Shown here: positions 1 to 64,000 of the stretch, in pieces
How the letters are laid out: each line of letters opens with the position of its first letter
Numbering within the stretch: position 1 is the stretch's first letter
Assembly (NCBI GenBank): GCA_965220175.1
Contig: OZ244814.1
Span: 2,439,045 to 2,503,044 of the forward strand
Reading direction: 5' to 3'
Length of the DNA stretch: 64,000 nt
From: Chloroflexota bacterium
Lineage (GTDB): Bacteria; Chloroflexota; UBA11872; VXOZ01
Notes under the pieces: generated by a model
The model's input: the letters and a program-made list of their open reading frames with translations, nothing else
Databases searched by the model: none
Told to the model about the DNA's origin: nothing
Program-made: the position numbers and the translations under genes

Positions 1-95
1 GCTGAGCAACTGGCGGCGGGTCATTGGCTTGACTTGAATGATGGAATCGGAGTATCCAAGCCTGTCAGTATCCGGCTCTCGAGCGTTCATAGACC

Positions 96-959
96 CTACG
101 TTCTACTCGGCAAGTGCTCTGTCTGTGTGCGAGGTTCTCTGATTACGTCAACCTCTGTCACACCGACAATCCGCAAGCCTATTTCCCGGACTCGGCGCAA
201 GTGGTCAGGCGTGGGGAAGTCGCCCTGAACGTGCGCCACACCCGTTGCAGCATCGATGCGCACGGCATGCAGGCGGCATTCGAAAAGGTAGGAATCATCC
301 TTCAACAAGCTAAAGAGCGCGGCCTCGCGCGCTAGCCACCTCATCGATTCACCTGCACTAGATCGCAACATAGGTAAGACAAGAGCTTCCCATGCCGATT
401 CGAACATCAACCCGGACAGAATCCAGGCGGGCGGAAATATCAGAAAGAATATGGGGGCAAAGCTTAGACTGTACCCGGCAGCGACGCTCACTGCGTGCAG
501 GGTAGCTGCAGCCAAAAGGGGTACGACAGCAAGAGCTATGACCGAATGCGGGCCCGGATGCGACGAGAAAAAGGAGCCGACCAGCAAATTCCAGGTTATC
601 TCCCGACGCACGCTCCAGCGACGAACCGCTCCCATGAGGGCGCCCAAGGCACCACTACTTAGGACAACAAACAAGAGTGTGACTACAGCCATCGGCGTGA
701 TGCCGCTAGCAGACGAGGAGAAAGCCGTAAAGCCTATCGTGCCGCGATTAAAGAGGATAGTAGCGACTATTCCAACGAATCCCAAGATAACAAGGGGAAT
801 ACACGGCACCAGCGCGCCGGCAGCAAAGCCAACCACCATTACGGTGCGCGCATCGACGACAGTGAGAACGGTGTCTGTGTCAAGCGTATCAGGCAGATCG
901 CTCGGCAACTGTGGCGCCAGCGGCCTCTCCGGCGGGACCATCGGGTTTTGACTTAACAC
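96..959 (-). CDS. Polytopic membrane protein of unknown function (paralog A), N-terminal ~6 TM helices plus C-terminal soluble domain
   Basis: 287-aa ORF with several hydrophobic helices. About 50% identical to the adjacent ORF 963..2060, sharing motifs NRGTI, GAVRRWSV, SSHPGP and a C-terminal LLKDDS..RIDxxTGVA.V.GDFxTPDHLRRVREIG. Its start lies 4 nt after the stop of paralog B, which suggests translational coupling. A YitT/DUF2179-like assignment is only a weak guess. Confidence 0.5.
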   Translation of the reverse strand: MLSQNPMVPPERPLAPQLPSDLPDTLDTDTVLTVVDARTVMVVGFAAGALVPCIPLVILGFVGIVATILFNRGTIGFTAFSSSASGITPMAVVTLLFVVLSSGALGALMGAVRRWSVRREITWNLLVGSFFSSHPGPHSVIALAVVPLLAAATLHAVSVAAGYSLSFAPIFFLIFPPAWILSGLMFESAWEALVLPMLRSSAGESMRWLAREAALFSLLKDDSYLFECRLHAVRIDAATGVAHVQGDFPTPDHLRRVREIGLRIVGVTEVDVIREPRTQTEHLPSRT

Positions 960-962
960 AGT

Positions 963-2060
963 CTATCCCTCCTTGGAATCGTGCCCTCCATTGCGGCTCG
1001 TACGGGGAGCGGTGCTTACGAGAACCTGCCAGAGGCTGCGCCCCACCCGCAGCATTTTGCGATGCGGCGCCAATCCTGCCAGCCCCGCCACCCGTTCTTG
1101 GGCCAGCACGCCTACTTGGTCTTCACCAGTGCTACTCAGTCTATCCGACTCTGCGGCCGTCCGCATTAGTTCTCTTTCAAGGAGAGTCAGACCCTCTGCC
1201 TCCACTGCGTTTACGCCGATTACGCGCTGGCCGATCTCTCTTACCCGGCGAAGGTGGTCCGGCGTGCGGAAGTCACCGCGGACATACGCGACGCCGGTTT
1301 CAGGATCAATGCGGACGGCATAGAGGCGGCAAGCAACGAGCTCTGAGTCGTCTTTCAAAAGGTGAACAAGGGCCGCCTCACGCTTGAGCCACGTAATGGG
1401 CTCACCTACGGCGAGTTGCAGGATCAAGAAGACGATGGGTTCCCATACCGTCTCGTACACGAAACCTGAAAGCGACCAAAAGGGGAACATGAAGAACAGC
1501 ACCGGAGCGACGCTGACCAGATAGCCGACTTCGAGGCTCAACAGATGGAGTGACGTGGCAATGAGGGTCGGCACAGCGATGAGGGCAAGTACCGTCTGCG
1601 GACCGGGATGGGATGAAAAATGGAAGCCGACAAGCAATTGCCACGTTACATTGCGTTGCACGCTCCAGCGGCGAACCGCTCCCATCGTGCCTCCCAGAAT
1701 ACTGCTACACAGGAAGAACAGCGTGAGGATTCGTGCCGCTGCCTCCAGGCTACCCGGCGCAAACACATACGACGTCGTCAAGTCGATGGTGCCGCGGTTG
1801 AGAAGAAACGTCCCAAAGAGGCCGGCAAAGATCAGGATAGCGAATGGAATGCACGGTACAATCGCGCCGGCAACGAAGCCGGTTACGATCGCGGTGCGCA
1901 GGGGGACGACCATGAAAACGGCGTCTGCGTAGCCGGCGTCCGGCAAGTCGTCGCGTTTGGGCGGCATCCGCATTGAACCGCCTCCTGCAAAAACAAAGGA
2001 GAGCCTCTGCGGATATCGTATCTTGACAATGCAAGGTGGTAAAGCAATCAGCTTGACCAC
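963..2060 (-). CDS. Polytopic membrane protein of unknown function (paralog B); C-terminal extension relative to paralog A; true start possibly internal (MRMPPKRDD)
   Basis: 365-aa ORF, tandem paralog of 96..959 with the same conserved motifs. It lies 39 nt downstream of htrA on the same strand. Confidence 0.5.
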   Translation of the reverse strand: MVKLIALPPCIVKIRYPQRLSFVFAGGGSMRMPPKRDDLPDAGYADAVFMVVPLRTAIVTGFVAGAIVPCIPFAILIFAGLFGTFLLNRGTIDLTTSYVFAPGSLEAAARILTLFFLCSSILGGTMGAVRRWSVQRNVTWQLLVGFHFSSHPGPQTVLALIAVPTLIATSLHLLSLEVGYLVSVAPVLFFMFPFWSLSGFVYETVWEPIVFLILQLAVGEPITWLKREAALVHLLKDDSELVACRLYAVRIDPETGVAYVRGDFRTPDHLRRVREIGQRVIGVNAVEAEGLTLLERELMRTAAESDRLSSTGEDQVGVLAQERVAGLAGLAPHRKMLRVGRSLWQVLVSTAPRTSRNGGHDSKEG

Positions 2061-2099
2061 CCTCGGCGCGAGCCCTGCGGATTCTGTTGCGTCTCTCGT

Positions 2100-3260
2100 T
2101 CAGCTATTCGGCCAAGCGGCGAGCGTCGCTGTGACTTCTAGAGTCTCGCCGCTGCGGTGCACCGTAAGCGTGATGGTGTCGCCAACGTCCTTTGACTGAA
2201 TGTAGGCTATGAGGTCGTCGGCGGTCTTTACTGAAATACCGTCAATTGCGGTAATGATATCCGCGTTGCGAGAGTTTCGTCCCGAGCCGCGGATGCCGGC
2301 TTTCGCTGCGGGGCTGCCGGGCGTGACGCCGAGAATCCAGACTCCGCGCTCGACGTCAAGATTCCGAGCGCGGGCTATCTGCGGTGTGACCGTCTCCATG
2401 CGTACGCCCAAGAACGCGCGGCGGATGTCTTCTCCTCTAATGAGTTGCGGCAATAGTTGCTGTACGAGGTTTGAGGGAATGCTTAGGCCAATGCCCTGAA
2501 ATCTCTCATTCGTGGTCTGAATAGCCGTGGTAATGCCAATCACCTCGCCATTGGCGTTGAGCAGCGGCCCGCCGGAATTGCCGGGGTTGATTTCAGTATC
2601 GCTCTGAATGAGTCCGCTGATCCGGCGACCTCTGCCGGGGTAGGCCCTTCCCACGGCACTCACAATGCCTGCAGTGATGCTGTGGCTAAAGCCATACGGC
2701 GCGCCAATGGCAAAGACCGGATCGCCCGGCTTTACCGCTGCCGAGTCGCCAAAGCGCGCTACAAGAATGCCGTCACGGGGTATATCCGCCCGAATGACGG
2801 CCAAGTCCGTCCCGGGATCCCGTCCAACGATGTCGGCGAAGAGCGAACTCCCGTCTAGCAACTGCACACGCACGCGGTCAGCTTCGCTCACAACGTGGTT
2901 GTTTGTGAGTATGTGGCCCTGGCCGTCAACAATGATGCCAGTGCCCGATCCAATGCCACCAGGCCGGTCTTCATCGAGGGTCCACACGGTAACAACGCTG
3001 GGAGCAACGGCTTGGTACACGGCAACTGCGCTTGCTTCTGACTCTGCCACGTAGGTAATCTGCGCAGTCTGTATAACCGGCGCTGGCTCTGTTTGGCCAT
3101 TGCGCAGAATCAGCCAGGCAGTGAAGCCGCCGGCAACGATCCCTGCCAGCATCGCGAGAACGACGCTGAGAAGCACAATGGAACCCAGCCCTCTGCCGCT
3201 AATACCATTGCCGCTTCCGTGGCCGTCAGGCGACTGCATTGAGTGCGAGGTCATTGCCAT
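2100..3260 (-). CDS. htrA: HtrA/DegP-family periplasmic serine protease with PDZ domain (PepD-like)
   Basis: 386 aa with an N-terminal TM anchor. Trypsin-like motifs are present (TNNHVV, catalytic GNSGGPL) plus a C-terminal PDZ region. A GGAGG RBS precedes the ATG. Confidence 0.9.
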   Translation of the reverse strand: MAMTSHSMQSPDGHGSGNGISGRGLGSIVLLSVVLAMLAGIVAGGFTAWLILRNGQTEPAPVIQTAQITYVAESEASAVAVYQAVAPSVVTVWTLDEDRPGGIGSGTGIIVDGQGHILTNNHVVSEADRVRVQLLDGSSLFADIVGRDPGTDLAVIRADIPRDGILVARFGDSAAVKPGDPVFAIGAPYGFSHSITAGIVSAVGRAYPGRGRRISGLIQSDTEINPGNSGGPLLNANGEVIGITTAIQTTNERFQGIGLSIPSNLVQQLLPQLIRGEDIRRAFLGVRMETVTPQIARARNLDVERGVWILGVTPGSPAAKAGIRGSGRNSRNADIITAIDGISVKTADDLIAYIQSKDVGDTITLTVHRSGETLEVTATLAAWPNS

Positions 3261-3362
3261 CGCCGCGCCTCCTTGCTAAGAATTCGCTTTAGTCTCAGTG
3301 TACTCCTATTGGCTAAGCAATTCCTGAAAAGAAGATAGTTCAGGCCGCTGGAATGCGCCGCC

Positions 3363-4883
3363 TTAGGTTTTCGTGTCATCGGACTGCTGACGCGTGGCGT
3401 GATCAAAGAGTGTGCCGTTTTCGCCGTCGGACTGCTCCGCAGTCTCGGCAGATACATCCAACTCATCCTCAAGGCCCGCCAAATTGCGGGGAAGCTTGAC
3501 CATCACCGTCGTTCCCTGTTCCGGCGCACTGGTTATGTCGAGTTCCGCGTTGTGCGCTTCGACGATCCATTTGGCAATAGAGAGACCTAACCCAAAACCA
3601 CCGGAATGCCGGGTCCTGTCTGCCTGGTAGAAGCGATCGAAAGCGCTGGCAATATCGGTCTCCCGCATGCCAATGCCAGTATCATTGACTGTGAGCCGCA
3701 CGAGTCGCAACTCGCTCGCGGTGCTTACCGTTACCGTACCGCCCGCCGGCGTATACTTGAGCGCATTGTCTAGAAGGATCAGAATCAACTGGCGGAGTAA
3801 GTCAGGGTCCCCCAGCACACAGACGTCTTCGTCTGACGCGTTCAGTTGCACTGCCACCATTGCGTTAAAGTAGGGTGCCTGGCGGCACACATCCGCGGCA
3901 ATGGCATTGAGGTCAACGCGCTCACGGCGCATGGTTTGGCCGGCGTCGGCGCGCGCCAGGGCGAGCATGTCCGATACCAAGCGGCTCATTCGTTCAGATT
4001 CCACGGCTATGTCGTTCAGAGCGGACTTTCGTTCCTCCTCCGACAGGTCGGGAATGTCCCGCAGCAGCGCCACGTTACCCCGAACAACCGTCAACGGTGT
4101 GCGGAGTTCGTGTGAGGCGTCGGCCACGAGCCGCCGCTGGGCGGCAAGCGCTTCTGCTACACGGGCATAGCTGCTTTGCAGTCGGTCCAACATGGTGTTG
4201 AATGTCTCGGCCAGGCGGTTCACTTCATCGTTTGCGCCCGCCTGCGGCACTCGCTTGCTGAGGTCTTGAGTCTGGCCGATCACTTGCGCGGCCTGCGCCA
4301 GGCGTTCCAGAGGCAGCAAGCCGGCATGCGCAATAAGGTAGGCAAGACCCATGGCCGCTACGATGCTCATGCCGCCGCCGACTAGAATTATCACGCGTAG
4401 TTGGCGCAAACTCGTCTCTACGTCGGTCAGCGAGCGCGCAACCTGCAATATGGCGCTCAACCGCCCCTGCACGACATAGGGCTGGTGATAGATACGCAGC
4501 GGGGTGCCGCGGACTGTTACCGTCTCAATGAAGGGCTGGCCCTGGCGGGCACGCTCCAGAATTTCATGACCGCTTGGGAGCTGCTCGTCGCTCAGATTCG
4601 TCGAACGCGAAAACACCGAACCGTCACTGCCGACAACCTGAACGAAAGTACCGGAGTGGGCAAACGCATCGCTAAACTCCGGGCGAAGCACAATCTGGAG
4701 ACCTTGCGCCGTGGGACGAGTCTGCGTGAATTGCAGCGCTTCGCGCGATTGAGTCTCGAGTGCTTGGTCGATTTCACCGTAGATCGCGCGAGTAATGAGG
4801 ATGTACGTAAGTACATAGTAAACAACGAGCGTAATCGCAAGTACGCTCCCTGCCAGGAACGTCAGTCTGAGACGCAGTGACAT
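3363..4883 (-). CDS. Two-component sensor histidine kinase (HAMP-HisKA-HATPase_c), MprB/CpxA-like
   Basis: 506 aa with two TM segments, an H-box (SHELRTPLT), and N/G boxes (DTGIGM, GGFGLGLSIAKWIVEAH). It lies 4 nt downstream of the response regulator. Confidence 0.9.
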   Translation of the reverse strand: MSLRLRLTFLAGSVLAITLVVYYVLTYILITRAIYGEIDQALETQSREALQFTQTRPTAQGLQIVLRPEFSDAFAHSGTFVQVVGSDGSVFSRSTNLSDEQLPSGHEILERARQGQPFIETVTVRGTPLRIYHQPYVVQGRLSAILQVARSLTDVETSLRQLRVIILVGGGMSIVAAMGLAYLIAHAGLLPLERLAQAAQVIGQTQDLSKRVPQAGANDEVNRLAETFNTMLDRLQSSYARVAEALAAQRRLVADASHELRTPLTVVRGNVALLRDIPDLSEEERKSALNDIAVESERMSRLVSDMLALARADAGQTMRRERVDLNAIAADVCRQAPYFNAMVAVQLNASDEDVCVLGDPDLLRQLILILLDNALKYTPAGGTVTVSTASELRLVRLTVNDTGIGMRETDIASAFDRFYQADRTRHSGGFGLGLSIAKWIVEAHNAELDITSAPEQGTTVMVKLPRNLAGLEDELDVSAETAEQSDGENGTLFDHATRQQSDDTKT

Positions 4884-4886
4884 ATC

Positions 4887-5555
4887 TCAGCTCTCGCGCA
4901 GGACGTATCCGACACCGCGTACGGTAAAGATAATGCGCGTACCACCGTCAGATTCCAGCTTCTGCCGCAAGTATCCGACGTAAACTTCGAGGACGTTCGA
5001 TTCCCCTTCAAAGTCGTAGCCCCATACTTTTTCCATTATGTAGTGACGTGGGAGCACGCGCCGTGGATTCTGCATGAAAAGAAGGAGTAATTCATACTCA
5101 GTTGCGGTCAGATCAAACGTCCGATTGCTACGCTGAGCACGCCTGCCCGCGGTGTCCAATGTTAGGTCGGCAAAATGGAGTACTTCATCATCCGGCGAGG
5201 TGCTCCGCCGCAAGAGGGCGCGAATGCGGGCGAATAGCTCTTCCAGCTCGAATGGCTTGACCAGGTAGTCATCCGCTCCGCTATCCAGACCGACCACACG
5301 ATCGGAAAGCTCGTCTTTAGCGGTGAGCATGAGGATAGGGACAGCGCTATCCTGCCGGATGCGCTTGCAGACACGCAGACCGTCGAGACCGGGCATGAGG
5401 ATGTCAAGGACGATCAAGTCCGGTTGGCTCTGCGACACGATTGAGAGGGCCTGAAAGCCGTCGTGCGCGACTTCTACCTCGTACCCTTGATGGGAGAGCG
5501 CTCTGTGAAGAAGTGCGGTGATTTTCTGGTCGTCGTCTACGACGAGGATTTGCAT
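4887..5555 (-). CDS. OmpR/PhoB-family response regulator (receiver plus winged helix), MprA-like
   Basis: 222 aa starting MQILVVDDDQ, with a phospho-acceptor Asp context (DLIVLDILMPGLDG) and a C-terminal wHTH (VRGVGY). A GGGAGAAGG RBS is present. Confidence 0.9.
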   Translation of the reverse strand: MQILVVDDDQKITALLHRALSHQGYEVEVAHDGFQALSIVSQSQPDLIVLDILMPGLDGLRVCKRIRQDSAVPILMLTAKDELSDRVVGLDSGADDYLVKPFELEELFARIRALLRRSTSPDDEVLHFADLTLDTAGRRAQRSNRTFDLTATEYELLLLFMQNPRRVLPRHYIMEKVWGYDFEGESNVLEVYVGYLRQKLESDGGTRIIFTVRGVGYVLRES

Positions 5556-5825
5556 ACCACCTTCTCCCGGATGGTGAAATCAGTCTGCGGCGCCAAGGCA
5601 CCGTAGATTCTCCATTGACGCACGGGCCTCTGTACCTCCTGATGTCTCTTGACCGCTCAATTGTACCGTAGGGGGAGTGTCACAGGCGCACCGATGCACT
5701 CCTCGGGCCGATAGGCCTGAAACGCCAACCGGAAGTACCAGACTTTCGACCGTGCTGTGCGCCTGGTGCGGCCGTTCAACTCATTCAAGCTGCCCGCGGT
5801 CCTTCCGGCAGACGTAGCCAAGACC

Positions 5826-6650
5826 TCAACGCGCCGGTACAGCATGCGTCTCGGTGTACGTACGCGGCTTCCTCAGCAACTCCAGAACGTCATCTGCCGT
5901 TGCGCGAGCCGTGCGGGACGGCGTGCCGTTCTCAGGACGTGAGACGCTTATGAGTTCGTACGGGGGCTCCAGCCAGAATGGCTTGATCTCGTGCCGCTTG
6001 TCTAGCGCGCGCCGCACGCCTTCCTTGATGAGCTTGCGCGCCTTGGTCGGGTGCAGATGGATAGCGGCACCGTTGAACTTTCTATTTTCATCTCCCGAGA
6101 TGCCAGCCGCCGGCCCGCGGAGAAGCCCAGCCTTTACGGCGGCAGTCTCAATGTTGGGCACGAGGGCCTTGGCCTCGTCAGCCGCCGCTTGATCGCCGCT
6201 CAGGAATATCGACGGCACGCCAAAATAGGAGGCAAAGAGAAAGTTGCAACCCATCTCGCCAACGGAAACACCGTTGATGGTAAGCTCCTCGCAATTGAAA
6301 GAGCCGGTGTGGGCGAGATGGCCGCCATCGGTGTTCGATTTGGCATGCTGTCCAATACTGAGCGCGGCGTCAAAGGTGTCGTCGCACCCAAACGGGTAGC
6401 CGATGGGCCGACCCGCCAGCAGCTTTGCTTCCGGATGAAGAAGCACGGGGTCAATGGCTTCGTGGCCGTGTCCGTCCACCACCAAGATTTCGGTGGCGCC
6501 GGCTTCCAGGCACGCCTCGATCGCAGCGTTTGTCTCCAGTGTAGTCAGTTCGCGGCCCCGTTCGTAGTAACGTGATGTCTTGGCGCAGTAGTTTTCTGAA
6601 TCGACAACGCCCGCAACCGCTTCCATATCCGTCATTATGTAAATCTTCAC
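5826..6650 (-). CDS. M55-family D-aminopeptidase (DppA-like)
   Basis: The N-terminus MKIYIMTDMEAVAGV matches the DppA signature MKIYISADIEG.AGV. Length is 274 aa, with a His/Asp/Glu-rich metal site (VVDGHGHE). Confidence 0.75.
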   Translation of the reverse strand: MKIYIMTDMEAVAGVVDSENYCAKTSRYYERGRELTTLETNAAIEACLEAGATEILVVDGHGHEAIDPVLLHPEAKLLAGRPIGYPFGCDDTFDAALSIGQHAKSNTDGGHLAHTGSFNCEELTINGVSVGEMGCNFLFASYFGVPSIFLSGDQAAADEAKALVPNIETAAVKAGLLRGPAAGISGDENRKFNGAAIHLHPTKARKLIKEGVRRALDKRHEIKPFWLEPPYELISVSRPENGTPSRTARATADDVLELLRKPRTYTETHAVPAR

Positions 6651-6818
6651 GTGTGCTCCTCCGCGCTGCTTCTACCAACAAGATATTCCAGTGATGACAA
6701 TGCAGCCAGTCCAGCATTCTCGCCCTAAGCCTATCAAAGAACTTCAACGGGTTCCACAGGTCAGCGGCACTCCCCAATTGGGTGCGCACAAACCCGGATC
6801 CCCACGCCGCCTACGTCA

Positions 6819-6857
6819 GTTCACGCCTTAACCAAGCCAGTTGGCTGAGGCGTGAAC
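6819..6857 (-). terminator. Near-perfect 39-nt palindrome (10-bp outer stem GTTCACGCCT/AGGCGTGAAC) 25 nt downstream of the aspS stop; candidate terminator or attenuator hairpin with no U-tract
   Basis: The inverted repeat is read directly from the sequence. Confidence 0.3.
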
Positions 6858-6881
6858 ATCATCCTAATCGGAGCCAAGCAG

Positions 6882-8666
6882 CTAGTCCTTGGGTTGGCGC
6901 AGTGCCAGGTGGACCTCTTCGAGCTGCGGCTCGCCAACCGGCGACGGTGCCTGCGTCATGAGGTCTACCGCCTGTTGGTTCTTGGGAAAGGCGATAGTCT
7001 CGCGGATGCTCTCGGCATCCGCGAAAATGGCGATCGTCCGATCAAGGCCCATGGCGATGCCGCCGTGCGGGGGCACGCCATAGGTGAACGCCTCGAGCAT
7101 GTGTCCGATTTGCTCGTCGATCTGCTCCTTGGTATAGCCCATAGTCAGCCAGATTTGCTCGAGCAAGTCACGCTTGTGCGCACGGACGCTGCCGCCGCCG
7201 ATCTCCCAGCCGTTGCACACCAAGTCATATTGCAGGGAGCGGGCGCTGCCCGGATCGGACGTGAGCAGGTGTTCGTCTTCCGGGAACGGCCCACAAAACG
7301 GGTTATGCACAAAGCTCCAACGGCTTTCGTCTTCATCCCACTCGAAGAGCGGGAAATCCACGAGCCAACAGAAGGCCAACGTGTCTGGATCACGGAGACC
7401 CAGCCGATCGCCAATCTCAAGGCGCAAGCGGGAGAGCACCGCGTTGGTAACGTCCGGTTGATCGGCCACGATCAACACAAGGTCGCCTGCTTGCGCTGAG
7501 AGCGCTTGTGCAATGCGCAGCGCCGTCTCCTCGCCGAGATGCTGCAGCACAGGTGAGCGCAGTCCATCGTCGTCAATGGCAATACTGACGAGCCCTTTGC
7601 CACCCAATGAGCGGACAAGCGTGGTAAACTCATCAACCTGCTTGCGTGAGTAGTGCGCGCACCCAGGGGCCAAGACGGCCTTGACGGACCCGCCCTTGGC
7701 AATCACGTCTTTGAAGACACGGAAATCCGAAACCTGTGCCAGGTTGGAAACGTCGACCAACTCCAGGCCAAAGCGCAAATCCGGCGTATCACAGCCGTAC
7801 TTCTCCATAGCCTCCGCAAAGGGTATGCGCGGAATGGGCCGAGAGAGGACGGACTTGTCACTCAGCGTGTCGGCAAGCTCCAGGTAGAGCCGCTCAATCA
7901 CGCCCATGACATCGTCTCTTTCCACGAACGACATCTCTACGTCAAGCTGCGTGAACTCGGGTTGGCGGTCGGCGCGCGGGTCTTCGTCACGAAAACAGCG
8001 CGCTATTTGGAAATAGCGGTCCATGCCGGAGACCATGAGCAGTTGCTTGAGCTGCTGGGGCGACTGCGGCAACGCGTAGAACCTGCCTGGATGCACGCGA
8101 CTGGGCACCAAATAGTCGCGGGCGCCTTCCGGAGTGCTCTTGAGGAGGATGGGCGTCTCAATCTCCCAAAAACCATCCGCATCCATGAAGTCACGGATGG
8201 CCTTTATCAGCCGGTGCCGCAGCTCCATCTTTCGTTGCATATCCACGCGGCGCAGGTCGAGATACCTATACCGCAAGCGGATGGCCTCATCCACCTCCAA
8301 CGCTGGATTGTTCAAGTCAAATGGCGGTGTCTGTGTTGCGGAGAGTACCTGAATGTCTGATACGTGCACTTCGATATCGCCGGTGGGCAAGTTGGCATTG
8401 CGCGTACCTTCCGGCCGCATTTGCACGGTGCCGGAGAGACTCAGCACGAATTCGTTGCGGACCTGCGCCACTGCCGTCTGCACATCTGCCGAGGCCTGCG
8501 GGTCTATGACAACCTGAGTAATGCCGTAGCGATCACGGACATCGATAAAGACGACGCCGCCATGGTCGCGGCGCCGGTGTACCCACCCGTTTAGTGTGAC
8601 GGCTTCCGCGACGTGTTCTTTCCGCAACGCGCCACACGTGTGGGTGCGTTTCCATTGTCTGCTCAC
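6882..8666 (-). CDS. aspS: Aspartate--tRNA ligase
   Basis: 594 aa with an N-terminal OB fold and class II aaRS motifs (FRDEDPRADRQPEFTQLDVEMSF; GGIAMGLDR). GTG start with an AGGAGCA RBS. Confidence 0.95.
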   Translation of the reverse strand: MSRQWKRTHTCGALRKEHVAEAVTLNGWVHRRRDHGGVVFIDVRDRYGITQVVIDPQASADVQTAVAQVRNEFVLSLSGTVQMRPEGTRNANLPTGDIEVHVSDIQVLSATQTPPFDLNNPALEVDEAIRLRYRYLDLRRVDMQRKMELRHRLIKAIRDFMDADGFWEIETPILLKSTPEGARDYLVPSRVHPGRFYALPQSPQQLKQLLMVSGMDRYFQIARCFRDEDPRADRQPEFTQLDVEMSFVERDDVMGVIERLYLELADTLSDKSVLSRPIPRIPFAEAMEKYGCDTPDLRFGLELVDVSNLAQVSDFRVFKDVIAKGGSVKAVLAPGCAHYSRKQVDEFTTLVRSLGGKGLVSIAIDDDGLRSPVLQHLGEETALRIAQALSAQAGDLVLIVADQPDVTNAVLSRLRLEIGDRLGLRDPDTLAFCWLVDFPLFEWDEDESRWSFVHNPFCGPFPEDEHLLTSDPGSARSLQYDLVCNGWEIGGGSVRAHKRDLLEQIWLTMGYTKEQIDEQIGHMLEAFTYGVPPHGGIAMGLDRTIAIFADAESIRETIAFPKNQQAVDLMTQAPSPVGEPQLEEVHLALRQPKD

Positions 8667-9002
8667 AAGAGTGTGCTCCTAGGAGTGATGGGGAAGTTGC
8701 CAGATGAAGCGGCAACCATTGAGAATCAATAGAGTCAACTGGTTCGCCTAACCGACCTACCTGAGAATAGGAATCTCGCCGGCACGACCTTCATTCTCGA
8801 TCTCACCGGATAGATGACGGTCCGATCTGTCGCAAGGGATCTGCGCCGGTTGAGACGTTGGTCAAGCGAAAGTGCCCGGTGGAAAGACCGGAAGTGCATT
8901 ACTGCCACTGCCCCGGTAGCGAGCGCTACAGGGCAAGATGATAGCAGCCTTTCTTTCACGTCTCATGTGGGCACCATGTGAAGGGTATGGCAAAGTAACT
9001 CT

Positions 9003-11492
9003 CTATATTACGGCAGCTTCCGCTGGTACGTTGTTCGCGGAACGCCGCTCGGCTGCGGTGAAATGCAGCCGTTCTTCCTGCAATTCTACCGTTACGGTGT
9101 AGTTTTCGGCAAGCGTCCCATCCAACAGCATCTTAGCAAGCACATTCTCAATCTCTCGCTGCACCAGCCTGCGCATGGGTCTCGCTCCGTAGTCATGGTC
9201 GTAGCCGTGCTCTACCAGCCAGGCCTTTGCCGCAGGAGTGACCTGAAGCGTGACATCACGCTCTTCCAAGCGCTCCCGGACTTCTGAGAGCATGCGTTCG
9301 ACGACGTCCTGCAACTGCAGTTTGCTCAAGTAATGGAAGACGACGATCTCATCAATGCGATTGAGGAATTCGGGTCGGAATGTCTGCCGCAACTCTTTGT
9401 GCAGCGTTGCCTTCAAGGACTCGTAGTCCTCCCGTTTAGCCTCAGTGCCGTCCGGCTGAAAACCCAGCATGCCGTTGGAATTCAGCACATTGGTCCCGAC
9501 GTTTGATGTCATGATGATGACCGTATTGCGGAAATCGACAACATGCCCGTGGCCGTCAGTCAGGCGCCCGTCTTCCATGACTTGAAGGAGAGTATTGAAT
9601 ACGTCAGTATGCGCCTTTTCGATTTCGTCGAACAGAATCACGCGGTAGGGCCGCCGGCGCACGGCTTCCGTCAACTGTCCGCCTTCTTCAAAGCCAACGT
9701 AGCCGGGCGGCGCGCCGATGAGACGGCTCACGGTGTGGCGCTCCCGGTATTCGGACATGTCAATGCGTACCAAGGCGTCTTCATCGTCGAACATGAACTC
9801 CGCTAAGGCTCGCGCCAGTTCGGTCTTCCCCACACCGGTAGGGCCCACAAAGAGAAAGCTGCCAATCGGCCGCTTGGGATTGGCCAGTCCGGAGCGCGAG
9901 CGCCGTATCGCCTCGGAAGCCGCCACAATGGCTTCTTCCTGGCTTACGATACGCTTGTGGAGTTCAACTTCCATCTGCAGCAGCTTGTCAGCTTCTTCCT
10001 GGAAGAGCTGCGCCACCGGAATGCCGGTCCATTTTGCAAGTACCTCGGCGACGTCTCTGGCGTCAACCTCATCACGGATTTCCTGGCTGCCTAGCCACTC
10101 ATTGCGCGCGGACTCATATTCTTCCTGCAGCCGCAAGTGCTCGGTGCGGGAATTGGCTGCGCTTTCGTAGTCCCGCTCTTGCCAGGCGGCTTCTTCCTTG
10201 CGCTCACACTCCTTGAGCCGTTTTTCAAGCGCTTTGATTTCGTCCGGCATGCTGAAGATCTCCATGCGCACCTTCGCTGCCGCTTCATCGATGAGATCTA
10301 TCGCTTTGTCCGGCAGGTAGCGCTCGGTAAGGTAGCGGTGGGACAACTTTGCCGCCGCAGTCAGGGCGCTATCGTGAATGGTCAGCCGGTGATGCTCTTC
10401 GTATTTGTCCCGCAGCCCCTGCAAAATCGCGATCGTGTCCTCCAGGGACGGTTCATCGACGTATACCGGCTGAAACCGGCGTTCAAGGGCAGAGTCCTTT
10501 TCGATATACCGGCGATATTCGTCGAGTGTCGTGGCGCCGATGACCTGCAATTCGCCCCGCGCCAGCGCGGGCTTGAGGATGTTGGCGGCATCGATGGCCC
10601 CTTCAGCGCCGCCCGCACCAACGACGGTGTGGAGTTCGTCGATAAAGAGAATAACCTCGCGCTTGGCTTTCTGCACCTCTTCTACGACGCCCTTGAGACG
10701 CTCTTCAAATTCACCGCGAAACTTGGCCCCCGCAAGCAGCGCGGCCATGTCCAGTGCGATGACGCGCTTCTCGCGCACTTGCTCCGGCACGTCTCCACTC
10801 GTGACGCGCTGCGCGAGACCTTCGACAATTGCAGTCTTGCCTACGCCTGGTTCGCCCATGAGAACAGGATTGTTCTTCGTGCGCCGTGTGAGGATCTGCA
10901 TCAGTCGGAGGATCTCTTCGTCGCGCCCTATGACAGGGTCGAGCTGTCCATTGCGTGCCAACTGCGTGAGATCGATGCCGAATCTTTCTAGCATGCGGTA
11001 CTTCGATTCCGCTTCCGGATCGGTGACGCGATGGGTACCGCGCACTTTTTCCAGCGCCTGATAGATCTTCTCGCGATCGACGCCGGATTCCCGCAGAATC
11101 TGGTAAGCTTCGCTATCCTCGGCCTCGGAGATTGCAATCAAGAGATGTTCGGTGCCAACATATTCATCCTTCAGGCGACCCGCCTCTCTTTCAGCCGTCT
11201 CAAGTACCCGCTTGGCCTGCGGCGTCAAGTAGTATTGTGCCTGCCCGCTCTGGCCGAACGAGATATTCGGACGTGGCTGCAGAGAACTCTCGAGTTGTCG
11301 TTCTAACTCCATTGCATCTACGTTGAGGATGCTCAGCATTTGTGGCACCAGACCGTCACTCTGCTGAAGCAGCGCCAACAGTATATGTTCTGTGTCCAAC
11401 TGATTGTGGTTATGCTGAAGCATGAGCTCCTGGGCTTTGCCCAGTGCCTCTTGTGCTTTAGTCGTGAATCGGTCATTCCACGCCATCGTCAT
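9003..11492 (-). CDS. clpB: ATP-dependent chaperone ClpB (two AAA+ modules with coiled-coil M-domain)
   Basis: Walker A motifs GEPGVGKT and GPTGVGKT are present, along with a long coiled-coil insertion and an N-terminal repeat domain. The ORF is open back to 11555, but the conserved N-terminus ([15 protein letters not shown]) and a GAGGA RBS favour a start at 11492. Confidence 0.93.
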
Positions 11493-11617
11493 TCGTCCTC
11501 GTAATTCGCTCTCTTCGTCGGGACTGGCCGCCATCGCCGCCCTTTGGCTCTCCATGCCTTTTGCATGTCCGAAGCGGTGGTGGTGCGCAAGCCGATTGAC
11601 TCTCGGCTCACTAAGAC

Positions 11618-11980
11618 CTAGTAGTTGCGCGTCACACGCTGCAGCAAGCCTTTGAGCCGGGCAATTTCCGTTTCGTACTGTTCCCGCTGAGCGGTGAGCT
11701 TCTGTTCCATTTCCTCTTGGAGCCTCTCCATGCGCTCGGTAAGATTTAGAATCACTTCCACACCGGCGAGATTGACGCCAAGATCGTTTACGAGTCGCTG
11801 GATCTGCTCCATGCGCTCCAGGTCGGCGTGTGAATAGAGGCGCACATTGCCTTTGGAACGACGCGGCTTTACCAAGCCTAGTCGTTCGTAGTGCCGCAGC
11901 GTCTGGGGATGAACGCGCAACACCTCGGCCACAACGCCAATCGCATAGAACGGCCCTTCGCCTTCAAAGCGTATATTCAT
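11618..11980 (-). CDS. hspR: MerR-family heat-shock repressor HspR
   Basis: 120 aa with an N-terminal MerR HTH (YAIGVVAEVLRVHPQTLRHYERLGLV) and a coiled-coil C-terminus. It sits immediately after dnaJ and before clpB, as in actinobacterial dnaK operons. Confidence 0.85.
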   Translation of the reverse strand: MNIRFEGEGPFYAIGVVAEVLRVHPQTLRHYERLGLVKPRRSKGNVRLYSHADLERMEQIQRLVNDLGVNLAGVEVILNLTERMERLQEEMEQKLTAQREQYETEIARLKGLLQRVTRNY

Positions 11981-12032
11981 GGTATTTCACTATCTCCCCA
12001 GTGAGGCTTTGGGTTGTCCCTCGCCGCGTGTG

Positions 12033-13046
12033 CTATGCAGTGACAGGACTCTCTTTGCGCAATTGCGCTAGTTCTGCGAAAAGCTTCTTCTCACGAGGCG
12101 TCAGTCCTTTCGGCAAGCGGACTTGCACGCGCACAAATAAACCGCCGCGTTCGCCGCCCTTAAGCCTCGGCATGCCCTGGCCGGCGAGCCTGAAGACCTG
12201 TCCATTTTGCGTTTCGGCAGGGATGCGCATCATGACGCTTTTGCCGTCCGGCGTCGGTACCGGGACTTCCGCGCCCAAGACGGCGTCCACCAGCTCTACT
12301 TGCACGTCCACGTGTAAGTCGTCGGACTTCAATTCATACTGCGAATCAGGCGCGATCTTTACAATCAGATAGAGGTTGCCGCGCTGCCCATCTCTCCCGG
12401 GATGCCCTTCCCCCGCGACGCGAATGCGCGATCCCTCACGCACGCCGGCTGGAATCTTCACGTCTAGCCGGCGCTGCCGCGTCTGGGCGCCACTGCCGCG
12501 ACAAACGGTGCACACCATGCTCTCGATGCGTCCCGTTCCAACGCATGCGGGACATTGACCTGGAACCTGCAGATTGAATGAGCGGCGAGTCCCTGCATAC
12601 GCCTCAGCCAGAGAGACTTCGAACTCCTGTTCTAAGTCTCTGCCCTGTTGCTCGCCAGGCTGCTGCATTCGCCCAAAGAGCGTCTCAAAGAAGTCGGAGA
12701 ATCCGCCGGAACTTCCTTTGCCGCGTCCAAGTCCGTCGAAGTCGATGCCACCAAGGCCACCGATATCAAACGGGAAGCCGCCACCCGCGCCAGTGCGCGC
12801 GTGAGTCTGCCAAGAGCGCCCGGACTGGTGAGCAGCGCGCACTTGATCGTAGCGCGACCGCTTCTTGTCATCCCGGAGTGCCTCGTATGCCTCGTTTATC
12901 TCCTTGAAGCGCTCTTCAGCGCTAGCGTCACCGGGGTTGACGTCCGGGTGATACTTGCGAGCGAGCCTCCGGTACGTCTCTTTGATCTCTTTGGAGGATG
13001 ACTTGGGACTAACGCCCAATACCTTGTAGTAGTCCTTGAACTCCAT
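12033..13046 (-). CDS. dnaJ: Molecular chaperone DnaJ
   Basis: J-domain with the HPD motif (YHPDVNP), a G/F-rich linker and four CxxCxG zinc-finger repeats. The ORF extends to 13067, but the conserved start MEFKDYYKVLGV is at 13046. Confidence 0.9.
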   Translation of the reverse strand: MEFKDYYKVLGVSPKSSSKEIKETYRRLARKYHPDVNPGDASAEERFKEINEAYEALRDDKKRSRYDQVRAAHQSGRSWQTHARTGAGGGFPFDIGGLGGIDFDGLGRGKGSSGGFSDFFETLFGRMQQPGEQQGRDLEQEFEVSLAEAYAGTRRSFNLQVPGQCPACVGTGRIESMVCTVCRGSGAQTRQRRLDVKIPAGVREGSRIRVAGEGHPGRDGQRGNLYLIVKIAPDSQYELKSDDLHVDVQVELVDAVLGAEVPVPTPDGKSVMMRIPAETQNGQVFRLAGQGMPRLKGGERGGLFVRVQVRLPKGLTPREKKLFAELAQLRKESPVTA

Positions 13047-13130
13047 TGCACTCTCTCTACAGCGCAAGGTGTATGGCTAGACCCTTGGCCTGCCGCAGCC
13101 TAGACTATCCAATCTCGCGATTCCATCTCG

Positions 13131-13766
13131 TCAGCGCGGCTGGGCTACACGCACTTTTGCCGGTCTGAGTACCGCGTCGCCAAAGAGATAGCCCGTCTGT
13201 AGCTCGCCGATGACGGTATCGGCATCTACGCCATCTTCCGCCGGCTGCACTTCTACCGCTTCGTGAAAACGCGGATCAAAAGGCTCGCCAACGGCTTCAA
13301 TTCGCTTCACTTCCTGACGCTCCAACGCTTCACGAAGCTGCCACAGCGTCATGCGGACTCCCGTTAGCAGGTCTTCCACGGAATCCGTCTGGTGCTGTTC
13401 CTGATACTCGACAGCCCGTTCCAGATTGTCGATCACGGGCAAGATTGCTTCGAAGGTTTGCCGCTGGCCGTCGCGGACGCCTTCCGTTACAAACTGAACG
13501 GACCGCTTGCGATAGTTCTCCAGGTCGGCTTTGGCACGCAGAAAGCGATCCTTGTACGCATCGGCTTCCTGCGTTGCTGCGGCCAGTTGTTCTTCAATCG
13601 ATGGCTCTGGAGTGGGCTCTGCTTGAGCAGAGTCTTCTTTGCCATCGTCGGCAGACATGTCCTGACAATCACTATCGGCCACGGAATCAGCGGCAATTGC
13701 CTCGGATTCTGCAGCGGTAGGCTCTTCATGTTTCCCTGTCGGTGCCACGAGATTCTTACCTCCCAC
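13131..13766 (-). CDS. grpE: Nucleotide exchange factor GrpE
   Basis: 211 aa with an acidic N-terminus and the GrpE core (YKDRFLRAKADLENYRKR). Confidence 0.85.
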   Translation of the reverse strand: MGGKNLVAPTGKHEEPTAAESEAIAADSVADSDCQDMSADDGKEDSAQAEPTPEPSIEEQLAAATQEADAYKDRFLRAKADLENYRKRSVQFVTEGVRDGQRQTFEAILPVIDNLERAVEYQEQHQTDSVEDLLTGVRMTLWQLREALERQEVKRIEAVGEPFDPRFHEAVEVQPAEDGVDADTVIGELQTGYLFGDAVLRPAKVRVAQPR

Positions 13767-13796
13767 GGAGTGGCATTCCTTGGAGCCACATCTCTT

Positions 13797-15767
13797 TTAG
13801 CGCTTTTCGCTACCGGACGCCTCACTCGTTTCTTCAGCGTCGGTTTCATCTGTGGCACGAAACTCGGCGTCAACAACAGTATCGTCTGTGCCGTCGCCGT
13901 TACTTGCTTGCGGGCCTGCCGCGGCGCCGACCGGTTCGCCGTCTTCGCCCTGCGCCGCACCGGCCTTGGCATACATGGCCTCACCGATCTTCATCGATGC
14001 CTGCTGCACCTCTTCCACCGCGGCGTTGATTTTGGCAGTGTCATCGCCCTTGAGCGCCTCGCGCAAATTCTCGAGAGCGCTCTCGACAGCCGCTCGATCT
14101 TCCTTAGGGATGTCTTCCTCTCCGAGGTCCTTGAGCGTGCGCTCTGTCTGATACAAGAGGGTGTCCGCGCGGTTGCGTGTCTCAACCTCTTCGGCCCGGG
14201 CGCGGTCATCGTCAGCGTGCTCTTCGGCCTCCTTGACCATTTGGTCCACCTGCTCTTTGCTGAGGGTCGTGGACGCGTGAATGGTGACGTTCTGTTCCTT
14301 GCCGCTGCCCAAGTCTTTCGCGGTCACGTTGAGAATGCCGTTGGCGTCGATATCGAATGTTACGTCAACTTGCGGCACACCGCGCGGCGCAGGCGGGATG
14401 CCCTCCAGCCGAAACTGGCCGAGGAGCATGTTGTCCTTCGCCATTGGGCGCTCGCCCTGAAAGACCATGATGTCCACGGCGCTCTGGCCGTCTTGCGCGG
14501 TGGAGAAGATCTCGCTCTTGCGCGTAGGCACCGTGGTATTGCGCTCGATCATCTTGGTAAAGACGCCGCCGAGCGTCTCCACGCCGAGGCTCAATGGCGT
14601 GACGTCGAGCAGGACTACGTCCTGTACTTCGCCGCCTAGCACACCGGCCTGAATGGCTGCGCCTACCGCTACTACCTCGTCCGGATTGACGCCCTGGTGG
14701 GGATCCTTGCCAATGAGCTTCGTAACCAGCTCTTGGATTACCGGCATGCGCGTTGCTCCGCCCACGAGGACCACCTCATCGATGTCATTGGGGCTGAGCC
14801 CGGCGTCATTCAAGGCCTGTTGAAACGGCCTCTTTGTTCGCTCAGTCAAGGTCGCGGTCAAGTCCTCAAATCGTGCGCGCGAGAGTGTGTGAGATAGGTG
14901 CTTGGGACCATTCTGGTCGGCAGTAATGTAAGGCAGGTTGATCTCCGTTTGCACCATGGTGGAGAGCTCAATCTTAGCCTTCTCAGAAGCCTCGATTAGG
15001 CGCTGCAGCGCCTGGCGGTCCTTACGCAGATCGATCCCTTCGTCGCTTTGGAACTGCTCGGCGAGATGGCTTACGATCCTGTCGTCATAGTCGTCTCCGC
15101 CAAGGTACGTATCACCGGCCGTGGACTTGACCTCAAACACCCCGTCTCCAACCTCGAGAATCGACACGTCGAACGTGCCACCCCCAAGGTCCCAGACCAG
15201 GATGGTTTCCGTGGTCTTCTTGTCAAGTCCATACGCCAGGGAAGCCGCAGTCGGCTCATTGATGATGCGCAGCACTTCAAGCCCGGCAATCTGACCGGCA
15301 TTCTTCGTTGCCTGACGCTGACTGTCATTGAAGTAGGCCGGAACCGTAATGACTGCTTGCGTAACCTCTTCGCCCAAGTACTTCTCCGCGTCACTCTTTA
15401 GTTTCTGCAGGATCATCGCGGAAATCTCTTCCGGAGTGAAATCCTTGCCCAGAGCCGGCACGGAAACCCGCGCTTCGCCTTTGGGCCCTTTGCTGATCGA
15501 GTAGGCCACCCGGCGGCCTTCGTCCTGCACCTCATCCTCGCGATGGCCCATGAAGCGCTTGATAGACGAAACCGTATTCTCCGGGTTGAGGACCGCCTGT
15601 CGCCGTGCCAACTGGCCAACCAGGCGCTCTTCGCTCTTGGTGAAGCCGACAACCGAAGGGCAAAGGTCGCCACCCTCCGCTGTTGGAATGACGACAGGAT
15701 CGCCGCCTTCCATCACTGCCACCACAGAATTTGTCGTACCGAGATCAATACCAATAATCTTGCCCAT
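13797..15767 (-). CDS. dnaK: Molecular chaperone DnaK (Hsp70)
   Basis: The sequence starts [18 protein letters not shown]. It has Hsp70 signatures throughout and an acidic C-terminal tail. The GGAGG RBS is embedded in the last codons of lon. Confidence 0.97.
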
Positions 15768-15772
15768 TCGTT

Positions 15773-18250
15773 CTACGCCTCCTCAGCTATGTTTGGACTT
15801 ATCGGTGTGCCAACCGGTGGACCCTCCGGCGTTGGCGCCGGCAGTCGTTGCTTTCTACTCGAGTGTTTCGTCTTGCTATTCCTCCTGGGAGTGACCTTCA
15901 ACAGCGCGGCATCGAGCACCTCATCCATGGTTTCCGCCCAAATGATGTTCAACTCGTCTAGTGCCTCTTTCGGCACATCTTCGAGGCTGTGCTTATTCTT
16001 GCTTGGCAGAACGACGGACCGCACTCCGGCGCGGTGGGCCGCCAGCAGCTTTTCCTTGAGCCCGCTGACTGGCAAGACGCGGCCACGCAAAGTTACCTCA
16101 CCGGTCATAGCGACGTCCTTGCTTACCGGACGCTGGGTGAAAATCGAGACAATCGAGGTGGCCAGCGCTACACCGGCGGACGGACCTTCTTTCGGCACGG
16201 CGCCGGCAGGAACGTGTACGTGAAGATCATTTCCCTCGATCTCGTCTGCCGCAATATCGAAAGACCGTGCTTTCGCGCGCGCAAAGGAGAGTGCCGTTAC
16301 CGCAGACTCTTTCATGACTTCGCCAAGCTGACCCGTCAGGATGAGATTGCCCTTACCTTTCATGAGAGCCGCCTCTACCGTGCTTATCTCACCCCCGGCG
16401 GCAGTCCACGCCAAGCCGGTGACCACACCGACCTCATCCTTGCGTTTGTCGTGTTTGGTGTTGAGCTTTTCCGGGCCCAACAATTCCTGGACGCGCCGCG
16501 GGCCGATGCGCACTGATTTCTGTTCTCCCGCTGCCACCAAGCGCGCGACCTTGCGGTCGATTGTGGCAATCTGCCGCTCCAGGTTACGCACGCCGGCCTC
16601 TGCCGTGTAGCCGCGGACCACTTTCCGCAGACCCTCATCCGTCATCTTGCACTGTGTGCGCGTGAGTCCATGCTGCTTGAGTTGCCGCGGCACCAAGTAG
16701 TCCCGTGCGATGTGGAGCTTCTCTTCCTCCGTGTAGCCGGAGATATTGATCACTTCCATGCGGTCACGCAGGGCTGGGGGGATAGTCTCTATCAGATTCC
16801 CCGTCGCGATGAAGAGCACCTTCGAAAGGTCATAGGGAACTTCAAGGTAGTGATCGGAGAAGCTGAAGTTCTGTTCCGGGTCGAGCACTTCAAGCATGGC
16901 GCTGGAAGGATCGCCACGGAAGTCAAAGCCGAGCTTGTCGATTTCATCGAGTACGAAGACCGGATTGACCACACCTCCCTGGCGCATACCTTGGATGATC
17001 CTGCCGGGCAGCGCGCCGATGTACGTGCGGCGATGTCCTCTTATTTCGCCTTCATCCCGTACGCCGCCCAAGCTGATGCGGACGAACTTTCGGTCCAACG
17101 CCCGCGCAATCGAACGCCCAAGTGACGTCTTGCCAACACCGGGAGGACCGATGAGACAGAGGATGGGAGTGCGCGCATGCTTGGCAAGGCTGCGCACTGC
17201 CAGATATTCAAGAATGCGGTCCTTGACCTTATTGAGTCCGTAGTGGTCCTGGTCGAGGACGGTCTTGACATGGGTTATGTCAATTTCCTCTTCGGATCCG
17301 TTCGCCCAAGGCAAGCCCAGCAGCCACTCCAAATAGGTGCGCACAATGCCGACTTCGGGCGACGCCGAAGGCATGTTTCCCAAGCGTCCTGCCTCGTGAC
17401 GTGCCTTGTCTTTCACGTCGTCGGGCATGGCGGACTCTTCGATCGCTTTCTTGATTTCCTCGATCTCCGCCAATTGCGGGTTAGTCTCTCCCAGCTCGCG
17501 GTGAATTGCTTTGAGCTGTTCCCGAAGATAGTACTCCCGCTGCGCTTTTTCCATGCCCTGCTGGATCTCGCCCTGGATCCGCGCCTTGACCTCGGAGATT
17601 TGCAGTTGCCGCGCCATGATGCGGTAGACGCGCTGCAAGCGTTCTACGGGGTCGACGATATTGAGCAATGTGCGCCGTTCATCAAGCGTTAGCTCCGGCG
17701 CGTAGCCAAAGAGGTCGGCGAGACGACCGGGATCGTCCATGCCCCGCGCCACAGCCACCGCATCGCGCGGTACCTGGGGTTCTTTTTCGACATACGCTTC
17801 GATTTGGTTGATTACGCTGCGCACGAGCGCTTCCGTTTCCAGGCTGGTCTCGGCCACCTCTTCTACAGCTTCCACTTCCGCGATCAGATGCTTCTTCTTC
17901 CAAATGCTGTGCAACAGACCCCGCTGCTGCCCTTGGAATAGCGCCTGGTGCTTGCCATCGGGAAGGCGAATGAGTTGTCCCACCCCTGCAATGGTGCCCA
18001 CAGTGCCCGCATGTTCTCGTTTTGGCCGCTGCAGGTTGAACTCCGAGTCCGGCGTCAGGAGCAAGACCTTGTGGTCGCCCTCCGTTGCCGCCGATACCGC
18101 ACGGAATGCGGCTTCGTCTTCCAAACGCAAGGGAACCGTCATATATGGAAAAACGACGGAGTCCGTGAGCACGACGACCGGCAGGCGCAAGAGTTCCTGA
18201 TCAGTTGAAGTCTCGTTAGTGCTTGTTTCCTTTTCCGGCTGTTCTGCCAT
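15773..18250 (-). CDS. lon: ATP-dependent Lon protease (LonA: N-domain, AAA+, S16 peptidase) with a basic/Pro-rich C-terminal tail
   Basis: Walker [10 protein letters not shown] and the catalytic Ser context [17 protein letters not shown] are present. Length is 825 aa. The stop codon lies 5 nt before the dnaK ATG. Confidence 0.95.
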
Positions 18251-18296
18251 GCAAATGCGTCCTCATTCACTCCCGTAGGAAGGTTTCGCTACAAAT

Positions 18297-18325
18297 ATAG
18301 TACAGGTTGAGTGTCTTCGTGTCAA
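18297..18325 (-). promoter_or_regulatory. Sigma70-like promoter upstream of lon (minus-strand reading: TTGACA, 17-nt spacer, TACTAT)
   Basis: A perfect -35 hexamer and a TAnnnT -10 with 17-nt spacing sit about 45 nt upstream of the lon ATG. A GGGAG/GAGGA RBS follows. Confidence 0.4.
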
Positions 18326-18326
18326 C
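18306..18326. promoter_or_regulatory. HAIR-like inverted repeat (gTTGAGT-N7-tgTCAAc), candidate HspR operator overlapping the lon promoter -35 and spacer
   Basis: Plus strand reads GTTGAGTGTCTTCGTGTCAAC. The minus strand reads GTTGACA-cgaagac-ACTCAAC, against the HAIR consensus CTTGAGT-N7-ACTCAAG. Spacing is correct and the arms match 6/7 and 4/7. Confidence 0.35.
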
Positions 18327-18664
18327 TAAACTACACTGCGCTACATAGTATTATCCTACACATTCGTATGAGATAGGGCAAGCTTGCTGCTGCCGCACGA
18401 AGCTGCAGATACTCTAACCGCAATAGAACACCAGCCACGCACTCGAGACGTCGCGACTTACCACCGCAATCGAATTCAAGGGACCGCCGCCGTGTTGCGA
18501 CTAACGCCACCGTGTGCGCGGCGACAGGCTCCTCCCTTAAAATGTCAAGCCGCCCGGGCGTACGAGCGGCTTGACATCAGGAAAAATGGAGGAAGGATCG
18601 GAGCGTATATGTGTGGGTTACATATACGTACATTCAGTTTTGGGTGAGCACCGGTATTGGTGCT

Positions 18665-20254
18665 TCAGTCGAAGAGCAACGCCTTCCGGCGCAGAATTGT
18701 GTCGCCTAGGAGTCCAAGTTGCACTTCATATCGCGTTCCGGCGTGCTGTGGATGGTATTCGAAACGCGCACGTTGGAAATACTGTACGGTCTTGCCGTCT
18801 TCGAAGACCTCCTGCGTGATGGGATAACCGAAGATGTAAATGCCACCGTTCTCCCGGAAATACTTAAGGAACGCAAAGTGAACGGAATGACCGGTTTCCG
18901 GAAAATACTGCTGTGATTCGGTCGTCGGCATTGGCGCAACTCTCGTAGCTGGTGGCTCGCCATTGCGGATTGCATTGCCAAGCAAGGTAAGTTGAACCTC
19001 GTAGGGAGTGCCTGCGTGTTGCGGGTGATACTCGAAACGTGCACGCTGAAAGTACTGCACGATCTTGCCATCTTCCGTCATCTCTTCGGTACGTGGATAC
19101 CCGAAGATATCGATACCACCGTTAGCCTCAAAGAACTCTCGAAAGCCGCCAAAGACATTGTGACCCGTTTGATTGAAATACAGCACGCCCGGACTGTTGA
19201 TTCTGGGCACCGGATCGGTGGGCAATCGATCGCGCAGGCCGATACTCACCCACAAGTCGTCGCCTAGGTTTTGGCCGCCCGGTCCTTGCATGCTCCAGAC
19301 GCTCATACATTCCCCGCATACGGTAGGCGCGCGCAGCCTCAGACTCACGGCGCCGGTCTGCCCCGGCATGAGGTAGGGCAGGGGTACGCTTACAGGTCCG
19401 CCAAACTGGTTTCTACCTTTGAATACCAGTCGGAAGTCGCCGTTCCACGGCACCCCGCCGGTGTTCATGACTTTCCACGTCTTTGTAAAACTGCTGCCTG
19501 CCAGCACCGCTGTTCCGTCCGGGATCGTCAGATCCGCGATATAGCGTCCGTCCGGCTCCGTGAAGTACGAGTGAATTCCCTTGTAGAGCGAGGCCGCCAC
19601 TCTCTGCTGGTAGCTAGGGTCATTGAGCTTTATTGCTTCCGCGTAGTTGGAGAGCGTGCCAATCTCTGCGAGTACCGCCGGCAGGTTTATCTTACCGAGA
19701 ATGTAATAGGGTGCCGATTGTACTCCACGATCATCTGCGCGTGTTATCTCCTGAAGGCTATCCCTGATTCTGCGTGCGAGGTTCCTGCTTTGGGCTATGA
19801 GTTCCGGCGGTCGATTGTGGGAGTAGAGGTAACCGTCTTCAGGGCCGAAGAAGACAACCACTCCCGTACGAGAGGCATCTTCCAAGGAGTCTGCGTGAAT
19901 GGATACGAATATGTCCCCATTCGCTTGGTTCGCGATCTGCAGCCGGGCATCCAAGTCCGATCTGCGCCGATTAGCACTGGTCCCCAGGGTCGTGTCGTCA
20001 ACGCGCGTATAGACCGTGGTAGCTCCGGCCGACTCCAAGAGCGCCTTGAGCTTGAGAGCAATCTGGATATTGACGTCTTTTTCTTTGAAGCCATTTACTA
20101 CGGCTCCCGGGTCTTCGCCGCCGTGTCCAGGGTCAATTACTATGACTCTGCCGGCAAGAGAACCCGCCGCCTGTACAAGGCTGCTCGGGAGTACTAACGC
20201 GGCAAAGAGGAAGACAAAAAGAGTGGAGAAAATTGAGACGCGAATAGGCCGCAT
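18665..20254 (-). CDS. N-acetylmuramoyl-L-alanine amidase (Amidase_3) with signal peptide/TM, central Ig-like region and two C-terminal LGFP-like repeats
   Basis: An N-terminal hydrophobic segment is followed by the Amidase_3 core (VIVIDPGHGGEDPGA ... SIHADS). Two roughly 75-aa tandem repeats follow (FGYPxTxExxEDGKxVQYFQRARFEYHPQHAGTxYEVQLxLLG). Confidence 0.85.
   Translation of the reverse strand: MRPIRVSIFSTLFVFLFAALVLPSSLVQAAGSLAGRVIVIDPGHGGEDPGAVVNGFKEKDVNIQIALKLKALLESAGATTVYTRVDDTTLGTSANRRRSDLDARLQIANQANGDIFVSIHADSLEDASRTGVVVFFGPEDGYLYSHNRPPELIAQSRNLARRIRDSLQEITRADDRGVQSAPYYILGKINLPAVLAEIGTLSNYAEAIKLNDPSYQQRVAASLYKGIHSYFTEPDGRYIADLTIPDGTAVLAGSSFTKTWKVMNTGGVPWNGDFRLVFKGRNQFGGPVSVPLPYLMPGQTGAVSLRLRAPTVCGECMSVWSMQGPGGQNLGDDLWVSIGLRDRLPTDPVPRINSPGVLYFNQTGHNVFGGFREFFEANGGIDIFGYPRTEEMTEDGKIVQYFQRARFEYHPQHAGTPYEVQLTLLGNAIRNGEPPATRVAPMPTTESQQYFPETGHSVHFAFLKYFRENGGIYIFGYPITQEVFEDGKTVQYFQRARFEYHPQHAGTRYEVQLGLLGDTILRRKALLFD
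18680..19230 (-). repeat. Intragenic tandem duplication encoding two LGFP-like repeat units of the amidase (approximate bounds)
   Basis: Two protein segments are about 70% identical over roughly 75 aa each; the DNA copies lie at approximately 18680-18900 and 18960-19230. Confidence 0.6.
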
Positions 20255-20453
20255 ACGTATTTCGCCAAATATGATTCAGCGAAGGCAGAATTGAAGGAGA
20301 AAACGAACGTAGAGAGGTCCTACGCTTCAAGTATAGCAGGGCTGCAAAATGCGTGCAAGCGTTTGGGTAGGTAAATTTACAAATTCCTCGAGGATCGTTT
20401 CTTTCGCAGCATTTGGTCCCCGGCGGAAATCCCGTCTTTACGCCCGCCGCGTG

Positions 20454-22070
20454 CTAATTTGGGACCTCCAGCGTCCTTACCCGGCTAGAGAGGGTGAGAG
20501 CATCAACCTGTTGATAGCTGCTCGTTTCGATTACGTGAATCTTAGGATCGCTTTCCTCGGCAATATAGAGATACTTGCCGTCGCTCGAGAGTGCCATAGT
20601 GCGCGGGCGCTGCCCGACCGGAAACGTGTCCATTACCTCCAGGGTTTCCGGGTCAAGCACCTGGCAGTACCCAAGCACCCCGTTGAGCACATAGAGGTTT
20701 TGCGAATTCGGATGCAGCGCGAGCGCAATTGAGCCGCTACTGGTGGTTGTGCCCGGCACCACCGTCCCTTCGTGGATGTCGACGATCGCCAGGACTCCAG
20801 AGTCTATTAATGTAGTGAACAGGCGCTTCCCGTCGGGGGACATGACGCTCCGTCCTGGATTCTCCTTGACCTCAATTGTTCGGAGTACGGCGAGGGGAGT
20901 TGTACTGAGTACCGTAATAGTCTTGCTCCAGTGTCCCACGTGAATGAGGCGGGAACCATCCGGGGTCAGAATTAGTTGACCGAAAGACGGAATGTCCGTG
21001 ACGCTGGCGGTCACGCGCCGGGACTCCAAATCGATCGACACAATCCGGTATATCCGGTCGTCACTGTCACTTTGAAACCGCATGAGACCGTAGAGGGTCT
21101 TTTCATCCAAGGGCCGCAGCGACAAGAATGTCGGCTGCGTATAGTCGCTCTTGATTTCCATCCATTCGTCTTCTTCACCAGTGACAGCGTCGAAGCGTAC
21201 TATCGAACCGCCGAAGCGGCCGCTGTAGAGGTAACGGCCATCCACACTGCGGACAAGACTATACGTTTGGGACACATCCTCATACCGTATGATTGATAGA
21301 TTGCTTGCAGTGTCAATAAGGGTGAGCGAGTTGTCGATGCCGCCAACAAACAGGCGCCCCCCGGCGCTTGGGATCAAGGTAACCGGCACTTCGGTTTCGC
21401 GTCGCTTTACTTCAACTTCAGCGCGTACGAGCGCATGGTCAATATTGCGCACGCCAACAATGTAGTTTCCTAACGGCACCTCCGGAATAGTCGCCTTGCC
21501 GTCATCCTGGGTGAATGCCTCGGCCAAGAGCTGGCCGACCGCGTCGTAGAGAGAAACGTGTGCGCCGGACAAGGGCCGGTCACCGCTGCCCGATACGGCC
21601 ACCACGAGCGGCCAGCCGCTTCGTGAGACCTGAAGAGGGAGCGTTAACTCTAGCTCACGCCCACGCGGGGTCTCGCCGCGTGCCACCAAGAGCAAGGAGT
21701 TCTCGCCAAGCAGCGGCAAATCGACAGGCAACACGAAGGGAATGCGAAATGTCCCAAATTCGTCCGCCCAAGTATGGCCGACCGTGACCGCTGATTCACC
21801 GTTTGGATACGTGAGTTGCAACCGAATGAGGGCGCCCTCCGGCCAGTGCGCGCCGGTGATGAAGACGGTTGCGCCGAGTTCGGCTCGGCCCGGGAGCACG
21901 CTTACGACCGGGTCTCCATCTTCACTCATTTCAAGTACCGGCAACGGATAGTCCGGAACACCGCGCAAGCGGTCAAGGAGCGCGCCCGCAAAACCTAAGA
22001 TGAGAACCAATCCTACGATTGAGAGCAGACTAATGACGAGCGCGCGTGTGCGATTTGTTGAGAGCGCCAT
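20454..22070 (-). CDS. Membrane-anchored protein with carboxypeptidase-regulatory-like (prealbumin fold) domain and YVTN-type beta-propeller repeats
   Basis: 538 aa with an N-terminal TM helix. A CarbopepD_reg-like segment is present (VSLYDAVGQ..GKATIPEVPLGNYIV), followed by repeated SPDGKRLF / SSDGKYLYIA propeller blades. Confidence 0.6.
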   Translation of the reverse strand: MALSTNRTRALVISLLSIVGLVLILGFAGALLDRLRGVPDYPLPVLEMSEDGDPVVSVLPGRAELGATVFITGAHWPEGALIRLQLTYPNGESAVTVGHTWADEFGTFRIPFVLPVDLPLLGENSLLLVARGETPRGRELELTLPLQVSRSGWPLVVAVSGSGDRPLSGAHVSLYDAVGQLLAEAFTQDDGKATIPEVPLGNYIVGVRNIDHALVRAEVEVKRRETEVPVTLIPSAGGRLFVGGIDNSLTLIDTASNLSIIRYEDVSQTYSLVRSVDGRYLYSGRFGGSIVRFDAVTGEEDEWMEIKSDYTQPTFLSLRPLDEKTLYGLMRFQSDSDDRIYRIVSIDLESRRVTASVTDIPSFGQLILTPDGSRLIHVGHWSKTITVLSTTPLAVLRTIEVKENPGRSVMSPDGKRLFTTLIDSGVLAIVDIHEGTVVPGTTTSSGSIALALHPNSQNLYVLNGVLGYCQVLDPETLEVMDTFPVGQRPRTMALSSDGKYLYIAEESDPKIHVIETSSYQQVDALTLSSRVRTLEVPN

Positions 22071-22296
22071 CGAGGCTCCTTGGCTGTTTCCTTGACAAGC
22101 TCAATGGTACTCCTGGTTACCGTTTGCAAGCAATACGCCTCTATAGCGTATCCCGGCGCAACGCTGCGTACCTTCCTGCCAGTCGATCTGACTGGAGAGT
22201 TGAGACCTGATTGGTTACTTGAACGGGATCAATAGCAAGCCTACACAGCATGGGCGCGTGACGGTGGAGAAGCGAACGCAACAGGCCTATAGAGCA

Positions 22297-22326
22297 TTGA
22301 ACTGCGGCAACTGGGTAGCGTATAGT
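22297..22326 (+). promoter_or_regulatory. Candidate sigma70 promoter TTGAAC-18-TATAGT upstream of the plus-strand catabolic cluster
   Basis: The hexamers are read directly; they lie about 110 nt upstream of the 22440 ATG in a divergent intergenic region. Confidence 0.3.
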
Positions 22327-22439
22327 CTCACTGTGTGCACGTTTGCCCCAGCCCAGAGTTTGCCAGCGGGCCTCGGCTTTCGTGCTAGTCTATTCAAGGT
22401 GACCGTACGGCCAAGTACCACGACAGCAAGGTCGGTAGC

Positions 22440-23384
22440 ATGAAGTTCCTGCTCTTTACGAAGCGTCTTGAACATCTCTCCCTGGAAGAGCTGGCCGCGA
22501 CAGTCGCGGGCCTGGGCCTAGATGGCGTGGATTTGACGGTGCGCGGCGCCGGACACAATTTGCCGGAGGCGGCGGCCGGCACTGCCGGCCACGTCATACC
22601 TGAACGAGTGCATACCGATCTCCCGCGGGCTGCTGCAATTTGCCGTGCCCATGGACTTGAAATTGGTTGGATCACTACCGACATTACGAGCGCCGCCACA
22701 CCGTACGCCCGTGAAGTGATCGCTGGGTTAAGTGAGTGCGGCATTCCACAGTTCAAGCTCGGCTATCACCACTACGATGGCTTTGGCCACCTGCGGCGGC
22801 AGCTCGACGCGATGCGGCGCGACCTGGAAAGCATAGAAAAGCTCTGCCTGCAATATGGTGTACAGGCCGGTGTCCACGTTCACGCGGGCTACTGCTTGTC
22901 TGCTGAAGCGATGCAGGTAGAACGCGTGGTAGCCGACTTCGACCCCGCGGCTATTGGCATCTACGCCGACCTCGGTCATATGGGCCTGGAAGGCGCTTAC
23001 GGCGGCTGGGTGCAAAGTCTCGACCTGATTTCCGAGCGGCTGATCATGCTCTCCCTGAAGAACGTAGGGCTGTTTCCTTTTACCGGCGCGGACGACTCCG
23101 GTCGCCGTTCCCATGTGCGCCCGGCGCTGTTCGACCAGCCATCAAACGCCTCAGGGGGTGAAGTGATGTGGGAGAGCAAGTTTGTGCCGTTGAGGGAAGG
23201 CATCACGCCGTACCGCGAGGCATTCTACTACCTCAAGCAGATTGGCTACAGCAACTACGCCTGCTTCCACACCGAGTATCAAGGTGCGTGGAGTTGGCGG
23301 GAACTCTCATATCCCGAATTAATCGAGCAGCTCAAAGACGACCTCGCCTACGTACGAGAAATCACGGCTGAGCTTAATATGTAG
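22440..23384 (+). CDS. Sugar phosphate isomerase/epimerase (xylose-isomerase-like TIM barrel; IolE/MocC-like)
   Basis: 314 aa with the AP-endonuclease-2/TIM-barrel pattern (GLDGVDL, metal-ligand His/Glu/Asp distributed through the barrel). Confidence 0.75.
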   Translation: MKFLLFTKRLEHLSLEELAATVAGLGLDGVDLTVRGAGHNLPEAAAGTAGHVIPERVHTDLPRAAAICRAHGLEIGWITTDITSAATPYAREVIAGLSECGIPQFKLGYHHYDGFGHLRRQLDAMRRDLESIEKLCLQYGVQAGVHVHAGYCLSAEAMQVERVVADFDPAAIGIYADLGHMGLEGAYGGWVQSLDLISERLIMLSLKNVGLFPFTGADDSGRRSHVRPALFDQPSNASGGEVMWESKFVPLREGITPYREAFYYLKQIGYSNYACFHTEYQGAWSWRELSYPELIEQLKDDLAYVREITAELNM

Positions 23385-23508
23385 CAATTCCCATTTATGG
23401 GGTCTGAAGGATCATACAACTTTCAGGTCGATACTCAAGAGTTGAGGCTTATGTAAGGTACAGTCTCTCGGTGTACTGGGCGCAATGCCATAGAAACAGG
23501 AGGCGGTC

Positions 23509-24525
23509 GTGAGTTTCCGCATCGGTTTGATCGGACTGGAACAGCACGTCGAACGCGTGTTTGGTGCTGTGGACAACGACCCGGAGATTGCTCTCGTAGC
23601 GGTTGCCAACGCGGGCGAGCAGAGCGCTGAGATTGCCGAAAAGTACCAGGCCGAAACCTACGATGACTATCACGATCTGCTGGCCCGCGACGACATTGAT
23701 GTGATTGCCAGTTTTCAGTTGCCGGTCCTGCAAGGCGAAACGGTAATTGCGGCGCTGGAAGCCGGCTACCCTGTGCTATCAGAGAAGCCCATGGCGACGC
23801 GGCAGGACGAGCTTGACCGCATCATCGGCATACTTCAGGAGAATTCCAACCTTCATGTAGGACAACTCTTCAGTCGACGGGGCAATCCGGTCTACCGGGC
23901 CGTGCGCGATGTGGTGCAGAGTGGCCGGATAGGTGAGGTGGCGTTGGCCTACGCGCTCATCGCCGCCACTGAGCGGCGCGGTGTGCGGCCGGAGTGGTTC
24001 TTCGACCGCAGGCTCTCCGCCGGGCCGGTGCTCGACTTGCTCATTCACGACATCGACATTGTGCGCTGGATCACCGGCCTCGAGTATCGGAGCGTCATCG
24101 GCACGGAAGCCAACATCGGCCGCCCGGACGATCCCCACTACCATAACGTCGGACAGGTGCTGTTTAGCATGGACGGCGGGGTGAGCGCCGTGCTCGAGCA
24201 CCATCGTCTTGTGCCGCCGAGTTTGGGACGCATGGACAACCGCCTCAAAGTCCTCGGCACCGAGGGGCAGGCGGAAATCACCCATGACGGCAAAGTATGG
24301 CTCTATGGCTGGGATGAATCTCAGGAGTTGACCGACTTGCCGGCGCAGCAGGACATCTTCGCCAATTTTGTCCGCGCCGCCTGTGCGGGCCAAACACCCA
24401 TCGTGAGCACGCAGGATGCGGTGCAAAGCATGCAAGCCACTCTCTCCGCTACTGAGGCCGGCTATAGCGGGACTCAGAAGCAGGTGCCGCCGGTACCAAT
24501 TCTGCCGGAACGCACAGCCCCATAG
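23509..24525 (+). CDS. Gfo/Idh/MocA-family NAD(P)-dependent oxidoreductase
   Basis: N-terminal Rossmann fold (FRIGLIGLEQHV), the EKP motif (VLSEKPMA) and a C-terminal alpha/beta domain. Confidence 0.85.
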   Translation: MSFRIGLIGLEQHVERVFGAVDNDPEIALVAVANAGEQSAEIAEKYQAETYDDYHDLLARDDIDVIASFQLPVLQGETVIAALEAGYPVLSEKPMATRQDELDRIIGILQENSNLHVGQLFSRRGNPVYRAVRDVVQSGRIGEVALAYALIAATERRGVRPEWFFDRRLSAGPVLDLLIHDIDIVRWITGLEYRSVIGTEANIGRPDDPHYHNVGQVLFSMDGGVSAVLEHHRLVPPSLGRMDNRLKVLGTEGQAEITHDGKVWLYGWDESQELTDLPAQQDIFANFVRAACAGQTPIVSTQDAVQSMQATLSATEAGYSGTQKQVPPVPILPERTAP

Positions 24526-24625
24526 GCCGAGCCTACAGGACGGGATTAGTCTTTCGTTTTGTGGATTCCCCTCGAGCCAGCCGTCAAGTTTACCAGGGCG
24601 GGAAGAGTCAGTACTCCTACACTGA

Positions 24626-25690
24626 TTGGAGTGTAAGGCTGCGCTTCAAGCAAGGGAAAAACGGTTGAAGTACATAGTTGATGCCAGCCCTGCTATGCCA
24701 CACCAGGGCACAACCCTGGCCTCCTGCCTCTGTCCGTTGCTGCAAGCCGTCGGCCGGCCGGAGTGGACTATGGCGCGCTTGCAGGGTGTTCTGGGTCATG
24801 CCTTCCAATTTGATATGAAGGAGGGCGGCCAGCACGTCAATCACGATCATTTTGACTGGGGGCCTGCCCTGGATCTCTTGCCACAGATCGTGCAATTCCG
24901 GACATTCATGGCTAACGAGCAGGACGCGGACATTGACTTGCCGGCGCTAAAGCGAGAAGTGAGAGACTCTGTAGTTTCCGGTCTAAAGCGTGGCATTCCC
25001 GCGCTGGCGTGGTCCCCCATGAGCCGGGAAATCGCGGCGAGCCACCACCACGGCGTGTGCTGGGGCTTGCTCATTGGCTATGACGAGACGGATGAGACGT
25101 ACACAATCCGTCACCCGTTCGTCAATGGCGCCTACGCTGTGCGATACGACGAAATCGGACACGCAGAAGCGGAGGAGTCGATCTGGGTCATGCCTTACGA
25201 CGGGCCCAGCACTGCGGACGAGCGAGCAACGCATATCACGGCGCTACGCAACGCCGTAGCCTATGCACACGCGAGGCGATATGCGGAAGACGACGAGCGC
25301 AACGCCAATCGGCGCGCGCTTCCGCACGGCTTCGCAGCCTATGACGTCTGGCAGCAGGCCTTTGAATCGGAAGATGTGCCGGTTAATGTTACCCACCACC
25401 ATCTCGAGATGCTGATGTACCGGCGGGTTGCGGCTGCAGCATATCTGCGGGAGCTTGCCGATTTCTTTCCTGCAGCGGCCAAGAGCCTGGAGGCGGCGGC
25501 GCATTCCTATGACCGTGAAATGGACTCGCTAAACCCGCTCCACGATCTCTGCGACACCGCTTGTGACAGAGAATCGTGGCTGGCAGAGGACAGGGCGCAG
25601 GCGCGGCAATTCATCGGTAGCGCTTTGGAGTCAGACCGCGAGGCAATTGCCAGTATTGAGGCTGGGCTCGCAATACTTGAAGAAAACTAA
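24626..25690 (+). CDS. Conserved protein of unknown function, paralog 1 (conserved Cys near the N-terminus, His-rich motifs); start uncertain (possible TTG at 24665 or ATG at 24695)
   Basis: About 60% identical to the downstream ORF. Shared motifs are GTTLASCLCPL, RPEW.MARLQGV.GHAF.F.M, DWGPALD, HHxxCWGL.GY.ET.ETYT.RHPF, RYD.IGHA, and AAAAYLREL..FPAA. Confidence 0.6.
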   Translation: MECKAALQAREKRLKYIVDASPAMPHQGTTLASCLCPLLQAVGRPEWTMARLQGVLGHAFQFDMKEGGQHVNHDHFDWGPALDLLPQIVQFRTFMANEQDADIDLPALKREVRDSVVSGLKRGIPALAWSPMSREIAASHHHGVCWGLLIGYDETDETYTIRHPFVNGAYAVRYDEIGHAEAEESIWVMPYDGPSTADERATHITALRNAVAYAHARRYAEDDERNANRRALPHGFAAYDVWQQAFESEDVPVNVTHHHLEMLMYRRVAAAAYLRELADFFPAAAKSLEAAAHSYDREMDSLNPLHDLCDTACDRESWLAEDRAQARQFIGSALESDREAIASIEAGLAILEEN

Positions 25691-25712
25691 CGTGCCGGAT
25701 CTTGAACAGAAC

Positions 25713-26744
25713 ATGATTGTCGAGATCGACGTTCACCCGTATCTTCCACACGATGGGACAACGCTTGCTTCCTGCCTTTGCCCGCTAATGCAATCCGTCG
25801 GCCGACCGGAGTGGTCGATGGCGCGGCTGCAGGGCGTCATGGGGCATGCTTTCCACTTTGAGATGGCCAAGGGTGGGGGCGACGTCATGCACGACAACAT
25901 CGACTGGGGGCCCGCCTTGGACTTCCTCCCGGTATTCGCGCAGTTCCGTGCCTTCAAAGCAACCAAGCACGATGCTGACGTCGATCTTCCCGCGCTGAAG
26001 CGAGAGGCAAGGGACACCGTTCGCGCCGGTCTGAAGAACGGCTTTCCCGCGCTGGTGTGGCAGCCAATGAACCTGAAACAGAAGGCAAGCGATCACCCGG
26101 CGCACCACGCGTACTGCTGGGGGCTGATCGTTGGATATAACGAAACGGAAGAGACATACACGGTTCGTCACCCGTTTGTAGACTGCACCTACACCGTTCG
26201 CTACGACGACATCGGACATGCGGATCCGGCTGAGTTGTTCAGCATTCTGGCGTACGAAAATTCGAGCTCAGCAGACGTCAATGTGGTGCATCTGACGGCA
26301 TTGAAAAACGCCGTCGCCTTCGCGCACGCCACTCGATTCGCGGCTGATGATGAGGCCAATGCCAGGCGGAGAGCCCGTCCGCATGGTTTGGCAGCCTACG
26401 CACTCTGGCGTGAAGCGTTCACTGCAGAAGATGTCCCCACGTTCAAATCCCATCACCACATCACCGTACTGGCGGCGCGGCGTCGTGCGGCGGCCGCGTA
26501 TCTGCGCGAGCTCGTTGCAATCTTTCCTGCAGCCGACGGACACCTTGAAGCAGCGGCAGCTCATTACGATCATGAAGCGGAACCACTAGATGCCATCCAC
26601 AATCTCTGCAATACGGCCTGCGATGAAGACAAGTGGAGTGCGGAGAACCGAGCTCAGGTGGGCGGATTGATCGGCGACGCATTGCTCTGTGAAACAAAGG
26701 CAATTGCCGCCATCGAGACGGCACTCACGATGCTGGATAGGTAA
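25713..26744 (+). CDS. Conserved protein of unknown function, paralog 2
   Basis: 343 aa from the ATG at 25713 (the ORF is open from 25563 and overlaps the paralog 1 stop). Motifs are the same as in paralog 1. Confidence 0.6.
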   Translation: MIVEIDVHPYLPHDGTTLASCLCPLMQSVGRPEWSMARLQGVMGHAFHFEMAKGGGDVMHDNIDWGPALDFLPVFAQFRAFKATKHDADVDLPALKREARDTVRAGLKNGFPALVWQPMNLKQKASDHPAHHAYCWGLIVGYNETEETYTVRHPFVDCTYTVRYDDIGHADPAELFSILAYENSSSADVNVVHLTALKNAVAFAHATRFAADDEANARRRARPHGLAAYALWREAFTAEDVPTFKSHHHITVLAARRRAAAAYLRELVAIFPAADGHLEAAAAHYDHEAEPLDAIHNLCNTACDEDKWSAENRAQVGGLIGDALLCETKAIAAIETALTMLDR

Positions 26745-26823
26745 CAAACTAAATTCTTGACTGATTGCGCGAATAATGTATAGACTACCCGCATGACGAT
26801 GCAGTGGGCGGGAGAGTGCGCGG

Positions 26824-27627
26824 GTGATTATTGACGTACATTCCCACGTCAAGAACGACCACGAGATCACAGTCTCGCTGCGCAAGGCGCGACGGCACGG
26901 CGTCATCCTCTGCATCAACGTGCTCAACTCAAACAACAACTATCCCCCCACGCTGCCAACCCCTGAGTATGTTGCCGCGTGCAACGACCTTACCTTTAAC
27001 GTAGCCTCCAACAACCCCGATTGCGTGATACCCATGTGGTATCTCAATCCCTACCATCCGCGGGAAATGGAAGCCGAACTTAAGCGCCGCGTAGGAGCCT
27101 GGGACGGCCATCAGGGCGCGAAGCTTTGGACCGGCGTGAAAGCCAATGATCCGCGCTTGGAAGGCATCTATGCGCTTCTCGCCGAATACAAACTGCCGGT
27201 ACTCCAGCACACCTACATGGCGGTGACGGGGAACATGCCCGGCGAGACCAACCCCTTCGAAATGCGCGAGGCCGGGCTCCGGCATCCCGATGTCAGTTTC
27301 TTCTTCGGCCACTCCGGCAGCGACATGGAGTACGGCGCTAAGGCCGCCCAAGGCGTGTCCAACCTCTTCATGGACATCGGTGGCGGCGACGCTACTAATG
27401 GCTATACCGAGACGCTCGTGGAGCACGCAGGAGCGGATCGCGTCGTATACGGCAGCGACCTCAACGCGCCGCGCTCGTTCATGTCACAACTGGCGAAAGT
27501 GTACGGGGCGGACATTCCCGATGAGGAGAAGGAACTGATTCTCTGGCGGAACGCCCACGGCATCTTTACACGGCAGACAGTCGCTTGGAGCCAATTTGAC
27601 CGGCATCAGAAGGCGGCTGAGCAGTAA
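26824..27627 (+). CDS. Amidohydrolase-2 family metal-dependent hydrolase (TIM barrel; ACMSD/LigI-like)
   Basis: The N-terminus IIDVHSHV is the typical His-x-His metal site. GTG start, 267 aa. Confidence 0.7.
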   Translation: MIIDVHSHVKNDHEITVSLRKARRHGVILCINVLNSNNNYPPTLPTPEYVAACNDLTFNVASNNPDCVIPMWYLNPYHPREMEAELKRRVGAWDGHQGAKLWTGVKANDPRLEGIYALLAEYKLPVLQHTYMAVTGNMPGETNPFEMREAGLRHPDVSFFFGHSGSDMEYGAKAAQGVSNLFMDIGGGDATNGYTETLVEHAGADRVVYGSDLNAPRSFMSQLAKVYGADIPDEEKELILWRNAHGIFTRQTVAWSQFDRHQKAAEQ

Positions 27628-27647
27628 GAGTCACGACTTCGTGAATT

Positions 27648-27716
27648 GTCATTCCGGCGAATGCCGGAATCTAGTGGGCGGAAGAAAAGATGGATTCCCG
27701 CATTCGCGGGAATGAC
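27648..27716. repeat. Pair of near-identical 24-nt hairpin elements in inverted orientation (GTCATTCCGGCGAATGCCGGAATC ... GATTCCCGCATTCGCGGGAATGAC)
   Basis: Each unit is a 7-bp-stem palindrome with GTCATT/AATGAC flanks. The two copies are reverse complements of each other differing at one stem position, separated by 21 nt, in the gap between the two amidohydrolase genes. Confidence 0.5.
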
Positions 27717-27776
27717 GGCCGAGTAATCACTTCCTTTCTAAGTCAAGAGATCACCGAAGCAGTTTGAGCAAAGTCT

Positions 27777-28607
27777 ATGATTGACGCGAATGCGTACATC
27801 GGCGAGTGGCCCTTCCGCCGGCTCAATCACGCGGCGCCGGACGCGCTGCTGCGCAAGATGGACGCGCTTGGCATTGAGAAGGCGGTGGTCTCGCGGCTGG
27901 AAAACGTCTTTTACAAAGACGTGATGGTGGGCAACCGCGAATTGCACGGCATTGTGCAGCAGCATCCGGACCGGTTTGTGCCTGCCTACACAATCAACTC
28001 CGCTATGCCAGGTTGGGAACTGGACTTCCAGCGCTGCGTCGAGGAATACGGCATGCGCAACTTGCGCATTCACCCCAACTACCACCAGTTCACGCTGCTG
28101 GAGCCGCACACCACGCGCGTCATGGACGCCAGTTTGGAAGCGTATGCCCAGTACCACATGCTTTCGAGCAATGCCCTCGCCCTGCTTGAGCGCGCAAGAG
28201 CTCACGATCTCGTCGTGCTCCTCACGCTCACCCTTGAAGATTCCCGCTGGCATCACTGGCACGTTAAGGTGCCGCCGGTCACGACAACCGACGCCGTGGA
28301 AGGCATCTGCACCTTCCCGGACGTACGCTTTCTCGTGTGCACCGGTCGCTACGGGCACATTGCCGACATTTGGCGGCGGGTATACAAGAGTGACAATCTC
28401 TATTTCGACGTTTCCCGCGTGCAGGGACCGGTGGACGACATCGAGCAACTCTGCGCCCAAGTAGGCGCCGAATGCTTGCTCCTGGGCACGAATTGCCCAA
28501 TCTTCTATCCCGAATCCGCCAAGCTCAGTATCGAGCATGCCGAGATCACCGACCAAGAAAAGGAACTGCTGCTCTCCGCTAACGCGAAGCGACTGTTTGC
28601 ACTGTAA
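27777..28607 (+). CDS. Amidohydrolase-2 family metal-dependent hydrolase (second copy, divergent)
   Basis: 276 aa with TIM-barrel hydrolase motifs (IDANAYIGEWPF..; HPNYH; the C-terminus is conserved with the upstream enzyme: EKELLLSANAKRLF vs EKELILWRNAHGIF). Confidence 0.7.
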   Translation: MIDANAYIGEWPFRRLNHAAPDALLRKMDALGIEKAVVSRLENVFYKDVMVGNRELHGIVQQHPDRFVPAYTINSAMPGWELDFQRCVEEYGMRNLRIHPNYHQFTLLEPHTTRVMDASLEAYAQYHMLSSNALALLERARAHDLVVLLTLTLEDSRWHHWHVKVPPVTTTDAVEGICTFPDVRFLVCTGRYGHIADIWRRVYKSDNLYFDVSRVQGPVDDIEQLCAQVGAECLLLGTNCPIFYPESAKLSIEHAEITDQEKELLLSANAKRLFAL

Positions 28608-28619
28608 AGGAAGTGCCCC

Positions 28620-29915
28620 ATGGCCAGCGCGACCAAGCTCGACGTCTCTCGTTCGGTGGAACTCTACGAGGAAGCCGTGCGCCTCATGCCGGGCGGCTCG
28701 CAGACCAAAGGCAAGCGCCCCAACCCTGCGTCGTACGGTGCCATGCCGATATTTATGTCACATGGACGGGGCTCGCGGCTGTGGGATGTTAACGGCAACA
28801 GCTACATTGACTACTACGGCGCTTCCGGCGGTGTCTTGCTGGGGTATTGTCACCCGGATGTAGACCGCGCGGTCGCAGCACAACTTGAAAAGGGCATGCT
28901 CTTCAGCACGCCCTCCGAGCCGGAGATCGCGTGCGCCAAGCTCGTCAACGAGGTCGTGCCCTGCTCCGAGATGGTCCGCTTTTTGAAAGGCGGGGTGGAT
29001 GTAAATCAATGCGCCACACGCATTGCCCGCGCCTACACGAAGCGCGAAATCGTGCTAAACAACGGCTATCGCGGCTGGGCGGACGAATGGAACTACTGGC
29101 GCAACGACGGCGGCATGCCGGCTGCCTTCCACACCCTGAATCAGCAATTCCGCTTTAACGACCTCAACCACCTGGAAGAACTCTTCGCGCTCAACGACGG
29201 CAAGGTCGCCGCGGTCTCTTTCGATTGCGCAGAACCGCTCAAGGAACCGGAGCCAGGATTCCTGCAGGACCTCAAGGACTTGGCGCACCGACACGGGGCG
29301 CTGGTGATTTACGACGAGTGCATGACGGGCTTCCGTTTTGCCCTGGGCGGCGCGCAGGAGTACTACGGCGTGGAGCCGGACATAGCTACCTACGCCAAAG
29401 GCATGGCCAACGGCATGTCGCTCGGGGCGGTGGCCGGCAGCCGCGAAATCATGGAAAAGACTGCCGACTGTTTGATTAGCCTGACGTTTGGCGGCGAAAC
29501 CCTCTCCCTCGTGGCAAGCATTGCCACGCTGCAGATCTGCCGCGACGAGGACGTGGCGGGCCACATTAACCGCATCTCGCAAGCTGTCATGGACGGCGTG
29601 GAGGAGGTCTCGCACCGCGTGGGCATTCCGATGGAGTCGTTCGGCCCGCCGGCGTTGTTCGGCATCAGGTTCATTGCCGGCGATGAGCCGCTGCCCGCCG
29701 ACGCCGGTACGTTCTTCTACACCGGTCTCGCCAAGCGCGGTGTGATGCTCAAGGGCTCCTGGAACAACGTGCTCTACGCCCACAGCGACGAGGACGTGGC
29801 GGAGACGCTGGAGGCGGTGGAGGATACATTGTTGGACCTGCGGCGCGCGCGGGATGCGGGAAGGGTGTCGGAGGAGGTTGCTGTGGCTACCGTACCATTT
29901 AACCGTCCCTACTAG
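28620..29915 (+). CDS. Class-III PLP-dependent aminotransferase (glutamate-1-semialdehyde aminomutase-like)
   Basis: 431 aa starting at 28620, 13 nt after the upstream amidohydrolase-2 gene. Motifs: GGSQTKGKRP, SGGVLLGYCHP, the YDECMTGFR region, and TYAKGMANG (Lys in the PLP-binding context). Confidence 0.85.
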   Translation: MASATKLDVSRSVELYEEAVRLMPGGSQTKGKRPNPASYGAMPIFMSHGRGSRLWDVNGNSYIDYYGASGGVLLGYCHPDVDRAVAAQLEKGMLFSTPSEPEIACAKLVNEVVPCSEMVRFLKGGVDVNQCATRIARAYTKREIVLNNGYRGWADEWNYWRNDGGMPAAFHTLNQQFRFNDLNHLEELFALNDGKVAAVSFDCAEPLKEPEPGFLQDLKDLAHRHGALVIYDECMTGFRFALGGAQEYYGVEPDIATYAKGMANGMSLGAVAGSREIMEKTADCLISLTFGGETLSLVASIATLQICRDEDVAGHINRISQAVMDGVEEVSHRVGIPMESFGPPALFGIRFIAGDEPLPADAGTFFYTGLAKRGVMLKGSWNNVLYAHSDEDVAETLEAVEDTLLDLRRARDAGRVSEEVAVATVPFNRPY

Positions 29916-30158
29916 CGCCAATAAGCAAAAGCAAGACAACTGAGCACAAATACCTAACCTGTGCTTCGACAAGCTCAGCACGAACGGAAAGCTAGGTCAA
30001 CACGATTCAATGCGAATTAACCACGAACAACAATCTTGACATAAATAACCATTCGGTGTTTAGCCGTTCGCCCTGAGCCTGTCGAAGGGCAAGTTTACCA
30101 AGAGCGAATCATGTGGGAGGCGGATCGAGGATTTTATTCGATCGAGGAATAGTCGGTC

Positions 30159-30998
30159 GTGCAAGGAAATTCCATGGCCACATTTCACATGCCCGTGCGC
30201 TCCTATCGCGTCCACCCACTCCCCGGGCAGGCGTATGACGACCGCAACTACGGCCACGTGCACAAGACGGTAGCGCTGGATACCGGCAACACGGCCGTCA
30301 TCGCCATCGACATGTGGAATCTCGGCGGCGACGGCGAACCCATCATTCCCGGTGTGGACAAGTACTGGGAATACAACTACATGGGCGGGCACGGCGTGGC
30401 GAAGCGGGCCGGCAAGATCATGCAGGAAGAGATCGTACCGGTGCTGGCGGCGGCGCGCGAGGCCGGTGTGCCGGTCGTTCACAACGAACCGCCCCAAATC
30501 CTCGCGCGCTATCCCGGGTATGTGCCGCCGGAACCATCCAAAAAATCCAGCGACGACACCCCCGATTGGCCGCCGCCCGCATTTCGCCGTGAGTTGTTGG
30601 CCGAATACTACCGGACGGTCTTTGGCGAGGGATACGCAGAACCCTGGCGGAAGATCCGCGACAACTACGACTTTGCCGACTGCGTCAAACCCGACCCACG
30701 CGACTTCCTTTTCTCCCAGCCTCAGCAAATAGAGGGTTTCCTCAAAGAACATAATATCCTCAATCTCGTATACGTCGGCTTCCTCTTGAACTTCTGCCTG
30801 CTCATGAAGCCCGGCGGCATTCTGCAGACACGCAACCGCTTTCGCACCATTGTGCTGCGGGACTGCACCGCCGCCTCGGAGACGGCGTGGTCCACCGGCG
30901 AAAACCTGATGACCAAGGCATTCATCCACTGGCTGGAAATCGGCGGCGCGCTCACCGCCACAGGAGAAGATTTCAGCAAGTCACTCTCGTCTGCGTAG
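30159..30998 (+). CDS. Isochorismatase-like cysteine hydrolase family protein (start uncertain)
   Basis: The TAVIAIDMWN segment resembles the isochorismatase-family ..VIDMQN.. motif. 279 aa. Confidence 0.5.
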   Translation: MQGNSMATFHMPVRSYRVHPLPGQAYDDRNYGHVHKTVALDTGNTAVIAIDMWNLGGDGEPIIPGVDKYWEYNYMGGHGVAKRAGKIMQEEIVPVLAAAREAGVPVVHNEPPQILARYPGYVPPEPSKKSSDDTPDWPPPAFRRELLAEYYRTVFGEGYAEPWRKIRDNYDFADCVKPDPRDFLFSQPQQIEGFLKEHNILNLVYVGFLLNFCLLMKPGGILQTRNRFRTIVLRDCTAASETAWSTGENLMTKAFIHWLEIGGALTATGEDFSKSLSSA

Positions 30999-31098
30999 CC
31001 CAGCGCGACAGGGAAAGGAGGTCGTGCCTACAAGCGCCTTGGGAAAGAGGGCGCAAACAAGACAATTTAAGCAAAGAAGACCCTTCAGGAGGGTTGTT

Positions 31099-32532
31099 AT
31101 GCGTAACACATTCAGCAGCTTGAGTAGACGGCGTTTTCTCGCCGGTGCCGGAGGTCTCAGCGGTGCCGCCCTTCTTGCCGCTTGCGGTGTGGCCCAGGCT
31201 CCAACCGATGCGCCGGTGGCCGATGACGCGCCGGAGGCTGAAGACGCTCCCACGAAGGAGCCCGCAACCGTCAACATACGGTGGATCGTGAACGTTGCCG
31301 AAAACGCCCAAGCGTTTGAGGACGGGGTGATCAACCGGTTCAGGGAAATGCACCCCGACATCGATCTCAAGTACGAGGGATCCCCGTATCGAGCGCATTA
31401 TGACAAGATGCTGGCCGAACTGGCCGCGAACGAGGCCATCGACATCCTCACGCCCGACCCCACGCGGTGGATTGAGTGGACGGACAAGGGGTTTGTGCGA
31501 GAAGTCACCGACCTTTACAAGCGCGACCAGACTCAACTCGGAGACACCGTGGCGCTTGACTGGATTGTCGACCCGCAGGGACGCTTCTGGTCCATGCCCT
31601 ATACGGCGCTCGGCACCATCCACATCTACAATACGTCCATCTTCGACAAATATGGGATCAGCGAGCCGCCGCGGCAGTGGAATGCCAGTGACGGCGGCGA
31701 GTACATTGACGTCGCGCGGGAGATTACGAGTAGGTCCAGCAGCGAACCGGATCCGATTTGGGGCATTTACACCGGCGCTGACTACACGACCGAGTTGAGC
31801 ACCTACGTCGTGCAGAACGGCGGCAATTTCCTCTCCGACGACCTGAGGCGTGCAACCATGCACGAGCCTGAGTTCATCGAGGCCATACAGTTTATGTATG
31901 ACCTTGAATTCAAGTACCGTGTGGCCCCGCCCGCAGAAGCGAAGGCTGCGTTCAGAGAGACCCTGGGCGAGGGCCGGCACCGCGACGCGCTGTTCGTGCA
32001 CGGGCGCGCGGCGATGAACAATACCTGGTTCAACGCCGAGAGCGGCTGGACCCACCCTGACGTGGAAAACCTGCCCATGAAGGCTGTGCCCATGCTGGAG
32101 AGCAGCAAGGCAGGGCCTACATCCAATAAGGTTGCCGGTTGGACCGCGGTGCAATACATGTGGTCCGGCGCAAAGCACCCGGACGCTGTCTGGGAGTTCA
32201 TGAAGTTCGCCATGTCGGACATCGAGTTCGGTGTGGCGGTGACAACGCTGCTCAACTACGGTCTGTCGGCGAACGCAAACGCATGGGACGATCCCCGCCT
32301 GGTGGCAACGAAAACTCGTCCGCCTCGCGAGATAGACTCCATTGCCACGCCGCTCCGGGAAGGCCGCGGCTTTATCACCCAGATCTTCCCCGGCTGGCGG
32401 GAGCACTTGGGATTTTTCAACGAGCAGAAGTCACTGGTGTGGAAGCAGGAGCTCACCGTTGAGGAAGCCATGCAGAACTCCAGCAAACACACGCAAGCGG
32501 TTATTGACGCGTATTGGGCCGACAAAGAGTAA
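31099..32532 (+). CDS. ABC-transporter extracellular solute-binding protein (family 1, sugar-type) with Tat signal and lipobox
   Basis: RRRFLAGAGGLSGAALLAACG marks a Tat motif plus lipobox Cys. A CAGGAGGG RBS lies 6 nt upstream. The mature domain is about 440 aa. No permease or ATPase gene is adjacent. Confidence 0.8.
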   Translation: MRNTFSSLSRRRFLAGAGGLSGAALLAACGVAQAPTDAPVADDAPEAEDAPTKEPATVNIRWIVNVAENAQAFEDGVINRFREMHPDIDLKYEGSPYRAHYDKMLAELAANEAIDILTPDPTRWIEWTDKGFVREVTDLYKRDQTQLGDTVALDWIVDPQGRFWSMPYTALGTIHIYNTSIFDKYGISEPPRQWNASDGGEYIDVAREITSRSSSEPDPIWGIYTGADYTTELSTYVVQNGGNFLSDDLRRATMHEPEFIEAIQFMYDLEFKYRVAPPAEAKAAFRETLGEGRHRDALFVHGRAAMNNTWFNAESGWTHPDVENLPMKAVPMLESSKAGPTSNKVAGWTAVQYMWSGAKHPDAVWEFMKFAMSDIEFGVAVTTLLNYGLSANANAWDDPRLVATKTRPPREIDSIATPLREGRGFITQIFPGWREHLGFFNEQKSLVWKQELTVEEAMQNSSKHTQAVIDAYWADKE

Positions 32533-32540
32533 AGATATCA

Positions 32541-32575
32541 GCAAGGGGCGATTGTCAATAATCGTCCCTTGCTTT
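32541..32575 (+). terminator. Rho-independent terminator-like hairpin (GCAAGGGGCGAT-tgtcaata-ATCGTCCCTTGC followed by TTT)
   Basis: Stem-loop begins 9 nt after the stop of the first SBP gene. Confidence 0.45.
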
Positions 32576-32734
32576 AGAATTGACACAGCGAAGTTGAGCA
32601 TATTCAAAGCCCAGTGAATGCTGGCCGGAAAGGAGTTCTAGGTGGGGGGTAGCAATCTGCGCCCGAGATTCTAGAACTCAATCTGCCATGGGCGCACGTG
32701 TGTCGTTCGCAGTCAATTCTGGAGGAAACGAAAG

Positions 32735-34168
32735 ATGACCGAACAACGAACAAGCATCACGCGTCGTGGACTCTTAGCGACATCGGCGGGCGCGGGCACC
32801 ATGGCCGTGTTTGCTGCCTGTGGTGTGGCGCAAGCTCCGGCTGCCGCGCCGGAGGCCGACGATGCGCCTAAGTCAGAAGACATGCCTGCGATGGAAGAGG
32901 CGACGGTCAGCGTTAATTGGGTCGTAAACATACATGAGAACGCGGGGGCTTTTGAGGACCTCGTACTCGGCCCCTTCAAGGAATTGCATCCCAACATCAC
33001 GGTCAACTGGCAGTCCATGGCGTATCGGGCGCTCATGGAAAAGCAGGTCGTGGAACTCGCTGCCGGATCCTCGCCGGACATTCTCGGCCCGGAACCCACC
33101 CGCTATCCTCAATATCGGGACGCCGGCTATATCGCTGACTTAACACCTTATGTTAAGCGCGACGCGGCCGCGATCGCCGACGTGGTGGGCATCGACTGGC
33201 TGCAGGACCCCGAAGGCAAGTCTTGGACATTCCCCTACGGCGTGCTGGCTACTATCCAGATCTACAACACGGCCCTTCTCGACAAGTTCGGCATCAACGA
33301 ACCGCCGAAGTCCTGGAATCCCAGTGACGGCGGGGAATTGCTTGAGACAGCACGCGAGATCACGCAGCGCTCCAGCGCCGATCAGAATCCCATCTGGGGC
33401 TTCTATAGTCGCAATGACTCCACCACCGAAGTGCCGACGATGCTCATTCAGAACGGCACGAACTTTGTCTCCGACGATTACTCCCGCTTCCGGCTGCACG
33501 AACCTGAATTCATCGACGTCATTCAGTTCCTGTATGACCTTGAATTCAAGTACCGCGTCAAGCCGACCCGGGAAGACGTGGCGGCGCTCAACGACACCAT
33601 TCCGGCGGAACAACGACGTGATTCACCGTTCGTGCACCAGCGCGCCGCGGTTTTCCACACGTGGTTCAACACAGAATCCGGCTGGAACGTACCGGGGGTC
33701 GAGGAATTACCGGTCAAAGCGCGGCGCTTCCCGGCCCACAGCGTGCAGAGCGAAAACTCGGATGCGGTGGGCAGCTACACGCCGGTGCAATACATGTGGT
33801 CGGGCGCCAAGTCTCCGGACGCCACGTGGGAGTTGATAAAGTTCATCAGCACCGATCTCGAGGTGCAGGTCGGCGTTACCACGTTGCTCAACTACGGCAT
33901 GCCCGTGGTCAAATCGGCGTGGGACGACCCACGCTTGGCGGAGCAGAAGGCGCGTCCGCCGCGCGAACTCACTCCGATCACGGAGCCGATTGGCGAGGGC
34001 AACGGCTTCATGACCCAAATCTACCCCAACTATGTTGACATTCGCCGGGTCTACCTGGACCACGTGAACATGGCGTGGAAGCAGGAAATGACTGTAGCGG
34101 ATGCCATGCAGAGCGCCGGCAAGATCATGCAGGAGATGATTGACGAGTATTACGCCAACAAGAGCTAG
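32735..34168 (+). CDS. ABC-transporter extracellular solute-binding protein, paralog of 31099..32532 (Tat signal and lipobox)
   Basis: TRRGLLATSAGAGTMAVFAACG signal. About 50% identical to the upstream SBP (shared YDLEFKYRV, QYMWSGAK, GVTTLLNYG). Confidence 0.8.
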   Translation: MTEQRTSITRRGLLATSAGAGTMAVFAACGVAQAPAAAPEADDAPKSEDMPAMEEATVSVNWVVNIHENAGAFEDLVLGPFKELHPNITVNWQSMAYRALMEKQVVELAAGSSPDILGPEPTRYPQYRDAGYIADLTPYVKRDAAAIADVVGIDWLQDPEGKSWTFPYGVLATIQIYNTALLDKFGINEPPKSWNPSDGGELLETAREITQRSSADQNPIWGFYSRNDSTTEVPTMLIQNGTNFVSDDYSRFRLHEPEFIDVIQFLYDLEFKYRVKPTREDVAALNDTIPAEQRRDSPFVHQRAAVFHTWFNTESGWNVPGVEELPVKARRFPAHSVQSENSDAVGSYTPVQYMWSGAKSPDATWELIKFISTDLEVQVGVTTLLNYGMPVVKSAWDDPRLAEQKARPPRELTPITEPIGEGNGFMTQIYPNYVDIRRVYLDHVNMAWKQEMTVADAMQSAGKIMQEMIDEYYANKS

Positions 34169-34199
34169 GGCTCGCTCTTTCCTGTGTAGTTATGGCCAG

Positions 34200-34240
34200 A
34201 CGTTCGCCCCTTTGGAAACGAGGGGGCGAACGTTTATTTT
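34200..34240 (+). terminator. Strong rho-independent terminator (11-bp GC-rich stem ACGTTCGCCCC / GGGGCGAACGT, followed by TTATTTT)
   Basis: A perfect stem plus U-tract is read directly, 32 nt after the stop of the second SBP gene. Confidence 0.7.
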
Positions 34241-34411
34241 CACCCCAATTCTTGGCACGGCTATTGCCCTATGAACTTGAAGTGAAGCCTCGAGAATTCG
34301 CGCCATCTCTAGATTGTGTTGTCATTTCGTGGCACTCTGTAAATCTAAGGCATTCTGTCATTTCGAGCGCAGCGAGAAATCTAGAATCCACACATTAGGA
34401 GTCTAAAGAGC

Positions 34412-34813
34412 ATGGCATTAGTAAAGAAAACTGTTCTCGGTGAGGGCGTGTGCCCGCCCTTCAGCAATTTTTCGCAAGGCCTGATGATCGATGGCGTCAA
34501 GCGCGTCCTCTTCATCGCGGGCCAGTTTCCGGTAGACGAGAACGGCGAACTGGTCGGCAAAGGTGACATCGAAGCCCAGACCCGCAAGGTCTATGCCAAT
34601 ATCGAAGCGCTGTGCAAAGCGGCCGGCGGGTCGCTGGAGAACGTGGCGCACCTTAATATGTACGTCACCGACATCCGCTTCCGCGCGGTCGTCACCGGCA
34701 TCCGCAACGAGATCTTCGCGCCGCCATATCCCACGGCCACCATGGTGCAGATCGGATCGCTATCGGGTGAAGACTGGCTCGTCGAAATCGATGCAATAGC
34801 CGTCTTTGACTAG
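34412..34813 (+). CDS. ridA: RidA/YjgF/L-PSP family reactive-intermediate deaminase
   Basis: 133 aa with the C-terminal RidA signature (PARS-like segment ...ENVAHLNMYVTDI..., ...PATMVQIGSL...). Confidence 0.85.
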   Translation: MALVKKTVLGEGVCPPFSNFSQGLMIDGVKRVLFIAGQFPVDENGELVGKGDIEAQTRKVYANIEALCKAAGGSLENVAHLNMYVTDIRFRAVVTGIRNEIFAPPYPTATMVQIGSLSGEDWLVEIDAIAVFD

Positions 34814-35121
34814 GGTTGCGTCAAGGGCGAGTCTTCACACTGTGCAAAAAATTCTCAGCGTAGAGTAAGACCTAGGTGGGCAAGACCGCGAATTCAATAA
34901 GAATAAGCAGTTGTCAGGCGGCCAATGGACTGAATTGGCAATGGAGAATGCGCGTTGCGGCAGTAAGCGATTGCGGGGCGGTGCGCCATGGTCGGATTGC
35001 CTCAGTGGGTCCGGCTTGCGGTGGCACGCCCTCAGGCTGCGGCAGTCAGAGCCGGCACGATTCCTGATGCCCTACTGAAAGTCAGTAAAGATGTCGGGAA
35101 GGGCACTTCTTTGTAGAGGGA

Positions 35122-35130
35122 TGCTATAAT
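35122..35130 (+). promoter_or_regulatory. Perfect extended -10 element TGcTATAAT inside an 840-bp noncoding gap
   Basis: The motif is read directly. There is no convincing -35, and no credible downstream ORF within 500 nt. Confidence 0.25.
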
Positions 35131-35656
35131 AGGTTGGAAAGTGAGGATTCCACGTACCCTCAATGTCGAGGAAGATCGCGATGACGTGGCACAGCAGGAG
35201 AGCCTTACTTTCACGTAGGGGTGGCACACCTAGCCTCGCCGCCTCGATAGCCCGTGCAGCCCGTCGGCAGCGAGCGCCTGTTCCATGGCGCCAAGCCCTT
35301 TGTGGTAAGTGGGTCTCCGCAAGTATTTCCCGTGCTCGCCAACCGGCGCTGGGCCGTCCTCTTCTTTACCGATTGGAGCCAGCCGTAGCAGCTTGCCAAA
35401 CGCGTCCAATGTCCGCGGATTCTGCAAATCAAGTCAGGACTATGCGTAATAGGCGCACCATCGACAAGGAAGCTCTGCTCACTTCAGGTTCATTCGAATC
35501 CGGACACGGTTCGACTGATGGCTCCCGGAGATTTCGGAGAAACATGGGCGGTATGATTGACACAATAGACCTCTAAGGCACGAACGGTTGCATGATGCAG
35601 TCAATTACAGATGACTATGGAACCTGACGCGATAGACACTTCCGCGGAGTTCTAGC

Positions 35657-37468
35657 ATGTCAATGCGATCGCGGTACGCGTGGAAGACGAGATCTCACAG
35701 GATACCCCGGCGGCTCCTCTTGAAAGTCGCTGCCGTGCCCGTTGCGGGCGTGGTAGGGGGATCGGCATTTGGCGTTTTGCGTTCCCAAGCTGCCCGGTAC
35801 GCCCTGCCGGGGACGTTCATTGGCTCCGTGGACATTTCCGGTTTGTCGATGGCGGAAGCCAATGCGCTGGTTTCGGCGCAGTGGCAGGACTATCTCCACA
35901 ACCCTGTGGTCTTCGGTTATGAAGAAAACACTTGGACACCCACCGCCAATGACATCGGTCTTATTGTAGAAATCGAAGGGGCGATTCGCGACGCGTTTGC
36001 CCGGGAACGGCGGCGCATGTGGTACTGGTTCTTGGGACTGAGTTCGCGCAACCACATTGAGTTGCCCATTCTGTTGAACTCTACAGTTGCTCTGAATTTC
36101 TTGAATGCTATTGCAGAGCAAATTGACCGACCACCCATGAGCTCAACGCTGGACCGCCAAGCCGACCAGGTCCGTGTTGTGCCAGGCGCTGACGGCAAAC
36201 GACTTGACCGCGAAGCTACATTGGGGCTGATGAAACTGCCCTCCGATCCACCTCAGCGTCAGACGGTCAATTTGCCGGTTCTGACCCTCGTGCCGCCAAT
36301 CACGCTGCAAATGGCCGAGGAGACAAAGTCAGTATTTGATAAGCTTGTTGCCCAAGGTCTGCGCTTTGAACTCGCAGGTGACGGCTGGGAAGTTCCCGGC
36401 AATGCATTGACTTCCTGGCTGCAGATTCACCAGGATCCCGAGGAACGCCGCCTGGCAGTCATGGGAGATCCCGATATGCTCCGGGACTGGCTGGATCAGG
36501 TTGCTGTCGAGGCCACGCGGCCTCCCCAAAATGCGCGCTTTACCGTCCGCGACGAAGAGGTGCATCTAACGGTGCCGGCCGAACAGGGCTATCAGACCGA
36601 CTCCGATGTGCTGCTCGCTACGGCGCAGGCTGCCATCGAGCAAGGAATCACGGCTCTGTATCTCCCCGCAGAAGTCCAGGAACCCGCGTATACGGCGCAG
36701 AACATGCACAACTGGGGGTTTGAGAATGTCATTGCGGAAGGCGTCTCATTGTTTGCCGGCTCGCCGCCCGAACGCGCCCACAATATTGCCCATGCAGCCT
36801 CTAAGCTGCATGGCTACGTGATCCCTCCCGGAGAGACGTTTTCGTTCCTCAGCGTATTGGGCCCGATCACGCGCGAAGACGGCTACCAATCCAGTCTCAT
36901 CATCTTTGGCGATCAAACGGTACCGGGCGTTGGCGGCGGTGTCTGCCAGGTATCGACAACCATGTTCCGGGCGGCATTCTGGGCCGGACTACCAATAACG
37001 GAACGCAATCAACACTCCTATCGAGTCGGCTACTACGAGCGCGACGGGAGCCCCCCGGGGTTCGATGCCGCGGTCTATGATCCGGGTGTCGACCTAAAAT
37101 TCGTCAACGACTCTGAACACCCGATCCTCATTCAGACTCATGTTGATGAAAAGACCATGGAGCTCAAGTTTGTATTCCACGGCCAGAGTATCAACCGCTG
37201 GGTGCGCATGCTGCCCGCCGTCGCCAAGAACTGGGTGGAGCACGGCCCGCCCCTGCCCGACAAAGAGGATCCGGATCTTCCCCTGGGTGAGCGCTTGCAA
37301 ATCGAGTGGGCAGTGGACGGCGTGTATGCTGAGATTCACCGAGAGGTCGTGATCGAGGGAAAGCCCCACCTCGATCAATTTCGCAGCCGCTACCGACCGA
37401 ACCGCGAGGGCTGGCTCGTTGGCACGAAGATCGTGCCGCCTGAAGAGCAGATCGGCCCAGTCCAGTAG
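35657..37468 (+). CDS. VanW-family protein with N-terminal TM anchor and peptidoglycan-binding-like region
   Basis: 603 aa. The C-terminal core (GGGVCQVSTT.F.AA.W.GL...HSY.V.YY, DAAV......DLKF.ND) resembles the VanW domain. Confidence 0.65.
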   Translation: MSMRSRYAWKTRSHRIPRRLLLKVAAVPVAGVVGGSAFGVLRSQAARYALPGTFIGSVDISGLSMAEANALVSAQWQDYLHNPVVFGYEENTWTPTANDIGLIVEIEGAIRDAFARERRRMWYWFLGLSSRNHIELPILLNSTVALNFLNAIAEQIDRPPMSSTLDRQADQVRVVPGADGKRLDREATLGLMKLPSDPPQRQTVNLPVLTLVPPITLQMAEETKSVFDKLVAQGLRFELAGDGWEVPGNALTSWLQIHQDPEERRLAVMGDPDMLRDWLDQVAVEATRPPQNARFTVRDEEVHLTVPAEQGYQTDSDVLLATAQAAIEQGITALYLPAEVQEPAYTAQNMHNWGFENVIAEGVSLFAGSPPERAHNIAHAASKLHGYVIPPGETFSFLSVLGPITREDGYQSSLIIFGDQTVPGVGGGVCQVSTTMFRAAFWAGLPITERNQHSYRVGYYERDGSPPGFDAAVYDPGVDLKFVNDSEHPILIQTHVDEKTMELKFVFHGQSINRWVRMLPAVAKNWVEHGPPLPDKEDPDLPLGERLQIEWAVDGVYAEIHREVVIEGKPHLDQFRSRYRPNREGWLVGTKIVPPEEQIGPVQ

Positions 37469-37995
37469 CCGCCGGGAGAGGCAGCAGTCGTTCGCCACGT
37501 GTGCGCGAAAACACCCGATCGTGCACTCAGTCGGCATGCGCCAGTTGCGACTGGCTGGGCGTCCGGAAACCATGACTTTGCAGATTGTGATTCTGCGAAC
37601 GCCTTTTCCCTCTACCTTTACCTCCAGTGCGCTGGTGCGCTCGTCCTCGGCGCGTAGGTAAAAGGCCGCTCAATCCGCATAGGCTCCCAGGAATACGCCG
37701 TAGGGCCCAGCCCCTCTGCCCCCACGCATTCTAGCCACTTCCCCAGTCAGAGATTTACTTGCGCTTAAGCGGCCGTTTCACCGTAGCACTCCCAGAGGGG
37801 GGCCATCTGCGGCCTAGGCACGCTCTAGTCACGTGAGAGCACCATCTACGGTTCCTTCGCCAGGTGATTGCCTGCGAGACTAATGCCCCTTTGCCAAGAG
37901 TTAATCCGGTTGGGGGGCGCCAGGGAATCTCATTGGACCGAACGCCGATACTTCGCAGTCTCAACCTGCAGATTCCAGTTGCGTGCGGTATGAGC

Positions 37996-38013
37996 TTGTG
38001 ATATGTTTCACGT
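37996..38013 (+). promoter_or_regulatory. Rex-box-like operator TTGTGATATGTTTCACGT about 60 nt upstream of rex
   Basis: Matches the Rex consensus TTGTGAA-N4-TTCACAA at 6/6 in the left arm and 4/6 in the right arm. Confidence 0.4.
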
Positions 38014-38075
38014 GGCAATTGCCTCTGACATGAGGAGCGCCAATGTCTGGGTCACCGAGGGGAAAAGCGCCGCAG

Positions 38076-38738
38076 ATGGCGATCAGACGCCTCTCCATGT
38101 ACTATCGTACATTGGCTTCCCTGCGGGAACAGGGCGTTGAGAGTGTTTCCTCAGAGCACCTTTCAGCCTTGACCGGATCTACGGCGGCTCAGGTCCGACG
38201 CGACCTGGCGTACTTCGGCAATTTCGGCCGTCGCGGCGTGGGCTACGAAGTGCATTCGCTGCAGGCGCACATGCAGGAAATCTTGGGTATCGGCGAAGGA
38301 TGGCCCATGGCGCTCGTGGGTGTCGGCAACTTGGGCTCCGCGTTACTGGCGTACGATGGGTTTCCCCGGCAGGGATTCCGCATCGTCGAGGCTTTTGATT
38401 CAGATCCTCGCCGCGTTGGCACGGTGATCCGTGACGTGGTCGTAAAGCCGATGGATCAGATCAGGGAGACCATTCACACCCGCCATATTGTGATGGCGCT
38501 CTTGGCTGTTCCCGCAAAGGCCGCGCAAGCCGTTACCGAGCAGCTAATCGATGCCGGTGTACGCTGCCTGCTGAATTTCGCGCCCGTGACGCTCAGGGTG
38601 CCCTCCCACGTCCACCTGGCCAGTGTCGATCTTTCAATCGAAGTTGAATACCTCTCATATGTATTGAGGGAGAGTGTGGCAGAGGGTGACACGGCCGGTG
38701 GCGTTCGCCCTGATGAATCGACCGTTTTATCTCGCTAG
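38076..38738 (+). CDS. rex: Redox-sensing transcriptional repressor Rex (NADH/NAD+ sensor)
   Basis: N-terminal wHTH (RRLSMYYR, HLSALTGSTAAQVRRDLAYFG) and a Rossmann NAD(H) domain (ALVGVGNLGSALL). The ORF is open from 38043; the conserved start is MAIRRLS at 38076. Confidence 0.85.
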   Translation: MAIRRLSMYYRTLASLREQGVESVSSEHLSALTGSTAAQVRRDLAYFGNFGRRGVGYEVHSLQAHMQEILGIGEGWPMALVGVGNLGSALLAYDGFPRQGFRIVEAFDSDPRRVGTVIRDVVVKPMDQIRETIHTRHIVMALLAVPAKAAQAVTEQLIDAGVRCLLNFAPVTLRVPSHVHLASVDLSIEVEYLSYVLRESVAEGDTAGGVRPDESTVLSR

Positions 38739-38837
38739 GATCGAATCAGGATTGCGGTTGTAAAAGAACAGAGAATCGTCCATGATAAGACCGGTGCGCG
38801 ACGAGATGACTCATCTATTGAGGCAAGAAAGTAGCTG

Positions 38838-39215
38838 ATGGAGTACTACGTCGGATACATTCCGTTTCTTGTGACATTTGTGGCGGCATCCGCTTTTGGG
38901 ATTGGCTCACTTGCTTTGGCTTCGGTACTCCGACCGAAATTCCGATCCGGTCCCCTGCGCACGGTTCCGTACGAGTCTGGGATCGGACCTAGCGGCGTCG
39001 TCGGCGATACGCGCGGCCGTCATGGCATTCATTTCTATATGGTGGCGATCGTCTATGTCGTTTTCGACCTTGAGCTTGCCTTTCTCTTTCCTTGGGCCGT
39101 GATTGTGGGGTCGCTGGGACTATTCGGCCTCATTGAGATGGCAATCTTCATCGCAATCTTGCTTGTGGGCTACATATATGCATGGAAGAAAGGAGCATTC
39201 GATTGGGGGCTATAG
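38838..39215 (+). CDS. nuoA: NADH-quinone oxidoreductase subunit A
   Basis: 125 aa, three TM helices, conserved YESGI and VFDLE motifs. Confidence 0.9.
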
Positions 39216-39754
39216 AAGATACGCTAGCGCTGCCCGCCGCCGGGCAGAAGACGGGTGCTTCAGGCTTCGTGCTTGCGTCCGCCGATCAAATTCTGAATTG
39301 GGGTAGAGCAAACGCCCTGTGGCCGATGACGTTCGGCCTTGCGTGTTGCGCAATCGAGATGATGGCGGTCTGGGCGTCGCACTATGATGCGGACCGCTTT
39401 GGCATGGCGTTCCGGGCGACTCCCCGACAATGCGACGTCATGATTGTGGCGGGCACGGTCACGAAGAAAATGGCGCCGATCATACGCAACCTCTGGGAAC
39501 AGATGGCACGTCCGTGCTGGGTGATTGCCCACGGCAATTGCGCTACCTGCGGCGGGCCGTATCGTTCCTATAGCGTGCTGCAAGGGGTGGACCTCGCGGT
39601 TCCTGTAGACATTTACGTACCGGGGTGTCCGCCGCGGCCCGAGGCGCTGCTTGAAGGTCTCATGTTGTTGCAGCAGAAGATCAAACAGGGTGAGTGGGCC
39701 GGTTCGGAAGAGGCGCTGCTCACCGCACGCGCGGCTGCTGCCTCAGAGGAGTAG
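39182..39754 (+). CDS. nuoB: NADH-quinone oxidoreductase subunit B (N2 cluster subunit); start may instead be the TTG at 39203, which has an AGGAG RBS
   Basis: Motifs [18 protein letters not shown] and GCPPRPE. Confidence 0.9.
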
Positions 39755-39762
39755 AGATATCC

Positions 39763-40236
39763 GTGAGAATTCCTCCGTCGGTTGCGGCTGAGACAGTCCA
39801 AGAGCGCATACAGTCGATCTTGAGTGACAAGGTGATCGCGGCAAACTCTCTCCGCGACTATCTGACGATCGAGATCGCACCCGAGGATCTGCTGGAGATT
39901 GCGTCGGTGCTCCGAGATGACCCGGAATTGCGCTTCAATTACTTTGGCGATGTAACGGCGGTGCATTGGCCGGGCGAAGCGCGGGAACTCGAAGTGGTGT
40001 ATCATCTGCGCTCGATTCCGGCAAACCGCAGAATTCGCGTCAAGACCCGTATCGCTGCTGACGAATCGCTGGAATCCATGACCCAGGTATGGCCGGGCGC
40101 CGACTGGCCGGAACGAGAAGTCTACGATCTCATGGGGGTGAATTTCGTCAATCATCCCGATCTCCGACGCATTCTAATGGAAGAGGACTACCAGTATCAC
40201 CCATTGCGCAAGGACTTTCCGCGCGAAGGGCTGTGA
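39763..40236 (+). CDS. nuoC: NADH-quinone oxidoreductase subunit C (30 kDa)
   Basis: GTG start with a GAGGAG RBS. The ORF track extends in frame to 39694. Conserved ERE.YD..G motif. Confidence 0.85.
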   Translation: MRIPPSVAAETVQERIQSILSDKVIAANSLRDYLTIEIAPEDLLEIASVLRDDPELRFNYFGDVTAVHWPGEARELEVVYHLRSIPANRRIRVKTRIAADESLESMTQVWPGADWPEREVYDLMGVNFVNHPDLRRILMEEDYQYHPLRKDFPREGL

Positions 40237-40275
40237 CCATAGCAGACACTGCTTTGAGGGTAGTGAGAACCGCAC

Positions 40276-41481
40276 ATGGCAACTGTTGAAATCGAACGCA
40301 TTGCAGGCGAAGACGATTCCAGCCTGATCCTGAACATGGGGCCGCAGCACCCCAGTACTCACGGCGTGCTGCGTGTTGTCTTGAAGATGGACGGCGAATA
40401 CATCGAAGAAGCCGTTCCCATCATCGGCTACCTGCATCGCGGCACGGAGAAAATCGCCGAAAACGAAACGTATACCCAGATCCTGGGCTACACCGACCGC
40501 ATGGACTACACCGCTGCCGCTTCCAGCAACCTCGGCTGGTTGGTTGCCGTCGAAACCCTCGCGGATATTGAAGTGCCGGAACGCGCACAGTGGCTGCGCT
40601 GTATTGTCGGTGAACTGGGACGGCTGGCGGGCCACTTCGTCTGGATAGCCACCCACGCGCTGGACATTGGGGCAATGTCGGTCTTCCTCTATGCCTTCCG
40701 CGCGCGCGAGCGTGTCCTGGAACTCTTTGAGGAGCTCTGCGGCGCCCGCATGACCCACAGTGTGATGCGTCCCGGCGGATTCCTGGAGGAACCCCGCGAA
40801 CCCTTCTACGAGAAGCTAGAGAACTCTTTGGACTACTTCCTCAAGGAGATCAACCAGTTTGACAAATTGCTCAGCAAGAATGATCTCTGGTTGGGCCGCA
40901 CGGTGGACGTGGGTGTCATCTCAGGCGACGATGCCATCGCGATGGGGCTCTCCGGCGCTTGCTTGCGCGGCTCGGGGGTGGAGTGGGACATTCGGAAAGC
41001 CGAACCATATGCAGCTTACGACAAGGTGGAGTTTGATATTCCCACGGGTACGGGCAAGGGCGACGTGTTCAGCCGTTACATTCTACGGCTCGAGGAGATG
41101 CGCCAGAGCGTGCGCATCATGCGCCAAGTGATTGAACGCATGCCGCCTGGACCCGTGATGACCGACGACTCCCGTGTTGGCCGACCGGACACGCCGCGCC
41201 TCTATACTGACATGGAAGCGATGATCAACCACTTCTGGATGTACATCCACGGCTTTCCGGTGCAGCGTGGCGAGACCTACGCGGCCATCGAAGCGCCTAA
41301 GGGCGAATTGGGCTTCTATGTGGTAAGCGACGGCAGCGGCAAACCGTATCGCATGCACGTGCGTTCGCCTTCGTTTGTCAATTTGCAGTCGTTGCCCTAC
41401 TTGGTGAAGGGCCGGCTGCTCGCGGATGTTGTATCCGTAATTGGAAGTATTGACATCATTCTTGGTGAGATTGATCGATGA
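40276..41481 (+). CDS. nuoD: NADH-quinone oxidoreductase subunit D (49 kDa)
   Basis: 401 aa with NiFe-hydrogenase large-subunit-like motifs (GPQHPSTHGVLR, HRGTEK). Confidence 0.95.
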   Translation: MATVEIERIAGEDDSSLILNMGPQHPSTHGVLRVVLKMDGEYIEEAVPIIGYLHRGTEKIAENETYTQILGYTDRMDYTAAASSNLGWLVAVETLADIEVPERAQWLRCIVGELGRLAGHFVWIATHALDIGAMSVFLYAFRARERVLELFEELCGARMTHSVMRPGGFLEEPREPFYEKLENSLDYFLKEINQFDKLLSKNDLWLGRTVDVGVISGDDAIAMGLSGACLRGSGVEWDIRKAEPYAAYDKVEFDIPTGTGKGDVFSRYILRLEEMRQSVRIMRQVIERMPPGPVMTDDSRVGRPDTPRLYTDMEAMINHFWMYIHGFPVQRGETYAAIEAPKGELGFYVVSDGSGKPYRMHVRSPSFVNLQSLPYLVKGRLLADVVSVIGSIDIILGEIDR

Positions 41482-41539
41482 TGCGGATGGTGCAGTCCAC
41501 ATGACTTGGCAACCCGCCATGGCATAAGAAGAGGGAACC

Positions 41540-44077
41540 ATGCCGGTAACACTTACAGTTGACGGTCAAGAGGTAACGGTACCTGACGGTTCCACGATCC
41601 TCGATGCCGCGCGCAAGGCAGGCATCTACATTCCTACGCTCTGTTTCGATACGTTCCTCAAGCCGTACGGCGCGTGCCGCATGTGCGTCGTGGAAGTGGA
41701 ACGCGCGCCGAAGCCGCTCTCATCCTGCAACACCATGGCCATGGACGGCATGGTTGTCAGCACGAAGACCGAACCCGTAGTGCATGCCCAGCAGGGCATC
41801 ATGGAAATGACCCTGCAGCATCATCCGCTGGATTGCCCCTATTGCGACAAGTCCGGTGTCTGCGACCTGCAACACACCGCCTACGAGGTAGGTGTGTACC
41901 GCAGTAAGTTGGGAAGCGACAACCCCAACGAACCGGACCACGAACTCAGTCCCCTGATCGAGTGGGACCCGAATCGCTGCATATACTGTGGGAAATGCGT
42001 ACGCGTTTGTGATGAGCGCGTCGGCGACAGTGCGCTGACTTTCAACCTGCGCGGCTTCCATAGCTACATTGGCACCCAGTTTGACGAGCCGCTGGACTGC
42101 GTCGAGTGCGGCGAGTGCATCGAAGTGTGCCCGGTAGGCGCTTTGCTGAGCCGACCCTTCATGCACAGCGGACGTGCATGGCAGGTAAATCAGAGCGAGT
42201 CCATTTGCAACCACTGCAGCGTCGGCTGCCAGATGCACGTTGAGACACGCATGGGTGAGGTATTGCGCACCAAGGCGAACCCGGCGCTCCGCGACCAAAC
42301 ACCGGTCAACACACGCGATCGCGGTCCCGGTGACGGCATGCTCTGCACGCGCGGCCGGTTTGGCTACGACTATATTCACGACGATGCCCGCGTGAAGCAA
42401 CCGCTCATTCGACGAGATGGTGAACTCCAACCGGCCAGCTGGGATGAAGCGCTCACCTTGGTAGCCGATCAGATTGCCGGGGCCAAGACCCAACATGGGC
42501 CGGACGCTGTCGCGGCCATAACGTCCGGGCGTCTCTCAGATGAGGAGAACTACCTGATATCCCGACTCATGCGTGACGTGGTTGGCACGAACAACGTCGA
42601 CAGCACCGAGCGCTGGACGTTTATCCCCACACTGGAGACACTGGGGCCTGCTGCCTTTGATTTCAGTATTGCCCAAATGCAGGATATGGACGCTCTCCTG
42701 GTCGTGGGCGGCGACATTATGGAGAGCCACGACGTGTTGGGCATGCGGATGCGGCAGTGGGTGCGCGACGAAGGCAAGGCGCTCATTCAGGTCAGCAGTC
42801 TGCCAAGCAGACAGGATAGCCGCTTCGCGCAACGCGTGCTGCGCGTGCGACCGGGAACGGAGGAGCATCTTGTGCAAGGCCTCGCCGCCGAGGTCTCCCG
42901 CCGGTCCGGCAATGGCAGTGCGCCGGGAGAGTTGCGCAGCTATCTCCTGGAATCTGCCGCCGAAGATACGGGGATTGAACTGGCGGACTTGAGCGAGACT
43001 GCGACGGAATTGGCCCAAATGGGCAGTGTCGGGATAGTGTGGGCGCTCGGTAACTGGATTGTAGGCAAAGCTGAGAGCGTTGCGCAGGCGGCGGCAAATC
43101 TCGCGCTGGCATTGCCGGAGGCCCAACTATTCCCGCTTGCCGGCAAAGCGAATTCTCGAGGCCTCGCGCAAATGGGCGCGGGAGCCGACATCTTGCCGAA
43201 TTTCCGCAGCGGTAGTGACGCCCAGGCCCGCAGCGCCTTGGGAAGGCAGTGGGACGTGGTGCTGCCGGAATCACCTGGACTTACGCTGGACGACCTCTTG
43301 TCCGGCGCTGAGGTATCGGTGCTCTACATCATTGGAGAAGACCTGGCAGCAAGCGCGCGCAATCGTCAACAGGCGCAAGCACTCCTTGACCGTGCCGGCT
43401 TTGTAGTGGTGCAGGACCTCTTTGTGAACAGCACAGCGGCGGAACACGCCGATGTCGTTTTGCCTGCGGTAAGCTTTGCCGAGAAGACAGGTACGTTCAC
43501 AAATCTGGAAGGCCGGGCGCAGCGCGCACAAGCGGCAATCCCACCGGTTGGCGAAGCCAAAGCCGACTGGCAGATTTTCACCGAACTCGCTCTGCAGTTA
43601 GGAGCGCGGTGGTCCTACAAGAATTCGGACACTGTGGCCCAAGAGATATCTGCGGTATTGGCAGACATTCCGTCAACGCACAGCGCACCGCGCTTTGGCT
43701 GGCAAGAACTGCCGGTACTCCCAAGCGTCAATGGAGACGGCAAGCTGCTCTTGGTGACGCAGGATCATCTGTTCGTGCCCGGCGTTACCGGTCGTTACAG
43801 CAGCAACCTGCGCCGGCTGGTGGAAGAGCCGGTCGCTGAACTACACCCGTCGCAACTCGAGCGCCTTGGCGTCAATGACGGCGATAGAATCGGGATCCAG
43901 GCAAACGGCACGGATCTAACCGTAACGGCGAAAGCAAACAGCCGGCTGGCGGAAGACGTGGTCTATCTCCCCGTCGGCTTCCCGGATGCGCCGGTGGGAG
44001 CGCTGTTGGGCGCTGAATCTACTGTCGCGGTATCGGTGCATGCTGCCGCTGTAACTTCCGAAACCAAGTCGACGTAG
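41540..44077 (+). CDS. nuoG: NADH-quinone oxidoreductase subunit G-like (2Fe-2S + 4Fe-4S + molybdopterin-oxidoreductase fold), directly after nuoD with no nuoE or nuoF
   Basis: N-terminal 2Fe-2S (CRMCVVEVE), a His/Cys 4Fe-4S cluster (HPLDCPYCDKSGVCDLQ), and further Cys clusters. 845 aa. Confidence 0.8.
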   Translation: MPVTLTVDGQEVTVPDGSTILDAARKAGIYIPTLCFDTFLKPYGACRMCVVEVERAPKPLSSCNTMAMDGMVVSTKTEPVVHAQQGIMEMTLQHHPLDCPYCDKSGVCDLQHTAYEVGVYRSKLGSDNPNEPDHELSPLIEWDPNRCIYCGKCVRVCDERVGDSALTFNLRGFHSYIGTQFDEPLDCVECGECIEVCPVGALLSRPFMHSGRAWQVNQSESICNHCSVGCQMHVETRMGEVLRTKANPALRDQTPVNTRDRGPGDGMLCTRGRFGYDYIHDDARVKQPLIRRDGELQPASWDEALTLVADQIAGAKTQHGPDAVAAITSGRLSDEENYLISRLMRDVVGTNNVDSTERWTFIPTLETLGPAAFDFSIAQMQDMDALLVVGGDIMESHDVLGMRMRQWVRDEGKALIQVSSLPSRQDSRFAQRVLRVRPGTEEHLVQGLAAEVSRRSGNGSAPGELRSYLLESAAEDTGIELADLSETATELAQMGSVGIVWALGNWIVGKAESVAQAAANLALALPEAQLFPLAGKANSRGLAQMGAGADILPNFRSGSDAQARSALGRQWDVVLPESPGLTLDDLLSGAEVSVLYIIGEDLAASARNRQQAQALLDRAGFVVVQDLFVNSTAAEHADVVLPAVSFAEKTGTFTNLEGRAQRAQAAIPPVGEAKADWQIFTELALQLGARWSYKNSDTVAQEISAVLADIPSTHSAPRFGWQELPVLPSVNGDGKLLLVTQDHLFVPGVTGRYSSNLRRLVEEPVAELHPSQLERLGVNDGDRIGIQANGTDLTVTAKANSRLAEDVVYLPVGFPDAPVGALLGAESTVAVSVHAAAVTSETKST

Positions 44078-44097
44078 CCGCGAACCAGGAATCACAC

Positions 44098-45117
44098 ATG
44101 ACAGAGTTTGTCATCGCGGTCATTTTCAAGTCCATCATTGCATTTATCGTGCCATTGCTCGTGGTGCCGCCGCTCATTTGGGGCGAGCGCCGCCTCCTTG
44201 GTCGCATTCAGTCCCGTGTCGGTCCCAATCGCGTTGGACCTTTCGGGGCGTTTCAAACGCTTGCCGATGCCGTCAAACTCCTGGGCAAAGAAGACATGAT
44301 CCCGGCGGGAGCGGACCGCGTTCTCTTCATTCTGGCCCCGTTCCTGCTCCTGGTACCGTCCTTTATGGCGTGGTCGGTAGTGCCGGTTGGCACCGAACTG
44401 CACATATTCGGGCGCGTAATCGGTCTCTATGCCACAGATCTCAACGTAGGCGTCCTCTACATCGTGGCGCTCACCTCTGTGGCGGTATACGGCATAGTCA
44501 TGGCCGGCTGGGCGTCGAATAGCAAATACGCACTGCTGGGAAGCCTGCGTTCGAGCGCGCAGATGATCAGCTATGAAATCATGCTTGGTCTGGCCCTAGT
44601 CGGTGTGGTTGTGCTCGCAGGATCGCTGTCTCTGCCGGAAATCGTGCGGCAGCAGCAAGTTCCCTACGCCATTCCCTTGGTAATCGGCGCCTTTGTCTTC
44701 GTCTGCGCCGCGCTGGCGGAAACGAACCGCGCGCCGTTTGACCTGCCGGAAGCGGAAACGGAGCTCGTTTCCGGGTATCACGTTGAGTATTCCGGCTGGC
44801 GTTTTTCGTTCTTCTTCTTGTCGGAGTATGCCAACATGCTGTTGGCGTCATTCCTGGTAAGTGCCGTATTCTTAGGCGGCGGCTGGCCGGCACAGTTCTT
44901 CGAACCTTACATCGGCCATCTACTCACAACCTTGCTGGCCGTGGGCATTATGATGTCCAAGGTATTCCTCTTTCTCTTCATCTACATATGGATTCGTGCC
45001 ACGTTACCGCGCTTTCGCTACGACCAAATGATGAACTTTTGCTGGAAAGTCCTCTTGCCGCTGGGACTGCTCAATTTGGCAGTCGCCACGGTGCTGAAAC
45101 TTACGGTCTACGCTTGA
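44098..45117 (+). CDS. nuoH: NADH-quinone oxidoreductase subunit H
   Basis: 339 aa, polytopic, with motifs GERRLLGRIQSRVGPN, APFDLPEAE.EL and GY..EYSG. Confidence 0.95.
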   Translation: MTEFVIAVIFKSIIAFIVPLLVVPPLIWGERRLLGRIQSRVGPNRVGPFGAFQTLADAVKLLGKEDMIPAGADRVLFILAPFLLLVPSFMAWSVVPVGTELHIFGRVIGLYATDLNVGVLYIVALTSVAVYGIVMAGWASNSKYALLGSLRSSAQMISYEIMLGLALVGVVVLAGSLSLPEIVRQQQVPYAIPLVIGAFVFVCAALAETNRAPFDLPEAETELVSGYHVEYSGWRFSFFFLSEYANMLLASFLVSAVFLGGGWPAQFFEPYIGHLLTTLLAVGIMMSKVFLFLFIYIWIRATLPRFRYDQMMNFCWKVLLPLGLLNLAVATVLKLTVYA

Positions 45118-45142
45118 GAGAGACGTTGGGAGAATAGTTACA

Positions 45143-45601
45143 ATGAGTTTTCGCTTCGACTCGCTGTTACCCATCGCGAGAGGACTAAGCGTGACCCTGC
45201 GTGAGTTCTTTCGCCGACCGGTGACGATTCGCTATCCGGAGCAGAAGAGAGAGCTCTCTTCGATCTTTCGCGGCGCCGTGGGCATGCGCCGCAGACCCGA
45301 CGGCAGGCCCAAGTGCGTGGGATGCGGGCTCTGCGAGACCGCGTGTCCAAATGAGTGCATAACCATCACGACGGAATCGAATCCGGCGCAACCGACGGAA
45401 AAGGTAGTAACGTCGTACACGTTGGATGTCGGTCGCTGTCTCTTTTGCAGCCTCTGTGTTGAAGCATGCCCGGTGGAGGCGCTGGAGATGACAAACGCAT
45501 ACGATTTTTCAACTGACGACCGCAGCACGCTCATTTACGACGTAGACCGCCTGATGGACTTGGTGGATAAACAGGGCAAGGAGGTGTCTACGCTTGAGTA
45601 G
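45143..45601 (+). CDS. nuoI: NADH-quinone oxidoreductase subunit I (2x[4Fe-4S] ferredoxin)
   Basis: Two motifs, CVGCGLCETACP and CLFCSLCVEACP. Confidence 0.95.
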   Translation: MSFRFDSLLPIARGLSVTLREFFRRPVTIRYPEQKRELSSIFRGAVGMRRRPDGRPKCVGCGLCETACPNECITITTESNPAQPTEKVVTSYTLDVGRCLFCSLCVEACPVEALEMTNAYDFSTDDRSTLIYDVDRLMDLVDKQGKEVSTLE

Positions 45602-46217
45602 CGAGACTCTGCTTACCCTGATCTTTGCGTATTTCGCGCTGGCGAGCGTGGTGTTCGCCGTGCTCGTCATCATGCTGCGCAATCCGGTCCAGTGTGCGTT
45701 GTCGCTGGTAGGCGTGGTGTTCCATCTGGCGGGGATCTTCATTCTGCTGCGTGCCGAGTTTCTGGCCGCGGCGCACATAATCATCTATGCCGGCGCCATC
45801 ATCGTGCTCTTCTTGTTCACCATGATGCTGCTGAATGTCGGCGCGGTGGAGCGGGTGCGCCAGTTTCATGTCCAAGCGCCCCTCGCGATTGTGATAGGCG
45901 CCATCCTCTTTCTTGAGTTTATCGTTCTAACAGGAGCTACCATCACCGTTGGCGCCCAGGGGCCCCATTCACCAGCCTGGGTCGCCGGACAGGGCGGCAA
46001 CGTGCAAGCATTAGGGCAAGTGCTCTTTCGCGACTATTTGCTGCCGTTCGAGGTGGCCTCGGTACTCTTGACGGCCGCAGTAGTGGGCGCCATTGTCTTG
46101 GCGAGACAGAGACCGCGGCGCCCGCGCTCATCCTCACAAATGGGCGTCGGTGAGTGGATGGCGGAGCGGTTTGAAAAGTCGAAAGCACAAGAACAAGGGC
46201 CGGCGGAGCCGCGCTGA
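45594..46217 (+). CDS. nuoJ: NADH-quinone oxidoreductase subunit J
   Basis: Five TM helices with conserved AHIIIYAGAI..LFLF.MML; 8-nt overlap with nuoI. Confidence 0.88.
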   Translation: MSSETLLTLIFAYFALASVVFAVLVIMLRNPVQCALSLVGVVFHLAGIFILLRAEFLAAAHIIIYAGAIIVLFLFTMMLLNVGAVERVRQFHVQAPLAIVIGAILFLEFIVLTGATITVGAQGPHSPAWVAGQGGNVQALGQVLFRDYLLPFEVASVLLTAAVVGAIVLARQRPRRPRSSSQMGVGEWMAERFEKSKAQEQGPAEPR

Positions 46218-46234
46218 GGAGATATGCGACTCAT

Positions 46235-46543
46235 ATGATTATCCCAGCCTTAGAGTACTACTTGGTGCTGGGTGCGGCACTCTTCATCATCGGTTTACTC
46301 GGTGTGCTGGTACGGCGCAACCTGCTCATAGTATTTATGTCAATTGAGTTGATTCTGCTTGGGGCCAACGTAACTTTCGTGGGGTTTGCCGTCGCTCTAA
46401 ACAATATGCTGGGGCAGGTGTTCGTGATCTTTTCGCTGACGGTAGCCGCCGCCGAGGCTGCGGTTGGGCTGGCTATCATTGTGGCGCTTTCCCGCCATCG
46501 GGATACGCTCAACGTAGATGAAATCAACACACTTAAGGGTTAA
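46235..46543 (+). CDS. nuoK: NADH-quinone oxidoreductase subunit K
   Basis: 102 aa, three TM helices, E-containing motif (AAAEAAVGLAI). Confidence 0.9.
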   Translation: MIIPALEYYLVLGAALFIIGLLGVLVRRNLLIVFMSIELILLGANVTFVGFAVALNNMLGQVFVIFSLTVAAAEAAVGLAIIVALSRHRDTLNVDEINTLKG

Positions 46544-46558
46544 GGGCACTTAGCAATA

Positions 46559-48466
46559 ATGGCCGACGTTGCCTGGCTCGTTCCTCTCCTGCCATTCATC
46601 GCGTTTGCGATCAACGGCGTCTTTGGACGCAAGTATCTAAAGAAACACACCGGCCTCATCGCGAATGCCGGCGTGTTGGGCGCACTGGTCGTGAGTGTGG
46701 CCCTATTCGTCACCCAATTGGACCACGCAGCACCCGAGTCGGTCGTACTGTGGACGTGGGCGGTTTCCGGTGACTTCGCGCTGGATATTGCGCTGCGCGT
46801 TGATGCCCTCACGCTCGTAATGCTGCTCGTGGTCACGAGCGTTTCCTTTATGGTCCATGTCTATTCAATTGGGTACATGGACCACGATCCCGGCTTCTGG
46901 CGTTTCTTCACCTACCTGCCGCTGTTTGTCTTCGCAATGATCATGCTCGTGATGGCGAACAACCTGCTGGTCTTGTTCGTCTTCTGGGAAGCCGTCGGGT
47001 TGTGCTCGTATCTCTTGATAGGGTTCTGGTTTGAGCGTCAATCAGCTTCCGCAGCCGCCGTAAAAGCCTTCCTGACGAACCGCATCGGAGACGTTGGCTT
47101 CCTGATTGGGCTCTTGCTGGCGTGGTATGTCTTTGGGACGCTGGACTATGACGAAATCTTTGCCCAAGCGCCCGCCATTGCGGCAGCCACGCCCGGCATG
47201 CTCACGCTGATTTGTCTCATGCTCTTCATTGGGGCCATGGGCAAGTCCGCACAGTTTCCGCTGCATGTGTGGTTGCCCGACGCCATGGAGGGCCCAACTC
47301 CGGTCAGCGCCCTGATCCACGCGGCCACGATGGTGACGGCGGGCGTCTACATGGTGGCGCGGTTTAACCCGCTCTATGTGCTGTCAGCGAACGCCATGGC
47401 GGTCGTAGCGATTGTCGGCGCGTTTACCGCTCTCTTTGCCGCGACCATCGGCCTGGCGCAGAACGACATCAAGCGTGTTCTCGCCTATTCCACTGTGAGC
47501 CAACTTGGACTCATGTTCATGGCGCTCGGCGTTGGGGCATTCGCCGCCGCCATCTTCCACCTCGCTACCCATGCCTTCTTCAAGGGTTTGTTGTTCCTGG
47601 GCTCCGGCTCGGTCATTCACGGCACGGACGAAGAGCAGGACATGCAGCGCATGGGCGGCCTCTTTGGCAAAATGCCGGTTACCGGCTCGACCTACATCAT
47701 TGGCGGTTTGGCCTTGTCCGGCATCATCCCCTTGGCGGGATTCTGGAGTAAGGACGAATTGCTTGGGGCCACGCTGCTCGCCGGTGGATTCGGCTACCTG
47801 CTGTATGCTTTAGGCGCTTTGGCCTCACTCCTAACAGCCATCTACACATTCCGCATGATATTCCTGACGTTCTTTGGCAAGACCCGTATGGAAACGGAGC
47901 GATTTTCACGCGTTCACGAGTCTCCGCTCGTAATGACAATCCCGCTCATTGTATTGGCCGGAGGCGCGGCGTTGGCCGGTTTTGTGGGTGTTCCTCCCGA
48001 ACACGGGCTGATCCACAACTACCTGCACGACACGTTCCTGGCAGCAGAACTGGCCGGCTTGGTGCATAAACCATCAACGGCGTTTGTGCTTACCGTGATG
48101 GCTGTTTCGACTGTGATCGCACTCTTTGGCATCCTTGTTGCCTACAGCATATATATGCGCAGATCGCCCGCACCCGAAGCCGTCGCTGGCAGGGCGGGGC
48201 CCATCCATACGCTATTGGTTAATAAGTACTTCCTGGACGACTTCTACGATACGGTCCTGGCGGGGGGAACCAAGGGCGTTGGCTGGCTCTTTGCCTGGTT
48301 TGACCTGAATATCGTCGACGGCATTGTGAATCTCATCGGCTTGGTAGTCAGTGGCGTTGGCGGTGGACTCCGCCGCATGCAGACCGGCCGCATGGAGAAC
48401 TATGCCTTTAGCGTTGTCTTGGGCACAGCGCTCGTTCTCGCCTTCTATATCATCATGGTGCGTTGA
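46559..48466 (+). CDS. nuoL: NADH-quinone oxidoreductase subunit L (antiporter-like, with long horizontal helix)
   Basis: 635 aa with Mrp-antiporter-like motifs (WLPDAMEGPTPVSALIHAATMVTAGVY). Confidence 0.95.
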   Translation: MADVAWLVPLLPFIAFAINGVFGRKYLKKHTGLIANAGVLGALVVSVALFVTQLDHAAPESVVLWTWAVSGDFALDIALRVDALTLVMLLVVTSVSFMVHVYSIGYMDHDPGFWRFFTYLPLFVFAMIMLVMANNLLVLFVFWEAVGLCSYLLIGFWFERQSASAAAVKAFLTNRIGDVGFLIGLLLAWYVFGTLDYDEIFAQAPAIAAATPGMLTLICLMLFIGAMGKSAQFPLHVWLPDAMEGPTPVSALIHAATMVTAGVYMVARFNPLYVLSANAMAVVAIVGAFTALFAATIGLAQNDIKRVLAYSTVSQLGLMFMALGVGAFAAAIFHLATHAFFKGLLFLGSGSVIHGTDEEQDMQRMGGLFGKMPVTGSTYIIGGLALSGIIPLAGFWSKDELLGATLLAGGFGYLLYALGALASLLTAIYTFRMIFLTFFGKTRMETERFSRVHESPLVMTIPLIVLAGGAALAGFVGVPPEHGLIHNYLHDTFLAAELAGLVHKPSTAFVLTVMAVSTVIALFGILVAYSIYMRRSPAPEAVAGRAGPIHTLLVNKYFLDDFYDTVLAGGTKGVGWLFAWFDLNIVDGIVNLIGLVVSGVGGGLRRMQTGRMENYAFSVVLGTALVLAFYIIMVR

Positions 48467-48476
48467 GGTAGCTGCG

Positions 48477-49979
48477 GTGGAGTCAATACCCATTCTCTCG
48501 CTCATTCTCTGGTTGCCGCTGGTCGCAGCCGCAATCGTGCTCTTCCTGCCGGAGCGCCGCGCCATGTTCGCGGTGGCGCTGGCGGGAACTGTGCTGTCGC
48601 TTGTGCTGAGTGTGGTTGTGTGGCTGAGCTTCGAATCCGGTGGCGGCATGCAGTTTCAAGAGAGCTTTGACTGGCTGCCGTCGCTTGGGATCAAGTACGC
48701 CCTTGGGGTGGACGGCATCAGCCTTTTGATGGTGCTCCTGAATACGTTCCTCTTCTTCCTCTGCATCGTCTACGCGTGGGCATCCGTGCACGACCGGGTG
48801 AAAGAGTATCTCTTCACCATGCTCCTCTTGGAAGTGGGCATAACGGGTGTGTTCCTGGCGTTGGATTTTGTGCTCTTCTACGTGTTCTGGGAAATCATGC
48901 TCATCCCCATGTACGTGTTGATTGGCGTGTGGGGCGGCGAAAGGCGGGTCTACGCAACGGTCAAGTTCGTGCTCTATACGCTCTTCGGCAGCTTGCTCAT
49001 GCTGGTGGCGATCTTGGCGCTCTATTTCGTGCACGGCAATACCACAGGCATCTACACGTTTGACATTCTCGAGCTCACGCAGGGCACCTATGGCGAGCGG
49101 TTCCAGCTTTGGGCCTTCCTGGCATTTTTCTTGGCCTTTGCGATCAAAGTACCCATGATACCCTTCCACACCTGGCTGCCGGACGCGCACGTGGAGGCGC
49201 CGACAACCGGCAGCGTCATCCTGGCGGGCATCCTGCTCAAGATGGGCGGGTACGGCTTCATTCGCTTCAGCCTGCCGCTGTTTCCCGATGCGAGCCAACT
49301 GGCGCAGACGGCAATCCTTGTCCTCTCGGTCATAGCGATTCTCTATGGCGCACTGGTCGCCCTCATGCAGACTGACCTGAAGAAGCTCATCGCCTATTCA
49401 TCAGTCAGCCACATGGGATTCGTAACGCTGGGCATCTTCTCATTTACGCAACAAGGACTCGACGGGGCCATGATGCAAATGTTCAGCCACGGACTGGTTA
49501 CGGGCGCCTTGTTCCTCTGTGTAGGACAGCTTTACGAGCGCACCCATGACCGGCTGATAGCAAACCTGGGCGGACTGGCCCACCGTTGGCCGGTATATGC
49601 GACTCTCCTGCTGTTCTTCTCGCTCGCCTCAATCGGCTTGCCGGGATTGTCGGGATTTGTCGGCGAATTCATGGTGTTGCTCGGCGCTTTCATGACCGGC
49701 ACGCGCATCTTCGGCGTGCTGGCCGTGCTTGGCATCATACTTTCCGCCGCGTACATGCTGTGGATGTACTGGCGGGTCATGCTTGGCTCCCTGAAAGAGG
49801 CTCACAGCCGCCTTGAGGATCTCACCAGGCTGGAGACTGCGGTGCTCGTGGCCTTGGCGGTTGTAGTCGTATGGGCCGGTGTGCAGCCACAACTATTTGT
49901 TGGACTTTTCACCGCCGACACCGGCCAAATCATGCAATCACTTGCGGATTCCGGAGTTACGAGCGCACTGATTCGTTGA
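48477..49979 (+). CDS. nuoM: NADH-quinone oxidoreductase subunit M
   Basis: GTG start 11 nt after the nuoL stop (ORF track open from 48351 in frame). Motifs FHTWLPDAHVEAPT and SHMG. Confidence 0.9.
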   Translation: MESIPILSLILWLPLVAAAIVLFLPERRAMFAVALAGTVLSLVLSVVVWLSFESGGGMQFQESFDWLPSLGIKYALGVDGISLLMVLLNTFLFFLCIVYAWASVHDRVKEYLFTMLLLEVGITGVFLALDFVLFYVFWEIMLIPMYVLIGVWGGERRVYATVKFVLYTLFGSLLMLVAILALYFVHGNTTGIYTFDILELTQGTYGERFQLWAFLAFFLAFAIKVPMIPFHTWLPDAHVEAPTTGSVILAGILLKMGGYGFIRFSLPLFPDASQLAQTAILVLSVIAILYGALVALMQTDLKKLIAYSSVSHMGFVTLGIFSFTQQGLDGAMMQMFSHGLVTGALFLCVGQLYERTHDRLIANLGGLAHRWPVYATLLLFFSLASIGLPGLSGFVGEFMVLLGAFMTGTRIFGVLAVLGIILSAAYMLWMYWRVMLGSLKEAHSRLEDLTRLETAVLVALAVVVVWAGVQPQLFVGLFTADTGQIMQSLADSGVTSALIR

Positions 49980-50014
49980 CCCTTAGCACTTGGTAGGCAC
50001 GTAAGGAACGGCCC

Positions 50015-51490
50015 GTGCAAACTGAAGACCTTCTGAGCATACTGCCTGAAATCATCATCACGCTGGTGGGAGCCGCCGTCCTGATGGTTGACGCCTTTGG
50101 CGGCCGGCGGACCCATCGTGGACTGCTGGGCTTGATCGTGGCTGGCAGCGTGGTTGTCATCCTCGCCAGCATAGTCTTGCGCGCCGACGGCGGTACGGCC
50201 TTTGGCGGTATGGTGCTGACCGACGGCTATGCCGTCTTCTTCAAAGTGCTCTTCATCGCTGTTGCCGCCCTCAGCATTGTGCTGGCGTTTGCCCAATCGC
50301 GAGATGTGCCTTTCGCTGAACTCTCGGCACTCATTCTGTTTGCCACGGTTGGCATGCTCCTGCTTGGAGCGACAGGCGACCTCATCACGCTCTATCTCGG
50401 CGTGGAACTGACTTCTATTCCCGTATACGTGCTGGTGGCGATCAAGCGCGATCGTTTTCGTGCGACGGAAGGCGCTCTCAAGTATTTCCTGCTTGGCGCG
50501 TTTGCCTCCGGCGTCTTGCTGTACGGCATTGCCTGGCTCTTTGGGCTCACCGGCACGACAAACTTGGCTGACATTTCAATCTATGTGCAGAGCCAAGGCG
50601 CGGACAATCCGTGGTTCTTACTGGGTCTCGGCCTTCTTCTGGTCGGCCTGGCATTCAAAGTTGCGGCGGTGCCGTTTCACATGTGGACGCCGGACGCGTA
50701 CCAAGGAGCGCCCACCCCATCCACGGCCTTCCTGGCGGCCGGAGCTAAGATTGGTGCCATGGCGGCCCTTCTGCGCGTGGTCGTGCACGGTCTGGAGCCG
50801 TGGCAAGACATGGTATTGCCTATCGTCATAGCCATTGCGGTAGCCAGCATGATCGTCGGCAACTTTGTCGCCATTTGGCAGCGAGATGTGAAGCGCCTGC
50901 TGGCATATTCGTCTATCGCACACACCGGCTATATGCTGGTGGGCATCGCGGTCGTGCACGCACAGTCGGAAGCCGGCGGTCTCATGCGCGACGCGGTGGC
51001 GGCGGTGATGTTCTACGCCGTAGTTTATGCCTTAATGACGCTCGGCGCCTTTGCCGTGACGTTCGCGGTGGAGCGCCGGACCGACGGCACGGACTTGGAG
51101 AACTTCCAAAACCTGGGGCGCAGTTCGCCTCTGATGGCTGTAGCCATGGCGATCTTCATGATTTCGCTCACCGGCATCCCGCCGGCCGCGGGCTTTTTCG
51201 GAAAGCTCTACCTGTTGCAGGTGGCCGTCAACGGCGGCCTGACGTGGGTAGCAGTCGTCTTGGTGCTTACAAGCACGGTGTCGGCATACTACTACCTGCG
51301 CGTAGTCGTTAACATGTACATGGTAGACATTCAGCCGCGCCTGCTGCCTGTTCCCGCATCCACGGCTATTGGCGCAGTGGTTGCCATCGGCATGATCGGC
51401 ACCCTGGTGCTTGGCATCTATCCCGCCGGGGCCGTTGAATGGGCGCAAGCCGCCTTCGAAGAGGCCGGCAAACTAGCAATCACCCCCTAG
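50015..51490 (+). CDS. nuoN: NADH-quinone oxidoreductase subunit N
   Basis: 491 aa with motifs FHMWTPDAYQGAP and YSSIAHTGYM. Confidence 0.9.
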   Translation: MQTEDLLSILPEIIITLVGAAVLMVDAFGGRRTHRGLLGLIVAGSVVVILASIVLRADGGTAFGGMVLTDGYAVFFKVLFIAVAALSIVLAFAQSRDVPFAELSALILFATVGMLLLGATGDLITLYLGVELTSIPVYVLVAIKRDRFRATEGALKYFLLGAFASGVLLYGIAWLFGLTGTTNLADISIYVQSQGADNPWFLLGLGLLLVGLAFKVAAVPFHMWTPDAYQGAPTPSTAFLAAGAKIGAMAALLRVVVHGLEPWQDMVLPIVIAIAVASMIVGNFVAIWQRDVKRLLAYSSIAHTGYMLVGIAVVHAQSEAGGLMRDAVAAVMFYAVVYALMTLGAFAVTFAVERRTDGTDLENFQNLGRSSPLMAVAMAIFMISLTGIPPAAGFFGKLYLLQVAVNGGLTWVAVVLVLTSTVSAYYYLRVVVNMYMVDIQPRLLPVPASTAIGAVVAIGMIGTLVLGIYPAGAVEWAQAAFEEAGKLAITP

Positions 51491-51581
51491 TTCCCCAGTC
51501 CCTGTCTGTTCGGCCCTGTTGACCACCTGCCTCCCAGCCTGCGGTTTGGCGGCTAGGGTCTGGTATCATAGAGGAGCACAG

Positions 51582-51656
51582 GCCCCCATAGCTCAGTGGA
51601 TAGAGCACTGGCCTCCGGAGCCAGGAGCGGGCGTTCGAGTCGCCCTGGGGGTACCA
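51582..51656 (+). tRNA. tRNA-Arg (anticodon CCG)
   Basis: Cloverleaf read by eye: acceptor GCCCCCA/TGGGGGT, D-arm GCTCAGTGGATAGAGC, anticodon stem CTGGC/GCCAG with loop CTCCGGA, T-arm GGGCGTTCGAGTCGCCC, and an encoded CCA. Confidence 0.8.
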
Positions 51657-51766
51657 CGGATTGTCTGCAAACTATCGAAGGATTGCGGCGGCCCATCTTC
51701 GCCTGAATAGTTGCCAGTCTTCTTGACGCCAAGAATGCATGCGTCTACTGGACATCAGGAAACACC

Positions 51767-52411
51767 ATGGTGAAGGCTACCGTACCCGGGCAAATCATCA
51801 TCTTGAATGGAACGCCGCGGGCAGGCAAGTCTTCCATCGCCAAAGAAATCTTGGACACCTTCGCCGGCGTGTGGATCAACCTTGGCGTCGACGGCATTAA
51901 GCGATTGACTTCGCAGCGCTACAGTCCAGGCATTGGATTGCGCCCCGGCGGAGAGTTGTCGGATACTATAGAGCCCCTCGTTCCCGTGTTGTATGCGGCT
52001 ATGTACGAGTCGATTGCGGCCCACAGCCGGCTGGGCATAAACGTCGTTGTGGACGTCGGACATCACGACGCCTACTCCGTGCCACGAGGGATCCTCTTCG
52101 ACAGCGCGCGACGCTTGCGTGATCTCCTAGTCCTGTTCGTGGGAGTTCGTTGCCCGATTGAGGTCATTGTCGAGCGACGACAAAAGACTTGGGATCCCAA
52201 TCGCGGGCCTGACGAGCACATCCTCCGCTGGCAGCGTGAAGTACACTCGCCCGGAATTTATGATCTTGAGGTTGACACGTCACAACTCACTCCTCTGGAC
52301 TGTGCCGACGCCATTCGACAACGCCTCGAGAGCGGCCCTGAATCTACGGCATTCAAACGACTCGCCGAGATGAACCTGAAGCAGGGCGGGAGAGCCGGCG
52401 AGGCGCCATAG
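51767..52411 (+). CDS. Chloramphenicol-phosphotransferase-like (CPT) P-loop kinase family protein
   Basis: The N-terminus [31 protein letters not shown] closely parallels the CPT signature MIILNGGSSAGKS...WLAFGVD. 214 aa. Confidence 0.7.
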
Positions 52412-52422
52412 TTGCTTTTCGG

Positions 52423-53190
52423 TTGCGGGGCGCTTCGTGTTGGATCCCGATTTTCTTCCCTGGCACTTTGGCCACAATAAATGAACAAGGGCACAATCCA
52501 ATAGTTACAGTTTCCGGCATAAGCAAGTCATATCGCGATCTAGGCGAGCGGCGCGCCGTTCTGCGCGACATCAACCTGGAGGTTAGCCGGGGTGAGTTTG
52601 TTGCCATTCTGGGCAGCAGCGGCAGCGGCAAGACAACGCTGCTCAATCTCATCGGCGGCATTGATACCCCGGACTCCGGATCAATTACCATTGACGGCAA
52701 CGATTTGACGAGTCTCAGCGACTCGGCCCGCACCCGCTTTCGCCGCCGCCACGTCGGCATGGTTTTTCAGCTATTCAACCTGATTCCCACGCTCACGGTC
52801 TGGGAGAACATCCTGTTGCCCGCGGAGCTTGAAGGCAGTGTGGACACCAACCGCAGAGACTACGCGGAGTCACTGCTCGAGCGCGTGGGCCTTGGCGATC
52901 GCAAGGACACGTTTCCGGAGAAGCTCAGCGGCGGGGAGCAGCAGCGGGTAGCCATCGCGCGGGCGCTGGCCCATGAGCCGCTCGTCGTGCTGGCAGACGA
53001 ACCCACCGGCAACCTGGATGCCCAGAACAGCGCGCGCGTGCTCTCAATTCTTCTTACCCTAACGCATGAGGCTGGGCGCACGCTCTTCATGGCGACCCAT
53101 GACCACGAGATCGCGCGACAGGCGTCGCGCATTTGTCGTCTACGCAATGGCGCGCTGTCGATGCAGCCAGCCCCCGCGGGCGTCACTTGA
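52423..53190 (+). CDS. ABC-transporter ATP-binding protein (MacB/LolD/FtsE type); the true start is probably downstream of the annotated TTG
   Basis: Walker [10 protein letters not shown], signature [15 protein letters not shown], Walker [14 protein letters not shown], and H-loop ATHD. Confidence 0.9.
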
Positions 53191-53193
53191 TTC

Positions 53194-55761
53194 ATGACCG
53201 GCGCCGTCGTCAGTCGCCTTGCCCTTCGCGCGCTGCAGCGGCGCGTTCTGCAAAGCGTACTCTTCGTCGTTAGCATTCTGGCCGGCGTCGCGTTAGTCGT
53301 AGGCGTGGACGTAGCGGCGGATTCGGCACGGCGTGCTTTCTCCCTGAGCCTTGCAAGCCTGCAAGGCAATGCGACCCATGAAATCGTGAGCGGCCCCAGT
53401 GGGGTCCCTTCCTCGCTGTATCGCAGCTTACGCGTTGATCTCGGAGTGCGCACTGCCGCGCCGGTAATCCAGGGCACCGTCCGTGTCGGCAGCGACGACA
53501 TCGCGCTAACGCTGCAGGGCATTGATCCCTTCGCCGAGGCGCAGATGCGCATGTACCTCGCCGGCGTTGCGGGTCCCCCGGCTAGAGGCGGACAGGCTCA
53601 GTCGCTGCTTAGACTCCTTGCGGATCCTGACACAGTTTTGATAGCGCGGTCCCTTGCCAACCGGCTTGGCCTGGAACCCGGAGATCAGTTCGTCCTGCGC
53701 GCGGCGCGCCTGCAGCGAACCGTCACGTTCGTAGGCACGATCGAACCCTGGAATGACGTGAGCGCCCAGGCGCTTGCCTCTCTCATTGTCGCGGACATTA
53801 GCACGGCGCAGGAGGTCGTAGGCAGTCCGGGCGTGCTGACACGCATTGACCTCATCCTTACAGACCCCCAAGAGGCTGCCCAAATCCGGGCGTTCTTACC
53901 TCCCGGCATAGTCTTGAGACCGGTCGAGAGCAGCCGGAGCAATTTGGAACAACTGAGCAACAGCTTCACGCTCAATTTGCAGGCGCTCAGTCTGCTCGCG
54001 CTGGTGGTCGGCGTTTTTCTTGTTTACAACATTATGTCATTTAGTGTTGTACAGCGGCGCAATCAGATCGGCATGCTGCGCGCAATTGGCGCCACGCGCC
54101 GCCAAGTCTTCGCCGGTATCATCTTGGAGGCGGTCGTTCTTGGCATGGCTGGCACACTGCTCGGCTTGGCGGCGGGCTACGTACTTGGAGGCTTTCTGGT
54201 AGAGGCGGTAACCAGGACCATCACCGATCTCTACTATCGGGTTGAAGTCCAAACGCTAACGCTTTCCTCCTTTGCCGTAGCCAAGGGAGTGGTTACAGGG
54301 CTGGTTGCCAGCGTTGGAGCCGCCCTCATTCCCGCGCTGAACGCAACCCGCATTACACCCGCCAGCGCTTTGCGTAGCGCCGATGCCGAGCAGGCGGCGC
54401 AAACGCGAGCCGACCTGGCTGCTGTCGCCGGCATCATTCTTATGGCTTGCGGCCTGGTCTTGACACAGTTTCAAGCGCAGAGCCTCGTTTTCGGTTTTGG
54501 CGCCCTCTTCTTGGTGCTGATGGGAAGCGTGCTCATTACGCCTATCGCGTTGTCTCTTGCCATGCGCGGCGCGCGGCCTCTCCTCGCTCGCGCGATCGGC
54601 ACACTCGGCAACATCGCACCGCGGTCGATTGATCGCTCGCTGAGCCGGTCCGGCGTGGCGGTAGCGGCCCTTTCGCTCTCAGTCAGTGTGATTGTGGGCG
54701 TGAGTGTAATGATCGCGAGTTTCAGAGGCACGGTCACAACGTGGGTTGATGGCGCATTAACCGCGGATGTCTTCATCTCTGCGCCGGCAAGCGGCCTGCT
54801 GGAAACGGTCAATCTTGATTCAACACTGGCAGAGCAACTGCAGAGTCTGCCGGGCGTCGCGCAGGTACTCACGGCCCGCGACGTGCCCGTGCTGGCGCCT
54901 GACTATCCCAATCTGCCACCGGTCAATCTTGTCGCCGTGAGTGCGGACCTGGCGGAACGCGCTCGCCGCTATGTCTGGCTCTCCGTTCCCGAGGAGGAAG
55001 TGTGGGACGCCATGCAGAATGGCGCAATCGTCGTAACGGAGTCTTTCGCCTACCGCCGCCGTATTAGTCCGGATTCGAGTGCGCTCACCCTACTCACCGA
55101 TAGCGGACCGCGAAGCTTTCCCATCGCTGGTGTCTACCATCACTATGGCACCGATCAAGGCATTGTGCTCATGGCGGATATAGTTTACCGGAGACACTTC
55201 GCCGACCCGTGGGTCTCATCCTTCGCTCTTTTCCTCACGCCCGAGGCGCAGAGCGCAAGCGTAGTCGAAAGTGTGCGCCGGCTTGCCTACGCCCGAGGAC
55301 TCAACGTGCAAAGCACCGGCGAACTGCGTAAGCAAGTGTTCACGATTTTCGACCGCGCCTTTAACATCACCGCGGCTCTGCGCAGTCTGGCTGCCATCGT
55401 TGCCTTCATCGGTGTCCTGAGCGCACTCATGGCTTTACAGCTCGATCAGAAGCGCACCCTGGGCACAATGCGGGCCCTCGGCCTCACCGCAGGCCAGCTC
55501 TGGCGGCTAACGTTGCTGGAAACTGGTCTCATGGGCCTTGCTGCCGGTCTCTTTGCGTTGCCAATAGGCCTGCTGCTCGCCAAGATGCTCATCGATGTGA
55601 TAAACGTACGCGCTTTCGGGTGGACGTTCGCCTTTCTCGTGCCCCCAAGATCTCTGCTGCAAGCGGTGCTCATCGCCATAGCGGCCGCATTGCTGGCAGG
55701 AGCGTACCCGGCATGGCGCGTTGCTCATCTCGCCCCGGCTGAGGCCATTCGCAATGAATAG
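53194..55761 (+). CDS. ABC-transporter permease with two FtsX domains (MacB/AttFG-like, about 8-10 TM)
   Basis: 855 aa with two repeated FtsX-type four-TM modules, each preceded by a large extracytoplasmic loop. It starts 4 nt after the ATPase stop. Confidence 0.85.
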
Positions 55762-56929
55762 AACTTATGTCAATTACAAGCTACTCGTATCCGGACTGCT
55801 TGTGTTCACGGTCGCGCTCCTGGTATTCGGAGTCGCGCGGCTTTCAGCGCGTCCGGCGGAACCGATCGGCGCGGCAACCGTGATAGTTCCGTGGGAATCC
55901 GATGCTAACGCCTTTGCGCGCGCCGCAGGGCCCTGGGAGTGGGAGTTTCCCCGAGACCATGGGCCGCATCCCGCCTTTCAAACAGAATGGTGGTATTACA
56001 CGGGCAACCTGACGACATCAGAGGGACGGCGCTTCGGCTACCAGTTCACGATATTCCGCCGCGCCTTGACCCCTGAAATGCGCGACTCGTCATCGGAATG
56101 GTACACGAATCAAGTGTACTTAGCTCACTTTACGGTAAGTGACATTGAGAGTGAAGCATTCTATCAGGACGAGCGGTTTGGCCGGGGCGCCGTCGGCCTC
56201 GCCGGAGCGGTGGTGTCACCACGCTTGCGCGTCTGGATCGAGGATTGGACGGTGCTTGCCGTGGATGACTCCGTGTCGCAATTGGTAATTCACGCACAAG
56301 CAGACGACTTTGCCATTGATCTTGTGCTGAATCCGGTAAAGTCGCCTGCGTTGCATGGCAATGACGGTCTGAGCCAAAAGGGGCCTGAGTCCGGCAATGC
56401 CAGCTACTACTATTCGCTGACCCGTCTCGAAACGCGGGGCAAAATTGCAATTGACGGCGAGGAGTTTGCAGTAAACGGCCTCAGTTGGATGGACCGTGAG
56501 TTTGGTTCCAGCGCCCTCAGCGCTGAAGCCGTAGGCTGGGACTGGTTTGCTATCCACCTCGACGACGGCCGGGACATCATGGTGGGGCAGATTCGCCGCC
56601 AGGACGGCAGTCTCGAACCGCTATTCGGCGGGCTGTTGGTCTCCCCGGAAGGAATGACTCGCTACCTCTCAGCGGAAGAGTTCACCATTACGCCGCTTGG
56701 CAGTTGGCACAGCGAGAACAGCGGCGCTACGTATCCCGCGGGGTGGGAGATCGTCCTGGAATTGGGAGAAACATCGCTCCGCCTTGCGTTGGAGCCGTTG
56801 CTCGCGGATCAAGAGGTCCTGGCAAATGTGACCTACTGGGAAGGCGCCGTGCGCGTCGGTGGGGACGCTCAAGGCTACGGCTACGCGGAACTCACCGGCT
56901 ACGCCCAACCTTTGAGGGGTCTAATCTAG
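55754..56929 (+). CDS. AttH/CrtC-family lipocalin-like protein (hydroxyneurosporene-synthase-like domain) with N-terminal signal anchor
   Basis: Motifs FPRDHGPHPAFQTEWWYYTGNL and GRRFGYQFTIFR are typical of AttH-like proteins. The start overlaps the permease stop by 8 nt (ORF open from 55721). Confidence 0.7.
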   Translation: MNRTYVNYKLLVSGLLVFTVALLVFGVARLSARPAEPIGAATVIVPWESDANAFARAAGPWEWEFPRDHGPHPAFQTEWWYYTGNLTTSEGRRFGYQFTIFRRALTPEMRDSSSEWYTNQVYLAHFTVSDIESEAFYQDERFGRGAVGLAGAVVSPRLRVWIEDWTVLAVDDSVSQLVIHAQADDFAIDLVLNPVKSPALHGNDGLSQKGPESGNASYYYSLTRLETRGKIAIDGEEFAVNGLSWMDREFGSSALSAEAVGWDWFAIHLDDGRDIMVGQIRRQDGSLEPLFGGLLVSPEGMTRYLSAEEFTITPLGSWHSENSGATYPAGWEIVLELGETSLRLALEPLLADQEVLANVTYWEGAVRVGGDAQGYGYAELTGYAQPLRGLI

Positions 56930-58362
56930 CCGGAATCCGACGCGGGTTCCACAGGGTCACTTGCATCCGCGCGTTCTCTCTGCCGTAGGTCGTCGGCTGC
57001 GGCCATCCGCTCTTGCAGAGTTCGTTCAAACCCCTCCAAACCCGGCACGAAGAAGCGCTGGCCCTTGAGGGAATCCGGCAGGTACTCTTCCTCCACCCAA
57101 TTCCCCGCAAACGAGTGCGGATACTTGTAGTCTTTGCCGTGTCCGAATGCCGCCATTAATCCCGTTGGCGCATTACGCAGGTGGAGCGGTACGCTGATGT
57201 TTCCGGTTTCCTGAACTGCTTCACGCGCCGCGGCGTAGGCGCGCAACGCCGAGTTGCTCTTGGGCGCTGTAGCGAGATAGAGCGTCGCCTGAGTGAGCGG
57301 ATAGAGCCCTTCCGGCATGCCAATGAAGTGGACCGCCTGTTGAGCGGCAACGGCCACACTCAGCGCCTGGGGATCGGCTAGTCCGATGTCCTCCGAAGCG
57401 AGTATAACAATCCGGCGGGCGACAAAGAGCGGATCTTCGCCAGCCTCGAGCATGCGGGCGAGCCAATACACCGCCGCATGCGGGTCGCTGCCCCGTACAC
57501 TCTTGATGTAGGCCGAGATGAGATCGTAATGGAAGTCACCATGCTTGTCGTGGGGCAAGACCCTGCGCTGGAGGGCCTGCGCAATGTCGCTCTCCTGGAC
57601 GAGGCGCTGGCCGGCGTCGTCCGGCCGGACAAGCGTGACAGCGAGTTCCAACGCATTGAGCGCCACCCGGGCGTCGCCGTCTGCCATGCGCACGAGGTAC
57701 TCCAACGCCTCCGGCTGGACTGCCACCTGCTGCGTGCCAAGTCCGCGCGCCGTATCCTCCAGACTGCGCTCTACGAGAGCCATGATGGCATCGTTGCTGA
57801 GCGGTTCCAGTTTATACACACGGGTCCGGGAGAGGAGTGGCGCATTCACTTCAAAAGAAGGGTTTTCCGTGGTAGCCCCAATCAGCGTGACCGTGCCGTC
57901 CTCCACGTACGGCAGGATGGCATCCTGCTGGCTCTTGGAGAAGCGGTGAATCTCATCGATGAACAGGATAGTGCGCTGGCCGGTCAGTTCAAGACGCGCC
58001 TGCGACTCTTCCACAACTTTGCGCAGATCGGCAACGCCGGCGCTCACGGCGCTTAGGCTCGCGACTTTGGCTTTGGCGGTGCGGCCGATGATGGCAGCCA
58101 GTGAGGTCTTGCCCGACCCCGGCGGTCCCCACAGAATCATCGAGGGAATGCGGCCCACCGCTATTGCCTGCCGCAGCACACCCTGATCTCCAAGGAGATG
58201 GGGTTGCCCGACGTACTCCGCGAGTGTCTGCGGCCGCATACGCGTAGCCAGAGGCACGTCACCCGCCACCGAGTGAGAGTCTGCAGATGCGGGCTCCGCA
58301 ATGGGACTGGGACCGGAAAAGAGCGTGGGATGAGGGTCTTCTTCGAGCGACCTGCGCTTCAT
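56926..58362 (-). CDS. rarA: Replication-associated recombination protein A (RarA/MgsA AAA+ ATPase)
   Basis: Walker A GPPGSGKTS, Walker B ILFIDEIHR, plus the MgsA C-terminal domain. 478 aa. Confidence 0.9.
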   Translation of the reverse strand: MKRRSLEEDPHPTLFSGPSPIAEPASADSHSVAGDVPLATRMRPQTLAEYVGQPHLLGDQGVLRQAIAVGRIPSMILWGPPGSGKTSLAAIIGRTAKAKVASLSAVSAGVADLRKVVEESQARLELTGQRTILFIDEIHRFSKSQQDAILPYVEDGTVTLIGATTENPSFEVNAPLLSRTRVYKLEPLSNDAIMALVERSLEDTARGLGTQQVAVQPEALEYLVRMADGDARVALNALELAVTLVRPDDAGQRLVQESDIAQALQRRVLPHDKHGDFHYDLISAYIKSVRGSDPHAAVYWLARMLEAGEDPLFVARRIVILASEDIGLADPQALSVAVAAQQAVHFIGMPEGLYPLTQATLYLATAPKSNSALRAYAAAREAVQETGNISVPLHLRNAPTGLMAAFGHGKDYKYPHSFAGNWVEEEYLPDSLKGQRFFVPGLEGFERTLQERMAAADDLRQRERADASDPVEPASDSG

Positions 58363-58447
58363 CGCTGCTCACACTTTCCTCTGTTCATGCCGTTCTTGCA
58401 CCAAGCAAGGCATTCATGCGAAGGGGAGCGAGCGAACGGGAATACAC

Positions 58448-58948
58448 CTAAGCGACAAAGCGTTTCAAAACCGTCCGCAGAGCGTCTTCTTTCTGAAGGG
58501 GGATGTAAAGCTTCTGCTTTATGGGTCTTTCTCCCTTGCCCTCGAGAACGACCGCGCCGCCTTCAATCTCGTAGCGGCGGAAGTTCTCCCATTTGTGGGA
58601 CTGACCGTTGCTCAGCGAGTATCCTTCGGTGGTGAAGATGTACGCCATTGGCACAACCGCCGCGATGAGTATGGCCAGCATGATCATCAACTCAGTACCG
58701 GGCAGCATGAATGAGAACTGTATGCCTTCAACGGGAATCTGATTTATGAAAAGCAGCAGGAGAAGTGGTATTAGCGTGGGGCGAAAAACGAGGACTTTCT
58801 CGCGAATGCCGAGGCGAATCTTGCCGATTGGTGTTCCCGGCCGCTTCGGCGCAAAGGGCAGGTAAATGCGCAGAAACAGAAGGGCCAGCAGGAAACTGGC
58901 GAGTGACGTGCCGATTATCTGTGAGAGAGTTGTGCCTTGTTCAAACAT
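58448..58948 (-). CDS. Small membrane protein, possibly a bacterial PH-domain (bPH_2/DUF304-like) protein
   Basis: 166 aa with a two-TM hairpin near the N-terminus and a roughly 60-aa soluble C-terminus. The family assignment is tentative. Confidence 0.45.
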   Translation of the reverse strand: MFEQGTTLSQIIGTSLASFLLALLFLRIYLPFAPKRPGTPIGKIRLGIREKVLVFRPTLIPLLLLLFINQIPVEGIQFSFMLPGTELMIMLAILIAAVVPMAYIFTTEGYSLSNGQSHKWENFRRYEIEGGAVVLEGKGERPIKQKLYIPLQKEDALRTVLKRFVA

Positions 58949-59023
58949 AGTCTCTTGCGGGTGCGGAGTCTCTTCGTGGAGCAGTAGGAATCATCACATG
59001 AAAGTCGAGAAAGTGCGCGGCTA

Positions 59024-59425
59024 TCAGCGAAGAACGAACGTAAGCACAACCAGCACGACAACCATACCCAGAGACAGCAATCCGATCCGGGCCAAGTCGC
59101 TCCGCACGTGGTCAAGTTCCTGGACCGGCAATTCTACAAGCTGGGACCGCTTGCGTCGTGTGGGCCAGGATGCTTTCGGGCTGGCCGGCTGCGGTGGTGA
59201 CGATGTTGCGCCGGTGGATTCCCCAAGAGCGGCAACACGTGCTCCGGGAGTAGTCTCGCCCAACGCTGCGTCGACAGATGAGTCTTGTTCGCCAGTCGGC
59301 GATTCTACACCGGTCGCTCGCCGCTGGGAGGGCGCTTTGCCGTCCGCACGGACTCCACCGTTTGTAGTGCGCGGACGAGCCGTCCTGCGCCGCTGGCTGC
59401 TGGATCGACGTTTCTTTCGTGCCAT
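59024..59425 (-). CDS. Hypothetical tail-anchored protein (basic, Arg/Ser-rich N-terminus; single C-terminal TM helix)
   Basis: 133 aa. The C-terminal LLSLGMVVVLVVLTFVL is a clear TM helix. This could be a spurious high-GC ORF. Confidence 0.3.
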   Translation of the reverse strand: MARKKRRSSSQRRRTARPRTTNGGVRADGKAPSQRRATGVESPTGEQDSSVDAALGETTPGARVAALGESTGATSSPPQPASPKASWPTRRKRSQLVELPVQELDHVRSDLARIGLLSLGMVVVLVVLTFVLR

Positions 59426-59672
59426 TGTCTGGCGGTACTCTCTTAGTAAATCTGGAGGATGCCGGCAAGTTTGGGCGTATGTGGCTAGAGCGGCAAAGAG
59501 AAGCCTAGAGAATTGTCATGCGAGTCGGCCGTGCTTCTTACCCTTGCACCGAAGTGTAGCCACAATTCACGCGGTACTGCCTTTCACCGCGGGGCCGTCT
59601 CCAATTATACCGCGTTCCGTAGCTTGCAGCATCGGTCAAATCGGAACGGTGCATTTCGCCTGAGCACGTGTC

Positions 59673-60434
59673 CTATCCGCCCAAACTGTGAAACAAAGCG
59701 CGATAGTACTGCAGAAGTTCCTCAGAATCAGACGAGGCCTGGATTTCCGCGCAGAGCCACCCTGCATATTTGTCTTCCTGCAAGAGCCCGAACAACTCCC
59801 GGTACGGATAGTCACTGTAGAGTCGGTTTATGTGAACGTGTCGGATTTCGTCCCGAACGAGCGCATAGCTGTTGGCGATTGAGCCCGCTTCCACTTCCTG
59901 AGGATTGGAATTCCAGCAGACAAAAACACTGGAGGTGTCAGTATTGTCCATGATCCGGCGAATGTTCGGCGGCTCCGCCGTGTCGCGGCCATGCATCTCC
60001 AGCCATACCTCGACGTTGAGATCTCGGGCGGCTGACCCCACTGCACTGAGTGCCTTGCCAATCTGTTCAAGGGTCTCGTCCCGCGGCACTCCGGCCTCCA
60101 CCTGCAGGCCGTTTGGACGCACTTTGATGCCGGCAGCGCCCAGATCGTGAGCAAGCTGCGCAAATTCCTTTGCGGTCTCGATGTTCTCCGTCACTGTCTC
60201 GCTTTCGAGCGCATGAAACTCACATGTCGTCCCCAGACCGATGATTGTGACCGGTGAATCCGCAAATCGCGACCTGATTTCACGGCGCTCCTGCGTTGAG
60301 AGAGTTGGCTCGACGCCGTGTGCGTGGGTGGTTCGGAGTTCTATCCCATATATTTCAGCCGCTTCACAGTTTGCGAGAATTGCGGGTATGTCCCAATCCG
60401 CCGCGATGTTGTAGGTCACAATTCCAAGTCGCAT
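59673..60434 (-). CDS. Sugar phosphate isomerase/epimerase (xylose-isomerase-like TIM barrel)
   Basis: 253 aa with an AP-endo-2-like TIM barrel and conserved acidic/His positions. It diverges from the EPS locus. Confidence 0.7.
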   Translation of the reverse strand: MRLGIVTYNIAADWDIPAILANCEAAEIYGIELRTTHAHGVEPTLSTQERREIRSRFADSPVTIIGLGTTCEFHALESETVTENIETAKEFAQLAHDLGAAGIKVRPNGLQVEAGVPRDETLEQIGKALSAVGSAARDLNVEVWLEMHGRDTAEPPNIRRIMDNTDTSSVFVCWNSNPQEVEAGSIANSYALVRDEIRHVHINRLYSDYPYRELFGLLQEDKYAGWLCAEIQASSDSEELLQYYRALFHSLGG

Positions 60435-60578
60435 GGCGCAATTGCTTCTCCTTGAGTGGCGCGAATACCTAGAGTACCCATGCTAGCACGAACAATAAGA
60501 GGGAGACAGTCCGCGATTCTCACACAATTCGGCGAGCCGTCTGTCCCTTGTAGGGGGTCCCGCCCACTGATCTAGAAT

Positions 60579-60600
60579 GTCTCAATCTGCAGATTGAGAC
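60579..60600. promoter_or_regulatory. Perfect 22-bp palindrome GTCTCAATCTGCAGATTGAGAC in a divergent intergenic region; candidate operator
   Basis: The exact inverted repeat is read directly. It lies 145 nt upstream of the minus-strand isomerase start and 220 nt upstream of the GT4 gene. Confidence 0.4.
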
Positions 60601-60821
60601 CGACAAACAGGCTGGTGCCTTTGTCTTGTGCCGAGCTGCGCATGCAAGCTCCGCGCAAGAGTTCGGCGAGAAGGCAGGTTTCGTGTCGCTAGGTGCCCGC
60701 GAATAGGGCGTGTCCGGCAGTACACACTCCTCGACGAGAGCAGGGCGCGCACCCGAGCGTTACAATGATAGTTGAGCACGAAGTCCACCCGATCAGGCGT
60801 GAAGCAGTTCGAGGATAGGCC

Positions 60822-61982
60822 GTGGAAGTCGGGATCAACGCCCTGAAGCTCTATGCCTCTCAAGACTATCGCAACGCCGGGATCAGCAACTACGTCCGAC
60901 AGTTGACAACGCATCTCCTCAATGGTGACGAGAGTAATCACTACACGCTCTTTACGAACAACCTCATGCCGGAGTGGCACGAGGGTACGCGCCGGGCGCC
61001 TACCATTGTCACCAGCCGGCTCCCCACGGCCCACCCGATACCGCGCATAGCGTGGGAACAGACGGTCTTGGCATGGCACACAGCGCGTGATACACTAGAT
61101 GTACTACACTGTCCGCTCAATGTAATCCCATTGGCGGCAACCTGTCCCACGGTTCTGACGATCCACGATCTTACGTTTCTACGCTATCCTCGGCTCTTTC
61201 CCCGGCTGAAGCAACTGTATCTCCGTCTATTTACCCGAATGTCCGCGCACAGGGCGAGTGCGGTCGTGACCGATTCAGCGAGCACCCGAAACGACGTGGT
61301 GCAGATGTTGGGAGTGCCGCCAGAGCGGGTGCACGTAGTCTATCCCGCAGCCGATGCAGACTTCAGTCCTCGTTCGCACGATGAGCGCAGCGCGTTTCGC
61401 AATTCCAAGGGCTTGACCAGTGGATACATATTGTACGTTGGAACTCTGGAGCCAAGAAAGAACGTGGATGTGCTCATCCGGGCGTTTGGGAGAGTTGTGC
61501 GGGAAAATGCATTGCCCCACAAACTGGTATTGGCAGGTGGAAGGGGTTGGATGACCCAGTCAATCCAAGAGGCCATCGCGGAAGCCGGCATTGGCGAACG
61601 GTTGATCATGCCGGGGTACGTGGAACGTGCGGAATTGCCGCTATGGTATAGTGGTGCTGATCTGTTTGTCTATCCTTCAACGTATGAGGGATTTGGCTAC
61701 CCGGTGTTGGAATCCATGTTTGCCGGGACGCCGGTGATAACCTCGAATTCGTCATCGCTGCCTGAGATAGCCGGCGATGCCGGTCTGCTGGTCCCTCCCC
61801 GTGAGGAGAGCCAACTGGCAGCGGCAATGACGAATATCCTCACTGACGGCAACCTCGCGGCGAGTTTGCGTGCGCAGGGCCTTGAGCGGTCCGCCAGTTT
61901 CTCCTGGTCTAAGTCGGTTCGCACCTGCTTGGATCTGTATCAATCCCTCGGCTCTCACGTGCACTCTGAAGTGAAACAATGA
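60822..61982 (+). CDS. Glycosyltransferase family 4 (GT-B, glycosyl transferase group 1)
   Basis: C-terminal motif EGFGYPVLESMFAGTPVITSNSSSLPEIAGDAG. 386 aa. Confidence 0.85.
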   Translation: MEVGINALKLYASQDYRNAGISNYVRQLTTHLLNGDESNHYTLFTNNLMPEWHEGTRRAPTIVTSRLPTAHPIPRIAWEQTVLAWHTARDTLDVLHCPLNVIPLAATCPTVLTIHDLTFLRYPRLFPRLKQLYLRLFTRMSAHRASAVVTDSASTRNDVVQMLGVPPERVHVVYPAADADFSPRSHDERSAFRNSKGLTSGYILYVGTLEPRKNVDVLIRAFGRVVRENALPHKLVLAGGRGWMTQSIQEAIAEAGIGERLIMPGYVERAELPLWYSGADLFVYPSTYEGFGYPVLESMFAGTPVITSNSSSLPEIAGDAGLLVPPREESQLAAAMTNILTDGNLAASLRAQGLERSASFSWSKSVRTCLDLYQSLGSHVHSEVKQ

Positions 61983-63445
61983 TCTCTACGATGGTCTCCC
62001 CGCCAAGAGTAAAACCACGTCAGCGGCTCACTGCAAAGCTGTTCGTCGCGCTTTTTGACCTATTGCTCGCCGCTCTTGCACTCTATCTCTCCTGGCGGCT
62101 GCGGTACGAAATCGGTATTGGACCGGACTTGACCGAATTCCAATACCTCGGATTCAGCCACTACGTACCCGTGCTCCTGGCACATTTAGCCCTTGTATTT
62201 GTCGCGTTCCAGATTGCCCGCGTCTATCGTCTGCGCAGGTCCACCGGGCTTGTAGAGGAGATAGGTAGAATTCTATTGGGCTCTACGCTCGCGGTCTTCT
62301 TTCTCATCTTCGTCTTCTACATGTCGCGTCCGCCGGGATATGCCGGGTATTCTCGCGGCATGTTTATTCTCCTCTGGATAAACACGCCTCTCATCATCGG
62401 CGCAAGCCGCTTGCTGTTCCGCATTGGGGTGGACGTGCTGCGCCGCCGCGGTCGTCTGCTCGAACAGTTGGTCGTGGTTGGCGGCGGCATGCATGGCAAG
62501 ATGATCATGCAGCAAGTGGTTACCCAGCCGAATCTCGGTTATCGGCTTGTCGGTTTCCTAGATGACGGCCACTACGCACGCGGCGCGCACTTCGGCCGCA
62601 TCAAAGTCCTGGGATCGGTCGACCATCTGGCTGGCGTCGCACAAGCCCACCGTGTAGAGAGCGTGATCATTGCTTTGCCGGCAACGGAGCATCGGCGCAT
62701 CGCCGACGTGATGGATCAATGCAAAGCACAGGGTGTTGGATTTCATCTCATCCCAGACCTCTTTGAGATTCAACTCAACACAGTCGACATCGACTCAATC
62801 GGCGGCATACCCATCATAGGACTGAAGAACGGCGGGATTGTCGGCTGGGACTTCTTCTTGAAGCGTCTTCTTGATATCCTCCTCTCCGCGGCCGTACTCG
62901 TCCTGGGCAGCCCGCTCTACTTGGCGATTGCTCTTGCCATAAAGCTGGAATCGCGGGGTCCCGTACTGTATGCGGCGGAACGGGTGGGCCAGGATAGCAA
63001 GCCCTTCAGGATGGTCAAGTTTCGCTCCATGCGCGAAGACGCGGAGAGACTCAGGTCGGCGCTGGCAGACCACAATCAAGCAGACGGACCCCTGTTCAAG
63101 ATGGCCAATGATCCTCGCCGCACACGCGTGGGCGCCTGGTTGCGGAGGCTCTCGCTTGATGAGTTGCCGCAATTCTGGAATATCCTCCGCGGCGACATGA
63201 GCCTTGTCGGCCCGCGGGCACCCCTCGCTGAAGAGGTCGACCAATACGAGGATTGGCAAAGGAGACGGCTCAGCGTAAAGCCCGGCCTGACCGGATTGTG
63301 GCAGGTGAATGGACGTAGCAACGTCCCATTCGAAGAAATGGTAATGATGGACATCTATTACATCGACAATTGGTCGGTCGGCCTCGATATCAACCTGATC
63401 ATTCGCACCATCCCAGCGGTGCTGCGCCGCGACGGCGCCTATTGA
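61979..63445 (+). CDS. Polyprenyl-phosphate sugar-1-phosphate transferase (WbaP/CpsE-type priming glycosyltransferase)
   Basis: N-terminal TM helices, a central Rossmann-like domain, and the C-terminal bacterial sugar transferase domain (RMVKFRSM, DELPQFWNILRGDMSLVGPR). It overlaps the GT4 stop by 4 nt. Confidence 0.85.
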   Translation: MISTMVSPPRVKPRQRLTAKLFVALFDLLLAALALYLSWRLRYEIGIGPDLTEFQYLGFSHYVPVLLAHLALVFVAFQIARVYRLRRSTGLVEEIGRILLGSTLAVFFLIFVFYMSRPPGYAGYSRGMFILLWINTPLIIGASRLLFRIGVDVLRRRGRLLEQLVVVGGGMHGKMIMQQVVTQPNLGYRLVGFLDDGHYARGAHFGRIKVLGSVDHLAGVAQAHRVESVIIALPATEHRRIADVMDQCKAQGVGFHLIPDLFEIQLNTVDIDSIGGIPIIGLKNGGIVGWDFFLKRLLDILLSAAVLVLGSPLYLAIALAIKLESRGPVLYAAERVGQDSKPFRMVKFRSMREDAERLRSALADHNQADGPLFKMANDPRRTRVGAWLRRLSLDELPQFWNILRGDMSLVGPRAPLAEEVDQYEDWQRRRLSVKPGLTGLWQVNGRSNVPFEEMVMMDIYYIDNWSVGLDINLIIRTIPAVLRRDGAY

Positions 63446-63782
63446 TTGACGCACACAGGTGCACACTGTATTAGGAACAAGCTCCAGCGGCTTACGCTAT
63501 TTGGATCCCATCGCATCCAGGCCAACCTGGAGCAAGTAAATCCCGGCGCGATGATGCGCCGCGAGATGGGCTCCTTGGCAGACTACTACGCCTTGCAGCC
63601 TGTCAAAGTTGTAGGCAAGCTATCAACGATGTCCCGTATCGCTCGCTGGCTTTCCCTGATCCCGGCAATTGAAGTCAGAAACTACCTTGCGGGCCGCGAG
63701 TGGCTCGTTCTCTCAGTGACGTCATCGGTATCCCAATTCTCCGGACTCATCTCCCAGGCGCCAAGGAACCCCACTGACACCA

Positions 63783-64000
63783 ATGCGCATCGCCCTCGTT
63801 CATGACTATCTCAACCAGATGGGAGGAGCTGAAAACGTCCTCCTCACCCTTCACGAAATCTTCCCGGAGGCGCCCATCTACACCTCCATTTACCGGCCTG
63901 AGGCCATGCCTGCGGCGTTTCGTTCGCTCGATATCCGCACGACCTTCTTGCAGAAGCTTGGGCCGCTTACTCGCTACCCCCGACATCAGTGGCTGCTCCC
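63783..64000 (+). CDS. Glycosyltransferase family 4, N-terminal fragment (runs off the window end)
   Basis: The in-frame translation MRIALVHDYLNQMGGAENVLLTLHEIFPEAPIYTSIY matches the canonical GT4 N-terminus. It is absent from the ORF track because no stop falls within the window. Confidence 0.55.
   Translation, partial: MRIALVHDYLNQMGGAENVLLTLHEIFPEAPIYTSIYRPEAMPAAFRSLDIRTTFLQKLGPLTRYPRHQWLL

Follow-up and report, generated by a model that had tools for sequence, protein, structure and literature searches.

Are the genes for Lon protease, the Hsp70 chaperone machinery, an HspR-type repressor and a Clp ATPase joined in this Chloroflexota genome into a single operon, and is that operon controlled by HspR from one promoter? 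We analysed a 64-kb stretch of the genome (64,000 nt; hereafter, the window), in which six open reading frames called on the minus strand follow one another at short distances, bearing out the gene order, common strand and compact spacing described in a first-pass annotation. In the direction of transcription, the cluster consists of the following elements:

15773–18250, minus strand: lon, encoding LonA (825 aa), recognised by Pfam LON_substr_bdg, AAA, Lon_lid and Lon_C and by TIGR00763
13797–15767, minus strand: dnaK (656 aa), with 859 bits for HSP70 and 985 bits for NF001413 (cut-off 648)
13131–13766, minus strand: grpE (211 aa, GTG start), 30 nt after dnaK, with 154 bits for Pfam GrpE
12033–13046, minus strand: dnaJ (337 aa, ATG at 13046), encoding a J-domain, a G/F region, two CxxCxGxG repeats and DnaJ_C
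11618–11980, minus strand: hspR (120 aa), encoding a MerR-type winged-helix repressor with a C-terminal coiled coil (Pfam MerR_1 and MerR_2)
11487–11617, minus strand: hspR–clpC spacer (131 nt), containing a 9-bp hairpin at 11611–11587
9003–11486, minus strand: gene for a ClpC-type Hsp100/Clp ATPase (827 aa), with the conserved start MAWNDRF at 11486

The lon product has the N-terminal substrate domain, AAA+ module and S16 protease domain of LonA, with all four Pfam domains found, and scores 912 bits against the TIGR00763 equivalog cut-off of 608. HspR passes its equivalog model (NF047375, HeatShock_HspR) by a small margin, at 111 bits against 105, and DnaJ, with only two CxxCxGxG repeats, falls below the TIGR02349 cut-off (304 against 377 bits). 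The gaps of 5, 30, 84, 52 and 125–131 nt agree with those reported at first pass, the MAWNDRF start giving 131 nt for the last of them. Equally sound was the description of the first junction: the lon stop lies 5 nt ahead of dnaK, the Shine–Dalgarno (SD) sequence of dnaK, GAGGAGG, is located within the last Lon codons (…AEEA), and Lon ends in a basic, Pro-rich tail that is kept in 14 close lon-holding relatives and is lacking in distant ones. None of the cluster's intergenic gaps holds a promoter-like (at least 9/12) or terminator-like site on the operon strand. A shared strand, a conserved order and junctions in the coupling range, together with this absence of internal signals, are as expected of a single operon. 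Rfam searches for leader, thermometer, T-box and sRNA families returned no match, either across the whole window at gathering thresholds or in 8500–18800 by E-value.

The last gene had been named clpB, a misidentification to which ClpC-type proteins easily give rise. Its product scored 1118 bits with the TIGR03346 ClpB model, below the cut-off of 1232, and the match fell into two stretches broken at the M-domain. Staphylococcus aureus ClpC (residues 5–818), the best match among PDB sequences, aligned with residues 6–824 in one collinear stretch (908 bits). Consistent with a ClpC-type architecture of N-domain, D1, short M-domain and D2, the M-domain segment aligned end to end with ClpC residues 389–531, but its alignment with ClpB was partial and left out about 50 aa. 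The distance between the PDKAID and TGIP motifs is 95 aa, compared with 160 aa in the true ClpB of one related locus (L017), and the long (about 120 aa) coiled-coil middle domain of ClpB is missing. In D2, an LGF ClpP-docking loop at about aa 674–676 aligns with the 'FAGF' loop of ClpC, is kept in every relative examined and is absent from the L017 ClpB. On these sequence features the last gene is ClpC-type, with ClpP as its predicted partner, and the disaggregase function once assigned to it is not upheld. A true clpB elsewhere in the window was considered and rejected, the other ORFs of about 850 aa being NuoG-like and FtsX-like; a scan of the 10 large window ORFs turned up neither clpP nor an adaptor gene.

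To place the cluster in a wider context, we compared 80 related loci, all from Chloroflexota-type MAGs except one labelled Armatimonadetes; the closest relative, a MAG, encodes an HspR that is 98% identical and a Lon and a DnaK that are each 99% identical to those described here. This synteny comparison, which the first-pass annotation had called for, recovered the full six-gene order in 14 close and about 32 distant Chloroflexota loci, the latter with Lon about 51% and the last gene product about 57% identical. The dnaJ–hspR adjacency is kept in nearly all 80 loci. Almost everywhere, lon and dnaK are separated by 3–18 nt, and the ribosome-binding site of dnaK falls within or adjoins the lon stop: the distance is 3–5 nt in the close clade, where the SD lies within Lon codons, and 12–18 nt in about 30 distant loci, which use the TAG of TAGGAGG as the lon stop. 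In one distant locus (L018) the first four gaps measure about 10, 6, 9 and 1 nt, and hspR and clpC overlap by 4 nt (ATGA). From these junctions we propose that lon and dnaK, and ancestrally hspR and clpC, are translationally coupled.

The same comparison bears on the alternative that the cluster is conserved but forms more than one transcription unit here, with lon–dnaK(–grpE–dnaJ–hspR) controlled by HspR and clpC either served by its own promoter or insulated by the hairpin. The hspR–clpC spacer is poorly conserved among close relatives, ranging from 90 to 300 nt with repeat insertions in two of them (L003 and L015), the 9-bp hairpin follows the hspR stop, and the Clp gene lies kilobases away from hspR in three loci (L062, L075 and L078) and is absent from two (L028 and L037). 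However, the spacer contains neither a promoter-like match of at least 9/12 nor an operator detectable by PWM scan; the hairpin has no U-run, and the spacer folds no more stably than shuffled sequences do (z = −0.67). Moreover, gene order is kept over deep divergence, with the ATGA overlap present in distant relatives. We therefore regard separate units as unlikely and favour a single operon. In this clade, two of the gaps have grown to 84 and 131 nt, the latter, the hspR–clpC spacer, containing the hairpin; partial termination or a separate weak clpC promoter could occur.

Upstream of lon, three overlapping or neighbouring elements were distinguished:

18297–18325, minus strand: P1, a sigma-70-like promoter, TTGACA-17-TACTAT (10/12), the leader up to the lon ATG being about 40 nt long, with the SD GAGGAC
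18307–18325, minus strand: predicted HAIR-like operator, TTGACA-cgaagac-ACTCAA, a conserved repeat motif with a 7-nt spacer
18353–18381, minus strand: P2, a promoter-like block, TTGCCC-17-TAGGAT, recognised by alignment conservation (8/12, below the scan threshold)

P1 proved to be the best sigma-70-like match in 8400–18800, in agreement with the first-pass reading. It had also been described as the only promoter-like element, which is refuted by the second conserved block, P2. This block lies about 45 nt upstream of P1, and its predicted start is about 20 nt upstream of the operator. Close relatives carry TTGCnn-17-TATAAT or TAGAAT at this place; P2 is kept in 14/14 close relatives covering the region and is intact in two loci (L013 and L015) in which the −10 element of P1 has decayed.

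The left half-site of the operator coincides with the −35 hexamer of P1, and the right one, ACTCAA, which lies in the promoter spacer, matches a HAIR half-site perfectly. The arms of the HAIR consensus, CTTGAGT-N7-ACTCAAG, are essential for HspR binding (PMC6102357). Because the left arm is TTGACA and not TTGAGT, only 10 of 14 positions match this Streptomyces consensus. A strict search allowing up to 3 mismatches missed the site, which needs 4, and returned a single match at 39338, which is at chance level given the 1.8 chance matches expected per window. The claim of a HAIR-like inverted repeat over the promoter thus stands as regards the 7-nt spacer and its conservation, and falls short as regards the canonical consensus; the significance of the promoter-operator derives from its conservation across loci and not from the consensus match alone.

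Consistent with this, the motif TTGAYA-N7-RCTCAA occurred 60 times in 1.34 Mb of related loci, compared with a mean of 0.1 in 30 shuffles. All 60 matches are on the operon strand and overlap the −35 element and spacer, and 59 lie within 800 nt upstream of the first recognised hspR-operon gene, the exception being 2.6 kb ahead (L051). Of the 73 sequences covering the 800 nt ahead of the first operon gene, 59 carry the motif there, and near-matches occupy the same place in 7 of the remaining loci. In the alignment, TTGACA-N7-RCTCAA-N4-TAnnnT is conserved in about 60 loci, with invariant arms and a variable N7 centre. The need for a −35 box could by itself explain why the left arm, TTGACA, is conserved; the signal specific to the regulator would then come down to one 6-nt half-site. 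It is hard to reconcile the motif counts with a fortuitous resemblance, in which the neighbouring housekeeping genes would be preceded by a strong promoter of the usual kind that lacks a dedicated operator. That explanation can point to the mismatches and chance-level performance of the consensus search, but the motif recurs at the same position and in the same orientation beside proteins that are only about 50% identical; we consider it effectively refuted by the enrichment and the alignment.

Within the window, the operator is the only PWM match (score 35). Extra PWM matches in the 1.34 Mb of related loci are solely degenerate copies at the same operon-upstream position, and no additional operators were found by PWM in either set, including before the detached Clp genes. 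A weaker half-site proposed at 11588–11608 is below the PWM threshold, is not conserved in relatives and lies within the local hairpin, and we discount it.

The lack of a second site in the window or the related loci, by which an HspR regulon might be defined, is one argument for supposing that RCTCAA serves another regulator, a spacer or discriminator function or an alternative sigma factor, with HspR acting elsewhere; that only one arm is HAIR-specific and that the strict consensus fails are others. Nevertheless, the motif tracks the hspR-containing operon whichever gene leads it (lon, dnaK or dnaJ), the half-site is identical to a HAIR arm at the exact N7 spacing, and the operator is retained in L013 and L015 despite the decayed −10 of P1. 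CIRCE and the CtsR box, judged by their consensus sequences, were rejected as identities on both sequence and symmetry, the CtsR box being a direct heptad repeat and the HAIR-like motif an inverted one. We consider a role unconnected with HspR quite improbable, and the operon promoter probably carries an HspR binding site.

Taken together, the comparisons make it likely that this lineage of uncultured Chloroflexota possesses a conserved six-gene protein-quality-control operon controlled by HspR via a promoter-operator. The original proposal of one cluster under an HspR-controlled promoter is therefore strongly supported by comparative genomics for the cluster and its operator-overlapped promoter, and abandoned for ClpB and disaggregation. 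From this arrangement we infer HspR binding, a role for DnaK, a single transcript and induction by stress. Transcription would start at the housekeeping-type promoter P1, and in this clade the second promoter may also contribute. An HspR dimer would bind the half-degenerate operator TTGACA-N7-ACTCAA, occluding RNA polymerase at P1 and blocking the elongation of transcripts begun at the upstream promoter. DnaK may act as co-repressor, by analogy with Streptomyces; DnaK, HspR and DNA have been described as a ternary co-repressor complex (PMC4063869). Unfolded proteins would then titrate DnaK away and de-repress the operon, such that Lon, DnaK/GrpE/DnaJ, HspR and ClpC would rise together and close a negative feedback loop.

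The dnaK operon, lon and clpB are all under HspR control in Streptomyces coelicolor (PMC2687793). As the present genome belongs to the Chloroflexota, a comparison with actinobacterial dnaK operons crosses phyla; the contrast drawn at first pass holds in that lon and an Hsp100 gene are fused in here, but it does not describe a rearrangement within Actinobacteria. The HspR/HAIR systems of Streptomyces and Mycobacterium share with this cluster the core order dnaK–grpE–dnaJ–hspR with the repressor distal, a MerR-type HspR (that of the window passing the equivalog model) and TTGA…TCAA arms 11 nt apart (N7) that overlap the promoter, here in the predicted operator. Lon protease and an Hsp100 ATPase are under the same regulator in those systems (PMC2687793, PMC6102357), as would be the case here. 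There, however, lon and clpB have their own HAIR promoters and the Hsp100 is ClpB, whereas here lon and a ClpC-type gene are fused into the operon behind a single operator, the left arm of which is a perfect −35 TTGACA.

The Thermus thermophilus dnaK operon reportedly has the order dnaK–grpE–dnaJ–dafA–clpB (Motohashi et al.), and likewise combines dnaK–grpE–dnaJ with a small protein and an Hsp100, without lon in front. DafA (PDB 9dvi_S) matches the HspR profile (E = 1.2e-5) and therefore holds the position of hspR in the Thermus operon. Unlike the MerR-type repressor encoded here, DafA is a DnaK–DnaJ assembly factor (PMC3727329) and is not known to be a repressor. In addition, the Thermus Hsp100 is a true ClpB and that of the window ClpC-type, and Thermus DnaJ has no CxxCxGxG repeats (PMC3727329), whereas the window DnaJ has two. 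Literature searches yielded no paper on DafA together with HspR and only unrelated matches on DafA together with MerR; those on HspR in Chloroflexi or on a lon–dnaK–hspR–clpC operon found nothing describing such an arrangement.

The operon is a new variant of a regulatory scheme that is already known, the HspR/HAIR regulon, and is not a new kind of system. More tentatively, the observations might be read jointly: in a broad uncultured Chloroflexota lineage, apparently largely host-associated and marine, one polycistron with a single operator doubling as −35 box would replace three actinobacterial HspR units, and its layout would be shared with Thermus. If this is true, a single operator would hard-wire the Hsp70 system and the repressor to Lon and to an unfoldase that partners ClpP (ClpC, not ClpB). 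Translational coupling of lon to dnaK and of hspR to clpC would fix the stoichiometry of the components, and the repressor would be expressed along with DnaK, its likely co-repressor, and with two AAA+ proteases that could degrade it, giving a proteostasis feedback module complete in itself. The Thermus operon would be accounted for by the same ancestral layout, with DafA as a decayed HspR. On the main reading, the HspR/HAIR circuit, until now a subject of work on Actinobacteria, Epsilonproteobacteria and Deinococcus, would be extended to uncultured Chloroflexota in a maximally compact version, in which one promoter-operator serves two AAA+ protease systems, the Hsp70 machine and the repressor. 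The 19-bp operator, in which a perfect half-site is fused to the −35 element, would offer a testable case for a MerR-type repressor on an asymmetric site. The practical use would lie mainly in annotation and regulon prediction in Chloroflexota MAGs.

Two further arrangements resemble parts of the cluster. In the ctsR–mcsA–mcsB–clpC operons of Bacillus and other Firmicutes, a heat-shock repressor is co-transcribed with clpC and auto-regulates at the operon promoter, a repressor-plus-unfoldase feedback design similar to that predicted here. Those operons use CtsR and a direct heptad repeat and include mcsA and mcsB without chaperone or lon genes, whereas the present cluster has a MerR-type HspR, an inverted repeat, chaperone genes and lon, and neither mcsA nor mcsB. 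In cbpA–hspR of Helicobacter and Campylobacter and cbpA–cbpM of E. coli, a J-protein gene is likewise followed directly by a gene for an HspR/CbpM-type MerR-fold protein (PMC4063869, PMC6102357). These units comprise two or three genes and include none of lon, dnaK and clp. CbpM no longer binds DNA, and the HspR profile detects it with E = 1.2e-3.

Six open reading frames lie in a row on the minus strand within 9003–18326, adjoined on either side by genes of the same strand.

Genes of the operon and its neighbours, in operon order
18665–20254, same strand as the operon: N-acetylmuramoyl-L-alanine amidase, adjoining the operon upstream
Minus strand: LonA, 825 aa (TIGR00763, 912 bits against a cut-off of 608)
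Minus strand: DnaK, 656 aa (Pfam and NCBIfam)
Minus strand: GrpE, 211 aa (Pfam and NCBIfam)
12033–13046, minus strand: DnaJ, 337 aa from the ATG at 13046 (J-domain and DnaJ_C, two CxxCxGxG repeats only)
11618–11980, minus strand: HspR, a MerR-type regulator that passes equivalog NF047375 (111 bits against a cut-off of 105)
Minus strand: Hsp100/Clp ATPase, the last open reading frame (Pfam and NCBIfam)
Same strand as the operon: aspS, adjoining the operon downstream

The open reading frames, Pfam and NCBIfam assignments and start contexts agree with the six genes and short gaps of the first-pass annotation. Measured from starts backed by sequence context and relatives, the intergenic gaps from lon through the Clp gene are 5, 30, 84, 52 and 131 nt, the last becoming 125 nt if the start is the ATG two codons upstream. 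As had been proposed, the dnaK Shine–Dalgarno sequence (GAGGAGG) is located within the last Lon codons (...AEEA-stop), an overlap that constrains the final residues of the Lon tail. The basic, proline-rich tail described earlier is present and is kept in the close clade, whereas the tail of distant relatives differs and is non-basic. The two DnaJ repeats (CPACVGTG and CTVCRGSG) suffice for one zinc centre, not two, and the protein's 304 bits fall short of the 377 required by the DnaJ equivalog.

Using the HspR protein as a query against one genome per species, we retrieved 80 loci, 79 of them from Chloroflexota metagenome-assembled genomes (MAGs); the reference frame is therefore Chloroflexota, not the Actinobacteria of the initial, implicit comparison. 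The nearest, OZ244803.1, shares the flanking genes and is 98% identical in HspR and 99% in both Lon and DnaK. Searching all related loci by tblastn with the window proteins showed that the gene order recurs in close and distant Chloroflexota: lon-dnaK-grpE-dnaJ-hspR-clp is complete in 14 close relatives (a fifteenth sits on a truncated contig) and in about 32 distant loci, in which identity is about 51% for Lon and about 57% for the Clp ATPase. Other orders were lon-grpE-dnaJ-hspR, lon-dnaK-grpE-dnaJ-hspR without a Clp gene, dnaK-grpE-dnaJ-hspR and, in Anaerolineae- and Caldilineaceae-labelled MAGs, dnaJ-hspR by itself. The anatomy of the operon and its conservation are matters of direct observation. 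The lon–dnaK junction measures 3–5 nt in the close clade and 12–18 nt in about 30 distant loci, where TAG, the stop codon of lon, forms part of the dnaK Shine–Dalgarno sequence TAGGAGG; just two loci have wider gaps, of 62 and 132 nt. The distant locus L018 has gaps of about 10, 6, 9 and 1 nt from one gene to the next, with an ATGA overlap between hspR and the Clp gene. Such tight junctions, together with the ATGA overlap, point to a polycistronic operon of long standing whose genes are translationally coupled; in the window's clade some spacers have widened secondarily.

The last gene had been called clpB, which placed a disaggregase under the HspR promoter. Its product, however, falls below the ClpB equivalog cut-off (1118 versus 1232 bits), and the match is interrupted at the middle domain. 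The best solved relatives are Staphylococcus aureus and Bacillus subtilis ClpC, collinear over residues 6–824; Thermus thermophilus and Escherichia coli ClpB align in two pieces. A 142-aa middle-domain segment aligns end to end with ClpC 389–531, about 50 ClpB residues being skipped, and LGF, the tripeptide that docks ClpP, is present in the D2 module and kept in all relatives examined. The one genuine ClpB found after hspR (locus L017) lacks LGF and has a middle spacing of 160 aa, compared with 95 aa in the window protein. By alignment, LGF and short spacing, the last gene is of ClpC type and the disaggregase is unsupported; what the operon brings together is thus Lon, the Hsp70 system, HspR and an unfoldase of the ClpC type.

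Among sigma-70-like matches in the region, the best (10/12) is TTGACA-17-TACTAT at 18325–18297, overlapped by the HAIR-like repeat TTGACA-cgaagac-ACTCAA (18325–18307). The latter differs at four positions from the published HAIR consensus, CTTGAGT-N7-ACTCAAG (PMC6102357), and was missed by a HAIR search allowing up to three mismatches, a search loose enough to return 1.8 hits per window by chance. By itself, this resemblance proves nothing; the matter is settled by comparison. Across 1.34 Mb of related loci, both strands included, TTGAYA-N7-RCTCAA matched 60 times, compared with 0.1 on average in 30 shuffles; every match is on the operon strand. In 59 of the 73 sequences covering the upstream region, the motif is found no more than 800 nt upstream of the gene that leads the hspR operon, be it lon, dnaK or dnaJ; seven of the remaining loci have a one- or two-mismatch version at the equivalent position. 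Motif-anchored alignment gave a common layout, TTGACA-N7-RCTCAA-N4-TAnnnT, that is, a −35 element, a 17-nt spacer with a perfect HAIR half-site, and a −10 element. The operator arms are invariant and the seven central bases free to vary, the pattern that a dimeric regulator usually leaves. Two close relatives (L013 and L015) keep TTGATA-N7-ACTCAA although their −10 has decayed; conservation of the operator is therefore not explained by promoter function alone. Thus, the proposed operator over the promoter is upheld by its conservation, although not as a close copy of the consensus. A position-weight scan found no further operator site anywhere in the 64-kb window.

Contrary to the initial view, this is not the only promoter-like element. 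About 45 nt upstream of the TTGACA −35 is a second conserved promoter-like block, TTGCCC-17-TAGGAT (18381–18353, minus strand). All close relatives covering the region keep it, several with TATAAT or TAGAAT as the −10, and L013 and L015 retain it intact despite the decay of their downstream −10; tandem promoters may therefore feed the operon. If the upstream block is active, the operator would lie at about +20 to +40 of its transcript, and HspR would act there as a roadblock.

In Streptomyces coelicolor, HspR is autoregulatory and represses lon and clpB as well as the dnaK operon (PMC2687793); in Helicobacter pylori, its binding needs the HAIR arms (PMC6102357); and HspR, DNA and DnaK form a ternary co-repressor complex (PMC4063869). 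We infer HspR binding, co-transcription and inducibility for the operon described here, and consider the following model probable. HspR dimers on TTGACA-N7-ACTCAA would keep the promoter blocked; under proteotoxic stress DnaK would be titrated, HspR released and the entire operon de-repressed; and fresh DnaK and HspR would restore repression. The main rival, that in this clade clpC no longer depends, or depends only in part, on the upstream promoter, seems to us unlikely. The hspR–clpC spacer is 90–300 nt long in close relatives and aligns poorly, and a weaker HAIR half-site had been placed in it at 11588–11608. That site is below the scan threshold, not conserved and within a local 9-bp hairpin without a U-run, and a scan of the operon strand showed neither promoter-like nor terminator-like sites between any two genes of the window operon. 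In L003 (about 10400–10640) and L015 (about 10400–10560), insertions enlarge the spacer to 200–300 nt; their GC-rich, palindromic, repeated units (GTAGCGCGGGGGCTTGTCCCCCGC... and CCGGCTTTCGCCGGAATGACAG...) look like REP/MITE-type elements. Most relatives also have a short hairpin just 5′ of the clpC Shine–Dalgarno sequence (window 11500–11545, with equivalents in loci L002, L004, L005, L008, L012 and L013), similar in position and different in sequence (for example, CGCTTTC...GAAAGCG or CGCTCCC...GGGAAGCG). It is weak in the window; it may serve in processing or as a stabilising stem, or may control translation.

With its proposed control by HspR, the operon most closely resembles the actinobacterial HspR/HAIR regulon, with which it shares the dnaK-grpE-dnaJ-hspR core and the operator logic. 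By contrast, the window operon belongs to another phylum, has lon and the Hsp100 gene physically fused into it, encodes ClpC where Actinobacteria have ClpB, and has an asymmetric operator in which a consensus −35 forms the left arm. The hspR–clpC pairing is functionally like ctsR-...-clpC of Firmicutes. The layout of chaperones, small protein and Hsp100 is common to the Thermus operon, dnaK-grpE-dnaJ-dafA-clpB, in which DafA is the T. thermophilus DnaK–DnaJ assembly factor. A 35-sequence HspR profile matched DafA (PDB 9dvi_S) at E = 1.2e-5, and HspR residues 27–83 matched the same chain at E = 3.7e-4. Given that DafA occupies the hspR slot (dnaJ-X-clp), this match suggests that DafA is a decayed HspR; our literature search found no paper tying the two together. 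The profile also matched E. coli CbpM (E = 1.2e-3), a relationship already published (PMC4063869). No description of the six-gene arrangement was found in the searchable literature. The feature is real and well conserved; the operon and operator variant are new, and the kind of regulation is known.

The upstream amidase couples Amidase_3 to an Ig-like domain (Pfam N_BRCA1_IG, 75 bits), which is unusual for a cell-wall amidase. Between its stop and the lon promoters lies a block of about 90 nt (18536–18628, minus strand), near-invariant in all close relatives covering the region, with diverging flanks. It comprises a 9-bp hairpin with four covarying pairs, a single-stranded, CU-rich, anti-Shine–Dalgarno-like stretch (AUCCUUCCUCCAUUUUUCCUG) and a 15-bp GC-rich hairpin with UUUUAA behind it; the window's own copy carries a compensatory A-U to U-A swap. 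The block has no Rfam match and could be a small RNA, 3′-UTR-derived or independent, or an elaborate terminator of the amidase gene. At the other end, the 336-nt clpC–aspS interval (8667–9002) is non-coding and contains several stems, with no T-box or other Rfam family detected; a promoter-like site with a TG lies within it at 8966–8938.

Follow-up and report, generated by a model that had tools for sequence, protein, structure and literature searches.

Positions 22440-34813 of the window (the whole 64,000-nt stretch of Chloroflexota DNA that was analyzed) were filled by eleven open reading frames, g1 to g11, all co-directional on the plus strand with no opposite-strand gene between them. These ORF calls bear out the contiguous eleven-gene set described in an earlier note on this sequence, and Pfam supported its family-level labels, with a weak Isochorismatase match for g8 (PF00857, 21.7 bits; gathering score 27). 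The starts of g3, g4, g8, and g9 were refined to TTG 24665, 25713, 30174, and 31099, respectively.

22440..23384, +, g1: xylose-isomerase-like TIM barrel, 314 aa, PF01261 (AP_endonuc_2)
23509..24525, +, g2: Gfo/Idh/MocA (GFO) NAD(P) oxidoreductase, 338 aa, PF22725, PF01408, PF02894
24665..25690, +, g3: stand-alone protein of predicted BtrH/CtaG/AziU3 fold, copy A, 341 aa, Pfam-less
25713..26744, +, g4: second stand-alone protein of this predicted fold, copy B, 343 aa, Pfam-less
26824..27627, +, g5: amidohydrolase-2 AH2a, metal-ligand-bearing partner, 267 aa, PF04909
27777..28607, +, g6: amidohydrolase-2 AH2b, 276 aa, Amidohydro_2
28620..29915, +, g7: class-III (GSA-aminomutase-like) PLP aminotransferase, 431 aa, PF00202
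30174..30998, +, g8: isochorismatase-like (nicotinamidase-type) putative amidase, 274 aa, weak PF00857
31099..32532, +, g9: CUT1-type sugar ABC substrate-binding lipoprotein, 477 aa, PF01547
32735..34168, +, g10: second CUT1-type substrate-binding lipoprotein, 477 aa, PF01547, PF13416
34412..34813, +, g11: Rid/YjgF-family protein, 133 aa, PF01042 (Ribonuc_L-PSP)

Intergenic gaps from g1 to g11 were, in order, 124, 139, 22, 79, 149, 12, 258, 100, 202, and 243 nt, with those of 200-260 nt ahead of g8, g10, and g11; given this range (12-258 nt), a single operon is not established. The flanks were housekeeping genes (ClpB, DnaJ, DnaK, Lon, amidase, VanW, Rex, nuo), and the GC content of the cluster matched theirs. 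Pfam and NCBIfam annotation found no regulator, permease, or ATPase within the cluster, as the earlier note had stated, nor a kinase or aldolase to complete a pathway, and none of the genes reached a curated NCBIfam equivalog cut-off. A strong terminator claimed at the end of the cluster was not recovered after 34813 in our scan of 21900-35700. The post-stop sequence lacked a GC hairpin with a T-run, and promoter-like and terminator-like sites across the scan occurred at chance level, the terminator-like count equaling the expectation from shuffles. The "local repeat elements" turned out to be the g3/g4 and g9/g10 tandem duplications.

TIM barrel, dehydrogenase, and the inositol comparison

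g1 had been called IolE/MocC-like, and its pairing with a MocA/IolG-family dehydrogenase had been taken as the core of inositol and rhizopine catabolism. g1 scored 45.9 bits against PF01261 and matched no NCBIfam model, IolE included, which leaves the IolE assignment unsupported. Its PDB matches were weak and local (4kw2, E 1.6e-3; IolE 3cny, E 3.4e-3 over 87 residues), and the 3cny match is its only link to IolE. Orthologs of g1 with 71-93% identity were present at 13 Chloroflexota loci. g2 fell far under every NCBIfam equivalog cut-off (UDP-GlcNAc 3-dehydrogenase 97/450, IolG 96/355 bits, Gfo6 xylose dehydrogenase 49/350), and its top PDB match was the putative oxidoreductase 3ip3, with inositol dehydrogenases at about E 1e-17.

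In an inositol/rhizopine-type (inosamine, aminocyclitol) pathway, the aminotransferase would convert inosamine to inosose, an IolG/MocA-like dehydrogenase and an IolE/MocC-like dehydratase would process the ring, the AH2 enzymes would act on ring-cleavage products, and RidA would quench imines. The presence of the GFO and TIM-barrel families fits this scheme, as do IolG being among the best (sub-threshold) matches of g2 and the weak 3cny match. DegT-family aminotransferases, which include scyllo-inosose aminotransferases, were the commonest neighbors of the AH2 pair elsewhere, and the aminoglycoside-related features described below (AAC(3) neighbors, the BtrH fold of g3/g4) also point this way. 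However, g9 and g10 are CUT1 oligosaccharide-type binders, a type not known to serve inositol or rhizopine uptake, and g11 lacks the RidA arginine. The genes IolA, IolB, IolC, and IolD, MocD/E/F, and MocR-type genes were absent from both the cluster and the window. GFO plus TIM-barrel pairs also perform oxidative glycoside cleavage (PMC10628242), so the pair is not diagnostic of an inositol route. We regard such a pathway as very improbable. What stands of the aminocyclitol/inosamine proposal is a catabolic cluster for an amine-bearing, carbohydrate-like substrate; an inosamine is possible and not specifically supported.

Predicted papain-fold proteins, amidohydrolase pair, and remaining genes

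g3 and g4 were tandem paralogs (60% identity) and, at the level of primary structure, are an orphan family. The g3 start was set by ortholog N-termini and an upstream AAGGGA motif, the g3 profile match had an E value of 3e-179, and P0057, a database protein from a 3.35 Mb contig, was identical to g3. The predicted fold (pLDDT 94.6) matched the papain-like transacylases AziU3, CtaG/BtrH, and CcbD and held a candidate Cys-His-Asp triad, although the nucleophile position was not invariant. Close relatives (E 1e-138 and better) occurred as the extracytoplasmic C-terminal domain in Peptidase_M56 proteins of the BlaR1 type and in ECF sigma factors. A stand-alone relative in Latescibacterota lay amid two AAC(3) genes, GNATs, NUDIX, a sulfotransferase, a metallophosphoesterase, and a Rid protein also missing the RidA arginine, while in other Latescibacterota and in Gemmatimonadota the gene encoded a signal peptide and lay downstream of a TonB-dependent receptor.

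Together with the fold and candidate triad, these contexts would suit a detoxification or resistance-type set, in which g3/g4 would hydrolyze or bind a bioactive amide-containing small molecule (such as an antibiotic or a host/symbiont metabolite) and would be to BlaR1-type sensor domains what beta-lactamases are to BlaR1, and neighboring enzymes would degrade the released moiety. But g3/g4 of this window had no signal peptide and sat between sugar-type GFO/TIM-barrel genes and the AH2/aminotransferase module, with sugar-type binders in the same cluster, and an efflux pump and regulator were absent. The nucleophile was Ala or Thr in some sensor fusions, so binding, not hydrolysis, may be the conserved property. 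We consider this explanation, which accounts for g3/g4 but not the other nine genes, unlikely.

The AH2 pair is widely conserved. Family invariants of g5 were D4, H6, H8, K100, H129, H163, D184, and D212, and its profile search of the PDB returned AH2 hydrolases, decarboxylases, and hydratases; g6 lacked the canonical metal ligands (HxH and Asp). In almost all of 57 metagenomic loci (24-36% identity) the gene just before a g6-like gene was g5-like, and paralogous loci L047 and L049 had the same order with a 4 nt overlap. On three haloarchaeal plasmids the pair was one polypeptide of ~560 aa (N half to g5, E 8e-16; C half to g6, E 1e-34), and L099 and L104 too appeared to carry it as a fusion. 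AibH1H2 and other heteromeric AH2-like oxygenases are structural neighbors as well. The most frequent families in the set of 74 neighbors of the pair at 12 diverse loci were Amidohydro_2 (9), DegT sugar aminotransferases (6), GFO (4), and sugar ABC permeases (3).

g7 scored 151 bits against PF00202. With PRK06209 at 286 (cut-off 486) and HemL TIGR00713 at 240 (cut-off 527), we rejected its assignment as HemL. PDB matches included HemL (E 5e-58), the aminopentol aminotransferase FumI (E 3e-40), and the C-6' aminotransferase GenB (E 1e-36). Within the lineage g7 was 93-97% identical and the g6-g7 spacer was 12 nt in 13/13 Chloroflexota loci; AH2 pairs also had g7 homologs (36-44% identity) in their vicinity in haloarchaea, L049, L099, and L104.

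The g8 family comprised only 12 clusters among 5.8 billion proteins, with D46, C208, and K212 invariant and K/R at 172. A distant homolog (38%) adjoined an AAC(3)-type acetyltransferase and AH2. AAC(3)-type aminoglycoside N-acetyltransferases adjoined relatives of g3/g4, g8, and the AH2 fusion in three independent contexts. In the PDB, g9 was closest to oligosaccharide binders, among them the trehalose/maltose-binding protein 1eu8 (E 5e-19), and its N-terminus (RRRFLAG...LLAACG) carries a Tat-like signal with a lipobox; g10, with lipobox VFAACG, is its tandem paralog (51% identity, gap-free). The RidA label for g11 held at the Rid family level (PF01042, 87.8 bits) but not beyond, with 68.1 bits against the TIGR00004 cut-off of 106.25. 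Its YPTAT motif aligned with FPARS of E. coli RidA, so that catalytic Arg105 is missing. This weakens the earlier argument that an aminotransferase with RidA implies a reactive enamine or imine.

Conservation and counterparts elsewhere

The complete arrangement occurred in only one Chloroflexota lineage, where the flanks were syntenic. Since the housekeeping flanks were co-conserved with the cluster in 11/14 loci, eleven-gene conservation is not independent evidence of a unit. The set is also separable, because L012 had g8-g11 replaced or absent and g3-like genes were fragmented in L023 and L033; g3/g4 copy number and order varied across loci, and the AH2 pair occurred alone in L047. With the wide gaps and chance-level promoter and terminator signals, these observations would fit adjacency by inherited synteny in one lineage of g1-g2, g3/g4, g5-g6-g7, g8, orphan binders, and Rid, rather than one unit. 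We find this rather unlikely. The eleven genes ran unbroken on one strand, L033 retained g1-g11 under a different upstream flank, an isochorismatase-like gene adjoined the AH2 pair in L075 and L082, and at least five families (AH2a, AH2b, class-III aminotransferase, GFO, Rid) recurred together in unrelated taxa (haloarchaeal megaplasmids, L049, L099, L104). The objection raised in the earlier note, that the genes might not be co-conserved elsewhere, thus does not hold for the core of the cluster; joint conservation of all eleven genes was seen only in the one lineage.

The best plasmid matches of g6 shared their haloarchaeal megaplasmids with those of g7, and 8-14 kb separated the two in each of the three regions examined (L044-L046). 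All three regions contained sulfatases, DegT aminotransferases, and Zn-ADH alongside a TIM barrel protein and Gfo/Idh/MocA genes; RidA, a carbon-nitrogen hydrolase, and a ceramidase-like amidase were each in 2/3, AAC(3) was in 1/3, and an ABC transporter with a GH28-related gene was in 1/3. These islands had deacylases among their genes, and no homologs of g1, g8, or g3/g4 were detected in them. An 11 kb stretch of L099 encoded two each of GFO, fused AH2, and sulfatase, together with Rid, a creatininase, and a g7-like aminotransferase, with a Polysacc_synt flippase nearby. In L049 the AH2 pair occurred with a sulfatase and a 44%-identical g7-like aminotransferase, beside which lay a PP-binding carrier protein, DegT, and a polysaccharide deacetylase.

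The flippase and the L049 carrier-protein neighborhood would suit a set of genes that makes or modifies an amino-sugar-containing envelope glycan or secondary metabolite, in which the GFO dehydrogenase and aminotransferase, a standard amino-sugar-forming pair, would install an amine, BtrH-like proteins would N-acylate it, and hydrolases would trim intermediates. The characterized structural relatives of g3/g4 (BtrH, CtaG, CcbD, AziU3) are likewise all biosynthetic, BtrH acylating an aminoglycoside amine. However, the cluster lacked a carrier protein, adenylating enzyme, glycosyltransferase, nucleotidyltransferase, and exporter, and two solute-binding proteins (five in L033) were conserved with it. 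Against biosynthesis also stand the haloarchaeal and metagenomic counterparts, whose ABC importers, AraC regulators, sulfatases, and GH28-related protein are typical of catabolism. We give this alternative little credence.

A candidate route for amine-bearing carbohydrates

We tentatively interpret the cluster as a lineage-restricted catabolic (nutrient-scavenging) set for an amine-bearing, probably N-acylated, carbohydrate-like compound, the candidate substrates being amino sugars or glycosides, aminocyclitols, and aminopolyols. The following scheme takes the gene families as found and proposes the steps. The lipoprotein CUT1-type binders g9 and g10 would capture the compound, and its import would depend on an ABC permease and ATPase from outside the cluster. 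Amide cleavage by the papain-fold BtrH/CtaG-like g3 and g4 and the isochorismatase-like amidase g8 may free the amine. g2 would oxidize a hydroxyl, yielding a lactone if this is at C1 or a ketone if it is on a ring carbon, and a heteromeric AH2 enzyme (g5 catalytic, g6 its partner) would open or decarboxylate the product. Removal of the amino group would fall to g7, the translationally coupled class-III aminotransferase, g1 may isomerize, dehydrate, or eliminate a keto-intermediate, and the non-canonical Rid protein g11 would have an accessory role. In this reading the g5-g6-g7 module is the conserved heart, and the remaining genes are lineage-specific additions.

Several observations weaken catabolism as a reading: the missing permease, ATPase, kinase, aldolase, and regulator; the equivalog cut-offs, none reached; the restriction of the full, separable set to one lineage, with several gaps >200 nt; the g3/g4 nucleophile position, which is not invariant; the absence of metal ligands in g6, with AibH1H2-type oxygenases also structural neighbors; and the haloarchaeal islands lacking detectable g1, g8, and g3/g4 homologs. 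BtrH-type enzymes, moreover, are known as carrier-protein-using biosynthetic transacylases, not hydrolases. Catabolism is favored by the sugar/oligosaccharide-type binders, the recurrent AH2/aminotransferase/GFO/Rid association, the amide-forming fold of g3/g4, the GC content shared with the flanks, and the source of the nearest metagenomic relatives of the cluster (91% and 57% identity), which were MKWU01 contigs from the metagenome of the sponge Aplysina aerophoba. The study of that metagenome proposes that symbionts feed on host matrix glycans. The host genome here looks like a sponge-symbiont-type Chloroflexota, and its cluster looks like an undescribed breakdown route rather than a recognizable inositol or rhizopine pathway.

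Composition and setting of the cluster

The cluster at 22440-34813 contained eleven plus-strand ORFs with no opposite-strand gene in between, in agreement with the co-directional run described in the earlier note. None of its genes attained a curated equivalog cut-off in NCBIfam; Pfam gave the assignments listed below. The proteins g3 and g4, which had been called tandem members of an unknown family, indeed had no Pfam match.

Genes of the cluster and features around it in the window
9003-18250, minus strand: proteostasis block ClpB/DnaJ/DnaK/Lon, upstream of the cluster
g1, plus strand: xylose-isomerase-like TIM barrel (PF01261)
g2, plus strand: Gfo/Idh/MocA protein (PF01408, PF22725)
g3 and g4, plus strand: paralogues, no Pfam match
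g5 and g6, plus strand: amidohydrolase-2 (AH2) proteins, Amidohydro_2 (PF04909)
g7, plus strand: class-III aminotransferase, Aminotran_3
g8, plus strand: isochorismatase-like protein (PF00857, sub-threshold at 21.7 bits vs a gathering score of 27)
g9 and g10, plus strand: substrate-binding lipoproteins, SBP_bac_1
g11, plus strand: Rid/YjgF-family protein, Ribonuc_L-PSP (PF01042)
34814-35656: about 840 nt between g11 and the VanW gene, without a convincing gene or an Rfam match
40276-51490, plus strand: nuo (complex I) operon, downstream of the cluster
51582-51656: tRNA-Arg(CCG)

Refined starts were placed at 24665 (TTG) for g3, 30174 for g8, and 31099 for g9, and intergenic gaps went from 12 nt (g6-g7) up to 258 nt. 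Cluster GC content (0.58-0.61) was similar to that of the flanks, so composition gave no sign of recent horizontal transfer. Both flanks were housekeeping regions: the upstream one carried genes for ClpB, DnaJ, DnaK, Lon, and a cell-wall amidase, the downstream one those for VanW and Rex and the nuo operon. The strong terminator reported at the cluster end was not found after g11, and the reported local repeat elements turned out to be the g3/g4 and g9/g10 paralogue pairs. Rfam matched nothing but the distant tRNA-Arg, and so the cluster showed neither a riboswitch nor a leader. The only ORF in the 34814-35656 stretch (35163-35576, 137 aa) was Arg/Ala-rich, had no Pfam match, and was 54% conserved in the comparison locus L009; the stretch could hold a small gene, a leader, or a non-coding RNA.

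Related genomes were Chloroflexota MAGs, and they bear on the alternative that the cluster is not a single functional unit. All eleven genes were syntenic in about 13 of these MAGs, but the housekeeping flanks were equally syntenic, so this conservation does not set the cluster apart from its surroundings. One locus (L033) retained the cluster but differed in its upstream flank and in having three extra binding-protein genes, in another (L012) g8-g11 were replaced, and g3-like genes varied in number and order within the lineage and were fragmented in two MAGs. Given this variation, the eleven-gene set is modular. The three additional family-1 binding-protein genes of L033 lay directly 5' of g1 (1699-7628), giving five around the cluster with no permease, and a DDE transposase (18947-19915) sat between g10 and g11. 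A 317-aa ORF split a g3-like gene in L023 (8415-10636), and the g3-like gene at 10311-11024 in L033 was N-terminally truncated; either may be a pseudogene or an assembly error.

The closest metagenomic contigs for g6 (91% and 57% identity) belonged to MKWU01 accessions from an Aplysina aerophoba sponge metagenome, from which we infer a likely sponge-symbiont-type origin of the genome. Nothing relevant emerged from a literature search for this set of genes in sponge Chloroflexi.

Comparison with inositol, rhizopine, and glycoside pathways

The earlier note proposed an aminocyclitol/inosamine-like pathway built on an inositol/rhizopine core. Like iol and moc clusters, the locus combines a Gfo/Idh/MocA dehydrogenase, a xylose-isomerase-like TIM barrel, and a solute-binding protein, and an amine-bearing cyclitol would require an aminotransferase. 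Unlike those of iol and moc clusters, g1 and g2 failed the IolE and IolG models. The IolE/MocC-like label for g1 did not survive profile searches: no NCBIfam family matched at E <= 1e-3, general PF01261 alone matched, and the match to the PDB IolE 3cny was local (residues 122-208, E 3.4e-3). For g2, the MocA/IolG-family label was sound in the broad sense of Gfo/Idh/MocA membership but not as IolG itself (TIGR04380, 95.8 bits vs an equivalog cut-off of 355). The scores of g2 against the UDP-GlcNAc 3-dehydrogenase (cut-off 450) and IolG models were 96-97 bits, and models for disaccharide 3-dehydrogenase and levoglucosan dehydrogenase matched weakly, far below cut-off.

The companion genes of iol and moc clusters are IolB, IolC, IolD, and IolA, and MocD/E/F and MocR, respectively; all were absent in a Pfam scan of the eleven genes and 20 flanking ORFs. 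In further contrast to iol and moc clusters, the binding proteins here were of the CUT1 oligosaccharide type, and the locus additionally encodes a putative AH2 heteromer, predicted papain-fold proteins, and a putative isochorismatase-like amidase, none of which is known from either cluster type. The inosamine variant is a possible reading but drew no specific support.

Both g9 and g10 resembled oligosaccharide-type CUT1 binders and carried Tat-like lipoprotein signals. A scan of the cluster and 20 large flanking ORFs detected no BPD_transp_1 or ABC_tran domain. Across the window no regulator, permease, or ATPase gene for the cluster was found, as the earlier note had stated for the cluster itself, and permease/ATPase partners of g9/g10, if any, would lie outside it.

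The GlycDH/AtOGE/AtHYD/Gfo operon of Agrobacterium tumefaciens carries out oxidative (3-keto) glycoside cleavage (PMC10628242). In such operons, too, a TIM-barrel enzyme of the 'sugar phosphate isomerase' type and a Gfo oxidoreductase act on glycosides with ABC uptake (PMC10628242). Known examples differ in having no aminotransferase, AH2 pair, or amidases; moreover, g2 scored far below cut-off, and for g1 the likeness is one of TIM-barrel type.

The amidohydrolase-2 pair and its aminotransferase

The two AH2 proteins were not equivalent. We took an HxH motif on strand 1, His on strands 5 and 6, and Asp on strand 8 as the AH2 ligand set. All of it was present in g5 (PF04909, 54 bits), where H6, H8, H129, H163, and D212 were invariant. 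In g6, which matched AH2 by Pfam and predicted fold, DANAY and GTN stood in place of the ligands. Its family had an invariant motif of its own (D-x-N...G-x-WPFR, LED-x-R), which is not described for any known AH2 enzyme. The g6 model was a predicted AH2 barrel whose structural neighbours, topped by the uncharacterised 3cjp and 3irs, included uncharacterised hydrolases, decarboxylases, the Burkholderia COG3618 AH2 protein 4dlf, which we take to be an L-fucono-1,5-lactonase, and the heteromeric AibH1H2. With such mixed neighbours, a decarboxylase role for the pair is no more than a candidate. The pair would share the AH2 TIM-barrel fold with AibH1H2 and with monomeric AH2 lactonases and decarboxylases (4dlf, LigI, ACMSD, LigW). 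As in AibH1H2, two distinct AH2 subunits are encoded side by side, here with the full ligand set in g5 only; the reductase/ferredoxin partner that AibH1H2 would need is absent.

The pairing recurred widely. A metagenome scan with the narrow g6 alignment as query gave 57 loci in which a g5-like gene lay, nearly without exception, directly upstream of a g6-like gene. The leading families among AH2-pair neighbours (74 in 12 loci) were Amidohydro_2, DegT, GFO (Gfo/Idh/MocA), and sugar ABC permeases. Further AH2a/AH2b pairs (g5-like/g6-like) occurred elsewhere in the same Chloroflexota genomes (L047, 9216-10771; g6 paralogues P0161 and P0187), about 52% identical and with a 4-nt overlap, and one of them was flanked by rve-type transposases. 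Three g6 relatives of ~30% identity (P0209, P0210, P0211) had Tat-type signal peptides (RRQFLKGA, RREFLTVA), so some AH2b-family members are exported.

The aminotransferase g7 followed g6 at a constant spacing of 12 nt within the Chloroflexota lineage. HemL was ruled out for g7 (TIGR00713, 240 bits vs 527; PRK00062, 242 vs 398), and its best NCBIfam model, PRK06209, was also below cut-off (286 vs 486). Its Pfam family was class-III aminotransferase, with solved relatives that included HemL, the aminopentol aminotransferase FumI, D-phenylglycine aminotransferase, and gentamicin C-6' aminotransferases. By sequence, we classify g7 as a predicted GSA-aminomutase-like class-III enzyme distinct from HemL.

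Outside the lineage, tblastn against plasmids placed the best g7 (38-41%) and g6 (28-45%) matches on the same haloarchaeal megaplasmids, among them those of Haloprofundus salinisoli (NZ_CP083664), Natronosalvus amylolyticus (NZ_CP101160), and Halosolutus gelatinilyticus (NZ_CP095492), which carry unannotated islands of catabolic type. Their ~560-aa 'amidohydrolase family protein' was a fusion of a g5-like half with HxH followed by a g6-like half with DANAY. All three islands examined shared with the cluster the g7-like aminotransferase, the g5+g6 fusion, Gfo/Idh/MocA genes, and a TIM barrel; two had a RidA-family protein, and one had an ABC importer together with a GH28-related gene. They differed in adding a Zn-ADH, sulfatases, and DegT aminotransferases (3/3), a ceramidase-like amidase (2/3), a carbon-nitrogen hydrolase (2/3), or AAC(3) (1/3), in having canonical RidA where present (2/3), in TIM barrels and GFO genes that were no close relatives of g1 and g2, and in lacking g3/g4-like or g8-like genes. 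Metagenomic loci gave related sets. In L049 an AH2 pair was accompanied by a 44%-identical aminotransferase along with a deacetylase, a sulfatase, and DegT, and L099 combined two each of GFO genes, fused AH2 genes, and sulfatases with Rid, a creatininase, and a g7-like aminotransferase; L104 resembled L099. Genes of very high-GC loci such as L099 were read by ORF listing and tblastn. We conclude that g5 and g6 probably form one enzyme working with g7: the gene association is seen directly, a physical complex is suggested by the gene fusion only, and we infer the chemistry.

In g8, the candidate isochorismatase triad positions D46 and C208 were invariant and position 172 was K or R; the PF00857 match was weak, and some orthologues carry a precomputed one. 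The g8 family was extremely rare (12 clusters), and a distant homologue adjoined an AAC(3)-type gene and an AH2. The name RidA for g11 held at the level of the Rid/YjgF superfamily (PF01042) but not for RidA proper (TIGR00004, 68.1 bits vs 106.25), and the catalytic Arg was missing: YPTAT aligned to the FPARS of RidA, with Ala at the position of E. coli Arg105.

The g3/g4 family and a proposed route

Sequence searches of g3/g4 against Pfam (E <= 10) and NCBIfam, and against the PDB both by phmmer and by profile, gave no match, leaving the fold search as the only informative one. The family comprised about 127 close clusters, all unnamed and none with a Pfam domain, and at least 1000 cluster representatives in an exhaustive profile search; g3 itself was identical to a database protein. 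A confident AlphaFold2 model of a g3/g4-type protein (pLDDT 94.6) had a predicted BtrH/CtaG-like bipartite fold, with a papain-like N-domain and a helical C-domain. C21 (C in 41, S in 14, and A in 7 of 66 members), H153 (62/66), and D165 (66/66) are a plausible counterpart of the catalytic triad, with candidate Cys-His-Asp spacing near that of CtaG (C11-H128-D144).

In other respects the family diverged from the BtrH/CtaG/AsbE/CcbD/AziU3 transacylases. It had no detectable similarity to Pfam BtrH families or any PDB chain (the PDB profile search recovered none of these proteins), about one member in three had Ser or Ala instead of the Cys, and the family also occurred as a BlaR1-type/ECF-sigma sensor domain and as a protein secreted beside TonB receptors. 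A biosynthetic role of the cluster is a rival reading to which this transacylase fold is relevant, but Pfam found no PP-binding carrier-protein gene in the cluster, and the context looks catabolic, not biosynthetic.

In close relatives the domain followed a BlaR1-type Peptidase_M56 membrane protein or an ECF sigma factor as a C-terminal fusion; some of the sigma fusions had an intervening transmembrane segment and some did not. These fusions suggest a ligand-sensor role. The domain also formed tandem arrays, with five copies in one 2969-aa ankyrin-containing protein. The database proteins with such fusions or arrays included P0212, P0215, P0229, P0108, P0224, P0219, and P0268, whereas the domain was absent from the 583-aa ECF-sigma protein encoded close to the L012 cluster. 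Poribacterial ORFs of 578-642 aa (L025, L026, L028, L032, L035, L036) may be further fusions, and P0097 (516 aa, Planctomycetaceae MAG) joined a g3/g4-like region to a C-terminal glyoxalase/bleomycin-resistance domain (PF00903).

In some Latescibacterota and Gemmatimonadota a stand-alone g3/g4-like protein was secreted and encoded downstream of a TonB-dependent receptor. In L016-L018, L020, L022, and L039 the signal-peptide-bearing gene started 4 nt after the SusC-like receptor gene and was followed by one for a ~1600-aa protein with faint BNR and sortilin matches, which looks like an outer-membrane uptake unit. In other Latescibacterota the gene's neighbours encoded GNATs, NUDIX, a Rid protein likewise devoid of the arginine, and, on either side, two AAC(3)-type acetyltransferases. 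The island in L029-L031 and L034 (~5000-17000), of small-molecule-modifying type, also encoded a sulfotransferase, a tandem-GNAT protein and another GNAT, GFA, a metallophosphoesterase, and a 439-aa ECF sigma; one of its AAC(3)-type proteins had an ankyrin repeat. A detoxification role centred on g3/g4 is a rival reading. Taken together, g3/g4 look like an undescribed ligand-recognising, possibly amide-cleaving, domain family.

The best-supported reading is that the cluster breaks down a carbohydrate-like compound that bears an amine and is probably N-acylated. After uptake by CUT1 binders, the compound would be de-acylated and dehydrogenated; AH2-mediated ring opening or decarboxylation would then be coupled to transamination, and the TIM barrel would carry out an isomerisation or elimination. 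In an oxidative amino-sugar variant, which is chemically coherent, C1 dehydrogenation would give a lactone, an AH2 lactonase an aminoaldonate, and transamination a 2-keto-aldonate. Another variant might use 3-keto chemistry, by analogy with oxidative glycoside cleavage (PMC10628242).

The locus is an undescribed variant of the carbohydrate-type catabolic cluster, itself a familiar kind. Two of its components are noteworthy and uncharacterised: the sensor/enzyme family of predicted BtrH fold, and the putative AH2 heteromer together with its aminotransferase. A bolder joint claim, which we consider improbable as a whole, is that g3/g4 are undescribed papain-fold small-molecule amidases/receptors, one domain serving as cytoplasmic enzyme, secreted partner of TonB receptors, and BlaR1-type/ECF sensor (cf. 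beta-lactamase/BlaR1), and that with the AH2 heteromer and dedicated aminotransferase they make up a new catabolic route. Its substrate would then be an N-acylated metabolite, either aminoglycoside-like or an aminopolyol, that is plentiful in sponge holobionts and in hypersaline mats. The module is present in cultured haloarchaea, and the question is therefore experimentally approachable. If the best-supported reading is right, the AH2a/AH2b heteromer and GSA-type aminotransferase would be a new enzyme module, without assigned chemistry, that extends from Chloroflexota to haloarchaea, and g3/g4 would represent a new sequence-orphan protein family whose domain, of BtrH-like fold, also serves bacteria as a sensor. 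The cluster would then be a candidate nutrient route by which sponge symbionts may harvest nitrogen-bearing glycans or metabolites of their host.

Follow-up and report, generated by a model that had tools for sequence, protein, structure and literature searches.

Genes A and B, which lie side by side in a 64,000-nucleotide stretch of Chloroflexota DNA (the window, meaning the whole stretch), are anciently duplicated tandem paralogs that belong to a family not described before and lacking a Pfam or NCBIfam model. Predicted structures place both proteins in the two-domain fold of BtrH, CtaG, CcbD and AziU3, and their sequences indicate that the canonical Cys-His-Asp triad has been lost in the A/B family. 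Our preferred reading, to which we give a probability of roughly 0.4, is that A and B act in the cytoplasm as ligand-specific enzymes, with a Cys132-His150 pair in a rewired BtrH fold, and serve a sugar/cyclitol-amine catabolic cluster.

Paralogs A and B Form a Conserved Tandem Pair

The genes and the two domains of A are located in the window as follows.

24665..25690, + strand: paralog A, 341 aa plus stop, TTG start; the N-terminus matches homologs beginning MNxMVDV
24665..25207, + strand: predicted N-domain of A, papain-like alpha/beta, aa 1-181
25220..25687, + strand: predicted C-domain of A, helical, aa 186-341, with three long helices at 240-340
25713..26744, + strand: paralog B, 343 aa plus stop, ATG start; start set by homolog alignment

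Two same-strand open reading frames cover the segment, and positions 24626 and 25563 are their limits rather than gene starts; the starts of A (TTG 24665) and B (ATG 25713) were chosen from the alignment with homologs. The public gene call for A (P0001, 306 aa) begins at Met36 and would thus leave out strand b1 and helix a1 of A, both of which are conserved. Both reading frames are intact, and the products are cytoplasmic, lack a signal peptide and are unfused in the window. A scan for promoters and terminators gave counts no higher than those of shuffled sequence.

In a BLASTP comparison A and B share 199 of 338 residues (59% identity, E 5e-149), far beyond chance, which bears out the tandem pair of about 60% identity reported in a preliminary description of this DNA. 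The family was there called unknown, and this also stands: Pfam and NCBIfam searches with A and B returned nothing better than E 0.2, and no significant match was obtained when A, B and the family profiles were compared with Pfam, NCBIfam, PADLOC and PDB sequences. A match to PDB 1q8c (MG027, E 0.0055) spans a helical stretch only and was treated as noise. The four motifs quoted in the preliminary description are present in both proteins, although the spacing was slightly off in two of them, with two residues separating CWGL from GY and three separating REL from FPAA.

Within Chloroflexota, A and B diverged long ago. Their clades are sisters, six genomes retain both, and of the two copies A is derived, whereas B keeps the outgroup residue states. 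An obligate A/B heterodimer is unlikely, because five genomes carry a single copy. Comparison with orthologs gave dN/dS values of 0.11-0.19 for both copies, indicating purifying selection. No other gene of the cluster is as poorly conserved as A and B, which share 82 and 77% identity with L003 vs. 89-99% for their neighbors. The two clades are separated by 16 fixed differences that are interleaved with conserved pocket residues (those at 43, 48, 50, 59, 62, 117, 127 and 131 flank conserved residues), which makes the earlier proposal of two specificity variants plausible.

The Models Predict a Papain-Like Domain Followed by a Helical Domain

The predicted models of A and B have pLDDT values of 93.5 and 94.5 and a pTM of 0.91, and their top structural match is AziU3. 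In the models an N-domain with the papain-like fold of clan CA cysteine peptidases (C39-like, papain) precedes a helical C-domain, the bipartite layout of the BtrH/CtaG/CcbD type. The C-domain would cap the N-domain, and together they would enclose a substrate chamber. The C-domain of A holds G222, W229 and R254, which are invariant throughout the family. For this domain neither a match to DinB or DinB_2 models nor a DinB-like bundle of four helices bearing a His triad was found, and the DinB-like relationship considered earlier is thus not supported.

CtaG, the reference for this layout, has a papain-like N-domain (1-181), a helical C-domain (188-309) and a triad of C11, H128 and D144 (PMC12865890), and the triad of CcbD is Cys-His131-Glu (PMC12945683). 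The putative equivalents in A and B are listed below.

24713..24715, + strand: A Thr17 codon, N-terminus of helix a1, probable position of the CtaG catalytic Cys11
25058..25060, + strand: A Cys132 codon, six residues before the G of GY(D/N), probable position of CtaG His128, CcbD His131 and the papain His
25112..25114, + strand: A His150 codon, in RHP, probable triad Asp position (CtaG Asp144; DP in C39-like families)
25761..25763, + strand: B Thr17 codon
26115..26117, + strand: B Cys135 codon, equivalent to A Cys132
26169..26171, + strand: B His153 codon, equivalent to A His150

These putative equivalences rest on three features compared with CtaG and CcbD: secondary structure, the register of the x6-GY...xP motif, and residue spacing.

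The Probable Triad Positions Are Occupied by Thr, Cys, and His

At the sites where a Cys-His-Asp/Glu triad would be expected, A has Thr17/Cys132/His150 and B has Thr17/Cys135/His153. The clan CA pattern of a catalytic Cys at the helix N-terminus and a His on the central strand is likewise replaced by Thr17 and Cys132. Among 83 close homologs, position 17 is Thr in 75 and Ser in 8, position 132 is Cys in 80 and Ser in 3, and position 150 is His in 82; D61, D64, W65, W116, W133, D162 and R254 are each kept in all 83. Among 57 distant homologs, 35 retain His150, 33 have Glu or Asp at position 132, and position 17 varies; there is thus no family-wide nucleophile.

The preliminary description had proposed an N-terminal Cys and a downstream His cluster as the catalytic pair, within motifs that it called invariant. 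Invariance holds between A and B, but C21 is Cys in 61/83 and C23 in only 21/83 of the close homologs, H129 is His in 69/83, and none of the three is kept in distant ones. In the model, C21 and C23 come after the first one to two turns of helix a1 rather than at its N-terminus. The proposed pair is thus variable and off the canonical positions. From topology and spacing, A and B are not standard thiol acyltransferases or proteases.

We propose that the ancestral Cys-His-Asp/Glu triad was rewired, with Thr17 in the nucleophile slot, Cys132 in the His slot and His150 in the Asp slot. These residues would be set in a lining of strictly conserved polar and aromatic side chains, namely H45, H60, D61, D64, W65, W116, W133, R149, D162 and R254. 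The conserved residues, Thr17, Cys132 and His150 included, probably cluster in space.

A and B Lie in a Co-directional, Putatively Catabolic Gene Cluster

The neighbors of A and B are as follows.

22440-23384, + strand: xylose-isomerase-like TIM barrel, weakly IolE-like; upstream, co-directional
23509-24525, + strand: GFO/IDH/MocA oxidoreductase, IolG-like but below cut-off; upstream, co-directional
26824..34813, + strand: two Amidohydro_2 proteins, a class-III aminotransferase, a 279-aa protein, two SBP_bac_1 solute-binding proteins and a RidA-family protein; downstream, co-directional

The co-directional cluster is syntenic in related Chloroflexota. The synteny is restricted to close relatives and is therefore weak functional evidence, and no window neighbors were found to be shared outside Chloroflexota. 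All NCBIfam matches of the neighbors fell far below the equivalog cut-off. In the PDB the TIM barrel matched only an uncharacterized protein and IolE (E about 3e-3), and no close solved relatives of the Amidohydro_2 proteins were found. GFO/IDH/MocA and AP_endonuc_2 neighbors recur in two other loci (L036 and L031); this recurrence was not counted because the families are too abundant. An analogy with petrobactin synthesis (an AsbE-fold protein, an AsbF-like TIM barrel and Amidohydro_2 decarboxylases) was dropped, since the TIM barrel has no similarity to AsbF.

Neither the 22-35 kb region of the window nor the syntenic, annotated locus L032 contains a PP-binding or AMP-binding gene, and an upstream ORF of 74-79 aa is not ACP-like. 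A carrier protein (ACP/PCP) with a nearby activating enzyme was thus not found in this region.

Homologs Include Secreted and Signaling-Fused Forms

At a 50% identity threshold the wider family falls into ∼900 clusters. Some members stand alone, others are secreted and encoded downstream of TonB-dependent receptors, and others form the outer domain of BlaR1/M56 transducers or are fused to ECF sigma factors. Among 251 collected homologs, 43 are fused to signaling modules (24 ECF-sigma and 19 BlaR1/M56), and 53 have a signal peptide or anchor; these counts are compatible with binding and with enzymatic activity alike. Close-clade BlaR1 fusions (P0102) keep the same conserved residues, and in one locus (L027) a BlaI gene lies upstream of the fusion. 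Secreted members start 4 bp downstream of TonB-dependent receptor genes, and in L035 CbiZ/CobD genes are found a few kb from a family member. This wide use as a sensor module was absent from the preliminary description. By their names, many of the metagenome-assembled genomes of Chloroflexota, Latescibacterota, Gemmatimonadota and Poribacteria that carry the family are from sponges or corals.

The papain- or BtrH-N-like fold suggested earlier is borne out by the models and echoed by weak, sub-threshold BtrH_N and Peptidase_C39_2 hits in distant members, but the Cys-His pair proposed with it is not supported. BtrH_N (PF14399) gave no significant match: distant members reach E 0.025-0.25 (about 12 bits, against a gathering score of 29.7 bits), and in A and B there is no Pfam match to BtrH_N at E ≤ 10 and none to C39. 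The best Peptidase_C39_2 match (E 9.4e-4) was confined to a distant member. Through successive profile hits the family can be connected with P0248, annotated by NCBI as "BtrH N-terminal domain-containing protein."

Discussion

We propose that the chamber of A and B recognizes one particular small amine-bearing or polar metabolite, and that the proteins most likely cleave or transfer an amide- or ester-linked group via the Cys132 thiolate-His150 pair, each copy being tuned to a slightly different substrate. The substrate would be taken up by the adjacent ABC binding proteins, and the product would pass to the IolG-like dehydrogenase, the IolE-like TIM barrel, the class-III aminotransferase, the Amidohydro_2 proteins and RidA. 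Catalysis by A and B and the class of substrate are what this scheme predicts. In other phyla this presumed ligand-recognizing domain is exported, and it would serve there as a partner of TonB-dependent receptors or as the sensor of BlaR1/M56 and ECF-sigma signaling proteins.

It is somewhat unlikely that A and B are instead non-catalytic pseudoenzymes that bind, chaperone or regulate for the cluster substrate and that serve elsewhere as a sensor or receptor module. The lost triad, the ECF-sigma and BlaR1/M56 fusions, the BlaI gene upstream of one of them, the secreted forms next to TonB-dependent receptors and the faster evolution of A and B relative to the neighboring enzymes are in line with such a role, and inactive papain-like domains commonly serve in binding or scaffolding (PMC10318531). 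However, a near-invariant Cys-His at the old active site, with rare Cys-to-Ser replacement, is more like chemistry than binding, and cytoplasmic standalone binders lacking an output domain would be unusual inside an enzyme/transporter cluster. Sensor domains can, moreover, by the BlaR1 precedent, derive from and coexist with active enzymes. The BlaR1 sensor domain descends from a beta-lactam-reactive enzyme fold, and the close-clade BlaR1 fusions, which keep the conserved residues of A and B, parallel this.

We consider it improbable that Cys132 and His150 form, with His45, His60, Asp61 and Asp64, a metal site in the former cysteine-protease cleft that would make A and B metalloenzymes or receptors for a metal or metallophore. 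The close clade keeps H45, H60, H150, H190, H245/246, C132, D61, D64, D162 and D283, position 132 alternates between Cys and Glu/Asp among clades, an exchange typical of metal ligands, and the TonB-dependent receptors, ECF sigma factors and CbiZ/CobD genes fit metal uptake or sensing. Enzymes of this fold also build metallophores, namely AsbE (petrobactin), MllDE (methylolanthanin) and CtaG (closthioamide) (PMC12865890). Nevertheless, A and B match neither an established metal motif nor a metalloprotein fold, the clustering of the candidate ligands is presumed, H45 and H60 are not kept in distant members, the Ser found in 3/83 homologs is a poor metal ligand, and the petrobactin analogy failed.

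A canonical BtrH/CtaG/CcbD carrier-dependent acyltransferase or C39-like peptidase with an N-terminal Cys and a His, in line with the speculation of the preliminary description, is very improbable, for although the bipartite fold is the same, helix a1 contains C21 and C23 and histidines occur at 127-129, these residues are variable or misplaced as described above, the cluster has neither an ACP/PCP nor an adenylating enzyme, and A and B match neither BtrH_N nor C39.

The boldest reading, which we regard as quite unlikely, is that the family is a new class of small-molecule receptor/enzyme module whose papain triad has shifted by one position (Thr-Cys-His) and which handles a metabolite characteristic of sponge or coral holobionts, either by covalent reaction or by coordination via a metal; symbionts of at least four phyla would import it (TonB partner), sense it (BlaR1/ECF-sigma fusions, much as BlaR1 senses beta-lactams) and catabolize it (A/B).

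If the enzymatic reading with a rewired Cys-His pair is correct, then (i) the ∼900 clusters (50% identity) would be a divergent branch of the recently recognized BtrH/CtaG "protease-like ligase" fold; (ii) this fold could drop its thiol triad and gain another Cys-His or acid-His arrangement; (iii) BlaR1-like and ECF-sigma proteins would be recognized as carrying a sensor domain that had no name before; and (iv) uncultivated Chloroflexota, Latescibacterota, Gemmatimonadota and Poribacteria would have in common a candidate metabolite-handling system. In practical terms, truncated gene calls are corrected and concrete residues for mutation are named.

Comparison With Known Systems

AziU3 works in a complex with AziU2 (the AziU3/U2 aziridine synthase) in azinomycin biosynthesis and is not a thiol acyltransferase. 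A and B are 11-13% identical to it, and their locus has neither an AziU2-like partner nor a biosynthetic setting.

CtaG, BtrH and AsbE are carrier-protein-dependent ligases with 7-10% identity to A and B. The domain limits of A (1-181 and 186-340) parallel those of CtaG (1-181 and 188-309), and the Thr17/Cys132/His150 spacing of 115 and 18 residues is close to the 117 and 16 of CtaG. In contrast, Cys11/His128/Asp144 of CtaG would correspond to Thr/Cys/His in A and B, which also lack the partner carrier proteins and the biosynthetic gene cluster setting. Many members of the A/B family are exported or fused to signaling modules, which is unreported for BtrH-type enzymes. The lincosamide condensation enzymes CcbD and LmbD have a Cys-His-Glu triad, a ping-pong thioester mechanism and a carrier protein, none of which was found in A and B.

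The window genes A and B lack the fusions that invite comparison with BlaR1/MecR1, and the fused family members carry a BtrH-like papain fold rather than a penicillin-binding/OXA fold. In architecture these fused forms nevertheless resemble BlaR1/MecR1, in having an M56 metalloprotease membrane domain, a last TM helix and an extracytoplasmic, C-terminal, enzyme-derived sensor, and in the BlaI-type repressor gene upstream in L027.

The gene pair and its genomic setting

Paralogs A and B are encoded within a run of genes (22440-34813) that share one direction. Both ORFs lie on the same strand, with 22 bases between the stop of A and the start of B, and both starts were set by comparison with homologues.

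Genes of the co-directional run
24665-25690, + strand, paralog A (TTG start, 341 aa, stop 25688-25690)
25713-26744, + strand, paralog B (ATG start, 343 aa, stop 26742-26744)
Within 22440-34813, co-directional with A and B, in order (A and B lie between the oxidoreductase and the Amidohydro_2 proteins):
xylose-isomerase-like TIM barrel protein (weak PDB matches include IolE, E 0.0034)
GFO/IDH/MocA oxidoreductase, IolG-like (96 bits; cut-off, 355)
two Amidohydro_2 proteins
class-III aminotransferase
279-aa protein, no assigned function
two SBP_bac_1 binding proteins
RidA-family protein

A and B are identical at 199 of 338 residues (59%, E 5e-149), in line with the ∼60% identity given in the preliminary description, and all the shared motifs quoted there were found in both proteins, with small slips in the wording of their spacing. 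Its span, 24626-26744, ends correctly, but 24626, likewise 25563, is an upstream ORF limit and not a gene start. No Pfam-A or NCBIfam model matched A or B (best E 0.2), and neither did any PADLOC model, consistent with the unknown family proposed. The public gene call for A (P0001, 306 aa) begins at Met36, and would remove residues 1-36 (24665-24772), with conserved strand b1, helix a1 and Thr17. Several homologues of 303-309 aa (among P0023-P0025 and P0047-P0051) show the same apparent truncation, probably because their true starts are TTG or GTG.

The gene order of 22440-34813 is preserved in related Chloroflexota. This synteny is weak functional evidence, because the genomes are close relatives (Lon 86-99% identical). 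Judged by its genes, the cluster may serve to break down a sugar- or cyclitol-like amine, which would fit the amino-sugar and aminoglycoside acceptors of CcbD and BtrH, two known proteins of bipartite papain-like plus helical fold. A 603-aa protein with a VanW-like region (35657-37468; NCBIfam vanW-gen, 70 bits, far under the cut-off) and a 529-aa Amidase_3 protein with an N_BRCA1_IG Ig-like domain (18665-20254) are also conserved in related Chloroflexota loci.

A and B adopt a papain-like plus helical fold

Confident AlphaFold2 models built from family alignments (A, pLDDT 93.5, pTM 0.91; B, pLDDT 94.5, pTM 0.91) both comprise an alpha/beta N-domain (A residues 1-181) and an all-helical C-domain (residues 186-340).

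Structural matches of the A / B models (score; residues)
AziU3, 7wuw_C: 16.9 / 17.0; 271 / 272
CtaG, 9qvj_A: 16.1 / 16.0; 253 / 262
CcbD, 7yn1_A: 13.8 / 14.2; 266 / 265

Foldseek gave the same picture (AziU3, E 1.4e-6, TM 0.55; CcbD, E 1e-3), and 'BtrH N-terminal domain-containing protein' is the deposited name of the CtaG entry. Searched alone, the N-domain matched C39 peptidase domains, staphopain, streptopain, UfSP and phytochelatin synthase, and the C-domain matched generic helical bundles. CtaG, AziU2/U3 and CcbD are the sole structural neighbours of one another, with BtrH, AsbE and MllDE given as further members of the group (PMC12865890). In a review of papain-like proteins BtrH_N is placed near the C39 and C70 families, and inactive papain-like domains are frequently used as binding modules (PMC10318531).

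A faint but consistent link to BtrH_N/C39 can also be read from sequence. Among the 35 most distant family members, Pfam matched BtrH_N in five (best E 0.025) and Peptidase_C39_2 in four (best 9.4e-4), always within residues ∼90-165, and a profile including distant members reached Brevibacillus P0248, named 'BtrH N-terminal domain-containing protein' by NCBI. Together with the structural matches, returned by the model search that the preliminary description had advised, these links bear out its guess of a BtrH-N-like or papain-like fold.

The triad positions are probably rewired

The catalytic triad is Cys11/His128/Asp144 in CtaG (PMC12865890) and Cys-His131-Glu in CcbD (PMC12945683). In the model of A, helix a1 begins at residue 17, and the central strand starts at 133, directly after Cys132, which lies six residues ahead of the G in the GY(D/N) motif. 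The next strand ends at R149-H150-P151, in the register of the 'DP' of C39-like families. Papain His159 occupies the register of Cys132, also six residues before G. The residue spacing is 115 and 18 in A compared with 117 and 16 in CtaG. From the helix start, the two registers and this spacing we infer that the triad positions would correspond to Thr17/Cys132/His150 in A and Thr17/Cys135/His153 in B.

Residues in close (at least 42% identity, n=83) and distant (n=57) homologues, A numbering
Position 17: close, Thr 75, Ser 8; distant, mixed
Position 132: close, Cys 80, Ser 3; distant, Glu 21, Asp 12
Position 150: close, His 82; distant, His 35
Position 21: close, Cys 61; distant, not conserved
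Position 23: close, Cys 21; distant, not conserved
Position 129: close, His 69; distant, not conserved

In the close set D61, D64, W65, W116, W133, D162 and R254 never vary, and H45 (79/83), H60 (80/83) and R149 (82/83) hardly do. Across both sets full invariance is limited to G44, F47, G138 and G222, with W229, R254 and A257 coming close. These counts indicate that the family has kept a putative pocket and the His at 150, without a nucleophile common to all members. Carrier-protein and adenylating genes were not found near A or B; a canonical thiotemplated acyltransferase mechanism is therefore not supported. The catalytic pair first proposed, an N-terminal Cys (21 or 23) with a His cluster (His129), is refuted as stated, positions 21, 23 and 129 being variable and the probable triad positions being held by Thr/Cys/His.

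The PHxG-TT-L motif is near-invariant in the close clade (G15-T16-T17 at 24707-24715 in A and 25755-25763 in B). Its resemblance to the Gly/Thr site at which Ntn hydrolases and proteasome beta subunits process themselves is probably a coincidence, because the fold differs and Thr17 starts a helix.

The domain recurs in signalling fusions and secreted proteins

A word-indexed search returned 91 clusters at 90% identity, none named and none with a Pfam domain in the core; an exhaustive profile search returned 902 representatives at 50% identity (E <= 1e-3), 318 of them at E <= 1e-10. The close clade was found in 31 loci of species-representative genomes, all MAGs (Chloroflexota, Latescibacterota, Gemmatimonadota, Poribacteria and one unclassified). 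Several isolate names, together with the known biology of Poribacteria, may point to sponge or coral metagenomes. Distant members also come from Planctomycetaceae and Brevibacillus.

Architectures among 251 homologues
Standalone, no N-terminal extension (as A and B): 56
N-terminal hydrophobic segment: 53
After an ECF sigma-70 domain: 24
After a BlaR1 Peptidase_M56 domain: 19 (7 with at least two domain copies)

Both types of fusion were confirmed by Pfam. P0102, a BlaR1 fusion, has a TM helix ahead of the family domain, which is therefore extracytoplasmic; no TM segment is present in P0121, an ECF fusion. The pocket residues of A and B recur in close-clade BlaR1 fusions, and at locus L027 a BlaI repressor gene lies upstream of the fusion. 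In two Poribacteria-type MAGs (L028, 7210-11029; L029, 1309-7037) genes in tandem encode single polypeptides of 614-642 aa that join an ECF sigma factor, a TM helix and the domain; such a one-component, transmembrane layout is unusual for a sigma factor. Those of L029 are adjoined by a further, separate gene for a 210-aa ECF sigma factor.

In Gemmatimonadota and Latescibacterota (L016, L018, L019, L022, L024 and L035) a secreted member lies directly 3′ of a CarboxypepD_reg+Plug TonB-dependent receptor gene, with a 4-bp gap in L035. A ∼1600-aa Peptidase_M6/sortilin/BNR/FlgD_ig protein follows, making a recurrent three-gene unit; CbiZ and CobD lie ∼6 kb beyond that of L035. Other neighbours are heterogeneous (DinB_2, APH, GNAT, SDR, GFO/IDH/MocA, TIM barrel).

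Pieces of the family are arrayed at the Latescibacterota locus L015 (OZ240241.1, 6734-13318). A BlaR1-M56 ORF whose C-terminus is formed by the first ∼100 domain residues is followed by a 693-aa ORF containing two copies, the first without its N-terminal ∼45 residues, and then by a 280-aa ORF with the C-terminal helices only. A multi-domain BlaR1 fusion, either frameshifted or in decay, could explain the array. Giant members (P0183, 2590 aa; P0189, 1455 aa; P0199, 2501 aa; P0133, 2969 aa) have 5-6 repeats, some with an M56 N-terminus. The best-scoring repeat of P0183, P0189 and P0199 is the last helical part only (profile positions ∼255-344), so the C-terminal helices may also exist as an independent repeat unit. 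We found no paper on the family, nor any on a BtrH-like domain serving as the sensor of BlaR1 or ECF proteins.

An old duplication

In a neighbour-joining tree the Chloroflexota copies split into sister A and B clades.

Arrangement by locus
A then B: window, L003, L009
B then A: L005, L008, L011
A only: L001, L004, L006, L007
B only: L010

The sister clades and the variable gene order and content show that the duplication is old within the lineage; A and B are a real, ancient paralog pair. An obligate A/B heterodimer is unlikely, given the single-copy genomes. For both copies, dN/dS of orthologues was 0.11-0.19. Sixteen positions are fixed differently between the clades: eight (43, 48, 50, 59, 62, 117, 127 and 131) directly flank the invariant G44-H45-A46-F47, H60-D61, W116 and C132, and four more flank the H244-H246 cluster. 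B has kept the outgroup residues, and A is derived. This pattern would fit two specificity variants around one conserved core, in agreement with the substrate-specific variants first suggested. Relative to the nearest genome (L003, 10001-12080), no cluster genes are less conserved than A and B (82% and 77% aa identity); their neighbours (Lon, amidase, TIM barrel, GFO, amidohydrolases, aminotransferase and SBPs) are 89-99% identical. This low identity coexists with a dN/dS of only about 0.15.

Possible functions

Our tentative preference (probability about 0.4) is that A and B are cytoplasmic enzymes with a Cys132-His150 pair and a metabolite-recognising chamber. The chamber, between the two domains, would recognise one particular small metabolite, polar or amine-bearing; the pair would cleave or transfer an acyl-type group, with Thr17, at a helix N-terminus, as helper; and the product would pass to the neighbouring dehydrogenase, aminotransferase and hydrolases. 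Exported and fused forms would put the same recognition to uptake and signalling, much as the sensor of BlaR1 goes back to an enzyme fold that reacts with beta-lactams.

A purely ligand-binding pseudoenzyme, which we consider somewhat unlikely, is favoured by the large number of sensor fusions and by how fast A and B evolve relative to their neighbours. A metal-centred site, to which the His/Cys/Asp-rich lining and the Cys to Glu/Asp exchange at position 132 could point, is improbable. A canonical acyltransferase or peptidase is very improbable: the conservation data and the lack of a carrier protein both contradict it.

Relation to known proteins of the fold

A and B belong to a sizeable 'dark' family whose active site is rewired and whose use as a domain of signalling proteins was not expected; its ligand and reaction are only putative. 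In architecture they are like BtrH, CtaG, CcbD and AziU3: the domain limits of A (1-181 and 186-340) parallel the papain-like N-domain (1-181) and helical C-domain (188-309) of CtaG (PMC12865890). They differ in the other three of four traits compared, namely the sequence model, the triad and the carrier-protein partner. A and B are therefore a new, undescribed variant of the BtrH/CtaG/CcbD/AziU3 fold, outside that family.

Follow-up and report, generated by a model that had tools for sequence, protein, structure and literature searches.

Twelve consecutive genes on the forward strand of a Chloroflexota genome, nuoA-B-C-D-G-H-I-J-K-L-M-N (38838..51490 (+) of the 64-kb stretch of DNA analyzed here, hereafter the window), form what is, by sequence, a gene set for a proton-pumping complex I of the Nuo/NDH-1 superfamily, comprising the membrane arm, the quinone module, and NuoG, a part of the NADH module. 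The operon carries neither nuoE nor nuoF. We consider it probable that its product is an ordinary NADH:quinone oxidoreductase with nuoE and nuoF at a separate locus; the evidence leans towards such trans-encoded subunits, without proving them. The lineage is one of uncultured Chloroflexota, probably marine and host-associated.

Pfam and NCBIfam models identify the twelve genes in the order that an earlier interpretation, made from the letters alone (the sequence-only reading), had claimed. The genes nuoA (38838..39215; PF00507, 106 bits), nuoB (39203..39754; PF01058 and TIGR01957, 225 bits), nuoC (39763..40236; PF00329 and TIGR01961), and nuoD (40276..41481; TIGR01962, 524 bits, above the model cut-off) are followed, after a spacer of 58 nt read directly from the sequence (41482..41539), by a nuoG-like gene (41540..44077) encoding 845 residues that provide sites for five Fe-S clusters and include a degenerate molybdopterin domain. 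The end of nuoD at 41481 and the start of nuoG at 41540 bear out the gap length given earlier. Then come nuoH (44098..45117; PF00146, 390 bits), nuoI (45143..45601; TIGR01971, 132 bits), nuoJ (45594..46217; PF00499), nuoK (46235..46543; PF00420), nuoL (46559..48466; TIGR01974, 745 bits), nuoM (48477..49979; TIGR01972, 621 bits), and nuoN (50015..51490; TIGR01770, 429 bits), all on the + strand. The starts of nuoB, nuoC, and nuoM were corrected by comparison with relatives: the ORFs open at 39182, 39694, and 48351, and the likely starts are a TTG at 39203 and GTGs at 39763 and 48477, respectively.

The membrane subunits NuoA, H, J, K, L, M, and N are all encoded by intact ORFs with strong family matches. 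In the quinone module, NuoB, C, D, and I match their family models; the N2 ligands are present in NuoB (CC55/56 and GC149PP) and the N6a/b ligands in NuoI, as two CxxCxxCxxxC motifs, and NuoD has none of the CxxC pairs of a NiFe-type site. Purifying selection acts on the twelve predicted subunits, all of them intact. In scans for promoter and terminator consensus sequences, no match rose above background.

The spacer between nuoD and nuoG contains a Shine–Dalgarno-like AGAGGG just before the nuoG ATG but no ORF, and is too short for nuoE/nuoF or for nuoX/nuoY. NuoE and NuoF domains were found in no large ORF of the window, and a six-frame tblastn of its 64 kb with Thermus Nqo1 and Nqo2 probes gave no match; the claimed absence of nuoE and nuoF from the operon therefore stands. 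The same probes pick up NuoF/NuoE in 20 other loci; the probe sequences are approximate and may contain errors, their sole validation being strong matches at loci to which Pfam separately assigns Complex1_51K and 2Fe-2S_thioredx. In the window, neither subunit is encoded in the 38 kb upstream and 12 kb downstream of the operon, and in 17 relatives the flanks, to about 10 kb each way, encode neither of them.

A search of genome collections with NuoG showed the E/F-less order to recur in 14 Chloroflexota species representatives and at three further loci. It is kept in more than 20 independent assemblies, several of them closed long-read chromosomes of 3.3–3.7 Mb; so wide a distribution is due neither to chance nor to misassembly. 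Closed chromosomes of the window clade are OZ244803.1, whose NuoG is 95% identical to that of the window, OZ242329.1, OZ244775.1, OZ244145.1, OZ244922.1, OZ253463.1, and OY760183.1; an exact look-up of the window NuoG itself gave no record. In two sister clades, the order is Rex-nuoA-C-D-G-H..N, with nuoB missing from the operon and, in one sister clade, a 4-nt overlap of nuoD and nuoG. The E/F-less order is old, since it is common to clades whose NuoG proteins are only about 40% identical. A lone nuoB lies at an unrelated locus in genomes of the sister-clade type, and neither nuoE nor nuoF adjoins it. To our knowledge, NuoB, which carries cluster N2, belongs to every complex I-type enzyme. 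The lone, dispersed nuoB shows that a gene missing from the operon need not be missing from the genome. Two sets of apparent relatives were set aside: P0124, the third-best NuoB match among the matches listed, is no intermediate bacterial relative but an intron-containing Mytilus NDUFS7 gene, and the subunits of P0098 and L059, considered as close canonical relatives, are only about 48% identical to those of the window, no closer than the sister clades.

The gene rex, for a redox-sensing repressor of 231 residues (38043..38738 (+); Pfam Put_DNA-bind_N and CoA_binding), directly precedes nuoA, both in the window clade and in the sister clades. At −48 of rex, 30 nt upstream of the gene, the window has a Rex operator-like palindrome, TTGTGATATGTTTCACGT (37996..38013), with three mismatches to TTGTGAANNNNTTCACAA, a likeness that is not significant when taken alone. 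The palindrome is, however, near-identical and in the same place in 17 of 17 relatives, one spacer base differing in two of them, and it lies inside a conserved block of about 70 nt in a spacer that has otherwise fully diverged among these relatives. Perfect or near-perfect Rex sites also precede rex or nuoA at three of four sister-clade loci; none was found upstream of the lone sister-clade nuoB. Rex is a sensor of NADH/NAD+, and in Streptomyces it represses nuoA-N directly (PMC5355995). Here, rex and the conserved predicted operator would tie nuo expression to the NADH/NAD+ ratio, a control loop that makes most sense if the complex oxidizes NADH.

The domains of NuoG are Fer2_4, NADH-G_4Fe-4S_3, Fer4_Nqo3, Molybdop_Fe4S4, Molybdopterin, and Molydop_binding, in agreement with the full-length, NuoG-like protein with 2Fe-2S, 4Fe-4S, and molybdopterin folds described before. 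It scores 449 bits against TIGR01973, slightly below the cut-off of 470, and 314 bits against TIGR01591 (formate dehydrogenase alpha), for which the cut-off is 666. All Fe-S ligands are conserved (C35/46/49/63; H95/C99/102/108; C147/150/153/157; C187/190/193/197; C223/226/230/269): those of N1b, N4, and N5 are complete, and N7 and a fifth 4Fe-4S site are also present. Within the window clade, the N-terminal Fe-S domain is 97% identical and the remainder of the protein 82%. Related five-cluster NuoG genes adjoin nuoE/F in both of the two contexts checked, in Geobacter (L092) and in L093, where E and F are fused. We had considered the fifth cluster as a hallmark of E/F-less enzymes; its occurrence in these two operons disposes of that idea.

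In the arrangement we propose, the Rex-controlled rex-nuoABCDGHIJKLMN operon would supply twelve of the complex's subunits, and NuoF (NADH/FMN) and NuoE (its 2Fe-2S partner), encoded elsewhere, would assemble onto NuoG. NuoF provides the FMN, the NADH site, and cluster N3, and NuoE provides N1a. Electrons would pass from NADH to the FMN and N3 of NuoF, through N1b, N4, and N5 in NuoG and N6a/b in NuoI to N2 in NuoB, and on to quinone. With Rex binding to the predicted operator, a rising NADH/NAD+ ratio would derepress the operon.

Such a distribution of genes is favored by the dispersal of nuo genes in the wider lineage, of which the lone sister-clade nuoB is an instance, by the intactness of all twelve subunits and the purifying selection on them, by the place of NuoG within the non-catalytic NuoG family and the adjacency of nuoE/F to its five-cluster kin, and by the conserved rex and operator directly upstream, which argue for NADH oxidation. 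N-module genes sited outside the nuo operon have general precedent, a survey having found nuoE, F, and G "quite often" outside it (PMC3144371), and precedent within the Chloroflexi (PMC3150298, PMC5736913). Counting against it are the failure to find NuoE or NuoF in the window or the flanks of the 17 relatives, and the age of the E/F-less order, which would also be expected if the enzyme had long since taken another donor. As E, F, and G usually move or vanish together, it is also unusual for G to stay behind alone, and the lack of a Rex operator at the lone sister-clade nuoB speaks against our main explanation as well. The sequence-only reading had named trans-encoded E/F or a different input module on NuoG as the options; the pair was the right one, and the evidence leans to its first member.

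The alternatives differ widely in probability. That the locus reflects an assembly error, a recent deletion, or a pseudogenised operon is refuted by conservation and has next to no probability: 14 species representatives, closed long-read chromosomes, and independent ENA and JGI assemblies share the order, and the window ORFs are all intact and 84–100% identical to those of relatives. It is very improbable, too, that the NuoG-like subunit is a catalytic molybdo- or tungsto-enzyme, for example a formate dehydrogenase, passing substrate electrons directly to the complex with no need for NuoE/F. This idea was raised by the ranking of solved structures, which alpha subunits of NAD-dependent formate dehydrogenases lead with 370 and 350 bits, against 283 for NuoG of Mycolicibacterium and 235 for that of Thermus; the complete five-cluster wire reaching the molybdopterin domain, and the molybdenum cofactor biosynthesis genes near the lone nuoB of one sister genome, would suit it. 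The active-site residues, however, come close to refuting it: the metal-ligand Cys/Sec-His found in every true formate dehydrogenase aligned (CARL[C/U]H) is Thr-Phe in the window NuoG (TERWTF), and the catalytic Arg (PLRGQNNVQ) is Ala (PLAGKANSR), so that catalysis is not expected. Nor are these positions conserved when the window clade is compared with its sister clades, and a neighbor-joining tree, a check that had been proposed earlier, places the protein inside the non-catalytic NuoG group, apart from formate dehydrogenases and hydrogenases. The molybdenum site of this NuoG is, as far as sequence can tell, dead.

A more serious contender, though still an unlikely one, is a genuine 12-subunit complex I in a genome without NuoE and NuoF, in which a low-potential carrier such as ferredoxin, flavodoxin, or another protein feeds NuoG directly, as has been proposed for Campylobacter and Helicobacter. 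E and F are indeed absent in or near the operon at more than 20 loci, and deeply branching clades have kept this ancient order stable. By analogy with the structure of FdsA, in which the fifth 4Fe-4S cluster has a wiring role, the fifth site of NuoG would link an N7-like cluster with the main chain, and it could open a second entry point; in E. coli and Thermus, the N7-side wire is disconnected. Complexes with NuoG and without E/F moreover have precedent (PMC3144371, PMC6682613). Against this, Campylobacterota place nuoX/nuoY at the E/F position, whereas the 58-nt gap holds no gene; a redox partner such as ferredoxin or flavodoxin is encoded nowhere in the 64 kb of the window; the conservation of Rex control suggests NADH; and the five-cluster type of NuoG, being found with NuoE/F too, is no mark of E/F-less enzymes. 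Sponge Chloroflexi have been described as aerobic heterotrophs (PMC6306507), which would need an outlet for NADH, and nuoB, dispersed yet present, shows that a gene can be outside the operon without being lost from the genome. It is unlikely, then, that E and F are absent from these Chloroflexota genomes, leaving aerobic heterotrophs with a Rex-regulated 12-subunit complex I that has no NuoX/NuoY-type substitutes and takes electrons from a donor directly at its NuoG with five clusters, the N7-side wire being a conceivable route.

If nuoE and nuoF lie elsewhere, as we favor, the locus adds one more dispersed nuo set, of interest chiefly for its tight and conserved pairing of rex with nuo and for the scattering, in sister lineages, even of nuoB. 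If E and F were truly absent, it would be a second, independently evolved NuoG-containing complex I without an NADH site, outside the Campylobacterota; it would bear on the assembly of the N-module in evolution, for which G first and then E/F has been suggested (PMC3144371), and one would have to ask what donors supply the respiratory chain of these symbionts. Automated pathway calls call for caution here: judged by the content of the operon alone, complex I would be wrongly annotated in these abundant Chloroflexota of sponges and corals.

Among known systems, the 12-subunit complex I of Campylobacter, Helicobacter, Sulfurovum, and Nitratiruptor keeps a NuoG-like subunit and has neither NuoE nor NuoF (PMC3144371, PMC6682613); its operon, like that of the window, retains nuoG without nuoE and nuoF. 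The earlier premise, that known 11-subunit complexes lack E, F, and G together, is incomplete, since the Campylobacterota already provide examples of NuoG-containing complexes that have no NuoE/F. Their nuoABCD-XY-GHIJKLMN type is flavodoxin-dependent according to Weerakoon and Olson (2008), as cited in PMC6682613 and PMC3144371. The window differs in its 58-nt spacer in place of nuoX/nuoY, in its Rex control, and in phylum, and the Helicobacter-type NuoG model matches its NuoG only over residues 3–279; the likeness rests on operon content, the window clade having been read at the locus and its flanks. Closer in phylum are the split sets of Chloroflexus aurantiacus, with its second cluster, and of deep-sea Chloroflexi, with an 11-gene nuo operon and a separate nuoEFG (PMC3150298, PMC5736913), where N-module genes likewise stand apart from the main cluster. 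In those sets nuoG is outside or missing too, whereas the window operon has G at its usual place and has lost E and F alone; the sister clades scatter even nuoB. The 11-subunit NDH-1/Fpo-type complexes of cyanobacteria, chloroplasts, many anaerobes, and methanogens also have no NADH-binding subunits in the operon, but they are without NuoG, which is full-length here. In FdsABG, the N-terminal domain of FdsA docks NuoF- and NuoE-like subunits. FdsA of Rhodobacter capsulatus (PDB 6tg9) is the best solved-structure match to the window NuoG; the two share the five Fe-S binding motifs and resemble each other closely in the N-terminal domain. The window protein differs in that its active-site Cys-His and Arg are replaced and its gene sits in a nuo operon. 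With the canonical 14-gene operon (Thermus nqo; Geobacter sulfurreducens nuoABCDEFGHIJKLMN), the window shares the same eleven Q- and P-module genes and nuoG in the usual order with cofactor ligands intact, and its NuoG agrees in type, five-cluster and non-catalytic, with that of the Geobacter operon; what sets the window operon apart is the lack of nuoE and nuoF between nuoD and nuoG and the presence of rex at its front.

The genes for NuoA, B, C, D, G, H, I, J, K, L, M, and N were assigned by Pfam and NCBIfam as twelve contiguous genes on the plus strand of the window (38838–51490), with comparison to relatives shifting the starts of nuoB, nuoC, and nuoM to 39203, 39763, and 48477, respectively. 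Between the end of nuoD (41481) and the start of the next gene (41540) is a 58-nt spacer whose sole feature is AGAGGG, a ribosome-binding-site-like motif. These gene calls and the spacer bear out the operon coordinates and description given by the sequence-only reading. Beyond nuoN, at a distance of 92 nt, lies tRNA-Arg(CCG) (51582–51656), the sole RNA family match in the window. Next come a chloramphenicol-phosphotransferase-like gene (51767–52411) and a MacB-type ABC transporter pair; a CrtC-like two-domain protein (hydroxyneurosporene synthase N-terminal lipocalin; 55721–56929) adjoins the transporter genes.

Neither a Complex1_51K or NuoE-type domain nor an obvious ferredoxin or flavodoxin was found by Pfam among all large ORFs of the window, whose products are chaperones and proteases (Lon, DnaK, GrpE, DnaJ, ClpB), transport proteins, cell-wall and sugar-modifying enzymes, and proteins of similar function. 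The former make up a heat-shock/proteostasis cluster (9003–18250) with lon (15773–18250), dnaK (13797–15767), grpE (13131–13766), dnaJ (12033–13067), and clpB (9003–11555), all on the minus strand. ORFs of about 270–480 residues at 24626–26744, 58448–59663, 963–2060, and 30973–32406 have no Pfam match; some Pfam-less ORFs may be spurious overlaps on the strand opposite to real genes. Six-frame tblastn of the window with Thermus Nqo1 and Nqo2 sequences that may contain errors and count as probes only likewise gave no match. The same probes retrieved NuoF/NuoE homologues in 20 other loci with E-values down to 1e-129, and in one of these, L089, precomputed Pfam matches marked the same genes independently. 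The absence of nuoE and nuoF from the operon, noted from sequence alone, is thus upheld by both searches across the whole window. L089 itself (1–12460) is a "2M" complex I operon with two nuoM copies and a fused nuoCD. Its N-module is interrupted by unrelated genes: nuoE and nuoF are set apart by several small ORFs and the genes of a TIR-domain protein and an S9 peptidase, nuoF and nuoG by that of a HicB-like antitoxin.

When species-representative genomes were scanned, a NuoG 84–95% identical to that of the window turned up in 14 MAGs, each carrying the label Chloroflexota; they include several closed chromosomes of 3.3–3.7 Mb as well as one coral-derived (Porites lutea) and one sponge-derived MAG. 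The order rex-nuoA-B-C-D-G-H...N recurs in 14 of 14, as far as each contig reaches, and likewise in two genomes from ENA and in a JGI contig of a more distant relative (NuoG 72% identical); none of them shows a NuoE/F match in the roughly 10 kb flanking the operon on each side. Because all these relatives share it, the arrangement is a stable trait of this lineage (the window clade) and not an artefact. In the more distant JGI relative L091, a 78-residue ORF without family match (475–711) lies between rex and nuoA; it has no counterpart in the window, where this spacer is only 99 nt. The representative of the window-clade NuoB cluster (P0122, 92% identical to the window NuoB) is recorded on a contig of 6,708,388 bp, about twice the size of other window-clade chromosomes; either a relative with a larger genome or concatenation during assembly could account for this.

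The next-closest NuoG proteins, at 38–41% identity, fall into about 35 clusters, many on contigs of 2–3.4 Mb. The operons of these sister clades read rex-nuoA-C-D-G-H...N, without nuoE and nuoF, and tblastn detected no nuoB in them either; in L003 (7841–10004), L004 and L005 (7723–9927), L006 (8015–9825), and L086 and L087 (10001–10651), the gene is missing between nuoA and nuoC. NuoB is known to carry cluster N2 and to belong to every enzyme of the complex I superfamily, so that it must be encoded elsewhere. The window NuoB as query retrieved NuoB proteins on contigs equal in length to two sister-clade chromosomes (3330002 and 3097421 bp). In the contigs read, one of these nuoB genes stands alone among unrelated genes, adjoining molybdenum cofactor biosynthesis genes (MoaE, MoaD-like, MoCF_biosynth) and the divergently transcribed gene of a RACo-like Fer2 protein, with no nuoE/F nearby. 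This is direct evidence that nuo genes lie dispersed over the chromosome in the wider lineage, so that a gene missing from the operon need not be missing from the genome.

The product of nuoG has 845 residues and scores 449 bits against TIGR01973, just under the model cut-off of 470. It comprises 2Fe-2S, His-ligated 4Fe-4S, and Nqo3 ferredoxin-like regions together with Molybdop_Fe4S4, molybdopterin, and dinucleotide-binding domains, a complete architecture confirming the full-length NuoG-like gene proposed earlier. Its top matches among solved structures are alpha subunits of NAD-dependent formate dehydrogenases (FDHs; 370 and 350 bits), ahead of the NuoG subunits from Mycolicibacterium (283 bits) and Thermus (235 bits), which raised the possibility of a catalytic NuoG. 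Alignments ruled this out: the site "CARL[C/U]H" (metal-ligand Cys or Sec, then His), present in every true FDH aligned, several with an in-frame TGA, reads "TERWTF" in the window, and the catalytic Arg of "PLRGQNNVQ" is Ala. These active-site positions differ again between sister clades and window clade. A neighbour-joining tree, a crude method that agrees with the motifs, supplies the phylogeny suggested by the sequence-only reading and places both together inside non-catalytic NuoG (Geobacter, Nitrospirota, Anaerolineales), away from FDHs. Several NuoG-like genes of about 33% identity (L021–L025, L030, L045) have one in-frame TGA codon where the metal ligand is encoded ("CARLUH"), near residue 350 of the match, and are selenocysteine FDHs; in the probe-positive loci L023, L025, L030, and L045, NuoE/F-like genes are adjacent, and in L023 a Rex gene and an operator-like site lie upstream.

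The ligands of five clusters (N1b, N5, two ferredoxin-type 4Fe-4S clusters, and N7), nineteen Cys and one His, are all conserved in the window NuoG, whereas Thermus- and E. coli-type NuoG and the aligned Anaerolineales and Omnitrophota proteins possess just one ferredoxin-type cluster of this pair. Having both is no mark of E/F-less operons: the same five-cluster NuoG occurs in the nuoABCDEFGH operon of Geobacter sulfurreducens and, alongside a fused NuoE-F, in an operon from JGI. Among related NuoG proteins whose context was examined, adjacent E/F are missing only in the window and sister clades. In the JGI nuo operon L093 (4519–7904), nuoD is followed by three extra genes (DRTGG domain, HATPase_c domain, and one unknown) and then by a fused NuoE-NuoF of 597 residues with additional 4Fe-4S domains, an arrangement reminiscent of the accessory genes of bifurcating hydrogenases.

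Just upstream of the operon, rex (38043–38738) encodes a Rex domain pair (Pfam). Thirty nucleotides before its start lies a candidate operator, TTGTGATATGTTTCACGT, with three mismatches to the Rex operator consensus; 1.6 matches of this quality are expected per window, so that it is not significant alone. Its position is conserved in 17 relatives (identical in 15, one spacer base different in two), inside a conserved block of about 70 nt, the remaining spacer having diverged beyond alignment. In the sister-clade locus L003, the spacer from rex to nuoA contains a perfect TTGTGAAATCGTTCACAA; upstream of rex, the sister-clade loci L004 and L005 have a perfect core and L006 a one-mismatch site. 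Rex, an NADH/NAD+ sensor, binds the nuoA1 promoter and represses nuoA1-N1 in Streptomyces avermitilis, where sites function despite two or three mismatches (PMC5355995). The simplest reading of the conserved rex-nuo unit is a feedback loop: an NADH excess would, via Rex, induce an enzyme that removes NADH.

We consider it probable that nuoE and nuoF are encoded at a separate locus and that the complex would otherwise be an ordinary NADH:quinone oxidoreductase. This is favoured by the demonstrable scattering of nuoB in sister clades, the link to Rex, the placement of the window NuoG among those working with E/F, and the strong conservation of its N-terminal domain (97% identity within the clade versus 82% for the remaining protein). 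It is favoured, too, by the frequent location of N-module genes outside the nuo operon (PMC3144371), also in Chloroflexi (PMC3150298, PMC5736913). The main alternative, a genuine 12-subunit complex of the type seen in Campylobacter and Helicobacter, where the presumed donor is flavodoxin or ferredoxin (PMC3144371, PMC6682613), seems rather unlikely: nuoX and nuoY fill the E/F slot in those operons but the slot is empty here, no candidate donor is encoded nearby in the window, and control by Rex fits NADH better.

The earlier claim that E, F, and G are jointly absent from known reduced complexes overlooked the Campylobacterota enzyme, which retains NuoG and lacks E/F as here, but has substitutes for them. 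An order with G in place, E/F gone, no substitutes, and rex in front appears undescribed for Chloroflexota in a limited literature search, and it is conserved over deep divergence. Were the complex a true 12-subunit enzyme, it would constitute a second, independent complex I lineage with NuoG and without NuoEF; with nuoE and nuoF at a separate locus, the likelier case, it would be a new example, of modest interest, of the known phenomenon of dispersed nuo genes.
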